Below are positions 1 through 64,000 of a stretch of DNA of 64,000 bases, piece by piece; positions within the stretch are counted from its first letter, which is position 1; each line of letters starts with the position of its first letter. The DNA comes from an uncultured virus (IMG/VR IMGVR_UViG_3300032093_000026) (Duplodnaviria; Heunggongvirae; Uroviricota; Caudoviricetes), in the IMG/VR virus record IMGVR_UViG_3300032093_000026. The stretch is one strand, 5' to 3'. Made by a program: the position numbers and the translations under genes. The notes below the pieces were generated by a model. That model saw nothing but the letters and a program-made list of their open reading frames with translations, was not told where the DNA came from and did not search any database.

Positions 1-1934
1 AAAGGCTTAATAAAACTTTCTTCACCACCAACATGTTTTTCTTTTTCATCTTCAGGTTCAGGTGCTCCATATATTTTTACAAGTTCATCAAAATCTTCTT
101 GTGTTATGATTATAGGAAATGCTTCTTTATAATCATTTATTTCAAAAGCACCTTTTTTATATCTAGAAGGACTAAAAGAATTACGTGTTTGAGGTAATCC
201 TAAATAAAGTCTAAAAGCATCATGTTCTGCAGTAGCAACTCTATCATCATAATCATTAAAAATTATTTTACCATTTTCTTTACTATCTTTTCCAGTTAAA
301 GCAAGCGATGCAACTCGCACTGGATCAATAGCATACCCAGCAGTTGTATTTAATTTTCCTAAGTTCAATCTTGTTTCATTAGGATTATAAACACGTTGAT
401 CGCTAGTTATACCATATTGTTGCATTTCTTGAGCATCAGTTCCACCCCATCCTGTTGTGTATCTTTTATTACCCCACATAAATTCTTTTTCACCTGCTCT
501 CTTAGCTCTTTCATAAGCTCCTTCAAACGTATATTTTGAATAGTCATCAACACCCCAGTTAAAAGGATTTACATAACTAAGCCAATTTCTATCTTGTCGT
601 TTTGGTCCTGTAACAACTACATCTTCTTCATTTTTTACAAAATCATCACCCATCTTTTCATAGTTCCCTTGCTGAAGTTGACTTTCTGTAGGAACATAGT
701 ATTGACTTGGACTAATTGTTGTTGTTTGTGTTGTTTGAAAACCAGTATATCCACCTGGTGCAAATTTTTGTTTTTGACCTCCTTTTTCTTTAAAGAAGTC
801 AAATATATTAGATGCTTGAGGATTATTTTGTTGTTCTTGTAATTTTTCAATTTCTTTTTTAGATAAAACAAAATTCATCCTAAACATGTCGTTCTTAGTA
901 GGATCACCTTCAGGATTAGCTACTTCAGTTGATCTAACTTTATTTCTTAAATTTTGATATAAATTATCACCTTTAAAGTTTTTTTCACCTGTATTCCAAT
1001 CGTATACATCTGTATAATAAACATCACCTGTTTGTGGATCTGTCCAGTATCTTCCTCTACCAATCGTACTTGCTAATGTAAAACCTGGATTAGACAAACT
1101 TTTCCAAACTAATTCACCTTTACCGATTTTTCCTTTATTAAACCAATTTGTAAAATCATCTGCTGAACCATATCCTAATCCACCATAATCTGTATATTCT
1201 GTACCTGAATTATCTAAACCAGTTCTTTTTTTAGAGTTTTGAATAACATTCCAAAGAATTAATTTTTGCTCATCTGTCAAAGATTCATTGTTCATTCTAG
1301 CATCACCAAATACTTGTTTAGCTAACATTTGAGAAACATTCGCTGGTACAGGCATCAAATTTCTAAATGTATTTGCGCCACTTGCATCTACGTTTGTATA
1401 AGTATTATCTTTAAAACTTACTCTTTTATTTTTTGATTTAGTTTGTTTTTTATTTAGTCCTGCAGAATTTTGAATTTGTGTATTTGTAAGTACAACAGGT
1501 TTTTGAATATTTGGTCTTGTACTTTCTGCAACAATTCTACTTTCTGGAAACTTCTTTCTTTTTTCTTCTTCTCTTTTTCGCATTTCCATTAAAATAGAAG
1601 AAGCTGTTTGAGGTTTCATTGTGGTTGTAAATGTTGTTTTAAAACCACCTGGTTCAAAATTAGTTAATACATCTTTCTTGTAATTTCTCTTACCATATAT
1701 ACCAGCAAAGGATTCGCCACCTTGTTTAGCAGGCATTAAAAAACCACCATTAAAAAATCTAAGTTTAGGATCTACACGCTGTTCAGGTTCAGAACTTTCA
1801 AAAATTCTTTTACGAAAAGCATATCCATTATCACCACCTAATTCTAAATTTGGCAATAAACTTCTTTCAGCTGTTTTTTGTTTTGTTAGCTTCTGATGAT
1901 AATAGTTAGATAATATTGAATCATTTTTTTTCAT
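1..1934 (-). CDS. Partial large virion cargo/internal protein (runs off window)
   Basis: Not in the ORF track. ATG at 1934 overlaps the upstream TAA (TAATG). Reads MKKNDSILSNYYHQKL..., and the frame was open wherever spot-checked down to position 3. Contains ELGG, FNGG, KQGG, EPGG and HVGG motifs. Lies after the tail stabilisation gene, as cargo genes do in crAss-like phages. Confidence 0.65.
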   Translation of the reverse strand, partial: MKKNDSILSNYYHQKLTKQKTAERSLLPNLELGGDNGYAFRKRIFESSEPEQRVDPKLRFFNGGFLMPAKQGGESFAGIYGKRNYKKDVLTNFEPGGFKTTFTTTMKPQTASSILMEMRKREEEKRKKFPESRIVAESTRPNIQKPVVLTNTQIQNSAGLNKKQTKSKNKRVSFKDNTYTNVDASGANTFRNLMPVPANVSQMLAKQVFGDARMNNESLTDEQKLILWNVIQNSKKRTGLDNSGTEYTDYGGLGYGSADDFTNWFNKGKIGKGELVWKSLSNPGFTLASTIGRGRYWTDPQTGDVYYTDVYDWNTGEKNFKGDNLYQNLRNKVRSTEVANPEGDPTKNDMFRMNFVLSKKEIEKLQEQQNNPQASNIFDFFKEKGGQKQKFAPGGYTGFQTTQTTTISPSQYYVPTESQLQQGNYEKMGDDFVKNEEDVVVTGPKRQDRNWLSYVNPFNWGVDDYSKYTFEGAYERAKRAGEKEFMWGNKRYTTGWGGTDAQEMQQYGITSDQRVYNPNETRLNLGKLNTTAGYAIDPVRVASLALTGKDSKENGKIIFNDYDDRVATAEHDAFRLYLGLPQTRNSFSPSRYKKGAFEINDYKEAFPIIITQEDFDELVKIYGAPEPEDEKEKHVGGEESFIKP

Positions 1935-4900
1935 TACCTTGGAGATTTCAAAAGTTTTTGATTCGATAACTTTAATATATATTTTACATCGCCACTATTA
2001 AACTTTCTCATAAACACTCTATTCACATGATGTCTAAATTTCTTACGTTCAATTACTGATTTATTATAATTAACATATAATGGATTAATTGTATATACAT
2101 AGCCATTAGCTGATGTATTAAACATAGGGATGTTTACAGGATTATACTCACCTCTATTATTTGTTATATCCCAAAATTGATTAAATCTATATTTATTTTC
2201 TTCTTTAGAAAATTGAATAGATATTGAATTAGGTGATGTATTAATCCTTGGATATGTAAGCATACCTAACGGATCGTTTTTTGATTTTAAAAAAAGCTGT
2301 AGCAATCCTGAAATTTGTTCTGAATTATAAACAACAGCTTGATCAAAATTATCATCTAAAACATGAAATTTATCTTTACAATTATTATGATATTTATACG
2401 CCTCAAGTAAATATTCAACACTTCTTACTGTGTTCACTTGTTGACCTGTCGCTGATATAAATTCAACTTCAAATGGATACGATACACCATAAAAATTACA
2501 ATAGCTATTACATGTAGTATTATGATACCAAAGCGTATTATTCTTAGCTGTTAAAAAATGATTTTTTGTTGGTATTACAAAAGTAGGTACCCAATCATGA
2601 AAACTTATCCACGCTTCAGCTTTTGTATCATAACTAGCCGTCCAACTTGCATCTTCAAAATACGTTGTATTTGTAAGTGCAATTTGCGTAGTGGCATTTA
2701 AATAAAAATTACCATCTAAATCATATGGTTCACCTGTATCAGGATGTTGGTATGTTAAAGTAACTTTAGGTCTAAAGTCTCTTTTGGAAAGATACAAAAC
2801 TTCTGTGACATTATCATATATCATTGTAATACCAACACCTCTTACTATATTATCATACAATGGATAATTAGGGAACTGTAGTAACAACTGAGATGGTAAG
2901 TACATAGAAAACCACCAACGCATACCTGTTGCTGATATTTCTTTCATTCTACCTGTATATTGAAAAACCTTACCTTGATTTTGACTTACCCAAAATACAC
3001 CTTTTGTTGTATTCACTGAAGCATATCTACTTTGATTTGATCCGTATTCAAAAGGTGCATCTGTGTTTACAATTGATTGTAATTGGTTTTGACCAGTTTC
3101 AAAAAGCTTACCATCACCAACAGTTATCTTTGCATTTGAACCATCAAGTTGTAACTCTTCCACACCCATAAATGACAAAGGACTTTCAGTTTGCATCATA
3201 AATAATGCACCTGTTTTATTTATAGGTTTTATAGATGTAACACGAGCTATAAATTCTTTATAGTTGTTTACCAAAAAAGCTCTCCAATTATCTTTCTTAC
3301 TATCTATTTGTTGAGGTAATGAATATATAACTTTATTTGCACTATACTTATAGCAATTTGCTGAAATAAAAGGATCATAATCTCTAGGTAAAACATTACC
3401 CCATGAGATATTACTATTGAATAGTTTTGAAACACTTAATGAGTAATCATATTTATAATAGTTTCCATTCTTTATAACATCACTTCTAAACATTCCATTA
3501 TAATCAGTAAATCTGTAAAGATCATAATGTCTCTTAGAAACCTCTATTTCCCAATCTCTATATGCAGTATTTACTTCTGATTCACAATAAAAAACTCTAA
3601 CACCTGAATTAAACAAATAAAAATAACCTCTTGCAACATAAAAAGTACCCATAAATATATCGTCCAATCTTCTAAAACTACCTGCTGTTTGCCAAAGTTG
3701 CCCATGAAGAAATTGTGTGTTTGCCCAGAATCTAGGCCATGGTACATTTGCATATTTTGTGTAATCAATATCTGAACCAGCTCCTTCAAATTCACCCATT
3801 AACCATGTATTAAAAAAGAACATTGTATTCTTTTCAGAGAAAGGATTTATGTATGTATCCCCACCAAATACTGTTTCAGTTGTTCTATATTTAATAATTG
3901 TTGCATTAGGTTGAGTTATATCTAATGTAAAAATACAATTAGAAATAGGTAGTTGTTTTACTGTTTCTAACTGACCATACTGACTTGGTAAAGCATACTT
4001 TAATGCACCATACCATGACGATATATTACTTTTAATTTGTGTTTCTAATTCTGAACGACCTGCACCATTTACTTCTGATTTAAGAAAACGACTGTTATCT
4101 GAAATTGTAGGATCAGCTATATCTGCAGCAGCAGTACCATTAGTTACATCAAGTACAACATATCTACTTCTAAATAAATTATTTATTTGATATTGTGTAT
4201 TAAATTGTTGTATACCATTCCCTACATAATATGCTGAATTGATTCTTCGTCTTTGATTACCAGCAATATTATTAGGTTTTATTTGATCATAAATACCGTA
4301 TGAATCATACTGACAAGAATATTGTCTATATGGTATTAAACCAATTATAAGTTTATAAAATTGCTCTTGAAGTGTCATTTGTTGATAAACAAATAAAATA
4401 AGTTGTAGAGCAACATTATAACCATTGATAGCATCATTTGCAAGATTTCTTTCTTTTGTTGTAATAGATGAGCTTGTAGCATTATCATCACCATCAATGT
4501 TCCAAAAACCTTCACCTGTTTGTGGTGTACTAATTGCACCTCCACCTATTTGATTACTAAACGTAGTAAAAGATCCATATACTTGTGCTTGCAATCCAAA
4601 ATTACCACCACTAAGAGCATCACCTTTAATTTCTAAAGGTTTTTGATGACCATAATTTACATCATAACGCTTCTTTAAAAATATATTTTGATTAATATTT
4701 ACTTCATTATCATTAGCAAAATTCCAATCAAAATCAGGACCATGTTTACCAGCTAATGCAGTAAATAAACTAGTAACTCCTACAAAACGTGATAATAGTG
4801 TAATAAAATCACTTAAAAAATCAGAAATAAATTTAAACTTAGGATGCTTGTACGGTATCTTAAATTGACCATAAGCATTACCATGATGTTCTGAATATAT

Positions 4901-6877
4901 TTTTAAATCATAAAGTGAAAGATATGGATTACTAAAACTTACATCAGGACTATGAAATGAAAATATATTTCTTCTATATTCACTTAAAAGAGGTGTTGTT
5001 GCAGTTCTTATAACACCTAATGATGCTGATCCTGTAAGAGCACCTAAAGCAAATCTATTATATGTTTCAGCATCCTCATACGTAGGTGTTAAATATGGAT
5101 CTGGTCTAAGATCGTTATATGGATAATTTTGATATAAACCTTTTAATGGATTTCCTGGTATTGGGTATTCTCTCATGTTGTTAAGAAGACCCTTTGCTAA
5201 AATAGTTTTATTACCTTCTCTAGATCCACGTAATATTTGATATCCAACAATTGATTCTATTGGTTGACCATTCTCATCTAAGGGCCATGAAATATTTTCA
5301 AACTCTACACCAAGTAAAACAATTTTTGAAGCATTTGTATTATGAATATTTAATAAAGGACCTCTTGTTTCATCAGGCATTTTATGATGTCTGATTGGTT
5401 TACCACAAAGATTTAAAGGATTACCTGGTGTTGCAGGAAAACTATTCCATATGTTTGGTTTATCTGCTGGATAGTTTTCTGTTGATTGCCAATAAGCCAT
5501 ATCACCTCTTGCTACTTCTACTCCACCGTCTGTACGAATTACAGTTGGTACAGTTGGTGTGTATGTTGCTGTATTTTCTACACTCCATCTTGGACATAAA
5601 CCTTCAAAACAAGAAACATTTTGTGTATCACTCACTGTTGATGGACGTCCAGGTATATGGTATGAATCACTAAACTCACCTGTATTATATACAAATCGTA
5701 TAAAGAAAGCATACTGCTCATCTCTCATATAACCAACATTGTTATTACCTTGAAAGTAATAATCTGCTGGATATTCAATTGCAACCCATTTAGCTCTAAT
5801 TTGATTAGCTAAAGGTTGATAATTAAATTTAAACTTACTATACACTCCTGTACGTAATAAATAATCACCTACAGCATATAGTGCATCAGATTTTTCAACA
5901 GGTTCTGTTCTCAATACCACTTGAGAAATTGGAACATCTACAAACTCTGGATTCCATCTATCAACATAAATTGTACCTTGAGATGTAGAATAGTAACCTA
6001 TTCTTTTTGCTACTGTTTGCTGATTTATGTTAGCTAATATAACTAACTCAAATTCATCAAAATCTTTATCAATGTTTGTAATATTAATTGTTAAAGAACA
6101 AGCCGTATTTTGGTTATCAAACAAACCTTGAACTTGAGTCAATCCAATATAATCTGTAAACCTCACTTGATTAACAGTATATCCTATACAAGCTTGATAA
6201 GATCCATTTGGAAGAGTACCAGCTAGCCTTCCTTTTGATATTCTAATACAAGGGTGTGTTAATAAAGGGGCAATTCTAATTGCCTCACAGTCTAAAATTC
6301 TTAGACCTGGGTTTAAACTTGTTGGAGATGTATCAAATGTTCTAACTCTACATCCATTAGGAAAGGTGTCTACATATTTCCATGGTACATCATCAATATT
6401 CATTGTTCTTGTAGGATTTAAACCATCATCCCAATAAATAATTGTACCACAATCATACCTAATGCGATTCGCTGCTGTAATTAAATTTGTTGTTTTAAAA
6501 TTTAAACAATCATCATTAACTATTTTTTCATATTTACAAAGAGATTCTGTAAACTTTCCTATCTCTGATTTTGTGTTATTTGTCATAAATAACACCCATT
6601 CATCACCAGCAATATGTGTTGCACCTATCAGTGTATAAGGAAGATCAACGCATTTTATATTAGAAGGTTCATTTCCAATAACCCCCATTTGACCATCATG
6701 TGAATTATTTACAGCATTGCGCGCATGCGTGTATAACCCATCACCTACAAATAATTCATTGTAGTCTTTGAGCATACCTTTGTTGAAAGTGTTTGTAGTA
6801 ATGTCGCTTGTACTACTACTACTACTATCTACACTTTCATCATCGTCATCAGTCTTACGTTTTTTGCTTTTAGCCAT
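1934..6877 (-). CDS. Tail stabilisation/muzzle protein (crAss-like)
   Basis: 1647 aa, beta-rich. N-terminal FNKGMLKD..ARNA..G..GNEPSN and C-terminal WTASY..WISFHDW motifs; follows the ring protein genes. Confidence 0.75.
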   Translation of the reverse strand: MAKSKKRKTDDDDESVDSSSSSTSDITTNTFNKGMLKDYNELFVGDGLYTHARNAVNNSHDGQMGVIGNEPSNIKCVDLPYTLIGATHIAGDEWVLFMTNNTKSEIGKFTESLCKYEKIVNDDCLNFKTTNLITAANRIRYDCGTIIYWDDGLNPTRTMNIDDVPWKYVDTFPNGCRVRTFDTSPTSLNPGLRILDCEAIRIAPLLTHPCIRISKGRLAGTLPNGSYQACIGYTVNQVRFTDYIGLTQVQGLFDNQNTACSLTINITNIDKDFDEFELVILANINQQTVAKRIGYYSTSQGTIYVDRWNPEFVDVPISQVVLRTEPVEKSDALYAVGDYLLRTGVYSKFKFNYQPLANQIRAKWVAIEYPADYYFQGNNNVGYMRDEQYAFFIRFVYNTGEFSDSYHIPGRPSTVSDTQNVSCFEGLCPRWSVENTATYTPTVPTVIRTDGGVEVARGDMAYWQSTENYPADKPNIWNSFPATPGNPLNLCGKPIRHHKMPDETRGPLLNIHNTNASKIVLLGVEFENISWPLDENGQPIESIVGYQILRGSREGNKTILAKGLLNNMREYPIPGNPLKGLYQNYPYNDLRPDPYLTPTYEDAETYNRFALGALTGSASLGVIRTATTPLLSEYRRNIFSFHSPDVSFSNPYLSLYDLKIYSEHHGNAYGQFKIPYKHPKFKFISDFLSDFITLLSRFVGVTSLFTALAGKHGPDFDWNFANDNEVNINQNIFLKKRYDVNYGHQKPLEIKGDALSGGNFGLQAQVYGSFTTFSNQIGGGAISTPQTGEGFWNIDGDDNATSSSITTKERNLANDAINGYNVALQLILFVYQQMTLQEQFYKLIIGLIPYRQYSCQYDSYGIYDQIKPNNIAGNQRRRINSAYYVGNGIQQFNTQYQINNLFRSRYVVLDVTNGTAAADIADPTISDNSRFLKSEVNGAGRSELETQIKSNISSWYGALKYALPSQYGQLETVKQLPISNCIFTLDITQPNATIIKYRTTETVFGGDTYINPFSEKNTMFFFNTWLMGEFEGAGSDIDYTKYANVPWPRFWANTQFLHGQLWQTAGSFRRLDDIFMGTFYVARGYFYLFNSGVRVFYCESEVNTAYRDWEIEVSKRHYDLYRFTDYNGMFRSDVIKNGNYYKYDYSLSVSKLFNSNISWGNVLPRDYDPFISANCYKYSANKVIYSLPQQIDSKKDNWRAFLVNNYKEFIARVTSIKPINKTGALFMMQTESPLSFMGVEELQLDGSNAKITVGDGKLFETGQNQLQSIVNTDAPFEYGSNQSRYASVNTTKGVFWVSQNQGKVFQYTGRMKEISATGMRWWFSMYLPSQLLLQFPNYPLYDNIVRGVGITMIYDNVTEVLYLSKRDFRPKVTLTYQHPDTGEPYDLDGNFYLNATTQIALTNTTYFEDASWTASYDTKAEAWISFHDWVPTFVIPTKNHFLTAKNNTLWYHNTTCNSYCNFYGVSYPFEVEFISATGQQVNTVRSVEYLLEAYKYHNNCKDKFHVLDDNFDQAVVYNSEQISGLLQLFLKSKNDPLGMLTYPRINTSPNSISIQFSKEENKYRFNQFWDITNNRGEYNPVNIPMFNTSANGYVYTINPLYVNYNKSVIERKKFRHHVNRVFMRKFNSGDVKYILKLSNQKLLKSPR

Positions 6878-7232
6878 GTTTTACTTGTAATTTCTTCTTA
6901 TCAAGAAACTTATATATTCTACCTGTTATATGCCCTGCTAACCAAGCCTGAGCTTCTTCATCGTTTATAGATCTGTCTCTAGTTACAGCTTTAACAGCAT
7001 GATAAACTTCGTGACCAATTGTGTTATGACTTAGATATTTAACATCAACCAATAGATAGTATTTATCTATGTCAATCGATAACATCATTCCTTCACTTTC
7101 ACCTGCATCTCTTGGACCTCTTAAACCATGTTTTTTATACACCTTCTTTGTCTCCACTTTTAATTGATCTGTTACAATTAAAGTGAGGCTACAACTATAA
7201 GTTTCTAACTTAATAGTGTGCGAAGTTTTCAT
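6870..7232 (-). CDS. Small zincin-like metallopeptidase
   Basis: HEVYH (HExxH) plus a downstream EAQAWL third-ligand motif. Confidence 0.65.
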   Translation of the reverse strand: MKTSHTIKLETYSCSLTLIVTDQLKVETKKVYKKHGLRGPRDAGESEGMMLSIDIDKYYLLVDVKYLSHNTIGHEVYHAVKAVTRDRSINDEEAQAWLAGHITGRIYKFLDKKKLQVKHG

Positions 7233-7234
7233 AA

Positions 7235-8161
7235 TTAAAATGGTTCAACTGACTTAAACATATCGTAATACTTAGAATACATTGCTTTTCTATTAGTTTT
7301 CCAAAGTGTATACATCTCTGAAAAATTTGGTGTATTTACAATAGTTAATGCGTTGTTTCTTGCAGCTCTTACTCTTGGTTCAAGCAATTGTATTTTTTGA
7401 GCAACATCTTCTCCATTAATAAATAAGTTTTCAAGAATGCGCTGTTTAATAGCATATTCATAGTATTCATTAATCATTGGGTGATCAACAACTAAAAGAT
7501 TACCATCATCATCCTCAAGTGTACCCTCGTATGAAATAAATACTTTACGATCAGTTTTTAAATTTACTACACCATAATCTGGGTAATCTTGATATCTTGG
7601 AACATCCATATACTTTTCACCAAGATCTATATATATAAAACCATTCTTTATAAAAGCTGATTTATATGTGTTATCTGTTGCATCTTTTTTACCAGAGGAT
7701 GGTGAAACACCTATTCTTTCAACAAGATTATATGTTCTTGTTTCAAATTTTCTTTTTTCTACAACTTGTACAAATATTCTTTCTCCTGTTTTGCATTCTA
7801 CAGTGTATGTATGCTCACACCCACAAACACTCTCCTGTGAACCACATCTACCACATCTAGGTAAAACAACATTTTCAGTTTGTCTTCCAGAAAGAACTTC
7901 TCTTGTAACGGTGGTGTCACTACATAAGTAGGCATAATTTAATACATAGAAATCATCAGGAAGTCTAGATTTACCATGGCTCAGATCTAATACAACTTCT
8001 TTTGTACCATGAATACGCAATCCTAAATCATAATTAACCCGTTGTACAACTTTGATTAACTGACTTGGTTCAATAAAACCTTCCAAACTATACGTAGTAA
8101 AGTCAGCGGCAACTTCATTTAGTAACTGATCGAGTGTTCTATATTTTAATTCGGTGTTCAT
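7235..8161 (-). CDS. Tail ring/tubular protein
   Basis: 308 aa with LPDDF and DDDGNLLVVD..Y..YAIK motifs typical of crAss-like ring proteins; synteny. Confidence 0.6.
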   Translation of the reverse strand: MNTELKYRTLDQLLNEVAADFTTYSLEGFIEPSQLIKVVQRVNYDLGLRIHGTKEVVLDLSHGKSRLPDDFYVLNYAYLCSDTTVTREVLSGRQTENVVLPRCGRCGSQESVCGCEHTYTVECKTGERIFVQVVEKRKFETRTYNLVERIGVSPSSGKKDATDNTYKSAFIKNGFIYIDLGEKYMDVPRYQDYPDYGVVNLKTDRKVFISYEGTLEDDDGNLLVVDHPMINEYYEYAIKQRILENLFINGEDVAQKIQLLEPRVRAARNNALTIVNTPNFSEMYTLWKTNRKAMYSKYYDMFKSVEPF

Positions 8162-8835
8162 GTTGTTGCACTATTTTGTTTATCAATAGCTGTATCAGGT
8201 GGTATTTGATAAGTCATCATCAAATCTTTCATTACTTGAGCTTCTAACTCACCAAACAAGTAGTCTGGAATGTTAAAAGATTGATCTTGTCTAGTTATGC
8301 AATCATCTTCTTTACATGTCCATAAACTAATATCATCTTCAAAAATTCCTTCTATTCTAACAGCATCCCATTCTAAGTTTGGAAAGTATAAGTAATCATC
8401 TAAAAACCAATAGTATTTAGCTTTATTATATTTAAATGTAGATCCATTAGATAACCTAACATAGTTTGTAGATGTAGTAGGTTGTAAAATATCAGAGTTG
8501 TCAATAGATGTAACAGCTCTAATAAGAGGACCAAAATATCCTTGCATAAAAACAGGAAGTTTGTCTTTTGTACGTTTAATTGTACAATCTGCTTTTATAC
8601 CTGCACAACAACCTTCCACTTTATCTACTTCTACAAGTTCTACACAATCAAGAGTTTGCATAGCTGAAGAAAAAACCATTAGTTTATTCTTGCTATCTTC
8701 ACGTTTCATTAACCATTTTGCATGCTTTATTACAAATGAATAAAGCATACGATCAGTCATAAACGCATCTTGTTTGTTCGTTTTTAACTGATTACGCAAA
8801 CGTGATAGAACATCTCCAATTGTAACTCTAGCCAT
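8158..8835 (-). CDS. Tail ring/tubular protein
   Basis: 225 aa with RTKDKLP, YYWFLDDYLY and IEGIFEDD; synteny with the tail module. Confidence 0.6.
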   Translation of the reverse strand: MARVTIGDVLSRLRNQLKTNKQDAFMTDRMLYSFVIKHAKWLMKREDSKNKLMVFSSAMQTLDCVELVEVDKVEGCCAGIKADCTIKRTKDKLPVFMQGYFGPLIRAVTSIDNSDILQPTTSTNYVRLSNGSTFKYNKAKYYWFLDDYLYFPNLEWDAVRIEGIFEDDISLWTCKEDDCITRQDQSFNIPDYLFGELEAQVMKDLMMTYQIPPDTAIDKQNSATT

Positions 8836-8836
8836 T

Positions 8837-9421
8837 TTAATCTAAATTAAATTCGTCATAATTTTGAAGTAAATCTTCAATTTCTATTTTTCTTTCAGAA
8901 GCTATTTTATCTTTTCTAAAAATCTTACTCACCCTAACCATATTATCTACAAGAACATATTTTTTCCAATCTTCTCTGTAAGCTTTTCCAAGACTTCTAG
9001 TAAAATCTCTCACTCCTTTAAAACCCCACAAATCATGATTTTTAAATCTATATTTAGTTTCATAATTTGTATAAAATATCTTTGCTAAATGTTGATCTGA
9101 TTCCCAATTTTGATTCTGAAGTACAAAACCGTATTTCTCACTTTTCTTAAAATCAACATTACTTTTCTTTTTAGGACAGCTACCAATAAATATATAACCT
9201 AGTTGTTCAGGAAGTTGTATACCATTTCTATCATTTAACGCAGTTTCCCAGATAAGACCATTAAAAGTTGATATTATATTTTTAAAACTATTTACAGATA
9301 GATTATTATACTTTGGGTTTTCTTCCAAAAATTTATTATAAAAATCTGTATTAGTTAAATTTAACTTTTTAGGTCTGTAGCGAGGCGCTGTTAAGTCTGG
9401 CTTTTTATATTTTTTTGGCAC
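8837..9421 (-). CDS. IHF/HU-like DNA-binding protein
   Basis: Basic 194 aa. GIQLPEQLGYIFI resembles the HU/IHF core; position as in crAss-like tail modules. Confidence 0.5.
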   Translation of the reverse strand: MPKKYKKPDLTAPRYRPKKLNLTNTDFYNKFLEENPKYNNLSVNSFKNIISTFNGLIWETALNDRNGIQLPEQLGYIFIGSCPKKKSNVDFKKSEKYGFVLQNQNWESDQHLAKIFYTNYETKYRFKNHDLWGFKGVRDFTRSLGKAYREDWKKYVLVDNMVRVSKIFRKDKIASERKIEIEDLLQNYDEFNLD

Positions 9422-9472
9422 AATCTTACATTATTAATTTACAAAAAATCTACGAAGTTTCCTAAGTAAACT

Positions 9473-10690
9473 TTAATTGTTTACATTATACGTAAATTCA
9501 GATATTTTTCCTTTTTCAATATCATGCACTTCCATAACTGCTTGGCGTTTAGAACCAGTATATTTGTTGTGGTAATGCCAGTAGTCAGTAGAACAAAGGC
9601 TAGGAAGATGTTTAACAGCAAAACCATTGGTTTCATTTTCACTGACATATTCTGTTGTTTTTTTAGAATGAAAGTGTCCTGTGTAGCATGTACGATACTT
9701 TGTTTTGCCCCAAGAAATTGGAAACTCAGTTGCATAAATAAGTGGCGTGTTCTTTTTATTAACATCACCGTGTTCAAAAGCAAAAAAGTTGTGACCATAC
9801 ACCACAACTTTTCTTTCTGAATATTCTACATCAAAATAGATTGAGTAGTCTTCCTTATCAAAACACTTAGATAGTGCGTGAGCCAAATGGTAAGAACTAA
9901 GTCGATCGTGATTACCAGGAACATAAACTACATGAAGATTTTCACAAAACTGTTTAAGATAGCATATAGACCAATATAAAGAATCAAATGCTTTTGTATA
10001 TGCTTCATGAGCACGCAATTCATTGTTTACTGGAGTACCTGATGTTGTTGTACCATTAAAAGTATCCATATTTAAAAGATCGCCACCAATTACGTAAACA
10101 ATTTTGTTTAGTTTATGAGACATATATGCTCTATGTACAAGATCTTTTATAGCTACTTTAAAGTTTTCTACTATATCATCATTATGCTCTTTACCAAAGT
10201 GCAAGTCTTGTATTGATAAAATACTAACAGTGTCGTTTTCAAACTTATTATTTAGGTATATTTCACCTGTAACTGGTTGATAATCAGGCTGAAAATTAGC
10301 TATTACATCAGCTAATATATCTTTTTGATCCTTTTTTATAGCTGTGACAAAAGCTGATATATGCCAACCATCATGCTTTTGCTTATTCCAATAGTTACTT
10401 AGTTTCCATTTAGTTGTATCTATTTTAAGGAGTTCTATTATTTCTTCTGCAGTCTTTGGCTCTACAGAAAATACTCCTTTTATCTCAGCCTCACCTTTGT
10501 TTAAATCTTCTTTAACTTCTGTAATTCTATCTTTAATTACTGGTTGCAAATCAATATCAACCCACCTTGTTCTTAAAATTTCTTTTTTGATTTCTTTGTA
10601 CTTTTGTATAGAAATACCTAATTTTACAGAACAGTAGTAGTCTGATTTTTTCCACTTAAGTGAGTTTTTAACTTGCTCGTGAAGATTCAT
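9473..10690 (-). CDS. Calcineurin-like metallophosphoesterase
   Basis: DLH, GGD, GNHD, HG and GHFH motifs in canonical order. Confidence 0.85.
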   Translation of the reverse strand: MNLHEQVKNSLKWKKSDYYCSVKLGISIQKYKEIKKEILRTRWVDIDLQPVIKDRITEVKEDLNKGEAEIKGVFSVEPKTAEEIIELLKIDTTKWKLSNYWNKQKHDGWHISAFVTAIKKDQKDILADVIANFQPDYQPVTGEIYLNNKFENDTVSILSIQDLHFGKEHNDDIVENFKVAIKDLVHRAYMSHKLNKIVYVIGGDLLNMDTFNGTTTSGTPVNNELRAHEAYTKAFDSLYWSICYLKQFCENLHVVYVPGNHDRLSSYHLAHALSKCFDKEDYSIYFDVEYSERKVVVYGHNFFAFEHGDVNKKNTPLIYATEFPISWGKTKYRTCYTGHFHSKKTTEYVSENETNGFAVKHLPSLCSTDYWHYHNKYTGSKRQAVMEVHDIEKGKISEFTYNVNN

Positions 10691-10744
10691 ATGTTAATGG
10701 GTTTGTTTAATAAAATTAACATTTGTTTTTTAAATAAAAAAATA

Positions 10745-10806
10745 TAGCCCCAACGTAGACACGCCAGGGCTGTTTGTCAGGATGAAACCAACAAAACCTG
10801 ACTTTT
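10745..10806 (-). terminator. Tandem hairpins/intrinsic terminator after the GT operon
   Basis: On minus, GTCAGG..CCTGAC and AGCCC..GGGCT stems followed by a T-rich tract. Confidence 0.5.
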
Positions 10807-12126
10807 TTATTCAAAAGATATATCAAAAAAGTTACCTCTTTGTTTTATATCATCTGTGTTAATTCCTTTGTAATTTAAAAAAGGAATAACATCTATATAA
10901 AACTGTTCTTGATCTTCTTTCCAACCTGGGTGAAAAGAAATATGCATTGGTACATTTAAATCCCAAAGAACTGATTTTTCTTTCAGCAGTTCTTGTTCAT
11001 GACCTTCAACATCTATTTTTATAACAGAGATATTACTTTCAGATAGGTTATATTTTTCTAAAATTTCTTTAATTGAAATACAATCAACTGATATTAAATT
11101 TTCTGTAGCTGAATCTCTTGTAATACTTTCCCCTAAAACAGCAGAACCTAATTGTAATTTAGTTTTTGTAGAAACAGCTTTGTCTTCTAAAATAATATTT
11201 GATATATTATTTAATTTAATATTTTCTACAAACTCTGCATGAGCAACTGGATCAGGTTCAAAACATATACAGTTCTTTGAATATTTTGAAGCTACTAATG
11301 ATATAGGACCTATCCACGATCCTATATCTATAAATGTTTTATTTTTATCAAGTTTTGGAACAATAAAATCAAAGGTTGATTGTTCCCACCAAGAATAATG
11401 ATCTAACCAAAATTTTGTTGTAACTGGTGTATTTTGTACATTAAATTCCAAACCACCTTTATTTACCTTATGACTCATATTAATAGTTGATTTTAATTTG
11501 GTTCCCCAACATGATATACTTGATGCTGCAGTGTTTAAATAATATTTCCATTCATCTGTAATATTTTCATCTGTTAAATACCACGGTGTGTGTTTTATAC
11601 AATATGGTTTATCTAATCTTAAGGCATCATATGCAAAACCAGAAAATGGTCTATATAAAGCAAATGTTGTATCAATATGAGCATCCCATCCAATATCTTT
11701 TCTGTTTATCCAATACTTACTTTCCCATTCTCTTGCTTGCCTTCCTATTTCTGTTTCAGGTAAATCACTTATATCTAATGAAAATCCAACTTTAAAAACA
11801 TCAGTGTTTTCTAAAACATTAATCATTTTATCAAGCCAATCATTTGGAACGTCATCATACAAGCAATCTGAATCAGCTATTATAAAATAGTTATCGTTAA
11901 AGTAAGGTCTTAATTGATCACCCCATACAGAATGGGGACCATTATTTTGACTAGAATAAACAACAGTTACACCTGAGTTATTATAATATTCTAATAATGG
12001 AGGATATGTAGATTGCTGATCAAAAATTACAATCTCAATTCTTGGTTCTTTTAAAAGAAAGTTAACAGCGTTTTTTAAAGAACTAATGAGATTTCTATTG
12101 ACAATAAATGCTTTAATCTTTTTCAA
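10807..12126 (-). CDS. GT-A glycosyltransferase fused to FkbM-family methyltransferase
   Basis: N-terminal DQQSTYPPL, DSD and IDTTFALY. C-terminal IDIGSWIG, FEPDP and IKIDVEGHE (FkbM/Methyltransf_21 signature). Confidence 0.85.
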   Translation of the reverse strand: MKKIKAFIVNRNLISSLKNAVNFLLKEPRIEIVIFDQQSTYPPLLEYYNNSGVTVVYSSQNNGPHSVWGDQLRPYFNDNYFIIADSDCLYDDVPNDWLDKMINVLENTDVFKVGFSLDISDLPETEIGRQAREWESKYWINRKDIGWDAHIDTTFALYRPFSGFAYDALRLDKPYCIKHTPWYLTDENITDEWKYYLNTAASSISCWGTKLKSTINMSHKVNKGGLEFNVQNTPVTTKFWLDHYSWWEQSTFDFIVPKLDKNKTFIDIGSWIGPISLVASKYSKNCICFEPDPVAHAEFVENIKLNNISNIILEDKAVSTKTKLQLGSAVLGESITRDSATENLISVDCISIKEILEKYNLSESNISVIKIDVEGHEQELLKEKSVLWDLNVPMHISFHPGWKEDQEQFYIDVIPFLNYKGINTDDIKQRGNFFDISFE

Positions 12127-12862
12127 GAAAATCTTTTAAAAGTTGTTTATAATCTTGTTCCCAATGTGGGTTCAAATATACATCACCTGTAGGAACATAA
12201 CCTAACTTACGCATGTATTCAACATGTTCACTATGTCTTTGTATCACATTTGGTCTGTCACTAGTATCTGTACCTGCACCACTCATATGATAACTTCTAC
12301 CTCCCCACATATAAAACCAACTCACTTCATTGTCTGGTGGAGCAGCAAATACAACATTTTGTGAATTATATCGAATATTCATTACAAATGTCATATCATA
12401 TCCTGCATTCTCATGTGGATGTTTTCCAAGATTTTCCCAAATTCTTTTACTATAAACAATGCCTGAATTACCTAATCCTGTAATATCAGTAATTGCTTTA
12501 TTGTTAAAGAAAACTCCACGATGCCAGTGTAAAAGATCTGTATCTTCTTTAAAATACTTTGCAATATTTGTTAGATGATTTGGAAGTGCAACATCGTCAT
12601 CGTCCCAAACTGCAATTATATTAGATGAACATTGACTTACAGCAAAGTTTTCTTTTTCACCAATTGTTTGAAATGTGTAATCTAAATTATAAATTTTTAT
12701 TTCAGGATGGTCAAAGATTAATTTTTGTAAAGGGTAATCGTTTACAATAATCATTTCTTTTTTACCAGGATAGTCTTGATTAATAAAAGAATAAATACTT
12801 TCTTCTAATAAATCCACTCTACCATACGTTATACATTTTGCAGATATAAAAGGATAATTCAT
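12113..12862 (-). CDS. GT2-family glycosyltransferase
   Basis: TYGR..LEESI.SF..QDY, IIVND and WDDDD motifs. Confidence 0.85.
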   Translation of the reverse strand: MNYPFISAKCITYGRVDLLEESIYSFINQDYPGKKEMIIVNDYPLQKLIFDHPEIKIYNLDYTFQTIGEKENFAVSQCSSNIIAVWDDDDVALPNHLTNIAKYFKEDTDLLHWHRGVFFNNKAITDITGLGNSGIVYSKRIWENLGKHPHENAGYDMTFVMNIRYNSQNVVFAAPPDNEVSWFYMWGGRSYHMSGAGTDTSDRPNVIQRHSEHVEYMRKLGYVPTGDVYLNPHWEQDYKQLLKDFLEKD

Positions 12863-13785
12863 ATAAGCGCTGATGTTTTAGAAGTGTTAATAATTTCTTC
12901 AGCATACTTATATGAACAAAAATCTTTATTAAGATTTTGAATTTCTATATCATATGGTAATACTAATTGATACTTGCCTTTAAAAAATAAATCAGTTCTG
13001 TCAGAAGTTACACCTGCATTATGAAATATAGGATGTTTATCCCATTCACTAACTGGAGATGTAGCCCAAGAAAAAGAAAGTTTATTAGTTACTAATACTT
13101 GCTTATCCCAAAACCAAAGATTCCAAAGAACTGCCCACATATCAGCACACCAAATTTGTAGTTCATGATATGAAGGATCTAATGCTTTATCTTTATCAAT
13201 TTCATGTGTAATTAATCTAAAAAGATTTTCAGCATCATAATATACTTTTTTCCAAAACTCTGCAGGAATTCCTTTTAAAATATATTGTGCTCCACCACTA
13301 TTTTTTTCTTGCTCAATAATGTATTGTTTATTAACATTAACTATATCAGCCATAAAATCAAGATACTTTTCACCTTTAGATCTAACATAGTTTGCACCAA
13401 TATAACTTACAGTATCGCTTACATAACAATTATCATCTTCAAGAAGTCCTTTAAAATCTAATGGTTTTGCAAAAATAATATCGCAGTCATGATAGAAAAT
13501 AGTTTCATGTTCTAATTCAGGATGCTGCAACCAATGCTTGTACAAAACATGGGGACGTATACTGGATATATAACAAGGTTTTTGCCTGTTATCTGGATAA
13601 AAATAAAATCTCGTATCAGTGTATTTTGCTGCAAGTTTTTGCCATTTTTCAGAAACATGTCCATGGTGCCCACATACAATTTGAATATCTTTTGGATCTA
13701 CACCATTTCTAACAAAGTTATTAATCATAACTTCTACTTGCCATGTATAATAATCTATGGCAGGTTGTACGCATAAAAATTTCAT
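12859..13785 (-). CDS. GT-A glycosyltransferase, possibly a GT95/GT96-like protein O-glycosyltransferase
   Basis: YYTWQ at the N-terminus, DCD (DxD) motif, GGAQY and WCADMWA. Confidence 0.6.
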   Translation of the reverse strand: MKFLCVQPAIDYYTWQVEVMINNFVRNGVDPKDIQIVCGHHGHVSEKWQKLAAKYTDTRFYFYPDNRQKPCYISSIRPHVLYKHWLQHPELEHETIFYHDCDIIFAKPLDFKGLLEDDNCYVSDTVSYIGANYVRSKGEKYLDFMADIVNVNKQYIIEQEKNSGGAQYILKGIPAEFWKKVYYDAENLFRLITHEIDKDKALDPSYHELQIWCADMWAVLWNLWFWDKQVLVTNKLSFSWATSPVSEWDKHPIFHNAGVTSDRTDLFFKGKYQLVLPYDIEIQNLNKDFCSYKYAEEIINTSKTSALI

Positions 13786-13802
13786 AAATGTTGGTTTTTT
13801 TA

Positions 13803-13810
13803 CAAATATA
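13803..13810 (-). promoter_or_regulatory. Bacteroidota-type -7 element (TATATTTG) upstream of the GT operon
   Basis: Matches TAnnTTTG about 18 nt before the ATG at 13785. Confidence 0.4.
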
Positions 13811-13819
13811 TTAAATAAA

Positions 13820-16288
13820 TTAACAATATCCTATTGCTTGTACAAATGATGTTCCTCCAAAAATACCACCTTGAAAACATACAGTATTACCAGGCGCAAG
13901 TGAAAAGTTATTTGACCAGTTAACACAATAATCTGACCAACCACTTACACTTACAAAAAAAGTAGATGTATTTAAATATTCAACAGATGGTGCAACTACA
14001 TATGTAGGAGAAGTGCTAGTAGAACCATCTGTAAAAAATACTCTTAATCTGATTTCAAAAAATGTTGCAACTGGAGGAGTAGCATAAAGACTAAGTATAT
14101 TACATATATTTAAAAAACCAGATTGTACATTAGTTGCAGCAGGACTGCTTTGTGTCCAACTTAACCAATTTTGTTGTCTATGATCTAGAAATACAGCGCT
14201 AACACATTTACAATTATCACCTAAAAGACCCCATAGAATTGTTTGATTACAACCACTTCCCCCAAAAGGTGCTGATGTAACAGTTGCTATTGTAGCGCCT
14301 GGATAACAAGTTCCACCTGGATTTCCTGAAATAAAAGGTGTGCAAGTATTTGTACCTGAAACACATGCGGGTGCAATTGTTGTAGTGCTGGTAGAAGTAG
14401 TTGTTGGTGGACCTGTCACCACAAAACTATTAGATGCAGGACAAATTCCACTTACACTCACAATTCTTAACTGAACAAGAGATCCTATTGGTATTTGAAA
14501 AGGTAACACAGTTGATGAAGATAAACAACCTGTACCTCCTACCACATTATTCCAAGGAGTCCAAGATGTACCTGTACCACTTGTATCAGCTCTAAATTGA
14601 ACTTGAGAACATGTGTTACAACCTACTGTTGGAATTGTGTAATTTATTTGAACAGTTTGACTACCCGTGCCACCACCTGATATTGAACGAGCATCAGTAA
14701 TTGTTGGAGAACAGCATATTGGAGGAGCTAACGTAGTAGTTGTACTAGTTGATGTTGTGCTAGTAGTCGAAGTGGTAGTCGAAGTGGTTGTAGTAGATGT
14801 AGAAGTTGTTGTTGTAGTTGGATTACATACCCCTCGATTTAATGCTTTAAAACCATAAGGATCAGGAAGATTGCTATTAGGTACATTTACCCATAAATTA
14901 GATACACAACTTAAAATACAACTAGCTGGGTAAGGACCAGCTAAGGGACTATAAGCTACAATAGCTGATGGTGCAAATGGAGGTGTTAAAGATGTGTTAG
15001 TTGCATAAGCAACAACCCACGCACCTCCTGGCAGATAAGTAGAACTATTATCCCAATATATGTATAGTACTTCAGGATCTGGTGGATCAACAATAAATTT
15101 ATACCACACCTTACCATTTACGAGTGTTGTCTCAGGGAATAAACTTTGTTCAATATTACCAAAGTTTTCTGAAAATGCATAAAAACAAATATTTTCTGGA
15201 CATTTTCCTAACGCACTACTGCATACTGCAGGTGTTAATGCATTATTACAATCAGGAGTCCATTGATTAGTTGAACTACTTATAGGTAAAGCGTTACCAC
15301 CATTATCAAGTGTTTGAAAAATTGAACCTGCTCCTAAACCATCTATATCCCAAACCCATTTATTAATAGAAGGTAGCCAATAAACAGCTAAACTAGTTGC
15401 ATAACCATACCACACTTTACCATTATATAAAACTGGTGATGTACCGATTGGTAAATCTTCATAACCTAGACCACCTTGTTCTGCTGCAACTATAAAACAC
15501 ATTGTTGGATCAATAGTAGTTGTAGTTGTTGTGGAACTAGTTGTTGTGGAGCTTGTTGTAGTGCTTGTGCTACTTGTTGTTGATGTTGATGTAGTAGTAC
15601 TTGTTGTTGAAGTACTAGTAGATGTAGTAGTACTAGTTGTTGAAGTAGTAGTTGTAGTGGGGCAATTTTCTAAAAGTGAAGAATCTATAAACCCTACACT
15701 TGTTCCACCAACTACTTGTGGTGTCCATAATGGAGGATTTATACCATTAGTAACTGGATATTGTGCTGTTGATGGAAGTGTTTGAATTATTCCACCAAAT
15801 GATGAATCTTCATGAACCCACTGTGTACCATCATAATACACTCTTCTTAATGGAGAATTGTCAAAAACATATTGAGGTTTACCATTTATTTGAGAAGCAT
15901 TACCGCCTGATGATAATTGTATATTATAAAAACAAGCATTACCTACACATTCTATATATAAATTAAAACATATATTAGGAAATACAGTAGTTGTGGTCGT
16001 AGTAGAAGATGTTGTAGTTGTTGAAGAAGTTGTACTACTTGTGGTGGTGCTAGTTGATGTACTGGTAGTAGTAGTTGGTAAAATAATTGGTATATTACAA
16101 CTACTAGTATTTGACGTAGCTATTAAAGCTATTACACCTGGTGATACATCAACTAGCATGCCTGCTAACAAATCTGCTGTATTTACAACAGATGGGTTAA
16201 CAGTACCGCCAGCAGGTATTGTAGATAAAGTCATCGTTGGACCAAATCCAGAACCAAGAGGACCATTTATTTGTACAAATACAAACAT
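13820..16288 (-). CDS. Mucin-like Thr/Ser-rich modular virion fibre protein
   Basis: 822 aa with four poly-T/S tracts and three NGKx[WQ]Y..Y[YW]..W repeats. Confidence 0.65.
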   Translation of the reverse strand: MFVFVQINGPLGSGFGPTMTLSTIPAGGTVNPSVVNTADLLAGMLVDVSPGVIALIATSNTSSCNIPIILPTTTTSTSTSTTTSSTTSSTTTTSSTTTTTTVFPNICFNLYIECVGNACFYNIQLSSGGNASQINGKPQYVFDNSPLRRVYYDGTQWVHEDSSFGGIIQTLPSTAQYPVTNGINPPLWTPQVVGGTSVGFIDSSLLENCPTTTTTSTTSTTTSTSTSTTSTTTSTSTTSSTSTTTSSTTTSSTTTTTTIDPTMCFIVAAEQGGLGYEDLPIGTSPVLYNGKVWYGYATSLAVYWLPSINKWVWDIDGLGAGSIFQTLDNGGNALPISSSTNQWTPDCNNALTPAVCSSALGKCPENICFYAFSENFGNIEQSLFPETTLVNGKVWYKFIVDPPDPEVLYIYWDNSSTYLPGGAWVVAYATNTSLTPPFAPSAIVAYSPLAGPYPASCILSCVSNLWVNVPNSNLPDPYGFKALNRGVCNPTTTTTSTSTTTTSTTTSTTSTTSTSTTTTLAPPICCSPTITDARSISGGGTGSQTVQINYTIPTVGCNTCSQVQFRADTSGTGTSWTPWNNVVGGTGCLSSSTVLPFQIPIGSLVQLRIVSVSGICPASNSFVVTGPPTTTSTSTTTIAPACVSGTNTCTPFISGNPGGTCYPGATIATVTSAPFGGSGCNQTILWGLLGDNCKCVSAVFLDHRQQNWLSWTQSSPAATNVQSGFLNICNILSLYATPPVATFFEIRLRVFFTDGSTSTSPTYVVAPSVEYLNTSTFFVSVSGWSDYCVNWSNNFSLAPGNTVCFQGGIFGGTSFVQAIGYC

Positions 16289-16300
16289 ACTTTATATAAA

Positions 16301-16933
16301 TTAAGAAATCTTCTTAACAAAAATTCTAGTTGGTGTATTATTAGCATCTGAAGGGAATGGTGACTGTGCACTTGGGTTCATACAAACACTATAATAACCA
16401 GCAGCTGTTACTTCAAGTATAAGTGTAGCATTAATTATCTGATCAGCAGCTGCAGCTTCAACTGATTTATAATCATTCAAAAGAGTAATTGAACTCATTG
16501 CTCCACCTGATGTAGTAGAAGAAGATACTCTTACAAGGATATCAACATTACTAGTAAAATCAAAAAAGTGAATTTGAGTAGTTATCTCATAAATACCAGG
16601 TTGCTTAAAATGAATACGAGCTCCTTGGTTAGCATTAGTTCCAGCTACAGATCCAGAATTAACAAGCTCAAACACATCTGTATTTGTGTTAAATAGTACA
16701 CTGTTCCATGGAATGTAGTTATCTATTCCATTTGTCATATTACCATATTGAGCACTTGTAGGATAAGCTCCTCCTGATCCAGGGTTAACCCAGCTAAATC
16801 CAGCTGAAGGAGTTGTGAAGTTCTCTTTTTTCACCCTGTAGGTGGTTGCTCCTGTACTGTCATTCATTACAATTTCAGCACCCTGCGTGTTCCCAGTAAA
16901 TAAAGGAAGAGCAGAAATTTTTACGTTAGGCAT
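16301..16933 (-). CDS. Fibre tip/receptor-binding protein with a C1q/BclA-like C-terminal domain
   Basis: N-terminal VKISALP; IPWN..F..PGIYEITTQIHF jelly-roll pattern. Confidence 0.5.
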   Translation of the reverse strand: MPNVKISALPLFTGNTQGAEIVMNDSTGATTYRVKKENFTTPSAGFSWVNPGSGGAYPTSAQYGNMTNGIDNYIPWNSVLFNTNTDVFELVNSGSVAGTNANQGARIHFKQPGIYEITTQIHFFDFTSNVDILVRVSSSTTSGGAMSSITLLNDYKSVEAAAADQIINATLILEVTAAGYYSVCMNPSAQSPFPSDANNTPTRIFVKKIS

Positions 16934-16987
16934 AGTTTTTAAAATTTAAAAGTTAAAATATTTAGGGTTATACAAATATAATATAAT

Positions 16988-19900
16988 CTATTGTTCTGTT
17001 ATTAACAAATCATTGTTTTCAGCTTGAAGCTCATCATTTAATTCAGTTGATATAAAGTTACTAGGATCTGCAGTGGTAGTAGTTGTAGTACTAGTAGAAG
17101 TTGTACTTGTTGTAGTTGGAGTCGTACAAGTACCATCAATATATTCAATTTCAACAGCATCTGTACTTGAAATTGTTAAAGATGATGTTGTATAATTTCC
17201 AGTACCTATAACATCTATACACTCAACTATAACACTGTTAATTTTAATATTAAGTTTTGATGTAGGTGCAGCTGTTCCTATATTAATAGTCAAAGCACCA
17301 ACATAACCACCATGAACACCTTCTGCAGTTTGACCATTTGTAACAGGTAAACTACCTACTGTTATAATATACCAAGAAGGTGTAATATTATCTAAACTAG
17401 ATCCTGCAGATGTATTATTAGTTACAAACAAACTTCCAGAAGGTAATGTTGTTGTGGTTGTAGTACTAGTTGTTGTGGTCGTACTAGTTGAGGTAGTCGT
17501 TGTTGTAGTAGGTTCCTCTGTAGTAGTTGTTGTTGTACTAGTTGTAGACGTTGTTGATGTCGTAGTAGTAGTAGGCTCTTCTGTAGTCGTAGTTGTAGTA
17601 CTTGTTGTGGTCGGTTCTTCAGTTGTCGTAGTAGTTGTTGAAGTAGTTGTAGTTGTGCTTGTGGTAGTTGTAGGACATATTGATTGCTCTATAACTAAAT
17701 CTTCATCATTCTCAGCAGTTATGGAATCATCTCCTTCACTTGCTAACAAACATAAAGTAGCAGGATCTATTGTAGTAGTTGTAGTTGTACTGGTTGTAGA
17801 AGTAGTGGTAGTGGTTGGCTCCTCTGTAGTAGTAGTGGTCGTACTAGTTGAAGTAGTCGTAGTTGTAGGTTCCTCTGTGGTTGTAGTAGTTGTAGAAGTT
17901 GTACTAGTAGTAGGTTCTTCCGTAGTCGTAGTTGTAGTACTGCTACTAGTAGTAGTTGTGGTAGGTTCTTCTGTTGTAGTTGTTGTAGTAGAAGATGTTG
18001 TTGTACTGCTAGTAGTAGTAGTTGTTGGTGCACAAGACTGACAATCGTTAGGGAAACCTGATAGCAAACATCCAACTTCACATGGGGTAGTTGTTATATC
18101 CCCAGTTATATTAATTGGTGTTCCAGCAAGAACACAAGCTGTTATAGTGATGTTTGTTCCTATTATACCAATAGTATCTGGAGTTCCGTTACATTGTATA
18201 TAATCTATATTTCCTCCTACTGTAGGGCCTGAAGTAAAGCTATAGCAGAAGCAACAAGACTCAGCTACAATATTATCATCATTCTCAGCTGTTATAGGAT
18301 CATCACTTTCAGTAGATATGAAACACAATGTAGCTGGATCTAACGTGGTAGTAGTCGTAGTGCTTGACGTTGTGGTAGTACTAGTTGAAGTTGTAGTAGT
18401 GGTGGGTTCTTCAGTTGTTGTAGTTGTAGTTGTCGGCTCCTCAGTAGTAGTAGTAGTGGTTGTAGGTTCCTCAGTAGTAGTAGTAGTGGTAGTACTTGTA
18501 CTTGTTGTAGTAGTCGAAGTAGTAGTTGTACAAGTTGTTACAAAACTTTTTGCTCTTACATTTCCTAAAGAATCTGTAAATGCTATCCAATAAGTTCCTA
18601 CAGCAACACCTCCTTGTGAATATACTACAGATGTACCAACTGTCCAACTAGTATTAGATAATGCTGCAGCTTCACTTGTAAACCAAAAATTACCAAAAGC
18701 ATAACCTGTGCCTGAACCTCCTGTTGGGTTATTTGCTGTAACCTCAATTGATTGAGTTGCAGCATTTACGCATACTACAGATACTATATCAAAGTCTAAT
18801 GGACAAGGTGATTGTTCTATAGCTAAATTATCATCATTTTCCCCTGTTATAGGATCATTCCCTTCTGTAGCTATCAAACAAAATGTAGCAGGATCTAATG
18901 TTGTACTAGTTGTTGTCGTTGTTGTGCTAGTGGTACTAGTTGTAGTAGTAGACGTTGTAGGTTCTTCAGTTGTTGTGGTCGTTGTAGTACTTGATGTTGT
19001 TGTTGTCGTAGGTTCTTCTGTGGTTGTCGTAGTTGTACTAGTACTTGTTGTAGTAGACGTTGTAGTGGTGCTTGTGCTACTTGTAGTTGTAGTTGTACTA
19101 GTAGTAGTTGTCCCAGGACTATCACATAATAAACCAAATGCAAAGTTAGTTCTGTATTCACTATATGTAGCCTGAATCTGAATTTGTGTATGTGTTCCGG
19201 GAAACTGTACAATACCATAACCTTCATTACCAGATATAGTGTAACTATTAGATCCAAATACTACACCGCTGTCTCCCACTGTAAGGTCTGTTGGTGTAAC
19301 AGCACAAGGTCCAGCAGCATTAAATCCACATCCAGGAAGTTCAATAAATGGTACATTAGGTTTAAACAACTGCTGTGTTACAGGGCTACCCAAAGACCAT
19401 ATACCAAGAATAGGATCAGCAATTGGTGATGAGAAATTAAAGGTGATTGTCACTATTCCAGCAATATTACCTTTAATATAGTATGAATTACCACTTGGTG
19501 CAACATTACCATAACTTGTACAAGTAATACCATTAGTACATTGTACAGGTTCAACACCTGTGGGATTAAGAGGATCAAATCCATCACCAGGACCTGCAGG
19601 ACCATTGGTAGACATTGTGATACCAATTATACCTTGTTTAGCAGTATTTATAGATCCTTCAGTATAATTATCACCAACATTCTGCCATACAATTTGACAA
19701 AGTGTAGTAGTAGTTGTTGTTACAGGACATTCTTCAGTTCTAAGTTGATCATCATTTTCTGCTGTAATTGGTTCATCAGCTTCAGTAGCAAGTAAACAAA
19801 TATTGTTTGGATCTTCAGTAGTAGTAGTTGTAGTAGAAGATGTAGTAGAAGATGTTGTAGAAGATGTTGTAGGGATTGTACCTGTACCACCACCATTGCT

Positions 19901-20788
19901 ACAAGGATCTTCTGTAGTTGTAGTTGTAGTGGATGTTGTTGTAGTAGTAGACGTAGTTGTTGTAGGACAAGCACTTGCATCACCACTTCCTGGAACAGTA
20001 CAAGGTGGTTCATATATACATAAATCAAATGTACCAATTTGACCACTCGATGGTCCACCATACCCCCAAAATCTTACATAAATTGTATCGCCAGATGTTA
20101 ATCCTGTTAAATGTATAAACGGCATTGATGAACCTGATACATCGTCAACACAATAAGTTTGTGTAAGAGATTGACAATCTGAACCTTCGTAAATTGCTAA
20201 AGCACCATCTGTAATTTGATTTGCTCTTGTACTTACAAGCACATTACCGCTGGCAGGAACTATAAATCTTAACCATAAATCATGACCTAAATAATTTCCA
20301 CAAGTTGGAATTGGTAAAGATGCACCTATACTAGGAGTTGTATATGTTGTATAAACACAATTACACTGAACTGGAACTAATGTTGAAACACAAGCATTTG
20401 TTCCTGGTTGAGCTGTTGTAGTAGTTGTAGTTGAAGTAGTACTTGTTGTTGATGATGTAGTACTAGTACTTGTTGATGTAGATGTAGTTGTCGTTGAAGT
20501 AGATGTGCTAGTAGTTGATGTGGTAGTGGTTGTTGTGGATGTAGTTGTAGTGGTACATCTTAGATTTAGTTTATCTAATATAATATCTACAACTTCTTGA
20601 ACATTCATTCCTTTTTTTACACCAGCGCAATCGTAGTCACTTCCATTATAAACAATACACTCTGACTCAACAATAATATCACATTTTTGAGCATCAGGAC
20701 ATATAGTTGTTGGGCATGGATATGTTTTACCGTCTTGTGGACAGCAACAAGGTAAATTATTATATGAGCAACTACAACTGCAAGACAT
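16988..20788 (-). CDS. Mucin-like Cys-rich modular fibre protein
   Basis: 1266 aa with a Cys-rich N-terminal module, long T/S and TTTTEEP tracts, and five acidic [TS]E..D.I..ENDD repeats. Confidence 0.7.
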   Translation of the reverse strand: MSCSCSCSYNNLPCCCPQDGKTYPCPTTICPDAQKCDIIVESECIVYNGSDYDCAGVKKGMNVQEVVDIILDKLNLRCTTTTTSTTTTTTSTTSTSTSTTTTSTSTSTSTTSSTTSTTSTTTTTTAQPGTNACVSTLVPVQCNCVYTTYTTPSIGASLPIPTCGNYLGHDLWLRFIVPASGNVLVSTRANQITDGALAIYEGSDCQSLTQTYCVDDVSGSSMPFIHLTGLTSGDTIYVRFWGYGGPSSGQIGTFDLCIYEPPCTVPGSGDASACPTTTTSTTTTTSTTTTTTEDPCSNGGGTGTIPTTSSTTSSTTSSTTTTTTEDPNNICLLATEADEPITAENDDQLRTEECPVTTTTTTLCQIVWQNVGDNYTEGSINTAKQGIIGITMSTNGPAGPGDGFDPLNPTGVEPVQCTNGITCTSYGNVAPSGNSYYIKGNIAGIVTITFNFSSPIADPILGIWSLGSPVTQQLFKPNVPFIELPGCGFNAAGPCAVTPTDLTVGDSGVVFGSNSYTISGNEGYGIVQFPGTHTQIQIQATYSEYRTNFAFGLLCDSPGTTTTSTTTTTSSTSTTTTSTTTSTSTTTTTTEEPTTTTTSSTTTTTTTEEPTTSTTTTSTTSTTTTTTSTTLDPATFCLIATEGNDPITGENDDNLAIEQSPCPLDFDIVSVVCVNAATQSIEVTANNPTGGSGTGYAFGNFWFTSEAAALSNTSWTVGTSVVYSQGGVAVGTYWIAFTDSLGNVRAKSFVTTCTTTTSTTTTSTSTTTTTTTEEPTTTTTTTEEPTTTTTTTEEPTTTTTSTSTTTTSSTTTTTTLDPATLCFISTESDDPITAENDDNIVAESCCFCYSFTSGPTVGGNIDYIQCNGTPDTIGIIGTNITITACVLAGTPINITGDITTTPCEVGCLLSGFPNDCQSCAPTTTTTSSTTTSSTTTTTTEEPTTTTTSSSTTTTTTEEPTTSTTSTTTTTTEEPTTTTTSTSTTTTTTEEPTTTTTSTTSTTTTTTIDPATLCLLASEGDDSITAENDEDLVIEQSICPTTTTSTTTTTSTTTTTTEEPTTTSTTTTTTEEPTTTTTSTTSTTSTTTTTTEEPTTTTTTSTSTTTTTSTTTTTTLPSGSLFVTNNTSAGSSLDNITPSWYIITVGSLPVTNGQTAEGVHGGYVGALTINIGTAAPTSKLNIKINSVIVECIDVIGTGNYTTSSLTISSTDAVEIEYIDGTCTTPTTTSTTSTSTTTTTTADPSNFISTELNDELQAENNDLLITEQ
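17450..19110 (-). repeat. Coding tandem repeats (TTTT-EEP units)
   Basis: Many EEPTTTTT(S)T units with synonymous codon variation. Confidence 0.85.
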
Positions 20789-20795
20789 TATTAAA

Positions 20796-21113
20796 TTATT
20801 TAAAAGTTACTGTAGCTGTAAAACTACAATTTAGTGGTGGTAATGTTGTTTTACAATGCGGCAAGTTTTTAATTACATTTTCTAATATTATACAAAGTGA
20901 ATCACCATCTTTTAAACCATAACATTCTATATTAGGTCCGTGATATTGAATACACTCACAATCATAAAATTCTTCACACGGTTCACAATTAGGATTAATA
21001 GTTGTAGTGGTAGTCGTAGTTGTTGTACACTTAGGTACACAACTAGGACATACAGTTTCATGACAACCGCATGAAGCACTACATCCACAACTACAATTAC
21101 AATGACAACTCAT
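20796..21113 (-). CDS. Small Cys-rich protein with a Thr tract
   Basis: 105 aa; CIQYHGP..C..L..GD module shared with neighbouring genes. Confidence 0.65.
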   Translation of the reverse strand: MSCHCNCSCGCSASCGCHETVCPSCVPKCTTTTTTTTTINPNCEPCEEFYDCECIQYHGPNIECYGLKDGDSLCIILENVIKNLPHCKTTLPPLNCSFTATVTFK

Positions 21114-21126
21114 AATTTTTTATTTT

Positions 21127-24100
21127 TTAAGGTACAGGATCTTGACAGGTTTCACCTAAAGGATCGCACATTTTAGAAAAAACTGATTTTATACCAGTAC
21201 CAGTAGCAGGATTAAGGCCAAATTGAACACATCTCCTATACTTTGTATTAGCATCAGTAAAAGTTAAATTTTCAATTGTAGGAAGAAACTCACAATTTGA
21301 ATATGAAACAGTTCCTGTAAAAGGAAATGCTAATGCACCGCTTGCTTCAAATGTAATACACATACACGATAAATCAACTGAATTACAATCTTGACCAGTA
21401 GCAATATTACCATATGACATTTTGTTACAAGCGTTAGTTCCTGTTACGCATTCCCATGAAGATCCAATTGGATAATCAAGATTTTGACCAGTATAGCTAA
21501 GTAAAAAGGCATATAATGTTCCAACAGGATCGTTCAAATCACTAACAATTTCCCATCTGGCAAGTCCTATATTCCAATAAATATATAGAGAAATTTGTGA
21601 AATACTTGGTGATGGGAATGTAGGTGTTTGTACAACATAATAAGCTTTTCCATTTATATTTCCTTGTGGTGTTGCTTCACTATCATATACAGAATACTCT
21701 GTAGCACCATCTATTCCACCAATAAAGTTTACACATATACCACTGCATCCATAAACTGTTACAGGAGGATTGCCACCAGTTGATTCTGCAAAACATGTAC
21801 CTAAGTTAAGAACATACTTTGGTGATATGCCAGAAACATTAGTTGCAGTAACATCTTGTAATGAAGAGGTACAAACATTAACATAACTTACTGGATTAGT
21901 TGATGCTTCTGCAAAAGTAATAACTTGAGTTACACCTTCACAATCTGGATAAGTTACTTGAGCAGCAAAACCACCTTGGATTTGATAATCTATATTTAAA
22001 CAATTACAACAACTGCCTATATTACTTGAAACAACAAAACCACCACCACCAGTTATATTATTTACATTTACCCAATCTAATGATGTTCCATTTGGTGCTG
22101 GAACAACACCATTATTAAAAGGTACATTTAAGTATGCTGCTAACGTACCATTTATAGCATTAATTCTAATTTCCCAACGAGTTCCAGACCATACTAAATA
22201 ACCAGTATTTGCCGTATTATTAATACTAGTAAATCGAAATACTGGTTGATTATTAACAATATCTATTGTTGTAGAAGATTGAGATGAATAACCATTTGCA
22301 CCTCCAACAGTTTCAAGACTTGTAACTAAACAAGCTGATTGACACAGTAATTCATTATAACTAGTAACTTTTAAAAATAATGTTGAACTACCAAAAGGTG
22401 CCACAGGCTGCTCAACCCATGCTGTTTCTGGTGGAGTTAATCCAACACCAACTGTTGAATTTGTAGCTGTAATAAAACCAATAGCTACAGGAGGTGTTAC
22501 GACAGGTACTGCAGTTTGTGCTGCTACCCATTGAGTACCATTATAATAAACAGTAAAATGATATGTTGTTACACCTAAAGTATCTGTACCAGAATACCAA
22601 TATTTACCATTATATAAACCATTATTAGTCAAATCAAAATTAAAACCAATTGCTTCAGCATTCCATGATGAACAAAGCGGTACTCTTGGACAAGATGGAT
22701 TATTAAAATCAAGAGGTGCTGCTAAAGCAAGCGTCCCACTACCATATGGAAGTTCACCAGTTACAGTCCAATTATTTGTTGTTGGAGGATATATGCCTAC
22801 ACCAGCATCAGTATTTGTGGAAATTTGATTACTTGTTGGAATTGGAAATACAGGTGGATTAATTGTATGTGCTGCTATCCACGTTGTACCATCATAATAT
22901 ACAGTAAGATATGAGTTATCTGGTGCAAACATTGTATTTGTTTTTGGTGTTGTGTACCAAGCTTTACCATTATAAATTCCACCAAATTGCATTTGAACTT
23001 GACCATTGCCAACAGGTGTTGCTTCATTACCCCACTCAGCACACAATGTAGGTTGTATTGTAGTGGTCGTTGTAGTTGATGTGGTTGACGTAGTAGAACT
23101 AGTTGTGCTTGTAGTGCTACTAGTTGTTGTTGTGGTTGGAGGACATGATATACGATTGTTACAAAGTTCAGTTGTACTAGCTGAAACACCATTTGGTAAT
23201 GGTGTTCTAAACATAGTTGCACACACACGTGTACCATTAGAAACAGATACAACTTTATCAAGATATGTAATACAATCTACAACAGTAACATTTACAGGTG
23301 AACCTAAAGAAGATATAAATGTATAACATCTACAAGGTAAATTTAAGGTTGTAGTTGTTGTAGTGCTTGTAGATGAAGTAGTACTGGTACTTGTGGAAGT
23401 GGTTGTACTACTTGTTGTAGTACTTGTAGTAGATGTACTGGTAGTGCTAGTAGTAGTTGTTGTTGGTACTGGACAAGCTGTATTATTAACACATGGTATA
23501 ATAGATGAAATAAGTTGTGACGTTGCACCATTATTATCTGAAGTACCGACAAATCCACTTCTTGCACATATAGCAGCTACATTTCTAGAAATAGTTAATG
23601 TCTGAGATATACCGCTACAATCATCCCAAAATATATCTGTACTAGAACCAATAGGTCCATTTGAAATAACTGAATAACAATAACATGGAATTGTAGTGGT
23701 TGTTGTTGTACTAGATGTAGAAGTAGTTGAAGATGATGTAGATGTCGTTGAACTACTCGTAGTAGTCGATGTAGATGTTGTTGTAGAACTACTAGTTGTT
23801 GTGGTACTTGTAGAAGTGGTAGTCGTAGAACTTGTAGTTGTAAACTGTGGTTTTGGTGTAGTTGTGGTAGTAGTTGAACTAGTACTTGTAGAAGATGTGG
23901 TTGTACTACTAGTAGTTGATGTACTACTTGTTGATGTAGTTGTTGAAGTGGTTGTACTAGTTGTAGGACAAGGTGTAACATCACAAAGAGGTCCAGGTGT
24001 AGAAATAACAATAGGACCGCATGCATCAATTGCTGTTACTGAAATTGCACAAACTATGTGTTGTTGATTTGGTCCAATATAAATCCCCCATACAAGATTA

Positions 24101-25332
24101 CCATTTCTATCTATATATGAATAATACCCACCATTAGGGCCACCATCAATTGTAAAACAATAAGGAGGAGGTAAAGTGGTTGTTGTCGTTGTACTTGTGG
24201 TGGTAGTTGTTGATGTTGTCGTAGTTGTTGTAGTTGTACCAAGAGATGTGTTAGTACATTCAGGTAATGAAGATGCACCATCAATTTTAAAAGATACACT
24301 ACCAGCAGGAGGAACAATTACACCATAAGGAGGAAAATGTTGAAATTCATAAATGTTACCATCTTTATTACCTAAGTAAATTTTACCCTGTGCTTGAAAT
24401 ACACCAAAAGGAAAATCTACAATACCTGTTACATTAACCGTTTCTTCAAGCGTTCCTGTTGCGTAATCATACTGATATACAAACTTTTGATTTGTTACAA
24501 TATCAAAAGTGGTAACTATAAACTTACCGTTAGATGTTAATAAAAAGTCACCTGATATTTGATCATTAATATCTAATTGAAAACCTGGAATAAAAGTATT
24601 CGTAGTTAAATCATATTCCCCAACAGTAGAAAAACCACCCACTGATAAAATAGTATTTACTACAAGAAGTCTTGTATTATTTATAGCCCAAAGACCATCA
24701 GATGAATTAAATCCTACAGGCCATGTGTAAGTAGCTACAGGATTTATAGAAGATGTAAAAGGATTAATTGTAATATTCCATTCTACAAATTGTCGCGTTA
24801 CTAAATTTATTAACCAAAGTTTTGTACTCGTATGAGCTACGTCAGGTGAGTTAGGACCAAACTGTATATTTAAAAGAGTACTTGTATTAGTTATTACATT
24901 ATATTGATAAACTTGTGAACCAGAGTTTAATATAACTAAACAAGGATCAGCAGTTGTAGTGGTGGTCGTAGAAGTAGTTGTTGTTGTAGATGTAGAAGTA
25001 GAAGTACTTGTTGTAGTTGTAGGTAATGGACAAATTGTAGTAGTAGTAGTAGTTGTAGAAGTAGACGTAGTACTAGTTGTTGTAGTACTTGTAGTGGTGG
25101 TCGATGTTGCACAACTTACGTTTACAAAAAACGGTTGATTCCATGTATCTTGAGATACAATTTTAACAACAGTGGTACCATTAGGAACTAAAACATTATA
25201 TCCAGCTGGTTGAAATGCTGATAAAGGAATATTTGTAATAAAAGGAATTGCGTAACCATCTGCATTTGTATATAAATCAAATGGTCCACTACCTGGTGAT
25301 ACGTTAAGTGATATGTTTATTAAAAATGACAT
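21127..25332 (-). CDS. Mucin-like modular fibre protein
   Basis: 1401 aa. N-terminal GPF.LY module, propeller-like domain, several T/S tracts, CxCY repeats and NGKxWY repeats. Confidence 0.7.
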   Translation of the reverse strand: MSFLINISLNVSPGSGPFDLYTNADGYAIPFITNIPLSAFQPAGYNVLVPNGTTVVKIVSQDTWNQPFFVNVSCATSTTTTSTTTTSTTSTSTTTTTTTICPLPTTTTSTSTSTSTTTTTSTTTTTTADPCLVILNSGSQVYQYNVITNTSTLLNIQFGPNSPDVAHTSTKLWLINLVTRQFVEWNITINPFTSSINPVATYTWPVGFNSSDGLWAINNTRLLVVNTILSVGGFSTVGEYDLTTNTFIPGFQLDINDQISGDFLLTSNGKFIVTTFDIVTNQKFVYQYDYATGTLEETVNVTGIVDFPFGVFQAQGKIYLGNKDGNIYEFQHFPPYGVIVPPAGSVSFKIDGASSLPECTNTSLGTTTTTTTTSTTTTTSTTTTTTLPPPYCFTIDGGPNGGYYSYIDRNGNLVWGIYIGPNQQHIVCAISVTAIDACGPIVISTPGPLCDVTPCPTTSTTTSTTTSTSSTSTTSSTTTSSTSTSSTTTTTTPKPQFTTTSSTTTTSTSTTTTSSSTTTSTSTTTSSSTTSTSSSTTSTSSTTTTTTIPCYCYSVISNGPIGSSTDIFWDDCSGISQTLTISRNVAAICARSGFVGTSDNNGATSQLISSIIPCVNNTACPVPTTTTTSTTSTSTTSTTTSSTTTSTSTSTTSSTSTTTTTTLNLPCRCYTFISSLGSPVNVTVVDCITYLDKVVSVSNGTRVCATMFRTPLPNGVSASTTELCNNRISCPPTTTTTSSTTSTTSSTTSTTSTTTTTTIQPTLCAEWGNEATPVGNGQVQMQFGGIYNGKAWYTTPKTNTMFAPDNSYLTVYYDGTTWIAAHTINPPVFPIPTSNQISTNTDAGVGIYPPTTNNWTVTGELPYGSGTLALAAPLDFNNPSCPRVPLCSSWNAEAIGFNFDLTNNGLYNGKYWYSGTDTLGVTTYHFTVYYNGTQWVAAQTAVPVVTPPVAIGFITATNSTVGVGLTPPETAWVEQPVAPFGSSTLFLKVTSYNELLCQSACLVTSLETVGGANGYSSQSSTTIDIVNNQPVFRFTSINNTANTGYLVWSGTRWEIRINAINGTLAAYLNVPFNNGVVPAPNGTSLDWVNVNNITGGGGFVVSSNIGSCCNCLNIDYQIQGGFAAQVTYPDCEGVTQVITFAEASTNPVSYVNVCTSSLQDVTATNVSGISPKYVLNLGTCFAESTGGNPPVTVYGCSGICVNFIGGIDGATEYSVYDSEATPQGNINGKAYYVVQTPTFPSPSISQISLYIYWNIGLARWEIVSDLNDPVGTLYAFLLSYTGQNLDYPIGSSWECVTGTNACNKMSYGNIATGQDCNSVDLSCMCITFEASGALAFPFTGTVSYSNCEFLPTIENLTFTDANTKYRRCVQFGLNPATGTGIKSVFSKMCDPLGETCQDPVP

Positions 25333-25335
25333 TTT

Positions 25336-26256
25336 TTAACATATATTTATTCGAGCTACACTATTTCCTGTAACACATGAATTAAATAGTACAGTTCCTG
25401 TTGGTGAAGTTATTCTAAGCCAGTTTATATTAGAGTGTGGTATATTATTACCACATACAGCATTATACGTTGTCATCGCAGCTGGAATAGAAATATTAAT
25501 AGTTGTAGATCCAGGTGTAATTGTTGCTGCAACAGCTAATGCCTGCGCTTGCGACAGAACAGTTTTACTATATCTTGAATATCGATTCCACGTTGCTGAT
25601 GGATTTAAAGCAGTTGGTATATTATTATAATCTCTACATATATTTCTTCCAGAAAGTGATAAAGCACCACCTGTACCAAAATCATTATTTAAAAGAATAT
25701 CTCCAAGATAAACACCATTGCCATAAATTTCAAACATTGCTTGATTACACACATGATCACCAATATCACCCATACAAGGATGTGTATAACCAGCTGGTAA
25801 TAATTGCAACTCATTAAAATCATGTATATATATACCTTCTATTATCAGACCATTTAAACAATTTACTACAGGTCTTACTGTTGTAGTTGTAGTTGTTGAT
25901 GTTGATGTAGAGGTAGATGTTGATGTAGAGGTAGATGTCGTACTAGTAGTTGAGGAAGTACTAGTTGTTGTTGGTAATCTAGTAGTAGTAGTAGTTGTTG
26001 TACTCGTAGTTGTCGTACTAGTAGTAGTTGTTGTTGTTGGAGGTATATTAACAATTATACTATTTGTACATTTACCATTTGATCTAATTTTTACACTTGT
26101 TGTAAAATCAGGTACATTCACAGTTACTCCAGATGTAAGATTTGCTTTTGAAATATTAATACCATAAGCAACGATATATCCATCCACATTTGAATAAATC
26201 ATAAATGGACCTGTATCACCACCTGCTGTATTTAATTTTACAAAAATAGCTTGCAT
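25336..26256 (-). CDS. Thr-rich virion protein
   Basis: 306 aa; DTGPF.IYSN N-terminal module followed by a ~50 aa T/S tract. Confidence 0.65.
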   Translation of the reverse strand: MQAIFVKLNTAGGDTGPFMIYSNVDGYIVAYGINISKANLTSGVTVNVPDFTTSVKIRSNGKCTNSIIVNIPPTTTTTTSTTTTSTTTTTTTRLPTTTSTSSTTSTTSTSTSTSTSTSTSTTTTTTVRPVVNCLNGLIIEGIYIHDFNELQLLPAGYTHPCMGDIGDHVCNQAMFEIYGNGVYLGDILLNNDFGTGGALSLSGRNICRDYNNIPTALNPSATWNRYSRYSKTVLSQAQALAVAATITPGSTTINISIPAAMTTYNAVCGNNIPHSNINWLRITSPTGTVLFNSCVTGNSVARINIC

Positions 26257-26257
26257 C

Positions 26258-27415
26258 TTAACTTATATTTTTACAAACATTGAAACCTGTTATTTTATAA
26301 ACAACACTAGGGCTTGCTGGTATATTCTGAGGATTTTGAAAAATGTTAACACCATTAACAATTAATGTTTCTATACGCATTCTAGGTGCAGCACCAGGTG
26401 CATTAATTAATACAAAATCACTAATGGCATTAGCAGGAAGATTAATATTAAAATTATATTGATCTAACAAAGTTGTACAATTTGTATCAGAATATCTTTT
26501 TGCAACACCTGTAATAGTAAGTGCTACTGGATTAATTCCTAATGACTTAAACACCTCAATTCCTATAAAACCATCAAAATTTGTTGGTGAAATAATAAAT
26601 GTAGCCACTGAAGGATCAAATACTGTTGTTGTAGTTGTTGTACTTGATGTAGTTGTTGGTGGTGGTATACATGATTCATTTGACTGCTGTTGTGAAGAAC
26701 CAGCTGCACATGCTTTACCAAGAGGTGTCACAGTAACAAAAGATGTATTAACAGATATTGTATTTGTTCTAGCACAATAGTATTTTGTTGAATTTCCACT
26801 TATGTTTTCTGTGTAACTAAAATTATTACAACCATCATAAGATATTCCTTGAGTATTTGCTGAATTATTTTTAACACTATAACATTGACAACGTAACGTA
26901 GTTGTTGTAGTAGTAGTTGATGTTGATGTTGTAGATGTTGTTGTAGTACTTGTAGTACTTGTAGACGTAGTCGTTGTTGTTGGAGCAGGAGTACAACAAA
27001 TATTTGTATCATTATATGAACCAGGACCTACAGATTGTGTAATAGGTTTAGTAGCATCAATACATCTTGTAACAGTTATATTACGAATTGTTAAAGAACT
27101 AGGTGTTATTCTTCCACATTGATAAAAAGTAAATGTAGTTGGTGTTACACCGCCTGTAAATGTAAAGTTTCTACAAGGACATTTAGTTGTTGGTACAGTT
27201 AATAAAACTTCATCACATTTTTTTCCAGAATTAGATTGAACACTTACTTTAGCTGTTGCATTTGGAACAATCATGTAATAACCAGATTGCAATTGTAGTT
27301 TAGTAACAGTTGATGGCCATATAGTAGGATTGTTTAAATTATCATAAAGTATAATACTATAAGGACCTGTATCAGGTCCTGAATTGTTTAATGTTAAAGC
27401 TATAGTTTTTGACAT
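26258..27415 (-). CDS. Thr-rich Cys-rich virion protein
   Basis: 385 aa; DTGPY module, two CxC repeats and T tracts. Confidence 0.65.
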   Translation of the reverse strand: MSKTIALTLNNSGPDTGPYSIILYDNLNNPTIWPSTVTKLQLQSGYYMIVPNATAKVSVQSNSGKKCDEVLLTVPTTKCPCRNFTFTGGVTPTTFTFYQCGRITPSSLTIRNITVTRCIDATKPITQSVGPGSYNDTNICCTPAPTTTTTSTSTTSTTTTSTTSTSTTTTTTTLRCQCYSVKNNSANTQGISYDGCNNFSYTENISGNSTKYYCARTNTISVNTSFVTVTPLGKACAAGSSQQQSNESCIPPPTTTSSTTTTTTVFDPSVATFIISPTNFDGFIGIEVFKSLGINPVALTITGVAKRYSDTNCTTLLDQYNFNINLPANAISDFVLINAPGAAPRMRIETLIVNGVNIFQNPQNIPASPSVVYKITGFNVCKNIS

Positions 27416-27422
27416 TAATAAT

Positions 27423-27704
27423 TTAATTAATCGACACTAAATCAATTGAAATTTGTAATAAACAACAGTCATCTTTAGGAAATGCTTTTGGTAGTATTTT
27501 ATCAAAAAACAAATCACAAAGAGATTCACCTTTTTTTATATCGTAACAATCTTCATCTTTACCTGAATATTTTACACAACAAAGATCTATTACATCTTCA
27601 CACTGTTCTTTTGGATTACAATCAGGAAGACATTGTACACCTGGTGGTGTACATTGTAAACAAGGTTCACAATTTGGATCAGATGTATTACAATTACAAG
27701 CCAT
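27423..27704 (-). CDS. Small Cys-rich protein
   Basis: 93 aa; CVKYSG..C..IKKGE shared module. Confidence 0.6.
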   Translation of the reverse strand: MACNCNTSDPNCEPCLQCTPPGVQCLPDCNPKEQCEDVIDLCCVKYSGKDEDCYDIKKGESLCDLFFDKILPKAFPKDDCCLLQISIDLVSIN

Positions 27705-27737
27705 AGTTAATTAATTATTCAGATACGGCACTATCTC

Positions 27738-29312
27738 CTAAACACATATTGATTGTAAATTTAATGTACCTCCTGTTGCAGGAACAACAACATCATTAAT
27801 ATAATAATACGCTAAAGGAACATTACAAGAACAACCTAGTGATTGATCAGGTGTTGTTGTGTTATATGAAAATTCATACGGAACTCCTTCACAATCAACA
27901 AATGATACAAATATTTTACCATTGTAACCAGGAACTGTATTACCTGATGCGTTACCTAAATCTGTTGAAGAAGGTGTAACAGTCCATTCATAACAAGGTC
28001 CACAAGTAGTAGTAGTGGTAGTAGTACTGGTAGTAGTAGTACTAGTAGTTGTTGAAGTGGTCGTTGTGCTTGTTGTTGTTGACGTGCTGGTTGTTGTTGT
28101 TGTTACAGGTTGTATAACTTGTACAATTTGTTTACTACATGTTTTACCATCTTTTATAATGCAACCATTCACTGTAACTGTATATGGTAAATTTGGATTC
28201 AAAGAAGATGTACTTACATCATATGTTACACCAATAGGATTTGTAGATTCAACAACTAAATCTAATGTTGTAGTGTAAGTGTGACCATTTCCATCAGTAA
28301 TAGAAACAGTAGATAATGTAGGACAATTTGCAAAACCAGATGGAATTACAGTACCACTATTAAAAATTAAAGTAACTAAATTTCCTGCTGTATTTCTTGT
28401 AGCTTGATATACTAAAAAGAAAGCAGAACAATCCACAGAGCAACATGTTTTTAAATCATATATTGCTGATCTTATATCACAAACAGTAAGCCATAAATTT
28501 TGAAAAGACTGCGCTAAATTAGCAGGACTAATTGTCCACCCAGGAATAGATGCCATTGTCCCAGTTTGACTTAAAGCATTTTGTGAACTTAATAAATTAC
28601 ATTGTGCAGTTGTAGCAAGACCTATATCTGATGGAGTACCAAGTGAACTAGTAAAAACACATAGTTGCTGATCAAGTAAACCTAAAAGAATATCCATTTG
28701 AATAGGTACACCTTGTGTAGCTATACTATATGAACAAAAAGGTGTAACAAGTGGTGGAACATAACCTGGGTCATTCTCAAGACTAGTAACCCTTGTTTGT
28801 AAATCTAAAATTTGTAACTTTTGTAAATTAATTTGTTCATTAAGAGAACAAACTTTATTTGCAACAAGAACTGCATATTCACTTAACTTAAGACTTGTAA
28901 CAATTAAACCAGTAGACGGATCAACATACCATAAACATTCAGGAAGAGGAAGTGTAGGTTCAGAATACTCTCTATCAATTACTTCTGCTAAACTACTTGA
29001 TGTATTAAAAGAAACTTTACCCACACAACAAATGGCATTTGTTAAAAGCTGTATAACATTTTCTAACTTTTTATCTGTAGGTATTTTTAATGTACTGCAC
29101 GCATCAACAAGACAATCAAAATCAACATCTGATAAATCAAGTGCTTCTTTTACTTTACATAGCTCATCTGCAAGTTTATATACTACATCAGAAACAGTAT
29201 CACCTTTACAAAGATTGATACATTTAAGATCAGGGCCCTGCCATATCACACAATTTGATGATATAGGTGAGCAATTTTCTTTATCAGAATTTGAATGATA
29301 CGGTGTCATCAA
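27738..29312 (-). CDS. Cys-rich fibre base protein with coiled coil and Thr tract
   Basis: 524 aa; SSNCVIWQGPDL.C module, heptad segment and T tract. Confidence 0.6.
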   Translation of the reverse strand: MMTPYHSNSDKENCSPISSNCVIWQGPDLKCINLCKGDTVSDVVYKLADELCKVKEALDLSDVDFDCLVDACSTLKIPTDKKLENVIQLLTNAICCVGKVSFNTSSSLAEVIDREYSEPTLPLPECLWYVDPSTGLIVTSLKLSEYAVLVANKVCSLNEQINLQKLQILDLQTRVTSLENDPGYVPPLVTPFCSYSIATQGVPIQMDILLGLLDQQLCVFTSSLGTPSDIGLATTAQCNLLSSQNALSQTGTMASIPGWTISPANLAQSFQNLWLTVCDIRSAIYDLKTCCSVDCSAFFLVYQATRNTAGNLVTLIFNSGTVIPSGFANCPTLSTVSITDGNGHTYTTTLDLVVESTNPIGVTYDVSTSSLNPNLPYTVTVNGCIIKDGKTCSKQIVQVIQPVTTTTTSTSTTTSTTTTSTTTSTTTTSTTTTTTTCGPCYEWTVTPSSTDLGNASGNTVPGYNGKIFVSFVDCEGVPYEFSYNTTTPDQSLGCSCNVPLAYYYINDVVVPATGGTLNLQSICV

Positions 29313-29327
29313 AATATAATTTTATTG

Positions 29328-29522
29328 TTATTTATCATTATTTAATTGATACTCAATAATATCTTTTCTTAATTCATCAAGCCAAATCTTATTTTTTTTA
29401 TTACAAGATTTAATACCAAATCTCATTTTGCGAAATTCATCATAATATGAATTTGCAAATTTTACAAAATATTTTTTCTCATCACCTGTTATGCATTCAT
29501 TATGACTGGTCTGGCAATTCAT
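29328..29522 (-). CDS. Hypothetical protein
   Basis: 64 aa, in the operon. Confidence 0.5.
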   Translation of the reverse strand: MNCQTSHNECITGDEKKYFVKFANSYYDEFRKMRFGIKSCNKKNKIWLDELRKDIIEYQLNNDK

Positions 29523-29673
29523 TATTTGTAATTTGTGTATTATTAGCTTGTTTAAGATCTGCTAATGTTTTTTCATAAAACGTAACGCAGTTTGTACATA
29601 CTTTTGAACCATCTGTGGCAACACGCACTTGACAACCGCATGTAATTTGAGAGTTACAATTTGGACAATTCAT
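29500..29673 (-). CDS. Small Cys-rich (Zn-finger-like) protein
   Basis: Not in the ORF track. MNCPNCNSQITCGCQ...VCTNC, 57 aa, with an AAACCAAT leader. Confidence 0.6.
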   Translation of the reverse strand: MNCPNCNSQITCGCQVRVATDGSKVCTNCVTFYEKTLADLKQANNTQITNNELPDQS

Positions 29674-29693
29674 ATTGGTTTATTTTTGGTTTA

Positions 29694-30275
29694 TTAATGA
29701 CATGTGGAACAACACCCATCACCACTCATGTATTTTGCTAATCTTTTGTTAGCATATACAAGTAACTCATTTCCTTTTTGTACATCATGGCAATATTCAA
29801 CTTTTGCCTTTGCCGAATCAATAAAAGATTTAATAAGTCTTAACTCTTTTAATTGTTCTTTCACATCAGCTTCAGGTTCACAGGCTGCTAATTCTAATTT
29901 ACAAAGTTCGTGAAAATATTTATTTAATATTTGACAAACACGTAAATGTTTATATTCAACAAATACCTCACTATTAGGGCTTACAGAATATCTTATAAAA
30001 TAAACACCATCAGGTAATATCTGTGATAATTCATCACAACTATCAGATTGAAGTTTTAAATCACATGCATTTAAAACTAAATTAAAAAGTTCATCATTAG
30101 ATGGTGGATTTGGAATAGGAATTATAGCTGGTACATTAAATCCAGGAGATGTAATTTCCAATTGAGGACATGTGATAGGTACTTTATCACTATATATACT
30201 AGTATCTTGCACACGAAAAATTGTACAATTATTCGTATTTGGCACTTCTAAACTTAATTGATGTTTGTAAGCCAT
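29694..30275 (-). CDS. Putative structural (tail hub-like) protein
   Basis: 193 aa; LPDGVY.I.YSV motif; first gene of the fibre block. Confidence 0.5.
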   Translation of the reverse strand: MAYKHQLSLEVPNTNNCTIFRVQDTSIYSDKVPITCPQLEITSPGFNVPAIIPIPNPPSNDELFNLVLNACDLKLQSDSCDELSQILPDGVYFIRYSVSPNSEVFVEYKHLRVCQILNKYFHELCKLELAACEPEADVKEQLKELRLIKSFIDSAKAKVEYCHDVQKGNELLVYANKRLAKYMSGDGCCSTCH

Positions 30276-30345
30276 TAGACTAAACTTTTGAAATTACTTA
30301 GACCCTCCAATAATAATATACTGTATTTTAGACATATTTCAAAAT

Positions 30346-30378
30346 AAAAAAAAGGGGTACGATTGCACCCCTTTTTTA
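30346..30378. terminator. Intrinsic terminator
   Basis: A-tract, GGGGT stem arm, loop, ACCCC stem arm, T-tract. Confidence 0.7.
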
Positions 30379-30393
30379 TAAAGAAAACTCTTA

Positions 30394-31647
30394 TTAAACA
30401 GTTTCCAGAACAAGATCATTATTTCCTGCTGCAGCAGCTGCACCAAGAATAAAGTTACTCATTGCTGTAGTAGAAGTACCAGTTGGTACATGTACAACCA
30501 GCAAATATTGATCATTATCAAATGTTCCTGTAGGATTGTTAAAGCGAGGTACACTGTGAAGAATCAAAAGTTGATCATACAAACCTTGACGATTGATAGT
30601 TGCAAGAGCAGGATCAGCTTCAATTTCACGCATCCTTAAGCTATCTACACGAGTGCTATCAGGATATGCATTTTGAAGATAACGACCATCAAGAATCATC
30701 TGACGCAAGATTGTTTCACCAAGACCTGAAGCTTGCAAAGGAGTTTGTAACTCACTGTCATCAAAACATTGTACATTACAAGCATCTCCTGTTTCATCTG
30801 TCAATGATGCAAAAATAAACAGAGGCATCAATTCATAGAAATCTGTAGGAGTGAAAGTACAGCTAAGGAACTTAGTATCAACATATGCAGCTTCAATACC
30901 AAGACAAGCTTGATCAGTAGAAGCAGTTTGTGATGTAGGATCCCAAGCAGCATGATTACCAGCAGGATCTGCTAAGTAAGCATCAAGAGCTACAATAAAT
31001 GCATCAATACCAGCTTGTGTAGGACTACCATCAGGACCAACAGCTTGTGTAGCAACGACTGCACCTGTATAATCTTTAACATAAAGTTTGATGAAATTAT
31101 TAATCAGAGGATTAGTCAAAAGACGTTTAGCCCAAGCAATTACAGCAATTGTAGGATCTACAAGAGCTCCAGTACATGTAGCAGAACAATCATCAGTGCA
31201 ACATCCTGTAAACGCATCTTGTGTACTATAAATGTTGTGAGACAAGAAACGAAGTGCAGGAGAACCTTTAAGGTCAATACGAAGACGATAGGTTTTACCA
31301 CACTCAAGATTACATACACAAAGTTCTCTTATTTGTGTGCGTGGAGAAACAGCACCCACTTCAATAAGACGAGTGATGTACTTAGGATTGATTACTTTAG
31401 ACTTAACTGACTCTTGATAACCACCTAAAAATCTGTTACCACCAATCTTATCAGTTGCAAAGTAAGAACCTTGAGCAAGAAGAAAAGGTGCAGCAGAAGG
31501 AGCAGCTAAAGCAGCAAATGTCCTAGAATCAAAAAAACCAACTTGTCCAGCTGTAAGGTTGGAGGTGTTACCTGTAGTTCTTAATGTAAAAGAACCTTGT
31601 GAAGTTGCAGGTAGGAAACTTTTTCGAAAGGCGTGATTAAAATACAT
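30394..31647 (-). CDS. Abundant structural protein (auxiliary capsid-like)
   Basis: 417 aa with its own late promoter and terminator; codon usage resembles the MCP gene. Confidence 0.55.
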   Translation of the reverse strand: MYFNHAFRKSFLPATSQGSFTLRTTGNTSNLTAGQVGFFDSRTFAALAAPSAAPFLLAQGSYFATDKIGGNRFLGGYQESVKSKVINPKYITRLIEVGAVSPRTQIRELCVCNLECGKTYRLRIDLKGSPALRFLSHNIYSTQDAFTGCCTDDCSATCTGALVDPTIAVIAWAKRLLTNPLINNFIKLYVKDYTGAVVATQAVGPDGSPTQAGIDAFIVALDAYLADPAGNHAAWDPTSQTASTDQACLGIEAAYVDTKFLSCTFTPTDFYELMPLFIFASLTDETGDACNVQCFDDSELQTPLQASGLGETILRQMILDGRYLQNAYPDSTRVDSLRMREIEADPALATINRQGLYDQLLILHSVPRFNNPTGTFDNDQYLLVVHVPTGTSTTAMSNFILGAAAAAGNNDLVLETV

Positions 31648-31703
31648 AATTTTAAAATTTAAAAGGGTTTATAAACAATATAAATACAATATAATATACG
31701 AAT

Positions 31704-32168
31704 TTATTTTAAAAATAACAACTTATATTTTATAGAATTTATAGTAGACTTAATATTATCTAAATCATTTACTATTTCGCTATAAGGCATAGATGACTGC
31801 AATGAGCATATTTTATCATATAGTTTTCTAAGAAACTCTAAACCTTCTTCTACAGAATTTATTTCTGAAGCAGCCGTATTAGGAAGTTCTAAAATCTTTT
31901 CAGAAGCACCTTGAAAACCCTCTACAAGATCATCAGCATGTCCTGTAAAAGCTTCATAATCAAGTGCTTTGTGAGCAGCAAATGAACCAAGGCCTGTCAC
32001 TTTAAGATGAAGTTTATGAATGCTTGTTACAGCATTTAAAAGATCTTGTGCTAAAGCTGCTGTTTGCATACATAGTGCACATGATTCAGAACCACCATTG
32101 TCAACAATCATCATTGTTACACTAGCTGGTTTAGATGAAAAAATACTAGGTCTTGTTAACTTTTGCAT
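31704..32168 (-). CDS. Ferritin/Dps-like protein
   Basis: HKLHL...SFAAHKALD.....DDLVE helical ferritin-like motif. Confidence 0.7.
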   Translation of the reverse strand: MQKLTRPSIFSSKPASVTMMIVDNGGSESCALCMQTAALAQDLLNAVTSIHKLHLKVTGLGSFAAHKALDYEAFTGHADDLVEGFQGASEKILELPNTAASEINSVEEGLEFLRKLYDKICSLQSSMPYSEIVNDLDNIKSTINSIKYKLLFLK

Positions 32169-32170
32169 AT

Positions 32171-32869
32171 CTAACTATTTGATTGTACAACTTGTTGTTC
32201 TCTTTGATATTGTACTATTGATTCAATATCACCAGCAAGAATTGCTACGGCTTGATCAACAATAACTTCTGCTACATCATCATTAAATTCTGTTTCTTGA
32301 TCAGCAGTAAAAACTGTATTATTTACAATATCAATACAACCATTAAACTGAACTTCTCTTGGTTTTCTAAAGTAGTATAAATATGCTTCATCAATTTCAA
32401 ACTCATCATTTGTGTAAACACGAAGTCTATTATTTACTAATGTAGAAACTGTTTCAGCCCAGTCAAAATCTGGTTGCTTGTCTTTATTATTTAATATAAC
32501 AGCTATATTAGCTTCTTCTACTTGATATACAGTCATTCTTCTAGAAGGACAACAAGATTTTTTAGCAAATACATCTGTTCTTACGTAGTGAAGATAATCT
32601 GCTGGAATATCACCTTCTGCATAGATTCTTTTATCTACCATTGGTAAAAGCTCAAACTTTAATAGTCTTTGTAAATCATCAACAAGACCACTAGATTGTT
32701 CAGCACCTTCTTTACGAATATTAATACCATAAAGCTGGCGTCTTGTCCATTCTATTTGAGCTTTATTAAAAGCTTCTTGAATCTGCCAACATTCAAAGTT
32801 GTCATAGTCCAATGAAGCTAATTTATTCAGCCTTTGTTTAATCTTTATTTGTAACAGATTGTTATTCAT
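32171..32869 (-). CDS. Head-tail adaptor/ring protein
   Basis: 232 aa with FNKAQ, IPADYL and YFRKP; synteny downstream of the MCP. Confidence 0.6.
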   Translation of the reverse strand: MNNNLLQIKIKQRLNKLASLDYDNFECWQIQEAFNKAQIEWTRRQLYGINIRKEGAEQSSGLVDDLQRLLKFELLPMVDKRIYAEGDIPADYLHYVRTDVFAKKSCCPSRRMTVYQVEEANIAVILNNKDKQPDFDWAETVSTLVNNRLRVYTNDEFEIDEAYLYYFRKPREVQFNGCIDIVNNTVFTADQETEFNDDVAEVIVDQAVAILAGDIESIVQYQREQQVVQSNS

Positions 32870-33118
32870 CTAGCATTTCCATTTGCGCAGAGATTTATTA
32901 ATTCTGCTATTAGGATCATTAGCTGTTTTAGAAGACGTAAGTTTCGACTTCATTCCTTTCATCCTAGCACAAAATGACTTTTTTCTAGAACCACCTTCTG
33001 GTTGAGGTGCTTTAAGATTACCACCAGTAGCTTTATTATAAGAAGCTCTACCTTTAGCGTTTAAACCACCTTCAGGATTTTTACCTTCTTTTCTTTGCCA
33101 AGCTGGTGATTTTGCCAT
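32870..33118 (-). CDS. Small basic conserved phage protein
   Basis: GKNPEGGLNAKGRASY..RKKSFCARM..SLRKWKC. Confidence 0.7.
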   Translation of the reverse strand: MAKSPAWQRKEGKNPEGGLNAKGRASYNKATGGNLKAPQPEGGSRKKSFCARMKGMKSKLTSSKTANDPNSRINKSLRKWKC

Positions 33119-33120
33119 GG

Positions 33121-33531
33121 TTATTTACTTTTACGAAGTGATTTAGGTGTACAACCACCCATTTTCATTTTAACAGGACCTCCACTTTTTTTGTAACCCA
33201 TTTTATTTCTAACAGGTGTAGGAAGTTGACCAAGGCTTTTTTGTTTATCTGAAGGTACAGGTTTTAAAGCAGTACCACCTGTGCGCAACTTTACTTTTTT
33301 AACTACTCTAGTATTATCTGCTGCTGGATTTTGTTTTATTCTTTGTAGTCGTGCTGCTTCACTAGAAAGATTTCTTGCTTTTTCTTCTTTTTGCTGATCA
33401 TACATTGACTTGTATCCAGGATATCCTGAAATAGATTTAGTCAAATTTTCATCGTTTTGCTTCCACTGATTGTAAGAAATTTCTTTACCAGCTTCATTAT
33501 AATACTTTTGTTTTGCTTTTTTTGGAGGCAT
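33121..33531 (-). CDS. Basic xxGG-motif protein
   Basis: LRTGG, KKSGG and MKMGG motifs. Confidence 0.6.
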   Translation of the reverse strand: MPPKKAKQKYYNEAGKEISYNQWKQNDENLTKSISGYPGYKSMYDQQKEEKARNLSSEAARLQRIKQNPAADNTRVVKKVKLRTGGTALKPVPSDKQKSLGQLPTPVRNKMGYKKSGGPVKMKMGGCTPKSLRKSK

Positions 33532-33533
33532 GA

Positions 33534-33698
33534 TTATTTGTTTTTAGCCATTTTTTTAAAAGTTTTTGCTAGGTTGTAGCGTTTACTACCAGGAGGACAA
33601 GACGAAGATCCAAATTTAGCTCCAGTACATACACCTTCCGTACCTCTACGTTTGATAGATGCTGTAGCTTTTTGAATCCACTTTTTGTCTTTTGTCAT
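33534..33698 (-). CDS. Small basic protein
   Basis: Not in the ORF track. MTKDKKWIQKATASIKRRGTEGVCTG...LAKTFKKMAKNK, 54 aa. Confidence 0.65.
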   Translation of the reverse strand: MTKDKKWIQKATASIKRRGTEGVCTGAKFGSSSCPPGSKRYNLAKTFKKMAKNK

Positions 33699-33700
33699 AG

Positions 33701-33937
33701 TTACTTCTTTTTAGACTTAACGCTTCCACCTTTTTTAAGAGTACCCAATTTTTCAGCATATTTGCTTCGGTTTGATTTTCCTGAAGCATCATACCCAGGT
33801 TTTCCTTTATTAACACTTTGTTTCCAATCTTTTTGTTTTGTTGCAAAATCAGAAACATTACTTTTTAAATTTTTTACATCATCTGTTAATACTTTATTTC
33901 CAGCAGCTTTAGCTTTTTTTTCTTTATCGTTTGGCAT
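33701..33937 (-). CDS. Basic xxGG-motif protein
   Basis: Ends LKKGGSVKSKKK. Confidence 0.6.
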   Translation of the reverse strand: MPNDKEKKAKAAGNKVLTDDVKNLKSNVSDFATKQKDWKQSVNKGKPGYDASGKSNRSKYAEKLGTLKKGGSVKSKKK

Positions 33938-33956
33938 AATAAATATTTTTAATTTT

Positions 33957-34370
33957 TTATTTTTTTCTAGATTTGCCTACAGTACCACCTCTTTTAAGTG
34001 GTTTCATTAAATAATTGGGGTCTGTTGTTTTTTTCTGTTGTTTTTCACGTTCTCGTCTAGCTTGTTCTTTATATATAATTTCAGCTGCTCTGTTCATATT
34101 TATTTCTTTACTACCTGAACCTTCTTTATTTCCACCTTGCACGTTTTTATATTCACTTGCGTATTGATTCATTTTAGTTGTATTTGGTGCACCATCAAAA
34201 AATCCTTTTACAGTTCTGCGAGTTTTTTCTTTAGTTACACTACCTTTTCCAATTAAGTTTGGTCTTGTAACTGTTTTTTTAACATAGTTACCATCTTCGC
34301 TATAAACCTTAGTTTTTGTTTTTTTAGGACCACCGTCTTCGTACTTTTTAATAGAAGTTTTCTTTTTCAT
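33957..34370 (-). CDS. Basic xxGG-motif protein
   Basis: Contains YEDGG; ends LKRGGTVGKSRKK. Confidence 0.6.
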   Translation of the reverse strand: MKKKTSIKKYEDGGPKKTKTKVYSEDGNYVKKTVTRPNLIGKGSVTKEKTRRTVKGFFDGAPNTTKMNQYASEYKNVQGGNKEGSGSKEINMNRAAEIIYKEQARREREKQQKKTTDPNYLMKPLKRGGTVGKSRKK

Positions 34371-34371
34371 A

Positions 34372-34518
34372 TTATTTCTTTTTAGCTTTTATTTTACGTT
34401 CTTGTTTAAGCATTTGAGCTGTAGGCTTTTTACCTGATCCTTTAGCATCGCGAATATTATCCCAAAGTCCTCTTTGAGAATAAGATCCATCTTTGCGTTT
34501 GATCATTTCTTTTGCCAT
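34372..34518 (-). CDS. Small basic protein
   Basis: Not in the ORF track. MAKEMIKRKDGSYSQRGLWDNIR...KAKKK, 48 aa. Confidence 0.65.
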   Translation of the reverse strand: MAKEMIKRKDGSYSQRGLWDNIRDAKGSGKKPTAQMLKQERKIKAKKK

Positions 34519-34823
34519 CACTTCTTTTTTTTAGTTTTAACAATACCACCTTTTTTTAATTTAGAAGAAGAAGTTGTATCTTTTTTAATTGCATCTAAAT
34601 ACTTCTTAGAGTCTATACCTTCTATACTTCTTAAATAATAATCATTTTTTAATTTTGTATTTATAGAATCAAGTTGTGGTTTCATTTTATCAAACATTCT
34701 CTTTTGATAATCTTTAAGCTGATTGCTGTTATAAATACCATAACCTGGATCAATTTTTTTACCAGAAGGTGGTGGAGTTCCTTTCTTTGGTGGTGGAGTT
34801 CCTTTCTTTTTTACACTTGACAT
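34518..34823 (-). CDS. Basic xxGG-motif protein
   Basis: KKGTPPP twice; ends LKKGGIVKTKKKK. Confidence 0.6.
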   Translation of the reverse strand: MSSVKKKGTPPPKKGTPPPSGKKIDPGYGIYNSNQLKDYQKRMFDKMKPQLDSINTKLKNDYYLRSIEGIDSKKYLDAIKKDTTSSSKLKKGGIVKTKKKK

Positions 34824-34838
34824 ATATTTAAATTTTAA

Positions 34839-35855
34839 TTATCTATTCCAATATTGTTCAACTTTCTTTGTCAAATCTATAAGAATTTCTTCATTAAGAG
34901 GATTCTTAAGATATTCTACAACATCAGCTTGGTTACGGCCAAGAAGAGTTGTAGTGGCCATATGATATATAAATCCATCAGCTTTTGTTGCAATGAATTT
35001 ATAATAATGACTATCTTTTACAATTGCTCTAATTTTTAAAGATTCCATATCAAGAGAAGCTGTTTCTAAGAAACGCTTAGCTGTCTTATTTTTATCTTTT
35101 TCTATAAGATCACCATTGATGTATTTATCCATATTATCATAGATAATATCATTTGGTGTAGACTTTTTATATTGAGCACTATTAGGATCTAAAAGTCTAG
35201 CAATATAAAGTAGTTTATTTTGATTCTTGTCAAAGAGCTTTTGAAGTTCTGAAAGAGCTTTGTTACGAAGCTTCTTAACTTCTGTTTTAGTAGATGCTGT
35301 ATCTTCTAATCTATCCAAATAAAATTTAGGTGGTGTTGTACGTTGACGGGCATCTTCTAAAGATTTTGATACAATTGAAAAGCCACCTGCATCAATTGCA
35401 TATAGTTTAATTAAATCATAGGGATCTTTGTCTGCATCAAGATAAACAGGTTCATTACCACAACGAATTTTAATCTTATCCCAAAACTCTGTATTATCTT
35501 GTTTAAGTAGTTTTACTTTATTCCAAAACTCTTTATCTTCAACATCAATTACATTACCAGCTAAAACCTTTTCAAGATGAGAAACTACTCTACGAATTTC
35601 TTTAATTTTTGCTTCTTGTTCATCAAAAGGAAGTGAAGATAATTCAGGTGCAAATTCGTTTAATCCTGTAAGATAACGCTTAAGACCATTTACTTCTAAA
35701 CATGCAATTGATTCTTCATGGAATGCACCTTCAAAAAGACTTAAACCATATCTTTGTAATCCCATGTTTTCTACTCCAGGATCAAAATAAGGTTTAATAG
35801 AAATAGTTGACTTTTTGTTTTGTGGATACATTTCCACCATTGTAAGACTACTCAT
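34839..35855 (-). CDS. Conserved crAss-like protein downstream of the MCP
   Basis: Start shortened to MSSLTM, which follows an AAAAAACCAAAT leader. Helical; ends YLKNPLNEEI. Confidence 0.6.
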   Translation of the reverse strand: MSSLTMVEMYPQNKKSTISIKPYFDPGVENMGLQRYGLSLFEGAFHEESIACLEVNGLKRYLTGLNEFAPELSSLPFDEQEAKIKEIRRVVSHLEKVLAGNVIDVEDKEFWNKVKLLKQDNTEFWDKIKIRCGNEPVYLDADKDPYDLIKLYAIDAGGFSIVSKSLEDARQRTTPPKFYLDRLEDTASTKTEVKKLRNKALSELQKLFDKNQNKLLYIARLLDPNSAQYKKSTPNDIIYDNMDKYINGDLIEKDKNKTAKRFLETASLDMESLKIRAIVKDSHYYKFIATKADGFIYHMATTTLLGRNQADVVEYLKNPLNEEILIDLTKKVEQYWNR

Positions 35856-35935
35856 ATTTGGTTTTTTATTGTTTATTAAGTTGGTTACAATTTGTAACCA
35901 GTTCAATATGTTGATGACTACTAAATGTAGTCAAC

Positions 35936-36166
35936 TTAATCTAAGATTTTAGAAATCCAGCTTTGCTTTACCTGATCTTCTTTATTCTTTTCTGCACGAC
36001 TTTCAGCTTTAGCAAATTCTACATCAGTAAGCATAAGAGATTTCACTTTACCATTCACTTTTACTAAAACAGTAAGATAACTATCGTTCTCATTTGTAAA
36101 GTTAGTAGCTTTTTTGTTTTTAATTCTAATAACTTTACCAATTCTAGTAAATGTTTCAAAGGTCAT
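35936..36166 (-). CDS. Hypothetical protein
   Basis: Likely start MTFETF, directly after the upstream stop. Confidence 0.55.
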   Translation of the reverse strand: MTFETFTRIGKVIRIKNKKATNFTNENDSYLTVLVKVNGKVKSLMLTDVEFAKAESRAEKNKEDQVKQSWISKILD

Positions 36167-36167
36167 T

Positions 36168-36617
36168 TTAGTCAATTTTAACAAGTTCATAATAAAAATA
36201 CACATCTCCCCAGTCTTGAGTAGATGATACATCTGCAATTTTAATATTAAAAATGTCTCCAGCTACACCAGTTCCAAATACTACAGGTATAGCATTACCT
36301 GTTACATAACCTGTTAGTTGTACATAAAATTTTTCTCTATCAGGTATGATTTCTGGATTTTGAAGAGAAATAAAAAATGATGAAGCTGTTGCATCAAAAT
36401 TTACTAAATCAACTATACCTTTTTTAGACATAATTCTTATCTGTCCAGAGGTACCACCTTGTAAATCTATTTCATAAAATTTAATATCCATAATATCTCT
36501 TGACAATCTATTCACATGCGCAATGCGCGCGAGAGCACCCTCAGCTTCAGAATAAGCTTGTTGTAAAGCTCTATCTGGAGACTTAGGATTCATTATCAGA
36601 CGTTTAAGAGATATCAT
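36168..36617 (-). CDS. Putative capsid decoration/structural protein
   Basis: 149 aa near the MCP; beta-rich C-terminus. Confidence 0.45.
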   Translation of the reverse strand: MISLKRLIMNPKSPDRALQQAYSEAEGALARIAHVNRLSRDIMDIKFYEIDLQGGTSGQIRIMSKKGIVDLVNFDATASSFFISLQNPEIIPDREKFYVQLTGYVTGNAIPVVFGTGVAGDIFNIKIADVSSTQDWGDVYFYYELVKID

Positions 36618-36705
36618 AGTACTAAACTTATAGAACCTAACAAGGGTTGCCAGTCCTTCACTTGATCAGAGTGGTAGGCATACACTAGGTTGAAGGGGTG
36701 ATAAA

Positions 36706-36867
36706 TTATTTACCACTCTTTGAATTTCTATTCAAAGAAGGATTAACTTTCACATTTTTATTATTAACATTTGTACGAACACCTTTTGTAGAAGGTTGTA
36801 CTCTTTTGTAACCAGCAGCTGAACCAAGTTCAGACTTAGATTTTGGAGTTCCAGGTTTTCCAGCCAT
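36706..36867 (-). CDS. Small basic protein
   Basis: Not in the ORF track. MAGKPGTPKSKSELG...SKSGK, 53 aa. Confidence 0.55.
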   Translation of the reverse strand: MAGKPGTPKSKSELGSAAGYKRVQPSTKGVRTNVNNKNVKVNPSLNRNSKSGK

Positions 36868-36905
36868 TTGTTTAGTTTTTAAATTGTTATTTAATATATA
36901 TAAAG

Positions 36906-36932
36906 ACCTGGGTGTATGGTTAACACCCAGGT
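36906..36932 (-). terminator. Hairpin terminator after the MCP
   Basis: ACCTGGGTGT..ACACCCAGGT perfect 10-bp stem. Confidence 0.65.
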
Positions 36933-36944
36933 ACTGTTATATTA

Positions 36945-38564
36945 TTAGAATGAACCACCAGTAATAGGATTGCGCATAACAATCTTCAATACCTTGGTAG
37001 GATCTTTCACCCAAATTGCAGGCATTGTTTGTGTCATAAATACGCGATATCCATTGAAATTACCAGAAGATTGGAAACCTTGTGTACGACCCATATAATC
37101 CATGGTACCATTTTGATAGAACCATTTCAGTTGGTTGTCCCAGCTAAGTTTCAACAAGAAGATATTATCATTTGTGTTATCAGTGATATCAAAGATAATA
37201 AAGTTGTAAGAGCTAAGAGGGAAACCATCGATGATTGGATTTTCGATGTCGTTAGTGTGTACATTATCAAACGCAGGGTTAAGTACAAACTTAATGTTAG
37301 CCAAGAAAGGAATAATGTACTGAGTGTATGCAAATCCAAAGTTCAGATCCATACCTTGACCAGTAATTGCTCCAATTTCTTTAGCATTAATCACTAAGCC
37401 AGAATTAACTGCCTCACGCTTAATAGCTTCATTAACAAGTTTCATACCACCAAGACCTGTTTGTACAATCAATTGACGTTGAGGATCTGGTCCTTTAAAT
37501 TCAACTTTACCGTTAAAGAAGTTAAAGATTTCAGATTTAAACAAGTCAAGATTGAAAGATCCACGGTTGTAGATACGCTTGTAAGAGTTGTCAAGTTGCT
37601 TCCAAAGACCCACAGACAAACGAATATCATCTGGACCATCTTGCTTAATACGTCCACCTTGTCCCCACATCAAGTAGGTTTCGATGTCATTAGCAATTTT
37701 GGTAAGATGAGCTGCCTCAAGTGTAGTCAAGAAAGAACGAGTAAGTTGTCCTGATTGATAAGCTTTCTTTACATAATCTTTACCAAGCTTAGAAGCCATG
37801 TCTTCAAGATTAGTAATAGAAGGATCAGGATTCTTTTCAAAGTTTCTCCAAAGTTCAATTACAGGTACAGTTCCATCAGCTTTCATACCACCTTTCATCA
37901 TAAGGTCAGCACGAGAAGAAATAGAATAATGTACGTGAGCTTCAGCACCACCTACGTAGTTGTAGAACTCACGAAAACCTGCAGACACTGAACCAATGTC
38001 AGAGAAACGCTCGCCATATTCACCACGAGCAGAACCTTTACGAAACACTCTAGTTCCAACAGCAAGATACTGATTTTGGATGAACCTAAAGTTGTCGTTG
38101 TTCACAAGTTGAACAGTGTAAATAAAACCATCACCAGCAGGGATGACATCATCAGCAGTGATGTACATCTCAACGCCATTGTATTTATCATAAGTGATGA
38201 TATCACCATGACCAAAAGAGCGTTTGTTGATTTTGATTCTAAATGTTTGTCCATCAATACCTTTAGTTGTATTGCCTGGATCTAGATCTTCTACTATGTA
38301 AGGAAGATCTTGTGCGACAGGAATCTGCCATTTGTATTCACCACGTGCGTTGTCTACCATAATCACGTTCTTACCACCAAAGCTGGACATTTGATAAAGA
38401 GGCATTTCTACCTTTTGTACCATTGCCCACAAATCGACAGGACCTAAATCTGTAGGTTCTGCGCTCTTAAGGAGGTTAGACAAGTGATATGAATCCACAT
38501 GTGAACTCGTATGATACTGAGTGTCACGTAGGAATATACCATTGTTTAAAACTGGAGTTGCCAT
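36945..38564 (-). CDS. Major capsid protein
   Basis: 539 aa following portal and scaffold; C-terminal AIWVKDPTK; biased codon usage. Confidence 0.85.
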   Translation of the reverse strand: MATPVLNNGIFLRDTQYHTSSHVDSYHLSNLLKSAEPTDLGPVDLWAMVQKVEMPLYQMSSFGGKNVIMVDNARGEYKWQIPVAQDLPYIVEDLDPGNTTKGIDGQTFRIKINKRSFGHGDIITYDKYNGVEMYITADDVIPAGDGFIYTVQLVNNDNFRFIQNQYLAVGTRVFRKGSARGEYGERFSDIGSVSAGFREFYNYVGGAEAHVHYSISSRADLMMKGGMKADGTVPVIELWRNFEKNPDPSITNLEDMASKLGKDYVKKAYQSGQLTRSFLTTLEAAHLTKIANDIETYLMWGQGGRIKQDGPDDIRLSVGLWKQLDNSYKRIYNRGSFNLDLFKSEIFNFFNGKVEFKGPDPQRQLIVQTGLGGMKLVNEAIKREAVNSGLVINAKEIGAITGQGMDLNFGFAYTQYIIPFLANIKFVLNPAFDNVHTNDIENPIIDGFPLSSYNFIIFDITDNTNDNIFLLKLSWDNQLKWFYQNGTMDYMGRTQGFQSSGNFNGYRVFMTQTMPAIWVKDPTKVLKIVMRNPITGGSF

Positions 38565-38596
38565 TGGGCTTAAAATTTAAGGGGTTAGTAAATAAA

Positions 38597-39832
38597 TTAT
38601 CGTTTAAAAATATTTTGTGGTCTTGCTATTTTTCTAGGTCTTTGATCATCTTCTTCTTGATAAGTGTAAGAGCTTTTACGAGCTTGTTCTGTTTTTAACT
38701 GTCTTACAGTTTGTTCAACAGCTGCTGTTTTACCTTGTTTTTTAAGTTCTGCTCTATAACTATCAGGATCAGATAACAACCAAAGAGCTTCTGCTATAAG
38801 AGAATAATTTGGTTCTACGTATTGATACTTCTCTAAAAGATGTCCTAATAAATTTGTAGGGCGTCCACTTACAGAAGGATATTGCGGTTGAACCAAACCT
38901 GAATAAAGACTAGCTTGTGTTTTTTTATCTAACTTCAAGCCATTAATTTCACCAGGTCTTAAAGCTTCAAATACATTTTGTATATATGCATTTGCTGCTT
39001 GCTCTTGTTGTTTTCTACGTTGCTCTTGTTCTGCCAATTGAGCGTGGACCATTTGCTCCTGCATTTGATCTAATTTTGGCTTAAACTGACGAGCTTTTCT
39101 TTCTAATGTACCAAGTTCTTTAAGTGTTACAATTTCTTCTTCAATTTCTTCAGGACTTTCACCTCTTGTTTGAAGATAGTTTCTTACAATTAATTCTTGG
39201 TCATATTCGTCTTGAGGATCTAAAGATCTAATTTCTTCATTTTGAGCTAATGCTTGAAACAAACCTTTTAAATCTTGACCTCCATCTGCTACATATTTTG
39301 CTGCATATTGAAGTTCTTGAGGAAGTGCTTTAAAAAACTCTTGAGGAGTTTGAGATGCCACCTCATCTTTAAGATTATTTATATTAGCTTGCCAAAGATC
39401 ATCTACATCTTTTTCAGATAAACCACCCAAGTAATCATCCAAAGACTGTTTTGATTCATCGTAATCATCAAAAGCAAACATTTCTTTTGACTCAATACGT
39501 TTCTTAAGAAACTCTACCAGTCCTGATTTTTCTGTGCGAGGTCTACCAGGTTTAGATTTTAAACTTTCATCTTCTACATCTGTTGCAATGTCTTTGTCTA
39601 AGATGTCTGAAAGAACTTCTTTTGCATTTTCTTTAGTTTCATCTCCTGCAACTTCTTCTGGTTTACCATCAAGAAAGCTAAGATCTACATCTTTTTTAGT
39701 GAACACTGTAGGTTTTATTTCTTCTTGCGCAGGTGTGATAACACTTTCTGCACCAGGAGCACCTAACCAGCTATCAATATCTAAGTCTACTTGTTGTACA
39801 GAAGTCTGTACATTGGATTGATTTTCAGCCAT
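38597..39832 (-). CDS. Scaffolding protein
   Basis: Acidic coiled-coil protein of 411 aa between portal and MCP. Confidence 0.7.
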   Translation of the reverse strand: MAENQSNVQTSVQQVDLDIDSWLGAPGAESVITPAQEEIKPTVFTKKDVDLSFLDGKPEEVAGDETKENAKEVLSDILDKDIATDVEDESLKSKPGRPRTEKSGLVEFLKKRIESKEMFAFDDYDESKQSLDDYLGGLSEKDVDDLWQANINNLKDEVASQTPQEFFKALPQELQYAAKYVADGGQDLKGLFQALAQNEEIRSLDPQDEYDQELIVRNYLQTRGESPEEIEEEIVTLKELGTLERKARQFKPKLDQMQEQMVHAQLAEQEQRRKQQEQAANAYIQNVFEALRPGEINGLKLDKKTQASLYSGLVQPQYPSVSGRPTNLLGHLLEKYQYVEPNYSLIAEALWLLSDPDSYRAELKKQGKTAAVEQTVRQLKTEQARKSSYTYQEEDDQRPRKIARPQNIFKR

Positions 39833-39861
39833 GATATATTTGGTTTTTTGTTAGTTTTCTT

Positions 39862-39876
39862 TACAATATAATATAC
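39862..39876 (-). promoter_or_regulatory. Putative late promoter GTATATTATATTGTA
   Basis: Identical 15-mer at 31685-31699; variants at 50289-50301 and 30308-30321. Confidence 0.6.
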
Positions 39877-39944
39877 AACTTAAACTCTAAAAATTTACAA
39901 AATATTAAATAATTATAGCAAAGCACTGGATAATATAGCTATAA

Positions 39945-42692
39945 TTATTTCTTCTTACTCTTAGATTTTGTATCGTATTTATTTTTATTTTCTTTTGCAA
40001 TCTCAAGTTGTTTATTTGCGACTTCTTTTTGAACTGACAACTTTTGTTTTTCCACTTCAAGTTTTTGATCACTTTGCAACTTATCTGTTAAATGGCTTTC
40101 TCTTTTTAAATTCATTTCATCACGATAGCGTTGTTCACTTTGAATTTTTGCAAGTGCGTCAATATAGTCAGATTGTTGATTTTCGTCAATATCTGATCCA
40201 GCACCATAACCAGCTGCTCTAATTTCTGCAACAGTGATATCTTTTTCTCTATCTTTTTCAGACTCATCAGCTTTAAATTGCAGTTGCATTTGAATTTGTT
40301 TTTCTTGAGCAGCCAATTGTTCTTGTTGCATTTTTTCTTCATGAGCTCTTTCTTGCTCTTTAAGTTTTTGCATCTTCTCTTCTGTTGATTTAAGAACATT
40401 TGTAAGCTCAGCCATAGACTCTGCTTTAATAATATTACCTAAATCAAATATTGAAGCACCCGTTGTGTTATTTTGAACAGCTAATTGTTTTAGTTGTTCC
40501 ATAACAGCACGAGTGTTTGTTTTTGTTGTACAGAATATATTAAGTTCTCTCATTAGTAAATCTGTACCATTTATCTCAAAATTCATTTTTTCATCTGCTG
40601 TAGTTATATATTGAAGTCTTACAGATGGTTTTTTAGAATGATAATACTGAGCAAGATCTGTACGCATCTGATGTACGCGAGGCATTAAGTTATCACTATG
40701 CTGTATAAAGTATTGTTCTGTTTGTGCATAGCTGGCATTCATAGCTTGCTCAATACCAGTGGCTGTTTGTTGTTGTGCAATAGGCTGACCCATCCTTTGA
40801 GGATTTAAACCTATCACTTCAAAAGCTTGTTGTTTAAAATATGTCGCCAGTTGGATACGCGACATCAAACGCTGTGTCTGTTCAAGATTCAACACTTGAT
40901 AGTGTTGGAATGATAATGGATTTTCTGTATTGGTAATTGTAGTATCAAGAGGCAGCATCTGAAAGTTTTTCATTGCTACATATGCTTTAGCTAAATTATT
41001 CTTACCCCAATCTTCACCCAAAGAGTGACGAGGAAGAGCATTTTGATCAAGCATAATCACTGTACCAAGTTCATCTACAAGAATATCTGCTATCTGATTA
41101 TTTACAATGTTATAACCAATCTGATATGGTTTCATCAAGTCTACAAGACTAATAGACCTTGTATTACGATCACCAAAAACAGCACCTTCTACTGGAAGCT
41201 TGCATCCATAAATACTACTATCACCTTTAAATTGAAAAGGTATTCTACCTGGTCTTCCACCACTTAATCCAAGATATATAGGATTAATACCTCCAGGATT
41301 ATTTACACCCCAGAATGCAGGACGATTAGGACCTATCTTAACCCCACCCCACACTTCATTAATCCAAATCCAATCTACATGTTCACCATAGGTTAAATTG
41401 TCTTTACTTTTTTGTTTGTAAACAGAGGTATTATAAATAGGTTTATCTGTCACTTTGAAATCTTCACTTACAATTTCTTGTATAATTTCACCATCTTCTG
41501 TAATCTTTGTAAGATGTCCCACTTTACGTTGAGACTTCCAATACACTTGAGTTACACGTAACATATGAGACTTACCAAAATCTTGCAAGTCTTCAGAATC
41601 AGAAAGAATCCATTCTGCTATATCACCTGTACCAAACTTAGCATCATATAAAGAAGTAAATTGACGATATGCAAGTGATGGCATTTGTGTATTCCATTCA
41701 TGAGATCTTGTAGGATCATAGTATGTACCATCATTTTGATAACCTGAAACAGCATAACCTGCAGAACGTACAGGATATATTACCTCTAATGCTTCAAGTT
41801 GGTCTTGTGTCATCATCCAACCAAACTTATCTATTACATCAGATACACTCATCATATCTATCTTACCTACCCAGTTACCTTGAGATATATAACGCACATC
41901 TGGTGATTTGTGATAGAATGTAAGAAGAGGATTCCATAACTCAATATCATAGTCATCTTCCATTAACTTAAGATGCCAAAATTCTCTATCAGTAATAAGC
42001 ATATCACGAAATGCCATCTCTTCTAATTCATCCATTCTAAATCTTTCCTCATCAACACGCATTTGATGCGTAGCCCATTGCTCAATAACTGATCTATAAT
42101 CTTTTTTAAAGAATTGTTCTATTTCAGGAAGTGTTTTTAGATTATCAGGACTCATTGCTTGTTGACCTTCTTCAGAATCCATTTCAATACCTTCTTCAGA
42201 CATACGAGCTAAAATTTTATTTCTAGCATCTTCAAGAAGAGTGACCTCTAACATTTCTCTTTTTTTCTCCAACATCTCATTGTACGAATATTCATCAACA
42301 GCTCTATACATTATTCTAGAAGCTCTTTTTGAAAATTCATTTGATAATACATTAATTACATTTGGAATAATTGGATAGAACTTAAGCTCCAAAGCTGATG
42401 CATCTTCTTTTGTTAATACATCTATCAAATCAGCCATCTCATTATTTTCTTCAATGATATAATCTGATCTATCTATAATACCTCTAGCAAGTTTGTAATT
42501 TTTAGAAAGTCTGCGTGAGTTTCTGCGTAATTGTTTCATACCTTGAAACTCTAGCCAATCTAAGTTCCAAGCACGCCATTGTTCATCTTTATCTCTTTCA
42601 GGAAGAAATTGAATAGGCTGGGTGAGAACACCCATCTTATTGTATTCTACCTTTTTACCAGCTTTGAGATCTAGGGCATTATATATTTGCAT
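39945..42692 (-). CDS. Portal protein
   Basis: 915 aa after TerL; YPIIPNVINVL, SLVDLMKPYQ..YN and a C-terminal coiled coil. Confidence 0.88.
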   Translation of the reverse strand: MQIYNALDLKAGKKVEYNKMGVLTQPIQFLPERDKDEQWRAWNLDWLEFQGMKQLRRNSRRLSKNYKLARGIIDRSDYIIEENNEMADLIDVLTKEDASALELKFYPIIPNVINVLSNEFSKRASRIMYRAVDEYSYNEMLEKKREMLEVTLLEDARNKILARMSEEGIEMDSEEGQQAMSPDNLKTLPEIEQFFKKDYRSVIEQWATHQMRVDEERFRMDELEEMAFRDMLITDREFWHLKLMEDDYDIELWNPLLTFYHKSPDVRYISQGNWVGKIDMMSVSDVIDKFGWMMTQDQLEALEVIYPVRSAGYAVSGYQNDGTYYDPTRSHEWNTQMPSLAYRQFTSLYDAKFGTGDIAEWILSDSEDLQDFGKSHMLRVTQVYWKSQRKVGHLTKITEDGEIIQEIVSEDFKVTDKPIYNTSVYKQKSKDNLTYGEHVDWIWINEVWGGVKIGPNRPAFWGVNNPGGINPIYLGLSGGRPGRIPFQFKGDSSIYGCKLPVEGAVFGDRNTRSISLVDLMKPYQIGYNIVNNQIADILVDELGTVIMLDQNALPRHSLGEDWGKNNLAKAYVAMKNFQMLPLDTTITNTENPLSFQHYQVLNLEQTQRLMSRIQLATYFKQQAFEVIGLNPQRMGQPIAQQQTATGIEQAMNASYAQTEQYFIQHSDNLMPRVHQMRTDLAQYYHSKKPSVRLQYITTADEKMNFEINGTDLLMRELNIFCTTKTNTRAVMEQLKQLAVQNNTTGASIFDLGNIIKAESMAELTNVLKSTEEKMQKLKEQERAHEEKMQQEQLAAQEKQIQMQLQFKADESEKDREKDITVAEIRAAGYGAGSDIDENQQSDYIDALAKIQSEQRYRDEMNLKRESHLTDKLQSDQKLEVEKQKLSVQKEVANKQLEIAKENKNKYDTKSKSKKK

Positions 42693-42787
42693 GACTCTTA
42701 ATTGTTATATTATATCTAATATTATAAGTAGTTGTCGTATAAAATGAGACAACTGACCAATCTGAAATTGTAACATTCACTTTAAAA

Positions 42788-44983
42788 CTATCTAAGATTT
42801 TTGAATGGGCTTCTTGGCTGTGCATATGCTGACGGTTTAAATTTAGATTGTCCAATATGTCTAAATGGCCCCCAATCTAATTTACTAATTTTTTGGGGTT
42901 TTTCCAACTTTTCATTATACTCAATTCTTTTAGCAAGACCTCTATTAGATTGTTGCACTTTAGCAAAAGCTACAAGTGCGCAGAAAGATACAAGTCTATC
43001 CACATTTAGACCTTCTCTATAATCTTTCATTTCTTTAAGAAGCATAGGATCTGGAATGCGCTCCACGCCATATATAGTCTTAACAATTGTACCATCTGGA
43101 AGTGTTTCGTGATCAAGTTCTTCTTGTAAAAATTCTACACCATAAGATAAGAGATTACCTTTAAACAATGTACCTACGTTTTTCCAACCATATTGTTGAA
43201 ACACATTTCTATTAGCTCCAAGATCTTTAAGAAACAATATCATATCTTTTGGTACAAGATAGCGTTGTTTCTTTTTAGATATCATGTATTGAATAAATAA
43301 TGCCACGTTATTTTCTACAATAGTCCAAGCATTATACCATTCAATCATTAATTCTAACCGTTCATGTGTTTTATTAATATCATCAAACCTACCACACCAA
43401 CTAGCAACAATCTTATCACGCTCTATTGAATTTTTAACATCTCCATTACCATTATCTTGTATTATTTCTACAGCATTCTTAAGAATGTATATAGAACAGA
43501 GAGATTCAGATGTTGTTGTCTTACCTTCACCTACAGGATCTATACTTGCATAATACATCCCAAATGTTGGATTGCTAACAGGACGTTCGTACACACATAT
43601 CACTCCTTCTTTATCTTCTGTATTTTTCTTAATTGGAAACTCCATAATAGGAGTTTTTCTAGATTGTTTATCTACTATTTTACCTTCAGCATTTCTACTA
43701 AGTTCTAAATACTCAACTGAATAAAGTTTATCATTTATTCTTTGAAGTTGTTTGGTTACAAGATGAGAAGGAAAAACACTCACCTTTCTTGTAGCAAACG
43801 CTTCTTCTATATTACGAGGATGCTGAGATATTGTAAGTTGATAAGCTTCTGGGGCAAGTTTCTTTTTAGCTTTTTCAAACTCTTCATCTAAAGCTTTTAG
43901 TGCTTCTTCTACTAATGAATTACCATAATCATCTATATATGGAGGCATACTCCATTGCTCAGGAATAAAAAGTCCTGTTACACCTATTGTACCATCACCA
44001 TCTAAAAGATTACTTTCTACAGCAAAGAATCCATTCTCATCTGGATTTAGAATATACTCCTTCATAGGTTCACACTGATCCAAGTCACCCACTGAACCTG
44101 CTGCTATAAACTGACCAGTGATAATATGACCTGATTTAAGTGCAGGTTTCATAAACCCATATGTATCATCCATCTTTGGTGCGATACCAGCTTCCTCATG
44201 AAAGAAATAAGTTACAGGTCCACCCACACCATGTGTAGGATCTTTCTCAAATGAATAAAGATTAATAGTAGACTTATTACCTTTAAAGGTGTCCCTACCA
44301 TTAATCCTCACTTTAATTTGTTGTTGCCATGCACCCACCTTATCAGGTTCAGCAGGTCTATACCATGCAGTATGTTCATTAAGAAAGTTTCTATATTCAT
44401 TTAAAAACTTCCAAGAACCTTTTTCATTTATATAGTCTTTAAGACTTGCACCTATCTTTAACACAGCACCATCTTCAAACCAATACTGATTTATAAGTTT
44501 AGCCATATGAAAGTATGATGAAGCTATCTGACGTTTCTTTAGAATAATAGCATGCTTCCAGTTTAGTTCAGCTAAATGTTCATAGAGAGCCATATGATAC
44601 TGTGCGTCACGAACCTTTGCAAAATCAAAACGCTTTTCTTCTTTATCATAGATGGGAAGAAAATTAAGCCACATGTAATAGTCTCTAGAAATATACCAAG
44701 TGTTCGTATTAGAATGTACTATTATTCCTTTACGACATTTATTCTTTTGGTCATCCCAATAGTTTATAAAGTCTTTTGTTTTAAGAGGAGCATCACAATA
44801 GTATCCCTGCTTTTGAAACTTACGTGCTTCTGCATTAAATATACGTGTAGTTTCATCAAAGTTGTACGTACCAGGTTCTTTAAAAAGTGATTGTAAAAAA
44901 TCTTTAAATTCCTCTCTTGTTTGAAAAGCTGTAACAGACCACGTCCCATTTTTGTATGTTGGTACTTCTATAAAATTATCCAT
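42788..44983 (-). CDS. terL: Terminase large subunit
   Basis: LKKRQIASS (Walker A variant), FFHEEAG (Walker B), and SIDPV, ENN and DR nuclease motifs. Confidence 0.92.
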   Translation of the reverse strand: MDNFIEVPTYKNGTWSVTAFQTREEFKDFLQSLFKEPGTYNFDETTRIFNAEARKFQKQGYYCDAPLKTKDFINYWDDQKNKCRKGIIVHSNTNTWYISRDYYMWLNFLPIYDKEEKRFDFAKVRDAQYHMALYEHLAELNWKHAIILKKRQIASSYFHMAKLINQYWFEDGAVLKIGASLKDYINEKGSWKFLNEYRNFLNEHTAWYRPAEPDKVGAWQQQIKVRINGRDTFKGNKSTINLYSFEKDPTHGVGGPVTYFFHEEAGIAPKMDDTYGFMKPALKSGHIITGQFIAAGSVGDLDQCEPMKEYILNPDENGFFAVESNLLDGDGTIGVTGLFIPEQWSMPPYIDDYGNSLVEEALKALDEEFEKAKKKLAPEAYQLTISQHPRNIEEAFATRKVSVFPSHLVTKQLQRINDKLYSVEYLELSRNAEGKIVDKQSRKTPIMEFPIKKNTEDKEGVICVYERPVSNPTFGMYYASIDPVGEGKTTTSESLCSIYILKNAVEIIQDNGNGDVKNSIERDKIVASWCGRFDDINKTHERLELMIEWYNAWTIVENNVALFIQYMISKKKQRYLVPKDMILFLKDLGANRNVFQQYGWKNVGTLFKGNLLSYGVEFLQEELDHETLPDGTIVKTIYGVERIPDPMLLKEMKDYREGLNVDRLVSFCALVAFAKVQQSNRGLAKRIEYNEKLEKPQKISKLDWGPFRHIGQSKFKPSAYAQPRSPFKNLR

Positions 44984-45218
44984 TGATAAGTTTTTCTACT
45001 TCTAAAGGATCGCCTTTAAGTCTATATAAAAGTTCTTTTAAATCAGCTATATTTTTACTTTTTAAACATCTTTCACAGTCTTGTTTATCCCAATATTTAT
45101 TGTAATCGTCTCTATGTATAGCCACCCACAATTCTGTAAATGGATTAAAATGAAATATCCAATTATACATAAATGAGTTTCCTACATAGTTGGGTTCATA
45201 ATCTTGATATGCTTCCAT
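44976..45218 (-). CDS. Hypothetical protein
   Basis: Start set at MEAYQD because the longer ORF overlaps a tRNA. Confidence 0.6.
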   Translation of the reverse strand: MEAYQDYEPNYVGNSFMYNWIFHFNPFTELWVAIHRDDYNKYWDKQDCERCLKSKNIADLKELLYRLKGDPLEVEKLING

Positions 45219-45232
45219 AATAAATAATTTAG

Positions 45233-45350
45233 CTGTAGGGGTAGGATTCGAACCTACACGTTGACTATTCTCAACAAAAAGCTTATTTCTGTGGAGAATA
45301 CTCAACACTATCGAGACAAGATAGCGTGTCTGCCATTTCACCACCCTACA
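45233..45350 (-). tRNA. Atypical tRNA-like RNA, anticodon GTC (Asp), ~50 nt variable arm
   Basis: Acceptor TGTAGGG/CCCTACA, D-arm GTG-AAATGGCAGA-CAC, anticodon arm CTATC-TTGTCTC-GATAG, T-arm GTAGG-TTCGAAT-CCTAC. Confidence 0.75.
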
Positions 45351-45497
45351 ATATTGCAACTTTTGTAACAAAAGTCAGTGAGAGTTGCCAACTCATCCAG
45401 CTTACGATCTGGCTCTCCTGGGTCAGCTGTGCAAGACATGAAGTCTATTCTGAGAGCTGTGAGAGGAACTACGATCTAGTGGCCTACTAGCACTTTG

Positions 45498-45569
45498 TTG
45501 CGAGGGTGGGAATCGAACCCACGACCTTGAGCTTATGAAACTCACGAGCTACCTCTGCTCTACCTCGCG
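45498..45569 (-). tRNA. tRNA-Met(CAT)
   Basis: Cloverleaf CGCGAGG..TTCATAA..TTCGATT..CCTCGCA-A. Confidence 0.9.
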
Positions 45570-45574
45570 AAATA

Positions 45575-46087
45575 TTATTGATCATACGCAAGATTTTGAC
45601 CACCTCTCACTGTCGATTGTTGTTCCTCTTCCAAATCTCGAAGTGTGCCTTTAAAGCTCTGGCGTATTTGTTCAAATTTTGATGCTGCGTTAACAAGTGC
45701 TGTAATGTTACCGTCTCTGCCATGCTCAATTTCTGTAGTCTCCATGTATTTAGCAAGCCTATCCAACATGCTCTTGATACCAGCATAAGCTCTGTACGTT
45801 GGTGTTTCGTATAACTTTTTACACATTTTAAGACCATTAACAATACAATCTTCATCAGTAGAAAAGTCAACGTCAATTTCTTTAAGAATAAGTTCTTCTT
45901 TTTCATGTTCTGGTACATCAAAAAAAGGGTTTACATCTGGACTAGGACAAGTCATGTAAAACAAATAAGCATATATTTTTAAATACTCATCTGGAAACTC
46001 ATCCATTATGTCCTTTAAAAATTTAAGTGTATAACAATGTTCTGTTACTACCACCTTTCCATTTTGTATATCAAATAATCTGATCAT
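45575..46087 (-). CDS. Conserved helical protein, possible terminase small subunit
   Basis: 170 aa upstream of TerL; ends STVRGG. Confidence 0.4.
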   Translation of the reverse strand: MIRLFDIQNGKVVVTEHCYTLKFLKDIMDEFPDEYLKIYAYLFYMTCPSPDVNPFFDVPEHEKEELILKEIDVDFSTDEDCIVNGLKMCKKLYETPTYRAYAGIKSMLDRLAKYMETTEIEHGRDGNITALVNAASKFEQIRQSFKGTLRDLEEEQQSTVRGGQNLAYDQ

Positions 46088-46277
46088 CTTTTAATTTTAT
46101 ATATATGTCACTATTAACTGGGAGTGCTAGTGAGTTATGATGATATAATATTTTACCATCATTTGAAAAACCTGTAACTACAACTATATCTCCTTTTTTA
46201 ACATGACATAATAATTTAGTTCCTAATCTATCACAAGTTATTAAAAGTTTATCACCTATTTTTAACTTGTTTGTCAT
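46071..46277 (-). CDS. Hypothetical protein
   Basis: 68 aa, overlap-coupled to neighbours. Confidence 0.5.
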   Translation of the reverse strand: MTNKLKIGDKLLITCDRLGTKLLCHVKKGDIVVVTGFSNDGKILYHHNSLALPVNSDIYIKLKDDQII

Positions 46278-46471
46278 TTTGTTAAATCAAGAGTCGCGTT
46301 AAAATGTATTTTAATTTGATCACTTCTATAATGTCTTACATGACCTCCATCACATAAAACAACACACCATATATCATTTTCAAATGTCCCACCATTAGTT
46401 ACATATATAGCATACCCTTCTTTATTACCTTCTACTATAACAGGCATGGGATTTTTAAATTCTAACATCAT
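46274..46471 (-). CDS. Hypothetical protein
   Basis: 65 aa, ATGA overlap. Confidence 0.6.
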   Translation of the reverse strand: MMLEFKNPMPVIVEGNKEGYAIYVTNGGTFENDIWCVVLCDGGHVRHYRSDQIKIHFNATLDLTK

Positions 46472-46695
46472 ATAAGACTATTATTTTTTAATAGATCTCT
46501 TCTAGCTGATTGATTAGACATGCCGCGCAATATTGATTGATTTTTTAAATCAAGATTGTGTATCCAACTCACTTTATTCATAGCTTTATCACGCTCTGTC
46601 ATATAATACTTACGAGCTTGTTGTGTCATATCTAATGTACCTGCATCAAATGCATCTAGCACTTCAGCAAGTGTAGGTATTTTTTCTTGTTCCAT
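46468..46695 (-). CDS. Hypothetical protein
   Basis: Likely start MEQEKIP. Confidence 0.5.
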   Translation of the reverse strand: MEQEKIPTLAEVLDAFDAGTLDMTQQARKYYMTERDKAMNKVSWIHNLDLKNQSILRGMSNQSARRDLLKNNSLI

Positions 46696-46696
46696 G

Positions 46697-47068
46697 TTAT
46701 ACAGAATATAAAATTGATAATGCGTGAAGTCTTCCTGCTGCATCAAATAAATACTTTATTGCTTCAGGTTCTTTACGCTTTGCATATTCAAGTTCAAGTT
46801 TTGACGAGTGTTCTAATAAACCACTAATCATATTTAAGTCTTCACTATTCACTTTATCTTTAAGATAGTCTAAAAGATTTTCTGCAAGTGCCCACATTGT
46901 AGCACACTTACCTTGTGGATATACATCTTGTGATAAGTCTTTTGCAGCATCTGCTAATAACTCAGACATTTGTAAGTAAAGCTTTGACACTCTTTCTCTT
47001 TGCTCTATGTCTGTTTCTTTTTTATGTTGTGCTATTGTCACAAACATTTTTATTACGTCAAACCACAT
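46697..47068 (-). CDS. Hypothetical protein
   Basis: 123 aa, helical. Confidence 0.55.
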   Translation of the reverse strand: MWFDVIKMFVTIAQHKKETDIEQRERVSKLYLQMSELLADAAKDLSQDVYPQGKCATMWALAENLLDYLKDKVNSEDLNMISGLLEHSSKLELEYAKRKEPEAIKYLFDAAGRLHALSILYSV

Positions 47069-47898
47069 TATGTTTTTGGTTTTAATTTATGTCTATTATC
47101 TGTTAACCAGTTTATAAGAGATGTAACCTCTTCTTTTAAATAAGGTAGATCGTATTGCACTACATCTGTGACAATAGGATTGCCAGAAGTATCAAGAGCA
47201 GATATAGGATTATCAAAACGGTCTCTTCCTGCTTCTTGAAATAGAATGTGATGGATTGTAATATTACCTGGCTTAAGCTTAGGATTATGCTTAAGAATAA
47301 TAAACATATACATGCTAAGCTGCAAAGTATAGTGATTAAGGTTACAATCGTCAAGATGGCTGACAGGAGGAGACATTTTTTGAGTGACACCTTCCCAGTT
47401 AGTATATCCTTCAACTTTAATTTCTTTATTAGTTTTATAATCAGTGATGTGTACTACACCATTTACCACTTCAACTAAATCAGATTGACCACATATGCCA
47501 GCAGATTTTAAATACACCATATGTTCTGGATAGACACCATCTGTTAGCTTTTGTGTTGGTGAATGTTTAATCCCATCAATTTCGATGGGTTTAAACACTT
47601 GTATTGTACTACCATGTCTTTCCATATTTTCAAAAGAACATATATCAGTTTCTCTACAATTATGATACCATGTTCCAAGTGTTGTTGCTCTATTAGCTTC
47701 AGCTTTCCAAGCTGCTTTAATTTCTTCAGGTGTCATTCCATACCACTTGCTCTTTCTACTTTTAGCAGACTTAGCAGCTATTGTATCAGCATCAAAAGGT
47801 TGCTTAAAGTTAGATATAAAACTTGTAACACTAAGCCAATCAGTACCATCTTCACTTATATATTTATGTTTCTCTGGTAAAAATCTTAGTATACTCAT
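47068..47898 (-). CDS. PD-(D/E)xK (Cas4/RecB-like) exonuclease
   Basis: SVTS, GTWYH, GQSDL, ITDYKT and YTLQLSMY motifs. Confidence 0.85.
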   Translation of the reverse strand: MSILRFLPEKHKYISEDGTDWLSVTSFISNFKQPFDADTIAAKSAKSRKSKWYGMTPEEIKAAWKAEANRATTLGTWYHNCRETDICSFENMERHGSTIQVFKPIEIDGIKHSPTQKLTDGVYPEHMVYLKSAGICGQSDLVEVVNGVVHITDYKTNKEIKVEGYTNWEGVTQKMSPPVSHLDDCNLNHYTLQLSMYMFIILKHNPKLKPGNITIHHILFQEAGRDRFDNPISALDTSGNPIVTDVVQYDLPYLKEEVTSLINWLTDNRHKLKPKT

Positions 47899-48227
47899 AA
47901 ACCTAATTTTTGATTTAGTTTATCTTCCTCTTCTTCTGTAAGAATAGCTTCCCACTTACCAAGAGGACAATCAGAACTTAGAGCCCTAGTTTTTAAACTA
48001 AGACTACATCCACAACCACCTTTCTTTTCATTACAACACGGCTGGGTTCCTGGCACCATACATCCTTCACCTTGCACATCTAGAAGATCACATTCTTGAC
48101 AAATCTGCATTCTGTGTTGTGCAATTTCTTCTACATCTTCTCTTTTAAATATAGAGTTGGTAATTCCTTCAAGAATTGCTCCCTTGCTCTTCCATATCTT
48201 TATTATGTTTTTTCCTAGACTTGACAT
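47895..48227 (-). CDS. Cys-rich metal-binding protein
   Basis: R..IC..C...CGC.L..KTR....CP.GKW. Confidence 0.65.
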   Translation of the reverse strand: MSSLGKNIIKIWKSKGAILEGITNSIFKREDVEEIAQHRMQICQECDLLDVQGEGCMVPGTQPCCNEKKGGCGCSLSLKTRALSSDCPLGKWEAILTEEEEDKLNQKLGL

Positions 48228-48591
48228 TAGCTTTAGTTTTATGTAGTTTAATAAAATCTTTTCTCTGGCTTTCTTCTTGTATAAGTTTGTTTAAATTTTT
48301 TAAATCAAAAAGATTTTCAGCCACTTTAAATCTAGCTGTTATTTGTTGTAAACCTTTTTGTTTATTTGTTTCTTCCCAAGCTTCTAGAGATTTTATTTTA
48401 TCTTCAATTTTCCAATGCTTAATTGTAAAATCTCCAAGGTTTGTTATATGTATTCTAGAATGTTTTAAACCTGATAAACTTTTTCTCACTTCAGCCCAAT
48501 AAAAAGATACAACAGCATTTATTAAATCTTCACTATGTAATGTTATCTCAGCTGTTGGTTTAATAAGATCTTTAGCTTTCTTTGGGTTCAA
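48169..48591 (-). CDS. HU/IHF-like DNA-binding protein
   Basis: Helix-helix followed by IHITNLGDFTI. Confidence 0.55.
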   Translation of the reverse strand: MNPKKAKDLIKPTAEITLHSEDLINAVVSFYWAEVRKSLSGLKHSRIHITNLGDFTIKHWKIEDKIKSLEAWEETNKQKGLQQITARFKVAENLFDLKNLNKLIQEESQRKDFIKLHKTKANVKSRKKHNKDMEEQGSNS

Positions 48592-48943
48592 TACTTAAAA
48601 ATTTAAAATTTAAAAGAATGTTTCCTTTAGAATGAACATTTAATATAGGGTTGATTGCAATCTTCTTTTTGTTCTTTCCTTCTTTTACAATCATTCCTTT
48701 TTTTTCTAGTTTTGTTAAACAGTTTCTAGCACTTTGAGCTGATGAAAATATTTTTCTATCGTGTATAATATTACACAATGTAGTGAGCTCTTGCTCACCA
48801 TTAATTGCTAAATATGTTAAACAATCTAATTCAGCTTCACTTAGATGTACGTATGATAAAAAACAATGTGTGACAATTTGATATTTTACTATCTCCTTTT
48901 TGTCAATCATCACCTTCTTATCTACTTGATTTACTACAGCCAT
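48572..48943 (-). CDS. Winged-HTH DNA-binding protein
   Basis: LSEAELDCL...SARNCLTKLEKKGMIVK...INP. Confidence 0.6.
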   Translation of the reverse strand: MAVVNQVDKKVMIDKKEIVKYQIVTHCFLSYVHLSEAELDCLTYLAINGEQELTTLCNIIHDRKIFSSAQSARNCLTKLEKKGMIVKEGKNKKKIAINPILNVHSKGNILLNFKFLSIEPKES

Positions 48944-49374
48944 TACAAATCAATTTTAAAAAAAACATAATCTTCTTTTGTTCCACCCCAGTTTTGGTAA
49001 GTGAGTATTTCTTCACCACCAAAGTTTTGAAACACTTTCCAGCTAGCACCTTTACGTGCTTCACCAGTTAAATACTTATAATTAGAATTAGTCCCCCACT
49101 CTACAGCTAATCTTACAAGTTCATGACCTAACCCCTTAGATCTATGAGATGGTAGTACTGTGAAACTTTCTACATGTACAACATTATCTGATTGCCATGT
49201 TAATACTATTTCACCCACTAATTCATTCTTATCTCTAAGCCATATTCCCTGAATTTTTTCATCTTCATGGAACATGTACATTTTATAGGAAGGTTCCCAT
49301 CTTAAAGCAGGTGGGTGTTCTCTCTCAAATTTAAAAGTTTCTTTGTAGTCTTTTAACTTATAGAGGGGGGACAT
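48943..49374 (-). CDS. GNAT acetyltransferase
   Basis: VLPSHRSKGLGHEL acetyl-CoA binding motif A. Confidence 0.85.
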   Translation of the reverse strand: MSPLYKLKDYKETFKFEREHPPALRWEPSYKMYMFHEDEKIQGIWLRDKNELVGEIVLTWQSDNVVHVESFTVLPSHRSKGLGHELVRLAVEWGTNSNYKYLTGEARKGASWKVFQNFGGEEILTYQNWGGTKEDYVFFKIDL

Positions 49375-49378
49375 ATTC

Positions 49379-49705
49379 TTACTTTTTCAAAGATCTGGAT
49401 TTCTTTTCTTCAACTGGTTCTTCGGATTTAAGTACTTCATCTCCTACTTTTAAACCAGCCTCAACAAGCTCAGGATTATTTTCTAAATCCTCTTCAGTGA
49501 GTTTATGTGGTGTTCCACGTGGAACATCTTGACTTGGGTTGGTAAGATTTGCAATAAAGTTTAAAGCCTGAAGTTCTTCAGCTCTACCTTTTGCTAAAGT
49601 GGTGTTCAAATTCTGAAGTTTAACTTGTACTTCTTTAACTTCAATTTGCTCGTTAAGAAAAGTGATTAACTCTTCTTTGGTTGGGACTTTTTGTTCTTCT
49701 GACAT
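49379..49705 (-). CDS. Hypothetical protein
   Basis: Coiled coil plus a LTEEDLENNPEL..AG.KVGDEV module. Confidence 0.6.
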   Translation of the reverse strand: MSEEQKVPTKEELITFLNEQIEVKEVQVKLQNLNTTLAKGRAEELQALNFIANLTNPSQDVPRGTPHKLTEEDLENNPELVEAGLKVGDEVLKSEEPVEEKKSRSLKK

Positions 49706-49723
49706 AATTGTGGGTTTTTATAA

Positions 49724-50059
49724 TTAAAGATCTATATCATCATCGCCTGGTAAAAGATTTGGTGGCTCTTGATCACCAAACTGATAGAAAGTACTATCTA
49801 TATAATCAGTCCATTTAGCTACCATCTCTTCATATGGTGTATCTAAAATAAACGTCTCTCCTTGTGTTGTAAATATAACAGCACAATTAAATGACTCCTC
49901 ATCTCTATTATCTGTTGCCATTTTAATAGTGGTAATTATACCCATATCAATAGCAAATGGAAGCCATTTACCTGGATCATCTTTAATACCCATAGCTTCT
50001 CTTTCCATTAAGCTCATTGTATAACAATGCACTTTACATCTGTGAATCATACTTTTCAT
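49724..50059 (-). CDS. Hypothetical protein
   Basis: 111 aa. Confidence 0.55.
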   Translation of the reverse strand: MKSMIHRCKVHCYTMSLMEREAMGIKDDPGKWLPFAIDMGIITTIKMATDNRDEESFNCAVIFTTQGETFILDTPYEEMVAKWTDYIDSTFYQFGDQEPPNLLPGDDDIDL

Positions 50060-50289
50060 ATATGTTTGGTTTTACGTTTTGACTCGTGATAATTACTGTA
50101 GTTAATATGCTTGCTTTTGTTAGAAGATCTCTCTAATTCCATAGCAGCCATTCTATAAGCTAGCCCGTCTCTTACATCTATTACAGGAACCCCCACCTCT
50201 TGATCAAACCTATCTTTAACTACTCTGTAATGAGACAAAAGATCTTCTCCTGCGTCATCTTTTAAATACCTTAATTCCATTTGATTCAT
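50056..50289 (-). CDS. Hypothetical protein, first gene of the late arm
   Basis: ATG abuts the late-promoter motif. Confidence 0.5.
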   Translation of the reverse strand: MNQMELRYLKDDAGEDLLSHYRVVKDRFDQEVGVPVIDVRDGLAYRMAAMELERSSNKSKHINYSNYHESKRKTKHI

Positions 50290-50493
50290 AATATAATATA
50301 CTTTAAATGTTTAAACTTTCCAAATTTATTTAGAATACCTCAATTAAATTTTTTGATTTTTACACATGTTGTGTATAACCCCCCACTACTATATTAGAGT
50401 GTGTTGTGGGGTATTGATGGTTTGACCCCTACTTCGTTTGGGGGATATGGTGTACCCCGATGTTACACCACTTAATTCTTAAATCGTAATGTT

Positions 50494-50790
50494 ATGACAG
50501 CGAAAGTTTTTGGTGCAAAGATTGTTTCCATCCTTGAAGAAGTAAAGACTAAATCCAATGGTAAGCAGTACTTGACAGCAACAGTTGAGTTTACTGATGG
50601 CCCACTCGTGGGCAAGACTTACTTTGCTCAACGCACTTTGGGAGAGAACAAGTCTGCTATTGCAGTCGGTCAAAATGTGCGTGCTATTCTTGAAATCGTT
50701 GAGAGAGACGGTGTGAAAAGACCGTTCTTCGAGATTTCTACTAGCATCGTGGATGATGCAGACAGCTTGATGGCGTTGCTTGGTCAGTAA
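50494..50790 (+). CDS. OB-fold-like small protein
   Basis: 98 aa; KTKSNGKQYL beta-rich pattern, acidic tail and its own terminator. Confidence 0.5.
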   Translation: MTAKVFGAKIVSILEEVKTKSNGKQYLTATVEFTDGPLVGKTYFAQRTLGENKSAIAVGQNVRAILEIVERDGVKRPFFEISTSIVDDADSLMALLGQ

Positions 50791-50809
50791 TGTGACCATA
50801 GCATCGTAA

Positions 50810-50845
50810 CAACACACACGCATACTGCGTGTGTGTTTTTTTTAT
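50810..50845 (+). terminator. Intrinsic terminator
   Basis: AACACACACGCA-TAC-TGCGTGTGTGTT followed by a T-tract. Confidence 0.8.
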
Positions 50846-51159
50846 TTGTGCGTACAGTTTCTCAGATCATATTTTTTTTAATTGTTTATACTGTTTCTCT
50901 GTTCATATATTAATCCTTAGTGAATTATGTTAGCAACTATTCTTGCTGACGGAACTGTTACTATTGTTAAGACTGTTAAAGACTTAATAGTATTGGCAGA
51001 AGAGACACGCAATGCGTGATCTCTAACGCAGTTATGCTTCATCTGCGTTGCGTCATACGACCAAAAAGCAATTTGATATTATTTGTGTGTGTTTGTTTTA
51101 TTGACAGACACACACTTTACTTTTTTTAACCTGCGTATAATGCTCACATTTATTTATTT

Positions 51160-51453
51160 GTGTGGGCATTAGATCGCTATAAATCTTATGTTATGGTTCT
51201 AATTAAACCTGGTACTAAGTGTTTAGAATCTGCTAGTGAATACAAGTATTACTTAGCAGTTAGTTGTGATCAACTGTGGGTTATGGGTAGAGAGAATGGA
51301 GAGTATGTGTTGCTTGAACAGATTGTAATAGGTGTTAGTTATGACGCTTATTTAGTTGCTTGCACTGATGAGGATGCGTTTCTTGATTCTATTACTATTA
51401 TCAAGGACTATATTCTTAGTGGTCGTAATGCACTGAACTTGTTAGACATTTAA
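51160..51453 (+). CDS. Hypothetical protein
   Basis: ORF track; start uncertain. Confidence 0.45.
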   Translation: MWALDRYKSYVMVLIKPGTKCLESASEYKYYLAVSCDQLWVMGRENGEYVLLEQIVIGVSYDAYLVACTDEDAFLDSITIIKDYILSGRNALNLLDI

Positions 51454-51613
51454 ATAATACAAACCCAAGTGGTACAGGGGGTAACTCTCTGCAGAGAGAA
51501 ATAGTAGTGCTCGCGACACTATGGCCACACTTGACTAATAAGTAAAAATTCGTAGAAAGGCGTGTGATTAGTCCACACGCTTTTTAATTTTGTAACCAAT
51601 TAAACTTGTATAT

Positions 51614-51811
51614 ATGAAACAGAACTTCTTGTTAATTTATGCTATTGTATTGTTTGTTATATCATCTGCAGTGCTGTATTTAGGTGCTGATTCAGGGTTA
51701 TTAGTTGATACTATTAACCTATGTATTATAGGTGGTATGACTCTTTTAGGTTATGTTGGTTCATTTTTAGCCTATTTAGGTTATCGTGAACAATTAAAAG
51801 AATCTCAATAA
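51614..51811 (+). CDS. Small two-TM membrane protein
   Basis: Two hydrophobic helices. Confidence 0.6.
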   Translation: MKQNFLLIYAIVLFVISSAVLYLGADSGLLVDTINLCIIGGMTLLGYVGSFLAYLGYREQLKESQ

Positions 51812-51974
51812 GAGAGTAACTCTTTGCACAGTTGTAGTTGGTTATATCCTTCTAGAGGGGTATAATCTGTAAACCTACTGTCACTTAGATGACAGCTTGT
51901 AAAACATCGCCAAAGGTGTGGGGCTACAACTTGTGCTTTGAGATTAATTAGTAACCAATTAAATCATATATATT

Positions 51975-52166
51975 ATGAAAATGTCTATTAAAGAGTTAAA
52001 TGAAATACTCTATTGTGTTGGTAAAGTTAATATGATTGAACCTAACAGCCCGTTCAAAGATGTTAGAGATGGTGTTGTTAATAAGATTACCGACAAGCTT
52101 AATGCTTATGTAATGGATGAAATGCGTAAACAGGGTTTACTTCCTGTGTCTGAAGAATGTTTTTAG
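51975..52166 (+). CDS. Hypothetical protein
   Basis: 63 aa, followed by the hairpin GAACTAGGTGTA-GCAA-TACATCTAGTTC. Confidence 0.55.
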   Translation: MKMSIKELNEILYCVGKVNMIEPNSPFKDVRDGVVNKITDKLNAYVMDEMRKQGLLPVSEECF

Positions 52167-52289
52167 TTTATTAAAATATTGAACTAGGTGTAGCAATACA
52201 TCTAGTTCTTTATTCCTATGTTGTAAGGAATTAAAACCAAGATGCTGAACTTGGGAATAAGTGTTTACACTTATTTATATACAAAACAC

Positions 52290-52820
52290 AGCTGTTATTA
52301 GTAGTGCTTCATTGCGCGAGGAGTAACACAATGATGTGGGAACCACAAAGCCTTTAGCGAGGTCTAAAAGTTCCAGTGTTATAGATAAAGAGATGAGCCG
52401 CTAAGCTCATTGTAGTTGTCTATAAAGATAGGTCTTTAGGGAATAACCTATCAAAGCGAAAAATCCTACAATTAATAAAAATAATTGTCTGCAAAAGAGG
52501 GCGCAATCCCTTAATCCCATTCATACAGGTTAGTAGTGCCAAACATCTTGGGGTAAAACTCAAAGTGTCTCGCAAGAGGATATGTTGAAGCTGTTGCAGC
52601 AGTGGATATATATCATCCTGAAGTTTAGAGACTTGCTATCTCGTAGACAGATGGATAGAATAATCGTATGAAGACCCAAAAGGTCAAACAGTGTTAGTTC
52701 TGATGATGACTAACAGGCATAAGCATTGAACAGTTTAACAAGCTGGTTGACAGATTACATTACTAACTATAATGTAAGTCAATGCACAATAGCAATAGAT
52801 CTTGTCATTACGCTATTACT
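52290..52820 (+). ncRNA. Putative large structured ncRNA
   Basis: No ORF of 60 aa or more, higher GC than the flanks, many hairpins, and ends that can pair. Confidence 0.6.
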
Positions 52821-52898
52821 TTTTAATTCCAATAGGTGTATACACTTATTGTCTATTATATATATTTCCTTATTGCTTAACTATTAAAAATTTTTAAA

Positions 52899-53315
52899 AT
52901 GAAAAGATTTTATTTGGCTTTAACAATTGTAGTTGTAATATCTGCTGTAATAGCATTGATATTTATGACATTTAACTCTGACATTGACACAACTTGTGCT
53001 GTTAGAGATCGTTCTGATGTTTATTTAGATGACGAAGAATATCTGATCTATCCATCTGATAGTACAGATAAATGGAATATTGTTTTTCCATCTGATGATT
53101 TATATGTAGATCTTAAACCTGAACAAATTGCATTGTTCTTAAAATCAGGCGAAATACCAAAAGACACAACTTGGGTTATTTATCCTCAATGTGAATATCA
53201 ACTCACTATGGAAGATAATTATATTCTTATAGAAGATTTTGGTAGACCTATTGGTAAGATTCCATATAATAAAGCAGGCGATATTGGTAAACTATTATTA
53301 AAAGACAACGAATAA
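52899..53315 (+). CDS. Membrane-anchored hypothetical protein
   Basis: N-terminal TM helix. Confidence 0.6.
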   Translation: MKRFYLALTIVVVISAVIALIFMTFNSDIDTTCAVRDRSDVYLDDEEYLIYPSDSTDKWNIVFPSDDLYVDLKPEQIALFLKSGEIPKDTTWVIYPQCEYQLTMEDNYILIEDFGRPIGKIPYNKAGDIGKLLLKDNE

Positions 53316-53325
53316 AAACAATTTT

Positions 53326-53508
53326 ATGAGTAAAACAATTTTATTAGCTAGTTCAATTATACTAGCTATTTTAACGACAGTTATGATTTTCTTGTGCTTT
53401 TGTTTCTTAAACGCTAACAAAACTAGTTTAATTGTTATATGTACAATTAGTTTAGCAGGTTATTTAACAAGCGCACTTTATTTTCTTTCTTATAAAGAAC
53501 AAAAATAA
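53326..53508 (+). CDS. Small membrane protein
   Basis: Two TM segments. Confidence 0.5.
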   Translation: MSKTILLASSIILAILTTVMIFLCFCFLNANKTSLIVICTISLAGYLTSALYFLSYKEQK

Positions 53509-53514
53509 AAAGTT

Positions 53515-53682
53515 ATGAAATACCTTATTTTTCTTCCAATTTACTGGGTTTATATGTTATTGCTATTCATAATCGTAGGAATCATTTGCTTATGGGCATT
53601 TGATTTTAAGAAATTTGGACTTAGAACAAGAAATCTTAACCATGTTATTGGTTTTGGCTATTGGATAGGCGATAGATTATAA
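53515..53682 (+). CDS. Small membrane protein
   Basis: Not in the ORF track. MKYLIFLPIYWVYMLLLFIIVG..., 55 aa. Confidence 0.5.
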   Translation: MKYLIFLPIYWVYMLLLFIIVGIICLWAFDFKKFGLRTRNLNHVIGFGYWIGDRL

Positions 53683-53703
53683 AACTTAAAAATTTATTTG
53701 CAT

Positions 53704-53907
53704 ATGAAAATTAGTAAAAAACTAAAGGTGGCGCTGACATTAGCAGCGCTGCCTTTTTTGTTAGTCTGGGCTGGCTTTATTTTAACTGGTTTTGCTTTTA
53801 AACCACATGATATATTTCAATCAGGAGCATTTTGGGGTGGTTCAGTGATATATTGGACACTCTATATATGTATGATTGGTGTAATTATTGAAGAAATAAA
53901 ACAATAA
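53704..53907 (+). CDS. Small membrane protein
   Basis: Two TM segments; start MKISKK. Confidence 0.55.
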   Translation: MKISKKLKVALTLAALPFLLVWAGFILTGFAFKPHDIFQSGAFWGGSVIYWTLYICMIGVIIEEIKQ

Positions 53908-53912
53908 AGTAT

Positions 53913-54233
53913 ATGACTATACAAAACAAATTCTATCAAACCGTCTTAGATGATCTAGGACGGTTTGTAGGTTATAGGACAACCTTCAATGTTCCTAAAC
54001 AATTTGTATTAGATACCTATGATTATTATATGAACATAGGTCGTAATTACTTTGTGGAGATTAAAACTCCTAAAATGAAATCTGCTAGACATATGTATTG
54101 CAAAATGTATAAAGATTTCCACATTATGTTGGAAGATGTTAAATATCTGCAAATAGATGTTAACAGATGGAAAGAAAAGCAATTACAAGAAAAACGTAAA
54201 TTTTTAATTAATTCTTTAAGTGAAAAATTATGA
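53913..54233 (+). CDS. Hypothetical protein
   Basis: 106 aa. Confidence 0.55.
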   Translation: MTIQNKFYQTVLDDLGRFVGYRTTFNVPKQFVLDTYDYYMNIGRNYFVEIKTPKMKSARHMYCKMYKDFHIMLEDVKYLQIDVNRWKEKQLQEKRKFLINSLSEKL

Positions 54234-54355
54234 AAAAAATAGTATTATCTTTAATGGTTATTATCTTTTTAAGTTCTTGTATGAGATATAAAGTAGAGTC
54301 ATCATCGCCTAGTGGCTGTGGTGTTTGGTATCCTGCAGGAAAGTTTAACAAGTAA
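54230..54355 (+). CDS. Mini-lipoprotein
   Basis: MKKIVLSLMVIIFLSSC lipobox, 41 aa; not in the ORF track. Confidence 0.6.
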   Translation: MKKIVLSLMVIIFLSSCMRYKVESSSPSGCGVWYPAGKFNK

Positions 54356-54504
54356 GTACGAAGGTTGGGTGTCACCTGAGAGCTCGTAAGAGAGAAAACA
54401 CCAAATTCTTTTTAAACGGAGCTCATTTCTGCACCCTAAACATAGCATATATATGTATTAATACTATGTTTAGGGGGCATTTTTGAGCTATAAAATCATT
54501 TTTT

Positions 54505-54789
54505 ATGAGTAATGCAAATCAGTCTTTGGCACTAATGCTTGCCACAATCACACCGCGTGAAGTTCTTATTGAACAACTTGAAGAATCTATTTCTGAGTTT
54601 AAAGAAGCAAAACTTCTTAATAAATCAGAAGAAGAAATGGATGACTTGTTTAGATCTCTTGCTGTAAGAGCACATCTTATTACTATTAATGTAATGACCA
54701 AAGGTAGTTTGGAAGGTGTGCAACATATTATGCAAAGAATGGATGAACTTGAAAGACAAGACAATTTTTTCAAAAAAAGTACTAATTAG
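54505..54789 (+). CDS. Hypothetical protein
   Basis: 94 aa, helical. Confidence 0.55.
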   Translation: MSNANQSLALMLATITPREVLIEQLEESISEFKEAKLLNKSEEEMDDLFRSLAVRAHLITINVMTKGSLEGVQHIMQRMDELERQDNFFKKSTN

Positions 54790-54791
54790 TT

Positions 54792-54941
54792 ATGAAAAAG
54801 CTTTTATTGTTTCTTTTAGTTATTGTTTCTTTTTCTTCTTGCTTACGTGTAAGTTATCCCAGAAATAGTAGTAAGGGCTACGGCTGCAAAGGCAAAGAAA
54901 GCTGGAAACATATGGAAAAACGTATTAATAAACCTTATTAA
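54792..54941 (+). CDS. Mini-lipoprotein
   Basis: MKKLLLFLLVIVSFSSC lipobox, 49 aa; not in the ORF track. Confidence 0.6.
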   Translation: MKKLLLFLLVIVSFSSCLRVSYPRNSSKGYGCKGKESWKHMEKRINKPY

Positions 54942-54951
54942 TTTATTTATT

Positions 54952-55143
54952 ATGATTAATTTATCAAAAAATGATAATCCAAACTATTTTGATTTATCTA
55001 AAGATGATAATCAGTTAGAACCACCACCAGCTCAAGTTAATCTTGAGAATGGTAAGTCAATGTGGGTTATAGATGGTTATCGTATTTGGGCTAAGTCTTA
55101 TAAAGAAGCACTTGAATTGCTTCCACTTATTGAATCATTTTAA
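54952..55143 (+). CDS. Hypothetical protein
   Basis: 63 aa. Confidence 0.55.
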   Translation: MINLSKNDNPNYFDLSKDDNQLEPPPAQVNLENGKSMWVIDGYRIWAKSYKEALELLPLIESF

Positions 55144-55144
55144 A

Positions 55145-55345
55145 ATGTTTTCTTATATGAAAAATAAGATAAGAACAATTCTTTTTGGAGAAAGAATAAA
55201 GGGGGAGAAACTTCCCCCTTTAAAACCATTAAAAGAAAGACCAATGAATGAAAAAGATTTCTTTAAATGGTGTAATGAACTAAATGTTAGTTCACAGTAT
55301 GGTAGACAAAATGTTCATATAGATAATCTTAAAATCAATGGTTAA
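55145..55345 (+). CDS. Hypothetical protein
   Basis: Start shortened to the ATG after the upstream stop. Confidence 0.45.
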   Translation: MFSYMKNKIRTILFGERIKGEKLPPLKPLKERPMNEKDFFKWCNELNVSSQYGRQNVHIDNLKING

Positions 55346-55901
55346 AACTACTTATGAATCATCATTTCACAAAAAAGTAGTTCAAAACATTGTTTTTAAA
55401 GATTTTAAAATGCGTAAGTTTAAAAAACTTATTGGTTTAGCAGGTCCAAATATATCTAGTTATTTACTTTTTATAAAGAAAATGGGAATTAAACAAGCAC
55501 ATATATATGAAAATAATAATGAGCAAATTATTAATCAAGTGCTTGATTTTAAACCTATTATACCTACAACTGTAATATTTGAAGATATATTAAATGCGCC
55601 AGTTAAAGATGATACAATATATGATTTAGATTTTTGTTGTAGCATTTTAAACGCTAGAGAGCAAATTAAAAAGTTTAAAAACAATGCGATAATTACTTTA
55701 TCAATTAGACCTTTTGGTTTGAAAAAAACAATTAATGAATTTTGTAAGCTTATTAGTAAAAATAAAACGGTAATTAATTATAATACCAAGATAACTAATA
55801 GTTACAAAATGCATTTAATTATTCTTAGTAACAAAAAAATCTACGAGTGTTATCAGTATCGTGATAGCACATCAATGTTAACAATTAAACCTCAATTTTA
55901 A
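55338..55901 (+). CDS. Possible divergent SAM-methyltransferase-fold protein
   Basis: LIGLAGP, IYE, EDI and YDLDFC spaced as in a Rossmann MTase. Confidence 0.35.
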   Translation: MVKTTYESSFHKKVVQNIVFKDFKMRKFKKLIGLAGPNISSYLLFIKKMGIKQAHIYENNNEQIINQVLDFKPIIPTTVIFEDILNAPVKDDTIYDLDFCCSILNAREQIKKFKNNAIITLSIRPFGLKKTINEFCKLISKNKTVINYNTKITNSYKMHLIILSNKKIYECYQYRDSTSMLTIKPQF

Positions 55902-55910
55902 ATTAAAAAA

Positions 55911-56207
55911 ATGGCAACTAAATTAAAATTTTATACAAGTAGAGAAATTGCACACTTAAAAAGTATTGCAAACTACCCAACTAAGCAACAAAAGATTGCA
56001 GCATTAAAACAATTTTCAGAAAAATTTGAAAGATCTTATAATGCTGTTTATATTAAATATCTCACTTTAACAAAACGTATAAATAACAAAACTGACAAAA
56101 GGTTAGTTAATAGATTATCTGTTAAAAAGGGTCAATTTAAAATACCTATTGAAAGTTGGAATATTAATAATGAAGATGGTAAATTATATTTTACTGTTAA
56201 CTTCTAA
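55911..56207 (+). CDS. Myb/HTH-like DNA-binding protein
   Basis: YTSREIAHLK...FERSYNAVYIK. Confidence 0.4.
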   Translation: MATKLKFYTSREIAHLKSIANYPTKQQKIAALKQFSEKFERSYNAVYIKYLTLTKRINNKTDKRLVNRLSVKKGQFKIPIESWNINNEDGKLYFTVNF

Positions 56208-56472
56208 AGAAGCTGAGCTAGCTATTGCTAGATGGGTACATCCTTACCCTAAGCCATTGCAACTTAGGACTGATCAACCATGGGTGTGTGCTACGACAGG
56301 ATTCTAGCTAATCAGGGATGAACACCCTGTAATGGTGGATATTCAATCACTCCCAAGCCTGGGCTGCATTTATGCGTATACTACCATATGTAGAGATTTA
56401 ATCTGCTACAATTGACTAGTTACTGGGTATCACAAGAGGTGGGTTAAGCCTCTTATTTTTTAACTTTGTTGT

Positions 56473-56748
56473 ATGAGTAGAATTGAAAAAGGTTTTGGGA
56501 TGGTAACATATGATGTTATGCGAGATCCTGAAATAAGCTTAAGAGAAAAAGCAATATATTCTTATTTATGTACATATGCTAATAGTAAAACTAATGAGCT
56601 ATATGTAGGAATAAATAGAATTGCTGCAGAATGTGGAGTGGATCATTCTACAATTAAGAGAATCATCAAATCTCTAAAAGATAAAGGAATTATATCAAGA
56701 ACATTAAGAGGTAATCTTAACAGTTCTATAACAGTTATATTAAAATAA
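56473..56748 (+). CDS. Winged-HTH protein (replication-initiator-like HTH_36)
   Basis: EKAIYSYL...IAAECGVDHSTIKRIIKSLKDKGII. Confidence 0.75.
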   Translation: MSRIEKGFGMVTYDVMRDPEISLREKAIYSYLCTYANSKTNELYVGINRIAAECGVDHSTIKRIIKSLKDKGIISRTLRGNLNSSITVILK

Positions 56749-57002
56749 TTGTTAGAAGGCCCCAATATAATATCCAGATAATGTTTTGTAACGATTATTT
56801 GAGCTATTATAAGTGGATCAGGCCTTCTTAGTTATTGTCTGATGTTGAGAGCCTATAGTGTATTGACGTGACGCCACGGATGTACTATGACCAGTTAGTA
56901 GTGTCCTTGACATGATCATAATAGGCCTGGGAAAACACGAAGACTCAGTAGTAATGTGATCCTCCGCAGATAACAAAGAACTATAGTCCTCAGCATAGAC
57001 AT

Positions 57003-57033
57003 TTTGTTTTTTATTAAAAGTTGCCTATATTTG
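57003..57033 (+). promoter_or_regulatory. Bacteroidota sigma70-type promoter
   Basis: TTTG-N19-TATATTTG upstream of the AP2-like gene and the RNA cluster. Confidence 0.6.
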
Positions 57034-57052
57034 ATACATAAAACCAATTTTT

Positions 57053-57202
57053 ATGTACAAGTATGTAACTCAAAACATTTGTAAGGAAGGTAGTTCCTAC
57101 AGAGTTCGTTATCAAAGAAATGGTAAACGCTATTCTAAATTTTTCTCTAAGCGTAAAGAAGCAATTGCTTATAGAAATAAAATGTTAGGAATGAGTTCTT
57201 AA
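57053..57202 (+). CDS. Stand-alone AP2-like DNA-binding miniprotein
   Basis: Not in the ORF track. MYKYVTQNICKEGSSYRVRYQRNGKRYSKFFSKRKEAIAYRNKM, 49 aa. Confidence 0.6.
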   Translation: MYKYVTQNICKEGSSYRVRYQRNGKRYSKFFSKRKEAIAYRNKMLGMSS

Positions 57203-57302
57203 ATTATTATTAGTACTAATATTTAATCACAATTCAAAACAATTAAAAAAAGTTTTGGTTAGTAAGTTATGATTAATGAAGGGGTTAGTACTAATTTTGG
57301 TT

Positions 57303-57393
57303 AGTCAAGTGGCGGAATGTAGACGCTGAACAGAAGTGCATCATCTCAGTTATGAGTAAGGCGCAACATGCAGGTTCAAATCCTGTCTTGACA
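57303..57393 (+). ncRNA. tRNA-like RNA without a canonical anticodon arm
   Basis: GTCAAG/CTTGAC acceptor, GCG-GAATGTAGA-CGC D-arm, GCAGG-TTCAAAT-CCTGT T-arm. Confidence 0.6.
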
Positions 57394-57509
57394 CAAAACA
57401 TTTGGATCATCGCCATCGTAAAGCATCACTGGAAGAGCTCCTATGGAGAAGTGAGATAGTCGAGTAAAACAGGAAACTGAAATTGATCCAATACGTTTTT
57501 TGAAATTAT

Positions 57510-57931
57510 GGGCCTGCCTGGTATTGACAGCAAAGAACAGGTAGTATCACATGCAAGGCCTGGCAGAGGTCAAACAATCTGTCAAACAATAAAAGACAAC
57601 TCTAACGTTGAGCTTTCTAATTACACTGTTGAGTCTCTGTTTGCAGAGCTTGAGTGTTCTGAGCTTGAATTAGCTTAATTAGACGGGTAGCTATACCTTG
57701 GAACAGAAAATAGTATATAGTCCCAAATTTCCTGGATTATTAGGACTTTAATAATATTAGAATCTAGGTGGTGGAGCTGTTCTAACCGCTGGTTAGTTCC
57801 TCATACGGTGCAAAAGTAAAGCTCATCCTTTACTTTAGTACAATAGTTGTCAAGCTATCTCTTGACTAAGCATGTAAGAATGGTATTACAGGTGATTTGT
57901 TTGGACAGGGGTTCGACTCCCCTCAGGTCCA
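57510..57931 (+). ncRNA. ssrA: tmRNA
   Basis: GGGCCTG/CAGGTCC-A acceptor with G3:U70, 5' GGTATTGAC, CATGC/GCATG helix, 3' GGAC-AGGGG-TTCGACT-CCCCT, and a tag ORF at 57595-57678. Confidence 0.92.
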
Positions 57932-58003
57932 CTTAATTTTCATATAGCAAGCAAGGTATGTCCTGATGTTTCTACATTGGGGCTTTTATTTTAATTTTAT
58001 TTT

Positions 58004-58354
58004 ATGAAAAATAAAAAATATCTAGAAGAAGATAAGCCTGTAAGTAAACCAGGTAAAAAAAAATCCAAAGAATGGATTGTAGAATATAAGTGGAAGTCAT
58101 TAGAAGAATATAATAAATACCCTAAGAAATGGTATAGATCTGATGTATATTCAGAAGAGTGGAGATCTATTGCATATAGTAATAAATTCCATACATCTAA
58201 GTCTGCTATACAATCAATAGATCAATTTATAAAAGTTGCAAAAGCTTATCATAAAAATGATCTTATGACGGGATGGTATGATGACAAATTTGGTAAAGAT
58301 TATAGAGTGAGAAATCTCAAGACAGGAGAAACAATTAATTATTTAAATGATTAA
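58004..58354 (+). CDS. Hypothetical protein
   Basis: 116 aa. Confidence 0.55.
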   Translation: MKNKKYLEEDKPVSKPGKKKSKEWIVEYKWKSLEEYNKYPKKWYRSDVYSEEWRSIAYSNKFHTSKSAIQSIDQFIKVAKAYHKNDLMTGWYDDKFGKDYRVRNLKTGETINYLND

Positions 58355-58356
58355 CT

Positions 58357-58905
58357 ATGACAAAAGAAGAATTCATAGAACTAAAAGACACCTATATTGA
58401 TAATATCAAAAGATATTTCAAAGAATCAGGTGATTTATTTGCACATGTAGCTCTTTTTTGTGAATTTAAAAAAGATGCAGAAGATTATGATGAAAGACCT
58501 GCTATTGTGCATGTACCAATACCAGGTAAATTATTAGAAACAGGACTAGGTAAAGACTTCTTTGTAGAATTTCTTTTAAACGAGGCTGTAACTGATATAA
58601 AAGAAAAGTTTATTATTAAGGGAGTTGCTTGGTCAGCAGAAGCTTGGATGAAAATGTCAGATAAAAATCCAAAAAATGATATAGAAATGGATGATCTTCC
58701 TATAAAAGCAGAAGTTATCATTATCAATATTGAATCTGAAGATGTAAATGAATGTAATATTTTTGAAATTGAAAGATCTAAAATGTCTATTGAAGAAGAT
58801 GGATCAATAAAGTCAGAAGAAATTAATTTTAAAGAATTACAAAGAGAAGGTAATCCAAATATGGGTGGTAGATTTTCAGGTTTGTATAATAAGATTAAAA
58901 ACTAA
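58357..58905 (+). CDS. Hypothetical protein
   Basis: 182 aa, with an EAWM motif. Confidence 0.6.
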   Translation: MTKEEFIELKDTYIDNIKRYFKESGDLFAHVALFCEFKKDAEDYDERPAIVHVPIPGKLLETGLGKDFFVEFLLNEAVTDIKEKFIIKGVAWSAEAWMKMSDKNPKNDIEMDDLPIKAEVIIINIESEDVNECNIFEIERSKMSIEEDGSIKSEEINFKELQREGNPNMGGRFSGLYNKIKN

Positions 58906-58907
58906 TT

Positions 58908-59093
58908 ATGGATTTATTTGGTAAGAAGAAGATAGCAAATTTAGAGAAAGAGATACAACATTTAAAAGGTATGCTTCATGAATGTGGTATAAAATTAACA
59001 GAAAAACAAGAGCATATTAATAAAACAAATGCATTTTGGAAAAAGAAAATGCATGATTTAACACATTCTAAAAGCAAGAAAAATAAGTTATAG
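58908..59093 (+). CDS. Hypothetical protein
   Basis: 61 aa coiled coil. Confidence 0.5.
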   Translation: MDLFGKKKIANLEKEIQHLKGMLHECGIKLTEKQEHINKTNAFWKKKMHDLTHSKSKKNKL

Positions 59094-59171
59094 CTTTATT
59101 ATCCGTACTATTTATATGTAGTTGATTGTTATTTAATACATATGATTAATTTTATATGTAAATAAATAAAA

Positions 59172-59423
59172 GTGTTATATCAACTACCAAACGGTAAAGT
59201 TATAGAAATAAGTACTGAGCAATTCGTAGAAATGACTGACGAAGAGCTTGAGTATCTTATTGCCTATAACTATGGGGAAGTGCAAGAAAATCCTTGGTTT
59301 GGTTCAGTATTATCTAAACAAGCTCCAGAAGATGAGATTGATATACTACCAGTAGAATTACCTGATGTGAAGGATAATGATAAAATAAGTTCCCTAGACG
59401 CAGATTTTAATGTAGAAGATTAA
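59172..59423 (+). CDS. Acidic hypothetical protein
   Basis: 83 aa; terminator at 59448-59472. Confidence 0.6.
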   Translation: MLYQLPNGKVIEISTEQFVEMTDEELEYLIAYNYGEVQENPWFGSVLSKQAPEDEIDILPVELPDVKDNDKISSLDADFNVED

Positions 59424-59497
59424 AATTCTACTCATTTTTTTAGACATGCCTCTGAATTTTCAGAGGTTTTTTTATTTTAACTCAAATTTAGACTCAA

Positions 59498-59974
59498 ATG
59501 TACTCTAAAGTAGTAGTAAAAGCAGATGAAAACGGTAATGTAATAGGCGTTTTCAAAAACAATCCTGAATATGGATATGTTCGTGTAGAACAAGTGGCAC
59601 CTGTAATTAGTGACACAGGTTGGTTAAAGACAGCTAAAAGATCAAGTTTTATTAAAGGTAAAATTGAAGATTTGCAAAAGCTTAGTTATAAAGCAAATCA
59701 AGAAATTCCTGGTAAAATTGTAATAGTTGAATCACTTATTCCGTTTAATATGGAAAATGCTGATCGTGATCTTAAAGTGGCTGGTGACACTGGTGTTATT
59801 TGTCGTTATGATGATCAACCAATTTATAGAAGGTCATTTTATACAACAAATACTAAAATTGAAGACGAAGTGATTCATCATACAAATGCTGATGAAATTC
59901 GTGAAGTTCAAGCTGCTCAACGTGAATTAACATCTTCCATTGTTAAAAAACGTGACGCAGTTTTAGATCTGTAA
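59498..59974 (+). CDS. Hypothetical protein
   Basis: 158 aa; terminator at 59996-60021. Confidence 0.65.
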   Translation: MYSKVVVKADENGNVIGVFKNNPEYGYVRVEQVAPVISDTGWLKTAKRSSFIKGKIEDLQKLSYKANQEIPGKIVIVESLIPFNMENADRDLKVAGDTGVICRYDDQPIYRRSFYTTNTKIEDEVIHHTNADEIREVQAAQRELTSSIVKKRDAVLDL

Positions 59975-60039
59975 TTTTTATTTATTCTCAACAATAAAGG
60001 GCTCAGTAAAATGAGCCCTTTAATTTTTAAATCAATTAT

Positions 60040-60555
60040 ATGAATCCAAACAAAACAATTTTGGCAAATCCTAGAGGTATTTTAATTAGCTATGATGATC
60101 AAAAGCGTCATTTTCTTAATTACGAACCTAAAAGGGAAGTTGTTAAGTCAACACAAATTAATGGTAACTCACGTTATCAAGAAAAAGTATTTGAGTTTAA
60201 TAGAACTCAATTAAAACTTTATAATGAAGCTGTTTATGGATTTAAAGCTTATTCTAATGAAGTGGTTATGGAAATGAGACCACATCATATTAAAAGAATC
60301 CAATCTATTCATAGAAAAGCTAAAGAAGTTATTAATGAATATAAACTTGAAATAGCTAATGCTGAAATGGATAGTTTTCTTTCTAAATTATTTCCAAATT
60401 CTAAAATTGCTCAAGCAATTGTAAACATTAAAGGAGTTGATACATCTGTAAAAATTCCATTATCTCTAAAAGATCTTAAGATTAGTTCTGAAAGCTTGGC
60501 AAAAAGACTTGTACAATCTGGTGTTTTACCAGAAAACTTTTTTAATTTAGCATAA
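60040..60555 (+). CDS. Hypothetical protein
   Basis: 171 aa. Confidence 0.6.
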   Translation: MNPNKTILANPRGILISYDDQKRHFLNYEPKREVVKSTQINGNSRYQEKVFEFNRTQLKLYNEAVYGFKAYSNEVVMEMRPHHIKRIQSIHRKAKEVINEYKLEIANAEMDSFLSKLFPNSKIAQAIVNIKGVDTSVKIPLSLKDLKISSESLAKRLVQSGVLPENFFNLA

Positions 60556-60944
60556 TGATTAAGGCAAAACTTAAAAAATGTGCTGGCTGTGAACAAATGA
60601 AACACATTTGGAAATCACATGGCAAAGAAAAGTATTGTCAGCAATGCTGGTACACTATTGATAAGCCCAAATCTATCTCACCTGTCTCTAAAAAGAGGCA
60701 GGTTGAGATGGATAATTATTCTAAATTAAGAATGGTTTTTCTTATTGCAAAGCCTCTTTGTGAAGCAAAAATCATTCATTGTACAGGAAATAGTACTGAT
60801 GTGCATCATAAGTCAGGCAGAACAGGTGAAAATTATTTAAAAATGTCTACCTGGTTAGCTGTTTGTAGAAATTGTCACAAATGGATAGAAGAAAATCCTA
60901 TTGAGGCAAAAGAACTTGGTTTTAGTAATTCTAGATTAGATTGA
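60555..60944 (+). CDS. HNH-like endonuclease with Zn finger
   Basis: CxxC..CxxC, then DVHH..GR..N..WLAVCRNCH. Confidence 0.75.
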   Translation: MIKAKLKKCAGCEQMKHIWKSHGKEKYCQQCWYTIDKPKSISPVSKKRQVEMDNYSKLRMVFLIAKPLCEAKIIHCTGNSTDVHHKSGRTGENYLKMSTWLAVCRNCHKWIEENPIEAKELGFSNSRLD

Positions 60945-61106
60945 TATGACTACTAAAGAAAAAAGAGAAATTTATTACAACAAACTTCTTGAAAAGCGTA
61001 AAACAAATTTTTTAAAAAGTGTAAAATCAGTTGTAGTAAAAAAACCAGTTCAAAAAGAAATTAATTGGGAAACTTTAAATGATTTTTTTAAAAAAAGAAA
61101 ATAATT

Positions 61107-61487
61107 ATGGATTATATATTATTAGGATTAATAGTTACAGCTGCTGTTATTGCAGTTGTAGGAATTATAATGTATACAGCACAAGAACTTATGATCACTT
61201 GGAAGCATGAACCACATGGTTATTGTCCTGTGCAAGCTGAAGGTTGGTTTATTGGTTATTATTTCTATTTTAGATCTCGTTATGAAACTGGTAAAATACA
61301 GTTTTGTAAAACATCTGACGATTGGGATAATGGCTATATAACTAAAGAATATGTTCTTTATAGATCTGATGATGCATATGTAGCAGGATATATAAAATAT
61401 TCAAAAGCAAGACGACTAATATATTGGGCTTGTTTTAAGTTCTTAATTAATCGTATTATTAGAAATATTAAAGATGCCGTTAAGTAA
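61107..61487 (+). CDS. Hypothetical protein with N-terminal TM
   Basis: CPVQAEG...FYFRSR motif. Confidence 0.6.
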   Translation: MDYILLGLIVTAAVIAVVGIIMYTAQELMITWKHEPHGYCPVQAEGWFIGYYFYFRSRYETGKIQFCKTSDDWDNGYITKEYVLYRSDDAYVAGYIKYSKARRLIYWACFKFLINRIIRNIKDAVK

Positions 61488-61704
61488 AAGATGTTATTGT
61501 TGTAAAAGGACATTTCCACTCTTTATGTATCATAAAGCTACAAGATTTACTATTAAAACAGATTTAGGTAGAAATAGATGTTGTAGAATATGTGTATTTA
61601 AAAAAGCAAAAGATCCTGTTGTGAGATGGAATAAACAAATAAAAAAATTTGAATTAGTATCTCTTACATTAAAACAGCGTATTAGAGAATTTTTTAAACG
61701 ATAA
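61474..61704 (+). CDS. Zn-finger-like protein
   Basis: CxxC..CxxC. Confidence 0.5.
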   Translation: MPLSKRCYCCKRTFPLFMYHKATRFTIKTDLGRNRCCRICVFKKAKDPVVRWNKQIKKFELVSLTLKQRIREFFKR

Positions 61705-61706
61705 TT

Positions 61707-61934
61707 ATGGATCAAGAACCAAAATTAGAAAATGCTACTTTCACATTTAGCCAAGAAACTAATTGTGTAGATGAAGGTGATATAGAAGAACTTACTATCA
61801 GATGTGAATCATCATTAGGAATAGATAATGATGAAGGTTGTTTCTATGTTCTGGAGACAGAAAGATGGTCTATTGACTCTGTAGAAGAATTACAGAAACT
61901 ATTTGATAGGATTAGTAAAGTGATAAACAAATAA
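61707..61934 (+). CDS. Acidic hypothetical protein
   Basis: 75 aa. Confidence 0.55.
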   Translation: MDQEPKLENATFTFSQETNCVDEGDIEELTIRCESSLGIDNDEGCFYVLETERWSIDSVEELQKLFDRISKVINK

Positions 61935-61936
61935 CT

Positions 61937-62245
61937 ATGGCACAACAAACAGCAATGCAACAATTAATTAAATGGATGGAAGATATGAGTGAAGTTATTC
62001 CATTTGATCAAGGAAGTTGTTATGACAAGGCTATTGAACTTTTACAAATGGAGAAGGAGCAACTTGAAAATGCTAGACCACAAATAATATCAAATTGTGT
62101 TATAAAGGAAATGTCAAATGAGGAAATATGGAATGCAAGTATAAAATATGATAATGGTGCTATGCTAGAAACACCAATGGTACACTTTCAACAAGGAGCT
62201 TTTTGGTATAGAGAACAATTAAAAAATAGTGTTCACGGAACGTGA
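61937..62245 (+). CDS. Hypothetical protein
   Basis: QQTA...MEKEQ..F.QGA.WYREQL pattern. Confidence 0.55.
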   Translation: MAQQTAMQQLIKWMEDMSEVIPFDQGSCYDKAIELLQMEKEQLENARPQIISNCVIKEMSNEEIWNASIKYDNGAMLETPMVHFQQGAFWYREQLKNSVHGT

Positions 62246-62357
62246 ACAATTAAAAAAGAAATATAATACTGAAATGGCTAATAATGTACCTTATAGGGTA
62301 CAAAATGAGGCAAATTGAGTAATATAATACCTGTTAGGGTATAAAAATAAAAATTTT

Positions 62358-62690
62358 ATGACAATAATTGACCCACCAAGTGGCTGGAAATATGGGTTTC
62401 CAAAGCCAATACCTGAAGATAGAAAAAAAGATGTTATTCCATGGCTCATAGAGCAAGGCTATCCAAAAAAAGTTATAGATGAGTATGGAGAGTATTTTGC
62501 TTGTAGATTTTGGGATGAAAATGAAGAAGCAGAAAATCCATTAAAAGATGTAACTAGATTTGAAGTGATAGATCATTCAGGTGATAAACCTGGAAGAGTG
62601 TTAGTTAAACATAATATTAGTGTGGAAATGTCTATTCAAGATGATGGTAAAACATTAAAAATATTTATATCAGATGAAACTAAGGTATAG
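62358..62690 (+). CDS. Two-module hypothetical protein
   Basis: DPPSGWKYGFPK and VTRFEVIDH..QDDGKTLKIF modules. Confidence 0.6.
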   Translation: MTIIDPPSGWKYGFPKPIPEDRKKDVIPWLIEQGYPKKVIDEYGEYFACRFWDENEEAENPLKDVTRFEVIDHSGDKPGRVLVKHNISVEMSIQDDGKTLKIFISDETKV

Positions 62691-62937
62691 ACTGCTTATA
62701 GTTTTTATTTGTGCGTTATTTATTGAAATAACAGGTGTATGTGGACTTGTATTTCTTGAGAAAAGAAACTATGTAGGAATGTTTTTAATGATATTTCTAA
62801 ACCCATATATTTGTCTACCAATGAACCATTTTAATATAGAATGTAAAACTTTTAAAGACAGGTTTTATTTAGCCACTGCATTTGCATGTGGTTTTGGACT
62901 AGGAGTTATTTTAGTTAGGCCTTTTATTTTAAAATAA
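62674..62937 (+). CDS. Membrane protein
   Basis: Three hydrophobic segments. Confidence 0.5.
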   Translation: MKLRYRLLIVFICALFIEITGVCGLVFLEKRNYVGMFLMIFLNPYICLPMNHFNIECKTFKDRFYLATAFACGFGLGVILVRPFILK

Positions 62938-62942
62938 ATAAT

Positions 62943-63563
62943 ATGAAAATAAATAAAAAAAGCAAATTTTATACTCCAAAACCATTTAAAGAAAAAGCAA
63001 TCGACTTCTTTAAATCCTTGCCATTTTGGAGAGGTAGAAAAAAAGGTATGATACATACTATGAACATTAAATGGGAACATATCAGAGCTGTATTCTTTCC
63101 TAAGAACTTCCACGAGAAATATCATTATCTTGGATCTATACCATGGAAAGAAGACAGTGAGATATTTCTAGCATTAGAACCATTAGTGATATTTTTAGAT
63201 TATAAAGCTAAGCCATGGTGGTGTCCAAGATGGGTGCTTAGATTCTTACATCTCTTTGGAAATGATAATAGTATTGTAAGAGTTAGAAATAGAACCCTTG
63301 CTAATTTAAGCGATAAGTTAACCAAAGGAATTATGATGGTTGACTATAAAACTAAATGGAGTTGGTATGATTTAAGACTTAGCATTTATGGTGACAAACA
63401 AGCAAACTGGTTAGCAGATGCTATAGAAGATAAATATTATAGAGATGGTAGAAGACAAGATATTTTAGATGAGTTAAAGAAACTAAATCCAGAATGTAAT
63501 TATAGTTGGAAACCTTTAGCAGATTTAGAAGCAGAATTAGAAAAATTAAAACCAAATTATTAA
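62943..63563 (+). CDS. Hypothetical protein
   Basis: 206 aa. Confidence 0.6.
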   Translation: MKINKKSKFYTPKPFKEKAIDFFKSLPFWRGRKKGMIHTMNIKWEHIRAVFFPKNFHEKYHYLGSIPWKEDSEIFLALEPLVIFLDYKAKPWWCPRWVLRFLHLFGNDNSIVRVRNRTLANLSDKLTKGIMMVDYKTKWSWYDLRLSIYGDKQANWLADAIEDKYYRDGRRQDILDELKKLNPECNYSWKPLADLEAELEKLKPNY

Positions 63564-63566
63564 GTT

Positions 63567-63764
63567 ATGCCAGATATTACAATGTGTAAGGATCATCAGT
63601 GTAAACTAAAAGAAAATTGTTATAGATACACTGCAACACCTTCTAAGTATGACCAATCATATTTCGTAAATAGCCCATATAATAAACAAGAAGACAATTG
63701 TCAATATTTTTGGGACAGTAGTCATTATCAAAAAGTAAAAGATGAAAACAAAATCACAGACTAA
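63567..63764 (+). CDS. Small Cys-motif protein
   Basis: DITMC...C.LKENCYRY...C. Confidence 0.6.
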   Translation: MPDITMCKDHQCKLKENCYRYTATPSKYDQSYFVNSPYNKQEDNCQYFWDSSHYQKVKDENKITD

Positions 63765-63846
63765 ATTAGTTATTGAAACAATTGTATTTACTATTTTATG
63801 GATAGCTGCAGCAACAGCTCTTTATTTTTTATGTAAAATTTAAACT

Positions 63847-64000
63847 ATGTCTTATATTTTATCATTTATTGGTGTATTTTTTGCAATAGCAATAGCAGAT
63901 GTTTGTTGGACTTATTATTTTATAAAAATTGAAGAAAGAAAGTCTGTTTCTGCTGGCTTTTGGGGCGCAGGTGTTTACATCTGTGGTGCATTTGCTGTAA
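63847..64000 (+). CDS. Partial membrane protein
   Basis: MSYILSFIGVFFAIAIADVCWTYY..., runs off the window. Confidence 0.5.
   Translation, partial: MSYILSFIGVFFAIAIADVCWTYYFIKIEERKSVSAGFWGAGVYICGAFAV

Follow-up and report, generated by a model that had tools for sequence, protein, structure and literature searches.

The closest described relatives of the enzyme studied here are eukaryotic: HPAT and SERGT1 attach the first sugar to protein Hyp and Ser (PMC7933510, in part), with a GT-A-like fold predicted for family GT95 and a novel fold for GT96 (PMC8476585, in part). The closest described phage system is that of the mycobacteriophages Che8, Corndog and Myrna, whose own glycosyltransferases (GTs) glycosylate the C-termini of capsid and tail-tube proteins (Freeman et al. 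2023, as cited in parts of PMC12363180, PMC12619734 and PMC11256854).

Here we describe a GT gene in a crAss-like phage, within a stretch of 64,000 nucleotides (henceforth the window), whose 308-aa product P0001 is proposed to be an initiating Thr O-glycosyltransferase. Loci with this GT resemble the mycobacteriophage system in combining phage GT genes with Ser/Thr-rich C-terminal extensions on capsid or tail proteins; they differ in the dense poly-Thr tracts, the predicted target, and in their occurrence in Bacteroidota and Firmicutes phages. Since no Mycobacterium phage was present among the named organism groups of our tblastn matches (E≤10; 79 records), the enzyme family is apparently a different one by sequence. 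HPAT1-3 (GT95) and SERGT1 (GT96) place the initial sugar on protein hydroxyls within repetitive tracts (PMC7933510, in part), which is the activity proposed for P0001. These are Golgi membrane enzymes acting on Hyp or Ser-Hyp, whereas the phage GT is predicted to be soluble and cytoplasmic, with poly-Thr as its proposed acceptor.

Gene order around the glycosyltransferase

The genes for terminase (42788-44983), portal (39945-42692), the Crassvirus major capsid protein (36945-38564) and tail ring proteins (7235-8835) are all on the minus strand (as are all window features given below). The nearest relative record (G001) is 88.7 kb long with a CheckV completeness of 74%. The GT gene (12859..13785) is flanked on one side by seven consecutive genes whose products carry Thr tracts and on the other by a pair of genes for further GTs. 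The first of this pair encodes a GT2 glycosyltransferase (12113..12862; PF00535, E=3e-11), a candidate chain extender which overlaps the GT stop by 4 nt, and the second a fusion of GT2 with an FkbM methyltransferase (10807..12126; TIGR01444, E=6e-22), a candidate extender that may also add a methyl cap. A conserved metallophosphoesterase gene (PHROG 704; 9473-10690) forms the border of the GT cassette that is present or absent in relatives.

On the other side, the Thr-tract block (13820-29312) holds 30 tracts with a combined length of 745 residues, of which 538 are Thr and 124 are Ser. Starting next to the GT, it encodes an 822-aa protein (13820..16288; 5 tracts, 84 residues), a mucin-like 1266-aa protein (16988..20788; 9 tracts, 370 residues), a 105-aa Cys-rich protein (20796..21113; 1 tract), a 1401-aa protein (21127..25332; 10 tracts, 159 residues), proteins of 306 aa (25336..26256) and 385 aa (26258..27415) with 2 tracts each, and a 524-aa protein conserved in the phage clade (27738..29312; 1 tract). 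As the initial annotation had stated, the GT is the first gene past this block, 34 nt downstream of the ORF at 13820-16288, and intergenic distances among the Thr-block, GT, GT2 and GT2-FkbM genes are -14 to 54 nt. Codon usage within the tracts is mixed (ACT 215, ACA 215, ACC 50, ACG 33); the DNA is therefore not a simple repeat, and simple-sequence slippage was rejected as the origin of the tracts. The proteins encoded at 16988-29312 are also very rich in Cys (up to 48 residues), and in the 1266-aa protein the Thr tracts are separated by repeated acidic modules resembling 'LATE.DDPITAENDD'. A PDB search with three Thr-module proteins of the window gave no significant match. We infer that the Thr proteins of the window are virion components, because their genes lie between those for the capsid and tail ring and because homologous cases place the tract on an annotated major capsid or tail protein.

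The GT had also been credited with its own TATATTTG element. One is present (13803-13810, 17 nt ahead of the GT ATG), contained in a promoter-like element at 13801..13813, but it is not exclusive to the GT, as related copies precede the late genes starting at 16933, 31647 and 39832. The 8-mer alone occurs at chance frequency (10 matches vs. 9.4 expected), and so does TATTATATTTGTA with up to 2 mismatches (19 vs. 15.3 expected), while TAnnTTTG was found within 60 nt upstream of GT homologues in just 14 of 99 distinct upstream regions; TATATTTG was rejected as a GT-specific signal on its chance frequency and on these 14 regions. A longer form, TATATT[AT]?GTA, which was defined after the fact and searched on the late strand over 1-48 kb, has 4 matches, all of them in non-coding DNA (9% of the stretch) and at most 75 nt from a start codon. 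In the close relatives L001, L007 and L030, the same element stands ahead of the GT gene. TAnnTTTG is a Bacteroidota promoter box, which the longer element fits, and the latter is probably a late promoter common to several late genes of the clade; given its recurrence before other late genes, it is not special to the GT gene. Copies of TATATTATATT(T)GTA lie at 13801-13813, 16971-16985, 31685-31698 and 39862-39875, each ahead of a late gene, and the element also occurs in two GT-negative relatives (L212 and L225).

Fold, motifs and relation to HPAT/SERGT

P0001 is a soluble GT-A enzyme belonging to an unnamed family of glycosyltransferases. Pfam and NCBIfam contained no match for it and PDB sequence searches no real match; it matches PHROG 4417 over its full length (E=1.4e-75; residues 1-301 vs. 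1-291 of 293), a group with no assigned function and the annotation label 'prophage pi2 protein 34'. Our literature search, confined to open-access papers, found none that gives the family a function, and 'pi2 protein 34' occurs once, as a table label (PMC8768576, in part). The family comprises 2652 relatives among 2859 candidates clustered at 90% identity (852 relatives at 50% clustering), and 77 GenBank phage records carry a member, mostly phages of Lactobacillus, Enterococcus, Staphylococcus and Lactococcus. P0001 has no membrane segment (maximum 19-residue KD hydropathy 0.77), and its domain begins at residue 2. Among 100 relatives scanned, 19 carry a second, fused GT domain (GT2, GT6, GT7C, GT25, GT29 or GT32; E<1e-3). 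In five relatives (P0126, P0128, P0133, P0139 and P0166), the fusion partner is either a radical SAM/SPASM domain or a Cys-rich domain with weak DUF6171-like matches.

The three motifs that had been read from the sequence occupy conserved positions in a 95-sequence family alignment. These are YYTWQ (residues 12-16; 13738..13752), aligned to Y.WQ of the HPAT/SERGT-like proteins in PF23452; DCD (residues 100-102; 13480..13488), a DxD metal/nucleotide-sugar motif that ends the strand at 95-99; and WCADMWA (residues 212-218; 13132..13152), aligned to W..EMY with D215 at the acidic position. In addition, His255 (13021..13023), a probable metal ligand, is aligned to an invariant His of PF23452 proteins. 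Conservation is near-complete for W15 (93/95), D100 (94/95), D102 (95/95) and W212 (92/95), and M216, W217, H255 and K269 are each found in all 95 sequences; at position 215, 66 sequences have D and another 18 have E, making it acidic in 84 of 95. A DxD after the fourth strand and a conserved C-terminal His are as expected for a GT-A fold. The AF2 model of P0001 (77-sequence alignment; pLDDT 97.9) matches solved GT-A enzymes of the GT8/GT24/GT6 group, led by LgtC (Z 14.6, rmsd 3.6, 233 aligned), glycogenin (Z 14.3) and Skp1 GAT1 (Z 14.2). The likeness in fold extends across retaining enzymes such as UGGT and BoGT6a (Z 14.6-12.4 for the group) and to the PBCV-1 capsid GT (2p6w; Z 10.8). TM-scores are only about 0.4-0.5 (UGGT, about 0.45 in a Foldseek search of solved structures), and there is no useful profile similarity to GT8 or GT6.

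The resemblance to GT95/GT96, which the initial annotation had put forward, holds at the level of both profiles and models. As PF23452 does not call P0001, eukaryotic members were gathered for profile comparison from metagenome contigs by a short motif pattern (80 of 124 loci recovered in full). They are unnamed metagenomic proteins rather than the characterised Arabidopsis enzymes, and 27 of the 30 scanned match PF23452, 26 of them above its cut-off; a subset we take to be SERGT-like. In hhalign, the phage family matched 28 PF23452-type domains with a probability of 95% (pairwise E 3-4e-8). The alignment is collinear across some 250 columns and brings into register the motifs Y.WQ, Y..[RK]P, DxD and W..[DE]M as well as a Tyr, a Gly, a His and a Lys. 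Relative to W..EMY, the phage family has D for E in most members and W for Y. The probability was still 95% when the selection motif and all downstream sequence were deleted, was 88-97% in three random 8-sequence subsamples, and was 79% for the strong-HPAT subset and 92% for the rest of the set. Control families, all of similar or smaller depth, reached 10% (GT8; 8 sequences), 12% (GT6; 3 sequences) and under 1% (GT2, GT7C and GT32, the last with 2 sequences), and P0001 had no Pfam match to GT8 (PF01501).

Structure searches point the same way, if indirectly. An AF2 model of a single HPAT domain had as its best viral match in BFVD the family member A0A6J5SW30 (E=9.5e-11, TM 0.59/0.63), a protein that is also the top structural match to P0001 (TM 0.96); the divergent member LP65 orf49 came only at rank 30 in the HPAT-model search. 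The best PDB matches of the HPAT model are the same LgtC/GT6/glycogenin set as those of P0001, whose own lists of solved-structure matches contain no HPAT/SERGT entries. GT8-type best matches had been named beforehand as a sign against a GT95/GT96 relationship. P0001 does have such matches, but they are uninformative and do not refute the idea, since the HPAT model retrieves the same neighbours.

The similarity is nonetheless remote. P0001 does not match PF23452 at its gathering cut-off of 23.9 bits (best relative 12.6 bits), weak matches occur in 2 of 77 family members (best E 0.09) and in none of 62 further relatives, and sequence identity with HPAT-like proteins amounts to about 15%. Being under the Pfam cut-off, the phage family is, judged by its profiles, a sister of HPAT/SERGT (PF23452) and not a member. 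PF23452 profile searches of prokaryotic genomes found nothing in 5 genomes, 401 Bacteroidota or 401 Bacillota, with controls likewise without a match, and are uninformative; a motif scan of viral contigs found no PF23452 protein in the 3 of 8 loci scanned. In the ESM Atlas, 19 of the 30 closest named clusters are listed with PF23452 (in one of them, for about 10% of the members), which we treat as a lead only; a DUF7164 lead from the same source was found in 0 of 301 genomes.

One alternative is that P0001 elongates on the same poly-Thr proteins: the first sugar would come from host O-glycosylation or from a different phage GT, and a GT8-like P0001 would attach the second. Bacteroidota possess general protein O-glycosylation, and the closest solved structures are mostly enzymes with sugar acceptors (UGGT, LgtC, WbbM and Skp1 GAT1). 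The HPAT model, however, yields these same neighbours, hhalign prefers HPAT/SERGT to GT8 (95 vs. 10), and the family GT is usually the first in runs of GT genes and N-terminal in fusions. Moreover, no other GT was annotated in the 7 Firmicutes siphophage stretches examined, where head-tail modules carry the family GT, which fits an initiating role. We thus consider elongation unlikely.

Co-occurrence with poly-Thr tracts

The proposed link between the GT and Thr tracts is supported by co-occurrence in two phage sets anchored independently of the GT. Around the GT itself, 97 of 125 viral loci, which include many near-copies, have a Thr tract (9 or more Thr among 12 residues, encoded on the GT strand), and in 83 the tract belongs to the gene immediately upstream; when other residues were tested in this way, 4 loci were found for Pro, 2 for Gln and 1 for Ser. 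In the first independent set, 79 crAss-like loci anchored on the tail ring, GT and tract occur together in 14 and are jointly missing from 65, with no mixed cases; setting aside 11 GT-negative loci with less than 8 kb upstream and adding the window gives 15 with both vs. 54 with neither (n=69). A quick tree of the ring protein implies 5 changes, with 2 independent pairs on strong branches and 5 on all branches, which is not significant.

When the 50 longest ring records (of 79) were searched in full, the GT turned up in the same 7, and a run of 7 Thr codons in 6 of these 7 and in 6 of 43 GT-negative records. On inspection, 4 of the latter 6 comprised three true Thr runs and one poly-Gln, so tracts do exist without the GT. 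Poly-Thr runs in GT-negative crAss-like records are found at L370:3194-4663, L371:3429-4910 and L372:1704-4226. Orthologues of the 524-aa protein, which is encoded 14 kb from the GT, carry a tract at 5 of the 14 loci with the GT and at none of 55 others (3 of which are capsid-anchored loci whose GT status was not established). A set of 80 capsid-anchored loci contained no GT and one tract, its anchor being too distant from the GT to be informative.

In the second set, siphophages of the Lactobacillus type anchored on the tail tube, 47 of 64 loci were used (17 were truncated, frameshifted or without the anchor): 31 have both GT and tract, 15 have neither and 1 has a tail tract only, i.e., 46 of 47 agree. 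The tail-tube tree offers 2 independent pairs, one of them discordant, and is not significant. The one exception among the 47 loci (L385) kept the Thr tract of its tail tube, while the GT is nowhere in the complete record and the capsid has no Thr tail. There (L385:7423-10648, record G856), the capsid ends in a domain of Ig-like appearance, which suggests that a cassette was swapped recently; in GT-negative relatives, a comparable C-terminal domain often replaces the Thr tail.

Cultured phages show the same association on different carriers. Thr runs were found on non-homologous particle-module proteins near the GT in 8 of 9 inspected (phiFL1A, bIL285, iLp84, MA9V-3, 1706, VPE25, phiCTP1 and PMBT8), the carriers being capsid, tail-tube, Ig-like or neighbouring structural-module proteins; LP65 has no Thr run within 8 kb of the GT. 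In cultured dairy phages, the GT is a single 'hypothetical' gene beside a Thr-tailed capsid or tail tube. In the Enterococcus phage VPE25, an unannotated small ORF directly before the GT homologue (L610:7725-7880) consists almost entirely of Thr repeats and may extend the capsid gene by way of a frameshift.

It is also conceivable that the acceptor is something else, such as phage DNA, a small molecule or a polysaccharide of the host surface. The tracts would then be unglycosylated flexible linkers which hitch-hike with the GT, as the two are physically linked. Phage GTs that target DNA and host serotype are known (PMC12619734, in part), few independent gain or loss events lie behind the co-occurrence, and GT and tract are at times found apart: besides the tracts without a GT, 28 of the 125 GT loci have no tract nearby. 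Searching the whole records of 18 such loci (at least 3 kb upstream) revealed a run of 6 Thr codons in 5, including 3 of 4 near-complete records, and a complete 33-kb GT-carrying record (G876) has no Thr run. Against this, the tracts decorate non-homologous proteins (capsid, tail tube, Ig-like decoration, baseplate-region proteins and crAss fibres) in unrelated phages, sometimes several proteins kilobases apart, the GT gene is part of the late structural module and encodes no membrane segment, and the nearest characterised relatives modify peptides. This alternative therefore appears improbable, to about the same degree as elongation. That the GT comes and goes with Thr runs in unrelated phages means that it most likely adds the first sugar there.

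Bacteroidota homologues, proposed mechanism and significance

Chromosomal homologues in Bacteroidota point independently to peptide acceptors through their place in double-Gly RiPP clusters. Of 45 such homologues, 41 are fused to a further domain, and their neighbours include a C39 peptidase-ABC exporter in 30, a double-Gly precursor in 15 and either in 35, compared with none of the 125 viral GT loci. By NCBIfam, several precursors are TIGR04149-like (most below the cut-off) and one is of the pinensin type, many cores start with Thr/Ser-rich stretches, and rSAM/SPASM and LanC-like genes adjoin the homologues. Examples among L099-L164 are L102:4200-13790, L112:6507-12836 and L153:7596-11669, in which the C-terminal fused domain is unnamed. 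Known glycocin enzymes are GT2, a family to which the phage GT is unrelated by profile. The clusters are nevertheless comparable to glycocin systems, described from Bacillota, in which a sugar is placed on Ser, Thr or Cys of double-Gly leader peptides (PMC9576775, in part). The Bacteroidota clusters may represent an undescribed glycopeptide class.

Taking together the fold, active-site motifs, HPAT/SERGT-like homology, gene order and poly-Thr co-occurrence observed here, we consider it likely that P0001 is a late, cytoplasmic, metal-dependent GT-A enzyme that glycosylates the poly-Thr hydroxyls of particle proteins and acts first. In the proposed mechanism, the soluble GT would be expressed late in infection and bind a host NDP-sugar through D100/D102 and H255 in a Mn-dependent manner, with D215 providing the acidic side chain of the acceptor site, and would move the sugar onto Thr (and some Ser) hydroxyls in the unstructured tracts. 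As the structural neighbours are GT8/GT6-like, the modelled enzyme would be retaining (alpha). The transfer of a non-sugar or phospho-sugar group to the tracts by a Stealth-like phosphotransferase or nucleotidyltransferase, suggested by CpsY, GNPTAB and IspD among the structural matches (Z 9.5-9.9) and by weak Stealth_CR2 matches in single members (E 0.014-0.17), is very improbable, as these lie well below the GT8-type enzymes (Z 13-14.6) and the profile match is to HPAT/SERGT.

With P0001 as the initiating Thr O-glycosyltransferase, the GT would act alone in Firmicutes siphophages, whereas in the phage of the window the GT2 and GT2-FkbM proteins would then extend and methylate the glycan, and some 30 tracts on seven proteins would become mucin-like stalks. 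Candidate benefits are stiff, extended stalks, protease resistance, and altered adhesion or shielding. For PHROG 4417 as a whole, we favour, with moderate confidence, the broader reading that it is a prokaryotic and viral branch of HPAT/SERGT, i.e., a stand-alone peptide O-glycosyltransferase that recognises poly-Thr as a tag and serves phage mucin-like coats and Bacteroidota glycosylated RiPPs.

Phage virion glycosylation has, in the parts of the open-access literature covered, been shown only for mycobacteriophages. What is new here is an apparently different, widespread candidate enzyme with a visible target signature (poly-Thr). If the proposal is correct, virion glycosylation would be widespread and predictable from sequence, with users ranging from dairy siphoviruses to crAss-like aquatic phages, and the enzymes that glycosylate plant extensins would have bacterial and phage kin, whose members in RiPP clusters suggest new glycopeptides.

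What the first reader, a model, noticed from the sequence alone, without database searches (positions are those of the whole stretch)
52290..52820. ~520-nt ornate noncoding RNA candidate
Seen: the longest ORF-free gap in a dense genome, with many helices (52393-52410, 52427-52452, 52498-52511, 52569-52578 with a GCAA loop, 52692-52715, 52747-52782) and possible end pairing of 52299-52306 with 52811-52818. Established: phages carry large structured RNAs of this size class (ROOL, GOLLD). I cannot assign it to a family, so it may be new.
Basis: partly seen in the sequence, partly recalled or inferred. Interest (0 to 1): 0.75.

Follow-up and report, generated by a model that had tools for sequence, protein, structure and literature searches.

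The report
Abundant orphan noncoding RNA in phage
A lake-water crAss-like phage makes a roughly 600-base, strongly folding RNA that codes for no protein, is assembled at higher depth than the phage's own tmRNA in four lake RNA data sets, and resembles no catalogued RNA or any sequence in related phages, so its job is unknown.

Summary
The flagged gap is real, and it is a transcribed noncoding RNA gene. Window 52167-52898 has stops of all three kinds in all six frames. No Pfam or PHROG remnant was found in 11 reading-frame pieces. No Rfam match scored better than E 0.6.

Contigs from four freshwater metatranscriptomes, from four studies, each cover about 52178/52207 to 52803/52821. In each run this is the deepest contig of an 8-kb stretch, 2.5-10 times deeper than the phage tmRNA, while the downstream gene has depth 0-1.5.

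The + strand folds far better than shuffles (z -5.8). Nine coding controls gave +1.6 to -2.5. Its proposed end pairing is not (p 0.002). The true 5' end lies 85-110 nt upstream of 52290.

No diverged homologue was found in 80 relatives' loci, five near-complete relative genomes, IMG/VR, JGI metagenomes, GTDB genomes or GenBank phages. Covariation therefore cannot be tested.

The closest analogue is the pair of persistent early long noncoding RNAs of Cellulophaga phage phi14:2. Function is inferred only: probably a trans-acting folded RNA.

The parts
52178..52824 (+). Outer limits of the abundant noncoding transcript. The observed contig ends are 52178, 52192 and 52207 on the 5' side and 52803, 52813, 52814 and 52821 on the 3' side.
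   Evidence: table 8: X17 52178-52821, X19 52192-52814, X14 52207-52803 (library-adapter letters directly at both ends, table 7) and X10 51868-52813. All four have 0 other letters. Fold z is -5.8.
52181..52208 (+). 5' hairpin with a 12-bp stem and a GCAA tetraloop, followed by UUUAUU. It is either the terminator of the upstream ORF or a protective or processing hairpin at the RNA's 5' end.
   Evidence: Terminator-like site; pair probability 0.99. The X14 contig starts at 52207, the penultimate base of the stem's 3' arm; X17 includes the hairpin.
52191..52206 (+). First copy of the 16-nt boundary motif TAGCAATAsATCTwGT.
   Evidence: the only two exact matches in the window are 52191-52206 and 52790-52805.
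52256..52275 (+). First copy of the 20-nt palindromic repeat (9-bp hairpin). It lies inside the transcript.
   Evidence: two sites in 64 kb, 0.09 expected. Pair probability 0.98.
52380..52424 (+). Long hairpin: 9 bp, an internal loop, then 7 bp (52392-52411).
   Evidence: p 0.98 and 0.99.
52427..52512 (+). Three successive hairpins: 52427-52452, 52468-52488 and 52497-52512.
   Evidence: p 0.92-0.95; (this half alone gives z -3.37).
52520..52672 (+). Multi-branch domain closed by the 7-bp helix 52520-52526/52666-52672. It holds five inner stem-loops, including the GCAA-capped 52569-52578.
   Evidence: The same fold appears in isolation and in the full transcript, with closing-helix p 0.92; in isolation z is -2.23.
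52673..52783 (+). 3' hairpins: 52673-52685, 52692-52715, 52731-52745 and 52746-52783.
   Evidence: p 0.71-0.99.
52786..52824 (+). 3' end region: a weak hairpin (AAUAGC/GCUAUU) with the second boundary-motif copy (52790-52805) and an AGAUCU palindrome in its loop, then U5 at 52820-52824. The contigs stop here.
   Evidence: Sequence; contig ends at 52803-52821; motif. The terminator function is inferred. The scan did not call this site.
52831..52850 (+). Second copy of the 20-nt palindrome, just beyond the RNA's 3' end and 48 nt before the next ATG. Its single difference in the stem keeps pairing as G-U on the + strand only.
51975..52166 (+). Upstream 63-aa orphan ORF, assembled together with the RNA in one run only.
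   Evidence: the X10 contig spans 51868-52813. In X14 this region has depth 13 against 382; in X17 and X19 it has 0. No Pfam or PHROG hit.
52899..53315 (+). Downstream 138-aa orphan ORF, almost uncovered in the RNA runs.
   Evidence: bin 52870-53136 has depth 0, 1.49, 0 and 0. No family hit.

Best explanation
Window positions ~52178/52207 to ~52803/52821 (+ strand) are a free-standing noncoding RNA gene in the early, rightward-transcribed arm of a freshwater crAss-like phage.

Shown:
- It codes for nothing.
- It is present in RNA libraries as one contig of about 600-645 nt, at much higher depth than its neighbours and than the phage tmRNA.
- It folds into about 20 mostly local helices, including a 150-nt multi-branch domain, far better than shuffled or coding sequence.

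Inferred:
- It is made with the early genes, in part as a read-through of the upstream 63-aa ORF.
- Its ends are set at two copies of a repeated boundary module, by cleavage or termination.
- It accumulates because its helices and terminal hairpins protect it from nucleases.
- It acts in trans as a folded particle that binds or sequesters a protein during takeover of the host. This would resemble the persistent early long noncoding RNAs of phage phi14:2, and is not the behaviour of an mRNA or a leader.

My odds: a real, discrete, abundant noncoding RNA 0.85; a trans-acting protein-binding role about 0.35.
For: Noncoding:
- Stops of all kinds lie in all six frames.
- 0 of 11 stop-to-stop pieces hit Pfam, and none hit PHROGs below E 0.07.

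Transcribed and discrete:
- 20 of the 21 listed runs hold the stretch or a part of it, and 8 of those are RNA runs.
- Six RNA runs hold 0.30-0.38 of the 2001-nt query, which is about the RNA's own share of it.

I laid 4 of the 8 RNA runs, from four studies, on 50200-58200:
- Contig depths are 536.7, 381.6, 45.8 and 34.1.
- The tmRNA bins in the same runs are 198-214, 101-141, 5.3-11.5 and 3.5-4.7.
- The next ORF has depth 0-1.5.
- X17 and X19 cover only 8 and 9 of 30 bins, so DNA carry-over does not explain the cover.

Strand + (all weak):
- MFE is -176.0 on + against -158.8 on -.
- Adapter letters at the X14 contig ends are oriented so that the first mate reads the - strand. Adapter identity is recalled. 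One search's header notes that in most stranded libraries the first mate is antisense.
- A U5 run follows the 3' hairpin.
- The RNA is co-oriented with the flanking genes.

Structure: z is -5.8 against +1.6 to -2.5 for nine coding controls. Eighteen predicted helices have p >= 0.8.

Analogue: in the phi14:2 preprint (10.1101/2020.03.07.982082, passages read), two long early intergenic regions are transcribed above most genes and persist through infection.
Against: - No diverged homologue was found anywhere. There is therefore no covariation and no evidence of selection on the fold. Close relatives with 80-92% identical terminase lack the element.
- All RNA evidence comes from assembled contigs. 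These give one depth figure each and cannot show strand, true ends or a single molecule.
- The runs were picked because they hold this stretch, which biases its depth upwards relative to other genes.
- One run (X10) joins it to the upstream ORF, so it may be no more than a long 3' UTR.
- No promoter of its own was recognised.
- No partner protein is evident. Of 29 early ORFs, one has a firm Pfam hit (HTH_36) and one has two sub-threshold hits at E 0.005-0.006.
- No target complementarity longer than 13 nt exists in the window.
Confidence: 0.55

Rival explanations
1. It is a stable by-product. The stretch is a gene-less cassette or spacer between two copies of a terminator/processing module. 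It is transcribed as the 3' tail of the upstream 63-aa ORF's mRNA and survives only because it is helix-rich. It has no function of its own.
For: - The X10 contig joins ORF 51975-52166 and the RNA.
- The RNA is bounded by a bipartite direct repeat. Local alignment of 52179-52281 with 52782-52862 scores 54.5, a score reached by 5 of 500 shuffles.
- The element is absent from every relative examined, as expected for dispensable DNA in a hypervariable early region.
Against: - In X14 its depth is about 30 times that of the ORF it would trail, and the ORF is not covered at all in X17 and X19.
- A fold z of -5.8 is beyond all nine coding controls.
- G+C is raised above both flanks.
Confidence: 0.2
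2. It is a cis-acting leader or attenuator. The long folded RNA is the 5' leader of the downstream genes (52899 onward). Its 3' hairpin with U5 is a conditional terminator, and the abundant species is the prematurely terminated leader.
For: - The RNA ends about 75 nt before the next ATG, and the downstream ORF has depth 0-1.5.
- The 3' segment has two competing predicted pairings: a local hairpin, and the long-range helix 52357-52366/52796-52805 at p 0.42.
Against: - 600 nt is several times the size of known bacterial leaders (recalled).
- No riboswitch, T-box or other cis-regulatory Rfam family matches.
- The palindrome and a promoter-like site (52839-52866) lie between the RNA's end and the ORF, which suggests a separate start for that gene.
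Confidence: 0.12
3. It is a decayed gene or foreign DNA remnant that is still transcribed.
For: - It is an orphan.
- Its G+C differs from the flanks.
- It is bounded by repeats that could be insertion scars.
Against: - No frame keeps more than 71 codons open stop-to-stop.
- 0 of 11 pieces match Pfam, and no PHROG hit falls below E 0.07.
- Decay would not produce a fold excess of z -5.8 with a strand asymmetry.
Confidence: 0.06
4. The transcript is from the - strand. It would be an antisense RNA or the mRNA of the 37-aa hydrophobic ORF 52407-52520.
For: - Contigs carry no strand information.
- The - strand also folds better than shuffles, z -3.7.
- An ATG-started 37-aa ORF exists on the - strand.
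Against: - The + strand is 17 kcal/mol more stable.
- The adapter orientation in X14 and the U-run after the 3' hairpin favour +.
- All neighbouring genes are on +.
- The second palindrome copy keeps pairing only on +, as a G-U pair.
Confidence: 0.05

Closest known systems
Early long noncoding RNAs of Cellulophaga crAss-like phage phi14:2 (g004-g005 and g005-g006 junctions; Drobysheva et al. preprint 10.1101/2020.03.07.982082, passages read)
   Same: - Both are in a crAss-like phage and sit as a long gene-free stretch in the early arm, co-oriented with the early genes.
- Both are in the 0.6-0.7 kb size class.
- RNA level is above most protein genes.
- A phage tmRNA is also abundant. In phi14:2 the second stretch holds a tmRNA (Rfam 46.0 bits against a cut-off of 47, E 1.4e-16; ARAGORN call).
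- Function is unknown in both.
   Different: - There is no sequence similarity. blastn and nhmmer of the candidate against phi14:2 2800-4700 found nothing significant. Covariance model R1 has no hit in L095.
- The phi14:2 stretch 2905-3589 shows no fold excess, z -0.32, against -5.8 here.
- Here the RNA lies 4.7 kb upstream of the tmRNA, not beside it.
- My mapping of g004-g006 onto the RefSeq coordinates is inferred. The paper's supplementary tables could not be seen.
ROOL and GOLLD (large ornate RNAs often carried by phages and prophages)
   Same: Size class (the ROOL model has 574 positions), phage-borne, many helices, no known function.
   Different: - No match to any Rfam model at E <= 0.6 in 52100-52950 with permissive filters.
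- These families are defined by wide conservation and covariation. This RNA has no relative at all.
- No tRNA lies next to it.
- I did not verify by a call that a GOLLD model is in the library. My recalled accession turned out to be another family.
Promoter-stem-loop bounded cassettes of T4-type phage hyperplastic regions (recalled, not read here)
   Same: A strain-specific unit in a hypervariable early region, bounded by similar short stem-loop-bearing regulatory modules.
   Different: The cassette holds no ORF. Only two copies of the module exist in 64 kb. Recombination at these modules is not shown.

Membership tests
ROOL (Rfam RF03087) | Match to the family covariance model at or near the gathering score (99.1 bits) | tested here: not met
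   Searches list no ROOL match at gathering or at E <= 10. One search confirms the model is in the library.
GOLLD | Match to the Rfam covariance model | tested here: inconclusive
   No such match appears. I could not confirm by a call that the model is in the library; the accession I recalled was wrong.
Any Rfam 15 family (tmRNA, RNase P, 6S, group I/II introns, self-cleaving ribozymes, riboswitches, OLE, HEARO and others) | Covariance-model match | tested here: not met
   the best matches in 52100-52950 are miRNA or plastid models at E 0.62-9.1, far below their gathering scores.
phi14:2-type early long noncoding RNA (a descriptive class, not a curated family) | Long gene-free stretch in the early arm, co-oriented with the early genes | tested here: met
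phi14:2-type early long noncoding RNA | RNA level above most protein genes | tested here: met
   it is the deepest contig in the 8-kb stretch in 4 of 4 runs. Caveats: these are contigs, and the runs were picked with this stretch. Only 8 kb was laid, so late genes were not compared.
phi14:2-type early long noncoding RNA | Early onset and persistence through infection | not testable with these tools
   This needs a time course in a cultured host.
phi14:2-type early long noncoding RNA | Sequence or structure homology to the phi14:2 RNAs | tested here: not met
IS200/IS605-type miniature element (hairpin-ended) | Further copies elsewhere, or a transposase or TnpB relative | tested here: not met
   The palindrome has two sites in the window and one chance site in IMG/VR. 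There are no other copies of the body.
Structured RNA in the strict sense | Compensatory base changes among homologues | not testable with these tools
   Only 100% identical copies were found (L001, L100, L106, L135).

The most novel reading that the evidence does not exclude
This is the founding member of an uncatalogued kind of large phage RNA. It would be a 0.6-kb particle cut out of the early transcript at a pair of repeated boundary motifs. The adapter-capped ends 52207 and 52803 sit at nearly the same place in the two motif copies. It would accumulate above the phage's tmRNA and act as an RNA-only assembly or protein trap during host takeover. Self-complementary loops such as AGAUCU could let it multimerise, as ROOL and GOLLD do. 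It evolves so fast, or is so mobile, that sequence searches see no relatives.
Probability: 0.12. Interest if true: 0.8.

Novelty: new variant of a known kind. Interest (0 to 1): 0.6.

Why it matters
crAss-like phages are among the most abundant viruses in guts, seas and lakes. In the one cultured model studied by RNA-seq, the most persistent early transcripts are long noncoding RNAs of unknown role.

This window gives a second, independent case from environmental data. The RNA is a more convincing fold than the phi14:2 one. It is the deepest contig of the 8-kb early-arm stretch laid in four lake metatranscriptomes, and it has sharply bounded ends.

If such RNAs act in host takeover or counter-defence, this one offers a compact, well-delimited object for probing, pull-down and structural work. 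Its lack of relatives also shows that homology-based RNA discovery misses abundant phage RNAs.

Tried and rejected
Homologue hunt. Every search found either nothing or only 100% identical copies.
- blastn 'distant' against 50,697 GenBank phage records: no match.
- IMG/VR 28-mer: 1 locus, identical.
- Flanking proteins in IMG/VR: only the same contig.
- nhmmer over 83 loci, including 80 terminase relatives: only the 3 identical loci.
- BLAST in five near-complete relative genomes: best E 0.018 over 17 nt.
- The nearest record, G001, lacks 48-60 kb altogether. G007 has the tmRNA but different early genes.
- JGI metagenome 18-mer: 16 loci, 2 real, both identical.
- GTDB genome 18-mer: 6 loci, 0 real. 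IMG/VR 16-mer: 55 loci, 1 real and identical.
- Palindrome pattern in IMG/VR: own contig plus 1 chance hit.
- Single-sequence covariance model R1 of 52517-52675: 0 of 5 genomes, and 0 of 27 loci other than the window itself.
- 401 genomes of the phylum of G009: one 27-nt chance match.
- This scan's own index: nothing.

'Family A'. I rejected this as a structural counterpart. It is a conserved 400-700-nt gap in 14 relatives' loci. Its conserved core reads as an ATG-to-TAA small ORF of about 52 codons with third-position variation, and it has no match in the window.

Other negatives:
- Stop-codon recoding rejected.
- An internal duplication of the RNA rejected: 36 of 200 shuffles score as well.
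- Antisense targets in the window: none longer than 13 nt, E 0.5.
- No sigma-70-type promoter found in front of 52178-52207.
- 52870-53136 and most of 53.9-56.0 kb are bare or nearly so in X14, X17 and X19. Lack of cover in contigs proves nothing by itself.

Full report
CONTEXT

The window is part of a crAss-like phage. PHROG profiles for crAss-type major head protein, portal and large terminase match ORFs on the - strand.
- Late and structural genes run leftward up to about 50290.
- From about 50490, small and almost entirely orphan ORFs run rightward.
- This arm also holds a phage tmRNA at 57510-57934 (79.3 bits; ARAGORN).
- The window's own assembly is not held.
- Identical copies of the region occur in three other contigs: L001, L100 and L106. 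L106 lies in a 127,938-base contig.

THE OBSERVATION

- 52167-52898 is free of ORFs of 60 aa or more.
- Every one of the six frames carries 12-28 stops of all three kinds. The stop-codon reassignment known in crAss-like phages (recalled) therefore cannot open it.
- The longest stop-to-stop piece is 71 codons.
- Of 11 such pieces, none hits Pfam, and the best PHROG hit is E 0.07.
- G+C is 0.365-0.41 in the 200-nt windows from 52200 to 52699, against 0.25-0.31 downstream (52700-53299) and about 0.30-0.335 just upstream.
The proposed end pairing has probability 0.002.
- Folding is well beyond chance and beyond this genome's background. For 52178-52822 +, MFE is -176.0 against -145.4 +/- 5.2 for 25 dinucleotide shuffles (z -5.8).
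- The - strand gives z -3.7, the tmRNA -1.9, and nine 645-nt coding controls on their sense strand +1.6 to -2.5.

TRANSCRIPTION

A search of public runs with 51500-53500 listed 21 runs.
- 20 hold the stretch or part of it, and 8 of those are RNA libraries, all freshwater metatranscriptomes.
- Six of the RNA runs hold 0.30-0.38 of the query's words, about what the candidate alone would contribute.

I laid four of the eight (X10, X14, X17 and X19, from four studies) on 50200-58200. All four are kept as assembled contigs. Each depth is therefore one figure per contig, and strand, ends and single molecules are not directly shown.

In every run one contig with no differing letters covers the candidate:

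| Run | Contig | Depth |
|---|---|---|
| X10 | 51868-52813 | 536.7 |
| X14 | 52207-52803 | 381.6 |
| X17 | 52178-52821 | 45.8 |
| X19 | 52192-52814 | 34.1 |

- In the same runs the tmRNA bins have 198-214, 101-141, 5.3-11.5 and 3.5-4.7.
- The bin over the next ORF (52870-53136) has 0, 1.49, 0 and 0.
- X17 and X19 cover only 8 and 9 of 30 bins: the candidate, 56.1-56.6 kb, the tmRNA and, in X19, 50.5-50.8 kb. The cover is therefore not carried-over phage DNA.
- Caveat stated by the tool: the runs were found with this stretch, so its depth relative to other genes is biased upwards.

ENDS AND STRAND (weak inferences)

- The X14 contig carries loose letters directly before 52207 and behind 52803 (table 7). 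I recognise these, from memory, as the two Illumina library adapters.
- Adapters assembled onto a contig imply many short fragments ending exactly there, which points to natural RNA ends.
- Their orientation puts the first mate on the - strand. In the usual stranded protocols that means a + strand RNA.
- The X17 contig continues beyond 52821 with 17 letters identical to 52730-52746. Such a go-back joint is what reverse-transcriptase template switching at a true RNA terminus gives. A tandem or circular 92-nt form cannot be excluded.
- A U5 run (52820-52824) follows a weak hairpin at 52786-52817.
- The + strand is 17 kcal/mol more stable than the - strand.
- The one difference between the stems of the two palindrome copies keeps pairing, as G-U, only on +.
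- On the 5' side, X17 includes the 12-bp GCAA-capped hairpin 52181-52208, X14 starts at its penultimate base (52207), and X10 runs on through the upstream 63-aa ORF.
- The primary transcript may therefore start upstream and be cut. No sigma-70-type promoter was found in front of 52178-52207.

ANATOMY

About 198 predicted pairs, 26 of them G-U, form mostly local hairpins:
- the 5' hairpin, two small hairpins and the palindrome (52181-52276);
- a less certain region (52287-52379);
- a 45-nt two-tier hairpin (52380-52424);
- three hairpins (52427-52512);
- a multi-branch domain, 52520-52672, closed by a 7-bp helix (p 0.92) with five inner stem-loops, which folds identically in isolation;
- four 3' hairpins (52673-52783).

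The RNA is bounded by a bipartite direct repeat.
- A 16-nt motif sits at 52191-52206 and 52790-52805. These are the only two exact sites in 64 kb.
- A 20-nt palindrome sits at 52256-52275 and 52831-52850. These are its only two sites, with 0.09 expected.
- A gapped local alignment of 52179-52281 with 52782-52862 scores 54.5, reached by 5 of 500 shuffles.
- The adapter-capped X14 ends fall within 3 nt of the same position in the two motif copies.
- Possible readings are cleavage at a repeated site, a duplicated terminator module, or a cassette-insertion scar. I cannot tell them apart.

RELATIVES

Every search for a diverged homologue failed.
- No match in 50,697 GenBank phage records.
- No match in 80 loci around terminases 76-100% identical to this phage's.
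- No match in five 92-100% complete relative genomes.
- Four exact-word seeds from the RNA were run over IMG/VR, JGI metagenomes and GTDB genomes, giving 78 loci. Four are real, and all four are 100% identical.
- A covariance model of the multi-branch domain had no hit in the same five genomes, or in the 27 searched loci other than the window itself.
- No real match in 401 genomes of one bacterial phylum.

Synteny with relatives holds up to the divergence point and breaks in the early arm. ORFs 51614 to 54789 have no tblastn match in any locus. The RNA therefore sits in a strain-specific block, and covariation cannot be tested.

A conserved 'gap' in 14 relatives that looked like a counterpart turned out to have a small ORF of about 52 codons as its core.

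COMPARISON WITH WHAT IS KNOWN

No Rfam 15 family matches. At gathering threshold, only the tmRNA and a tRNA-Met are found in the whole window. With permissive filters, the best match in 52100-52950 is E 0.62. ROOL's model is in the library. My recalled GOLLD accession was wrong, so GOLLD's presence in the library is unverified.

The closest described thing is in Cellulophaga phage phi14:2. The preprint by Drobysheva et al. (passages read) reports two long early intergenic regions that are transcribed rightward above most protein genes from the first time point and do not decline. It calls them long non-coding RNAs of undetermined function.
- In the RefSeq record these map, by my inference, to about 2905-3589 and 3911-4601.
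- The second holds a tmRNA: Rfam 46.0 bits against a cut-off of 47, E 1.4e-16, and an ARAGORN call at 4031-4500.
- The first has no similarity to the candidate and no fold excess, z -0.32.

The candidate therefore behaves like the phi14:2 RNAs but is not their homologue.

HOW IT MOST LIKELY WORKS

Shown: it is noncoding, abundant in RNA libraries, sharply bounded and unusually stable in its predicted fold.

Inferred: it is made with the early genes, trimmed or terminated at the repeated boundary module, and protected by its helices. It would act in trans as a folded particle that binds a protein, host or phage.

The rivals are an inert stable by-product, a giant leader or attenuator for the next gene, a transcribed gene remnant, and a - strand transcript. 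They are set out with their odds in the fields above. Nothing here identifies a partner or target.

VERDICT

This is a real, abundant, strongly folding orphan noncoding RNA, and a new variant of the 'abundant early long noncoding RNA of crAss-like phages'. Conservation, strand, exact ends and function remain open.

Noticed in passing
window 56102-56454: A second gene-free, G+C-rich (up to 0.44) stretch ending in a terminator-like hairpin at 56434-56454. It is covered by contigs in all four RNA runs, at contig depths of 5.6-17.6 in three runs and up to about 18 by bin in X10, and a variant strain is also present. It has no Rfam match and no fold excess (z -0.69).
   Followed up: partly
window 57303-57394: A tRNA-like element directly upstream of the tmRNA. 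It has acceptor, D and T arms, but 38 nt lie in place of the 18-position anticodon-arm stretch of the model. Its Rfam tRNA score is 24.5 bits, below the cut-off of 29, and ARAGORN does not call it.
   Followed up: partly
window 57510-57934: The phage tmRNA has an unusually long predicted 27-residue tag. RNA contigs from X14 and X17 replace 57681-57895 with 212 other letters, so a variant tmRNA from a related phage is expressed in the same lakes (table 5).
   Followed up: no
L095 (phi14:2 NC_021806) 4031-4502: One of the two published 'long non-coding RNA' regions of phi14:2 holds a tmRNA: Rfam 46.0 bits against a cut-off of 47, E 1.4e-16, and ARAGORN tag GSSVQKLAMVA. The passages I read of the preprint do not say so.
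   Followed up: partly
L045 3251-3916, L077 3060-3651, L069 3357-3885 and 11 more loci: Relatives carry a conserved early-arm segment, detected by an nhmmer profile in 14 loci. In the 11 of them that I aligned, its core is a small ORF of about 52 codons, below usual gene-calling length. It lies next to their tmRNA.
   Followed up: partly
window 50449-50837: ORF 50494-50790 (98 aa, no family) is unusually G+C-rich (0.43-0.475). It is open on both strands, is 87% conserved in L021 on the + frame, and ends in a strong terminator. It is well covered in RNA runs X10 and X14, whose contigs both start at 50449.
   Followed up: no
window 50836-50907: Two tandem 36-nt repeats (81% alike) lie just after that terminator, in the divergent control region.
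   Followed up: no
window 51857-51929: In X14 (table 7, with differing letters in X10 as well), a roughly 70-nt module containing a perfect TATAAT (51861-51866) and a hairpin occurs in a contig piece whose flanks are unlike the window. A related phage therefore uses the same module in another context. The assembled depth in X10 jumps from 9 to 537 here.
   Followed up: no
window 52821 joined to 52730: The X17 RNA contig continues past 52821 with 17 letters identical to 52730-52746. This could be a template switch at a true RNA end, or a 92-nt tandem or circular form.
   Followed up: partly
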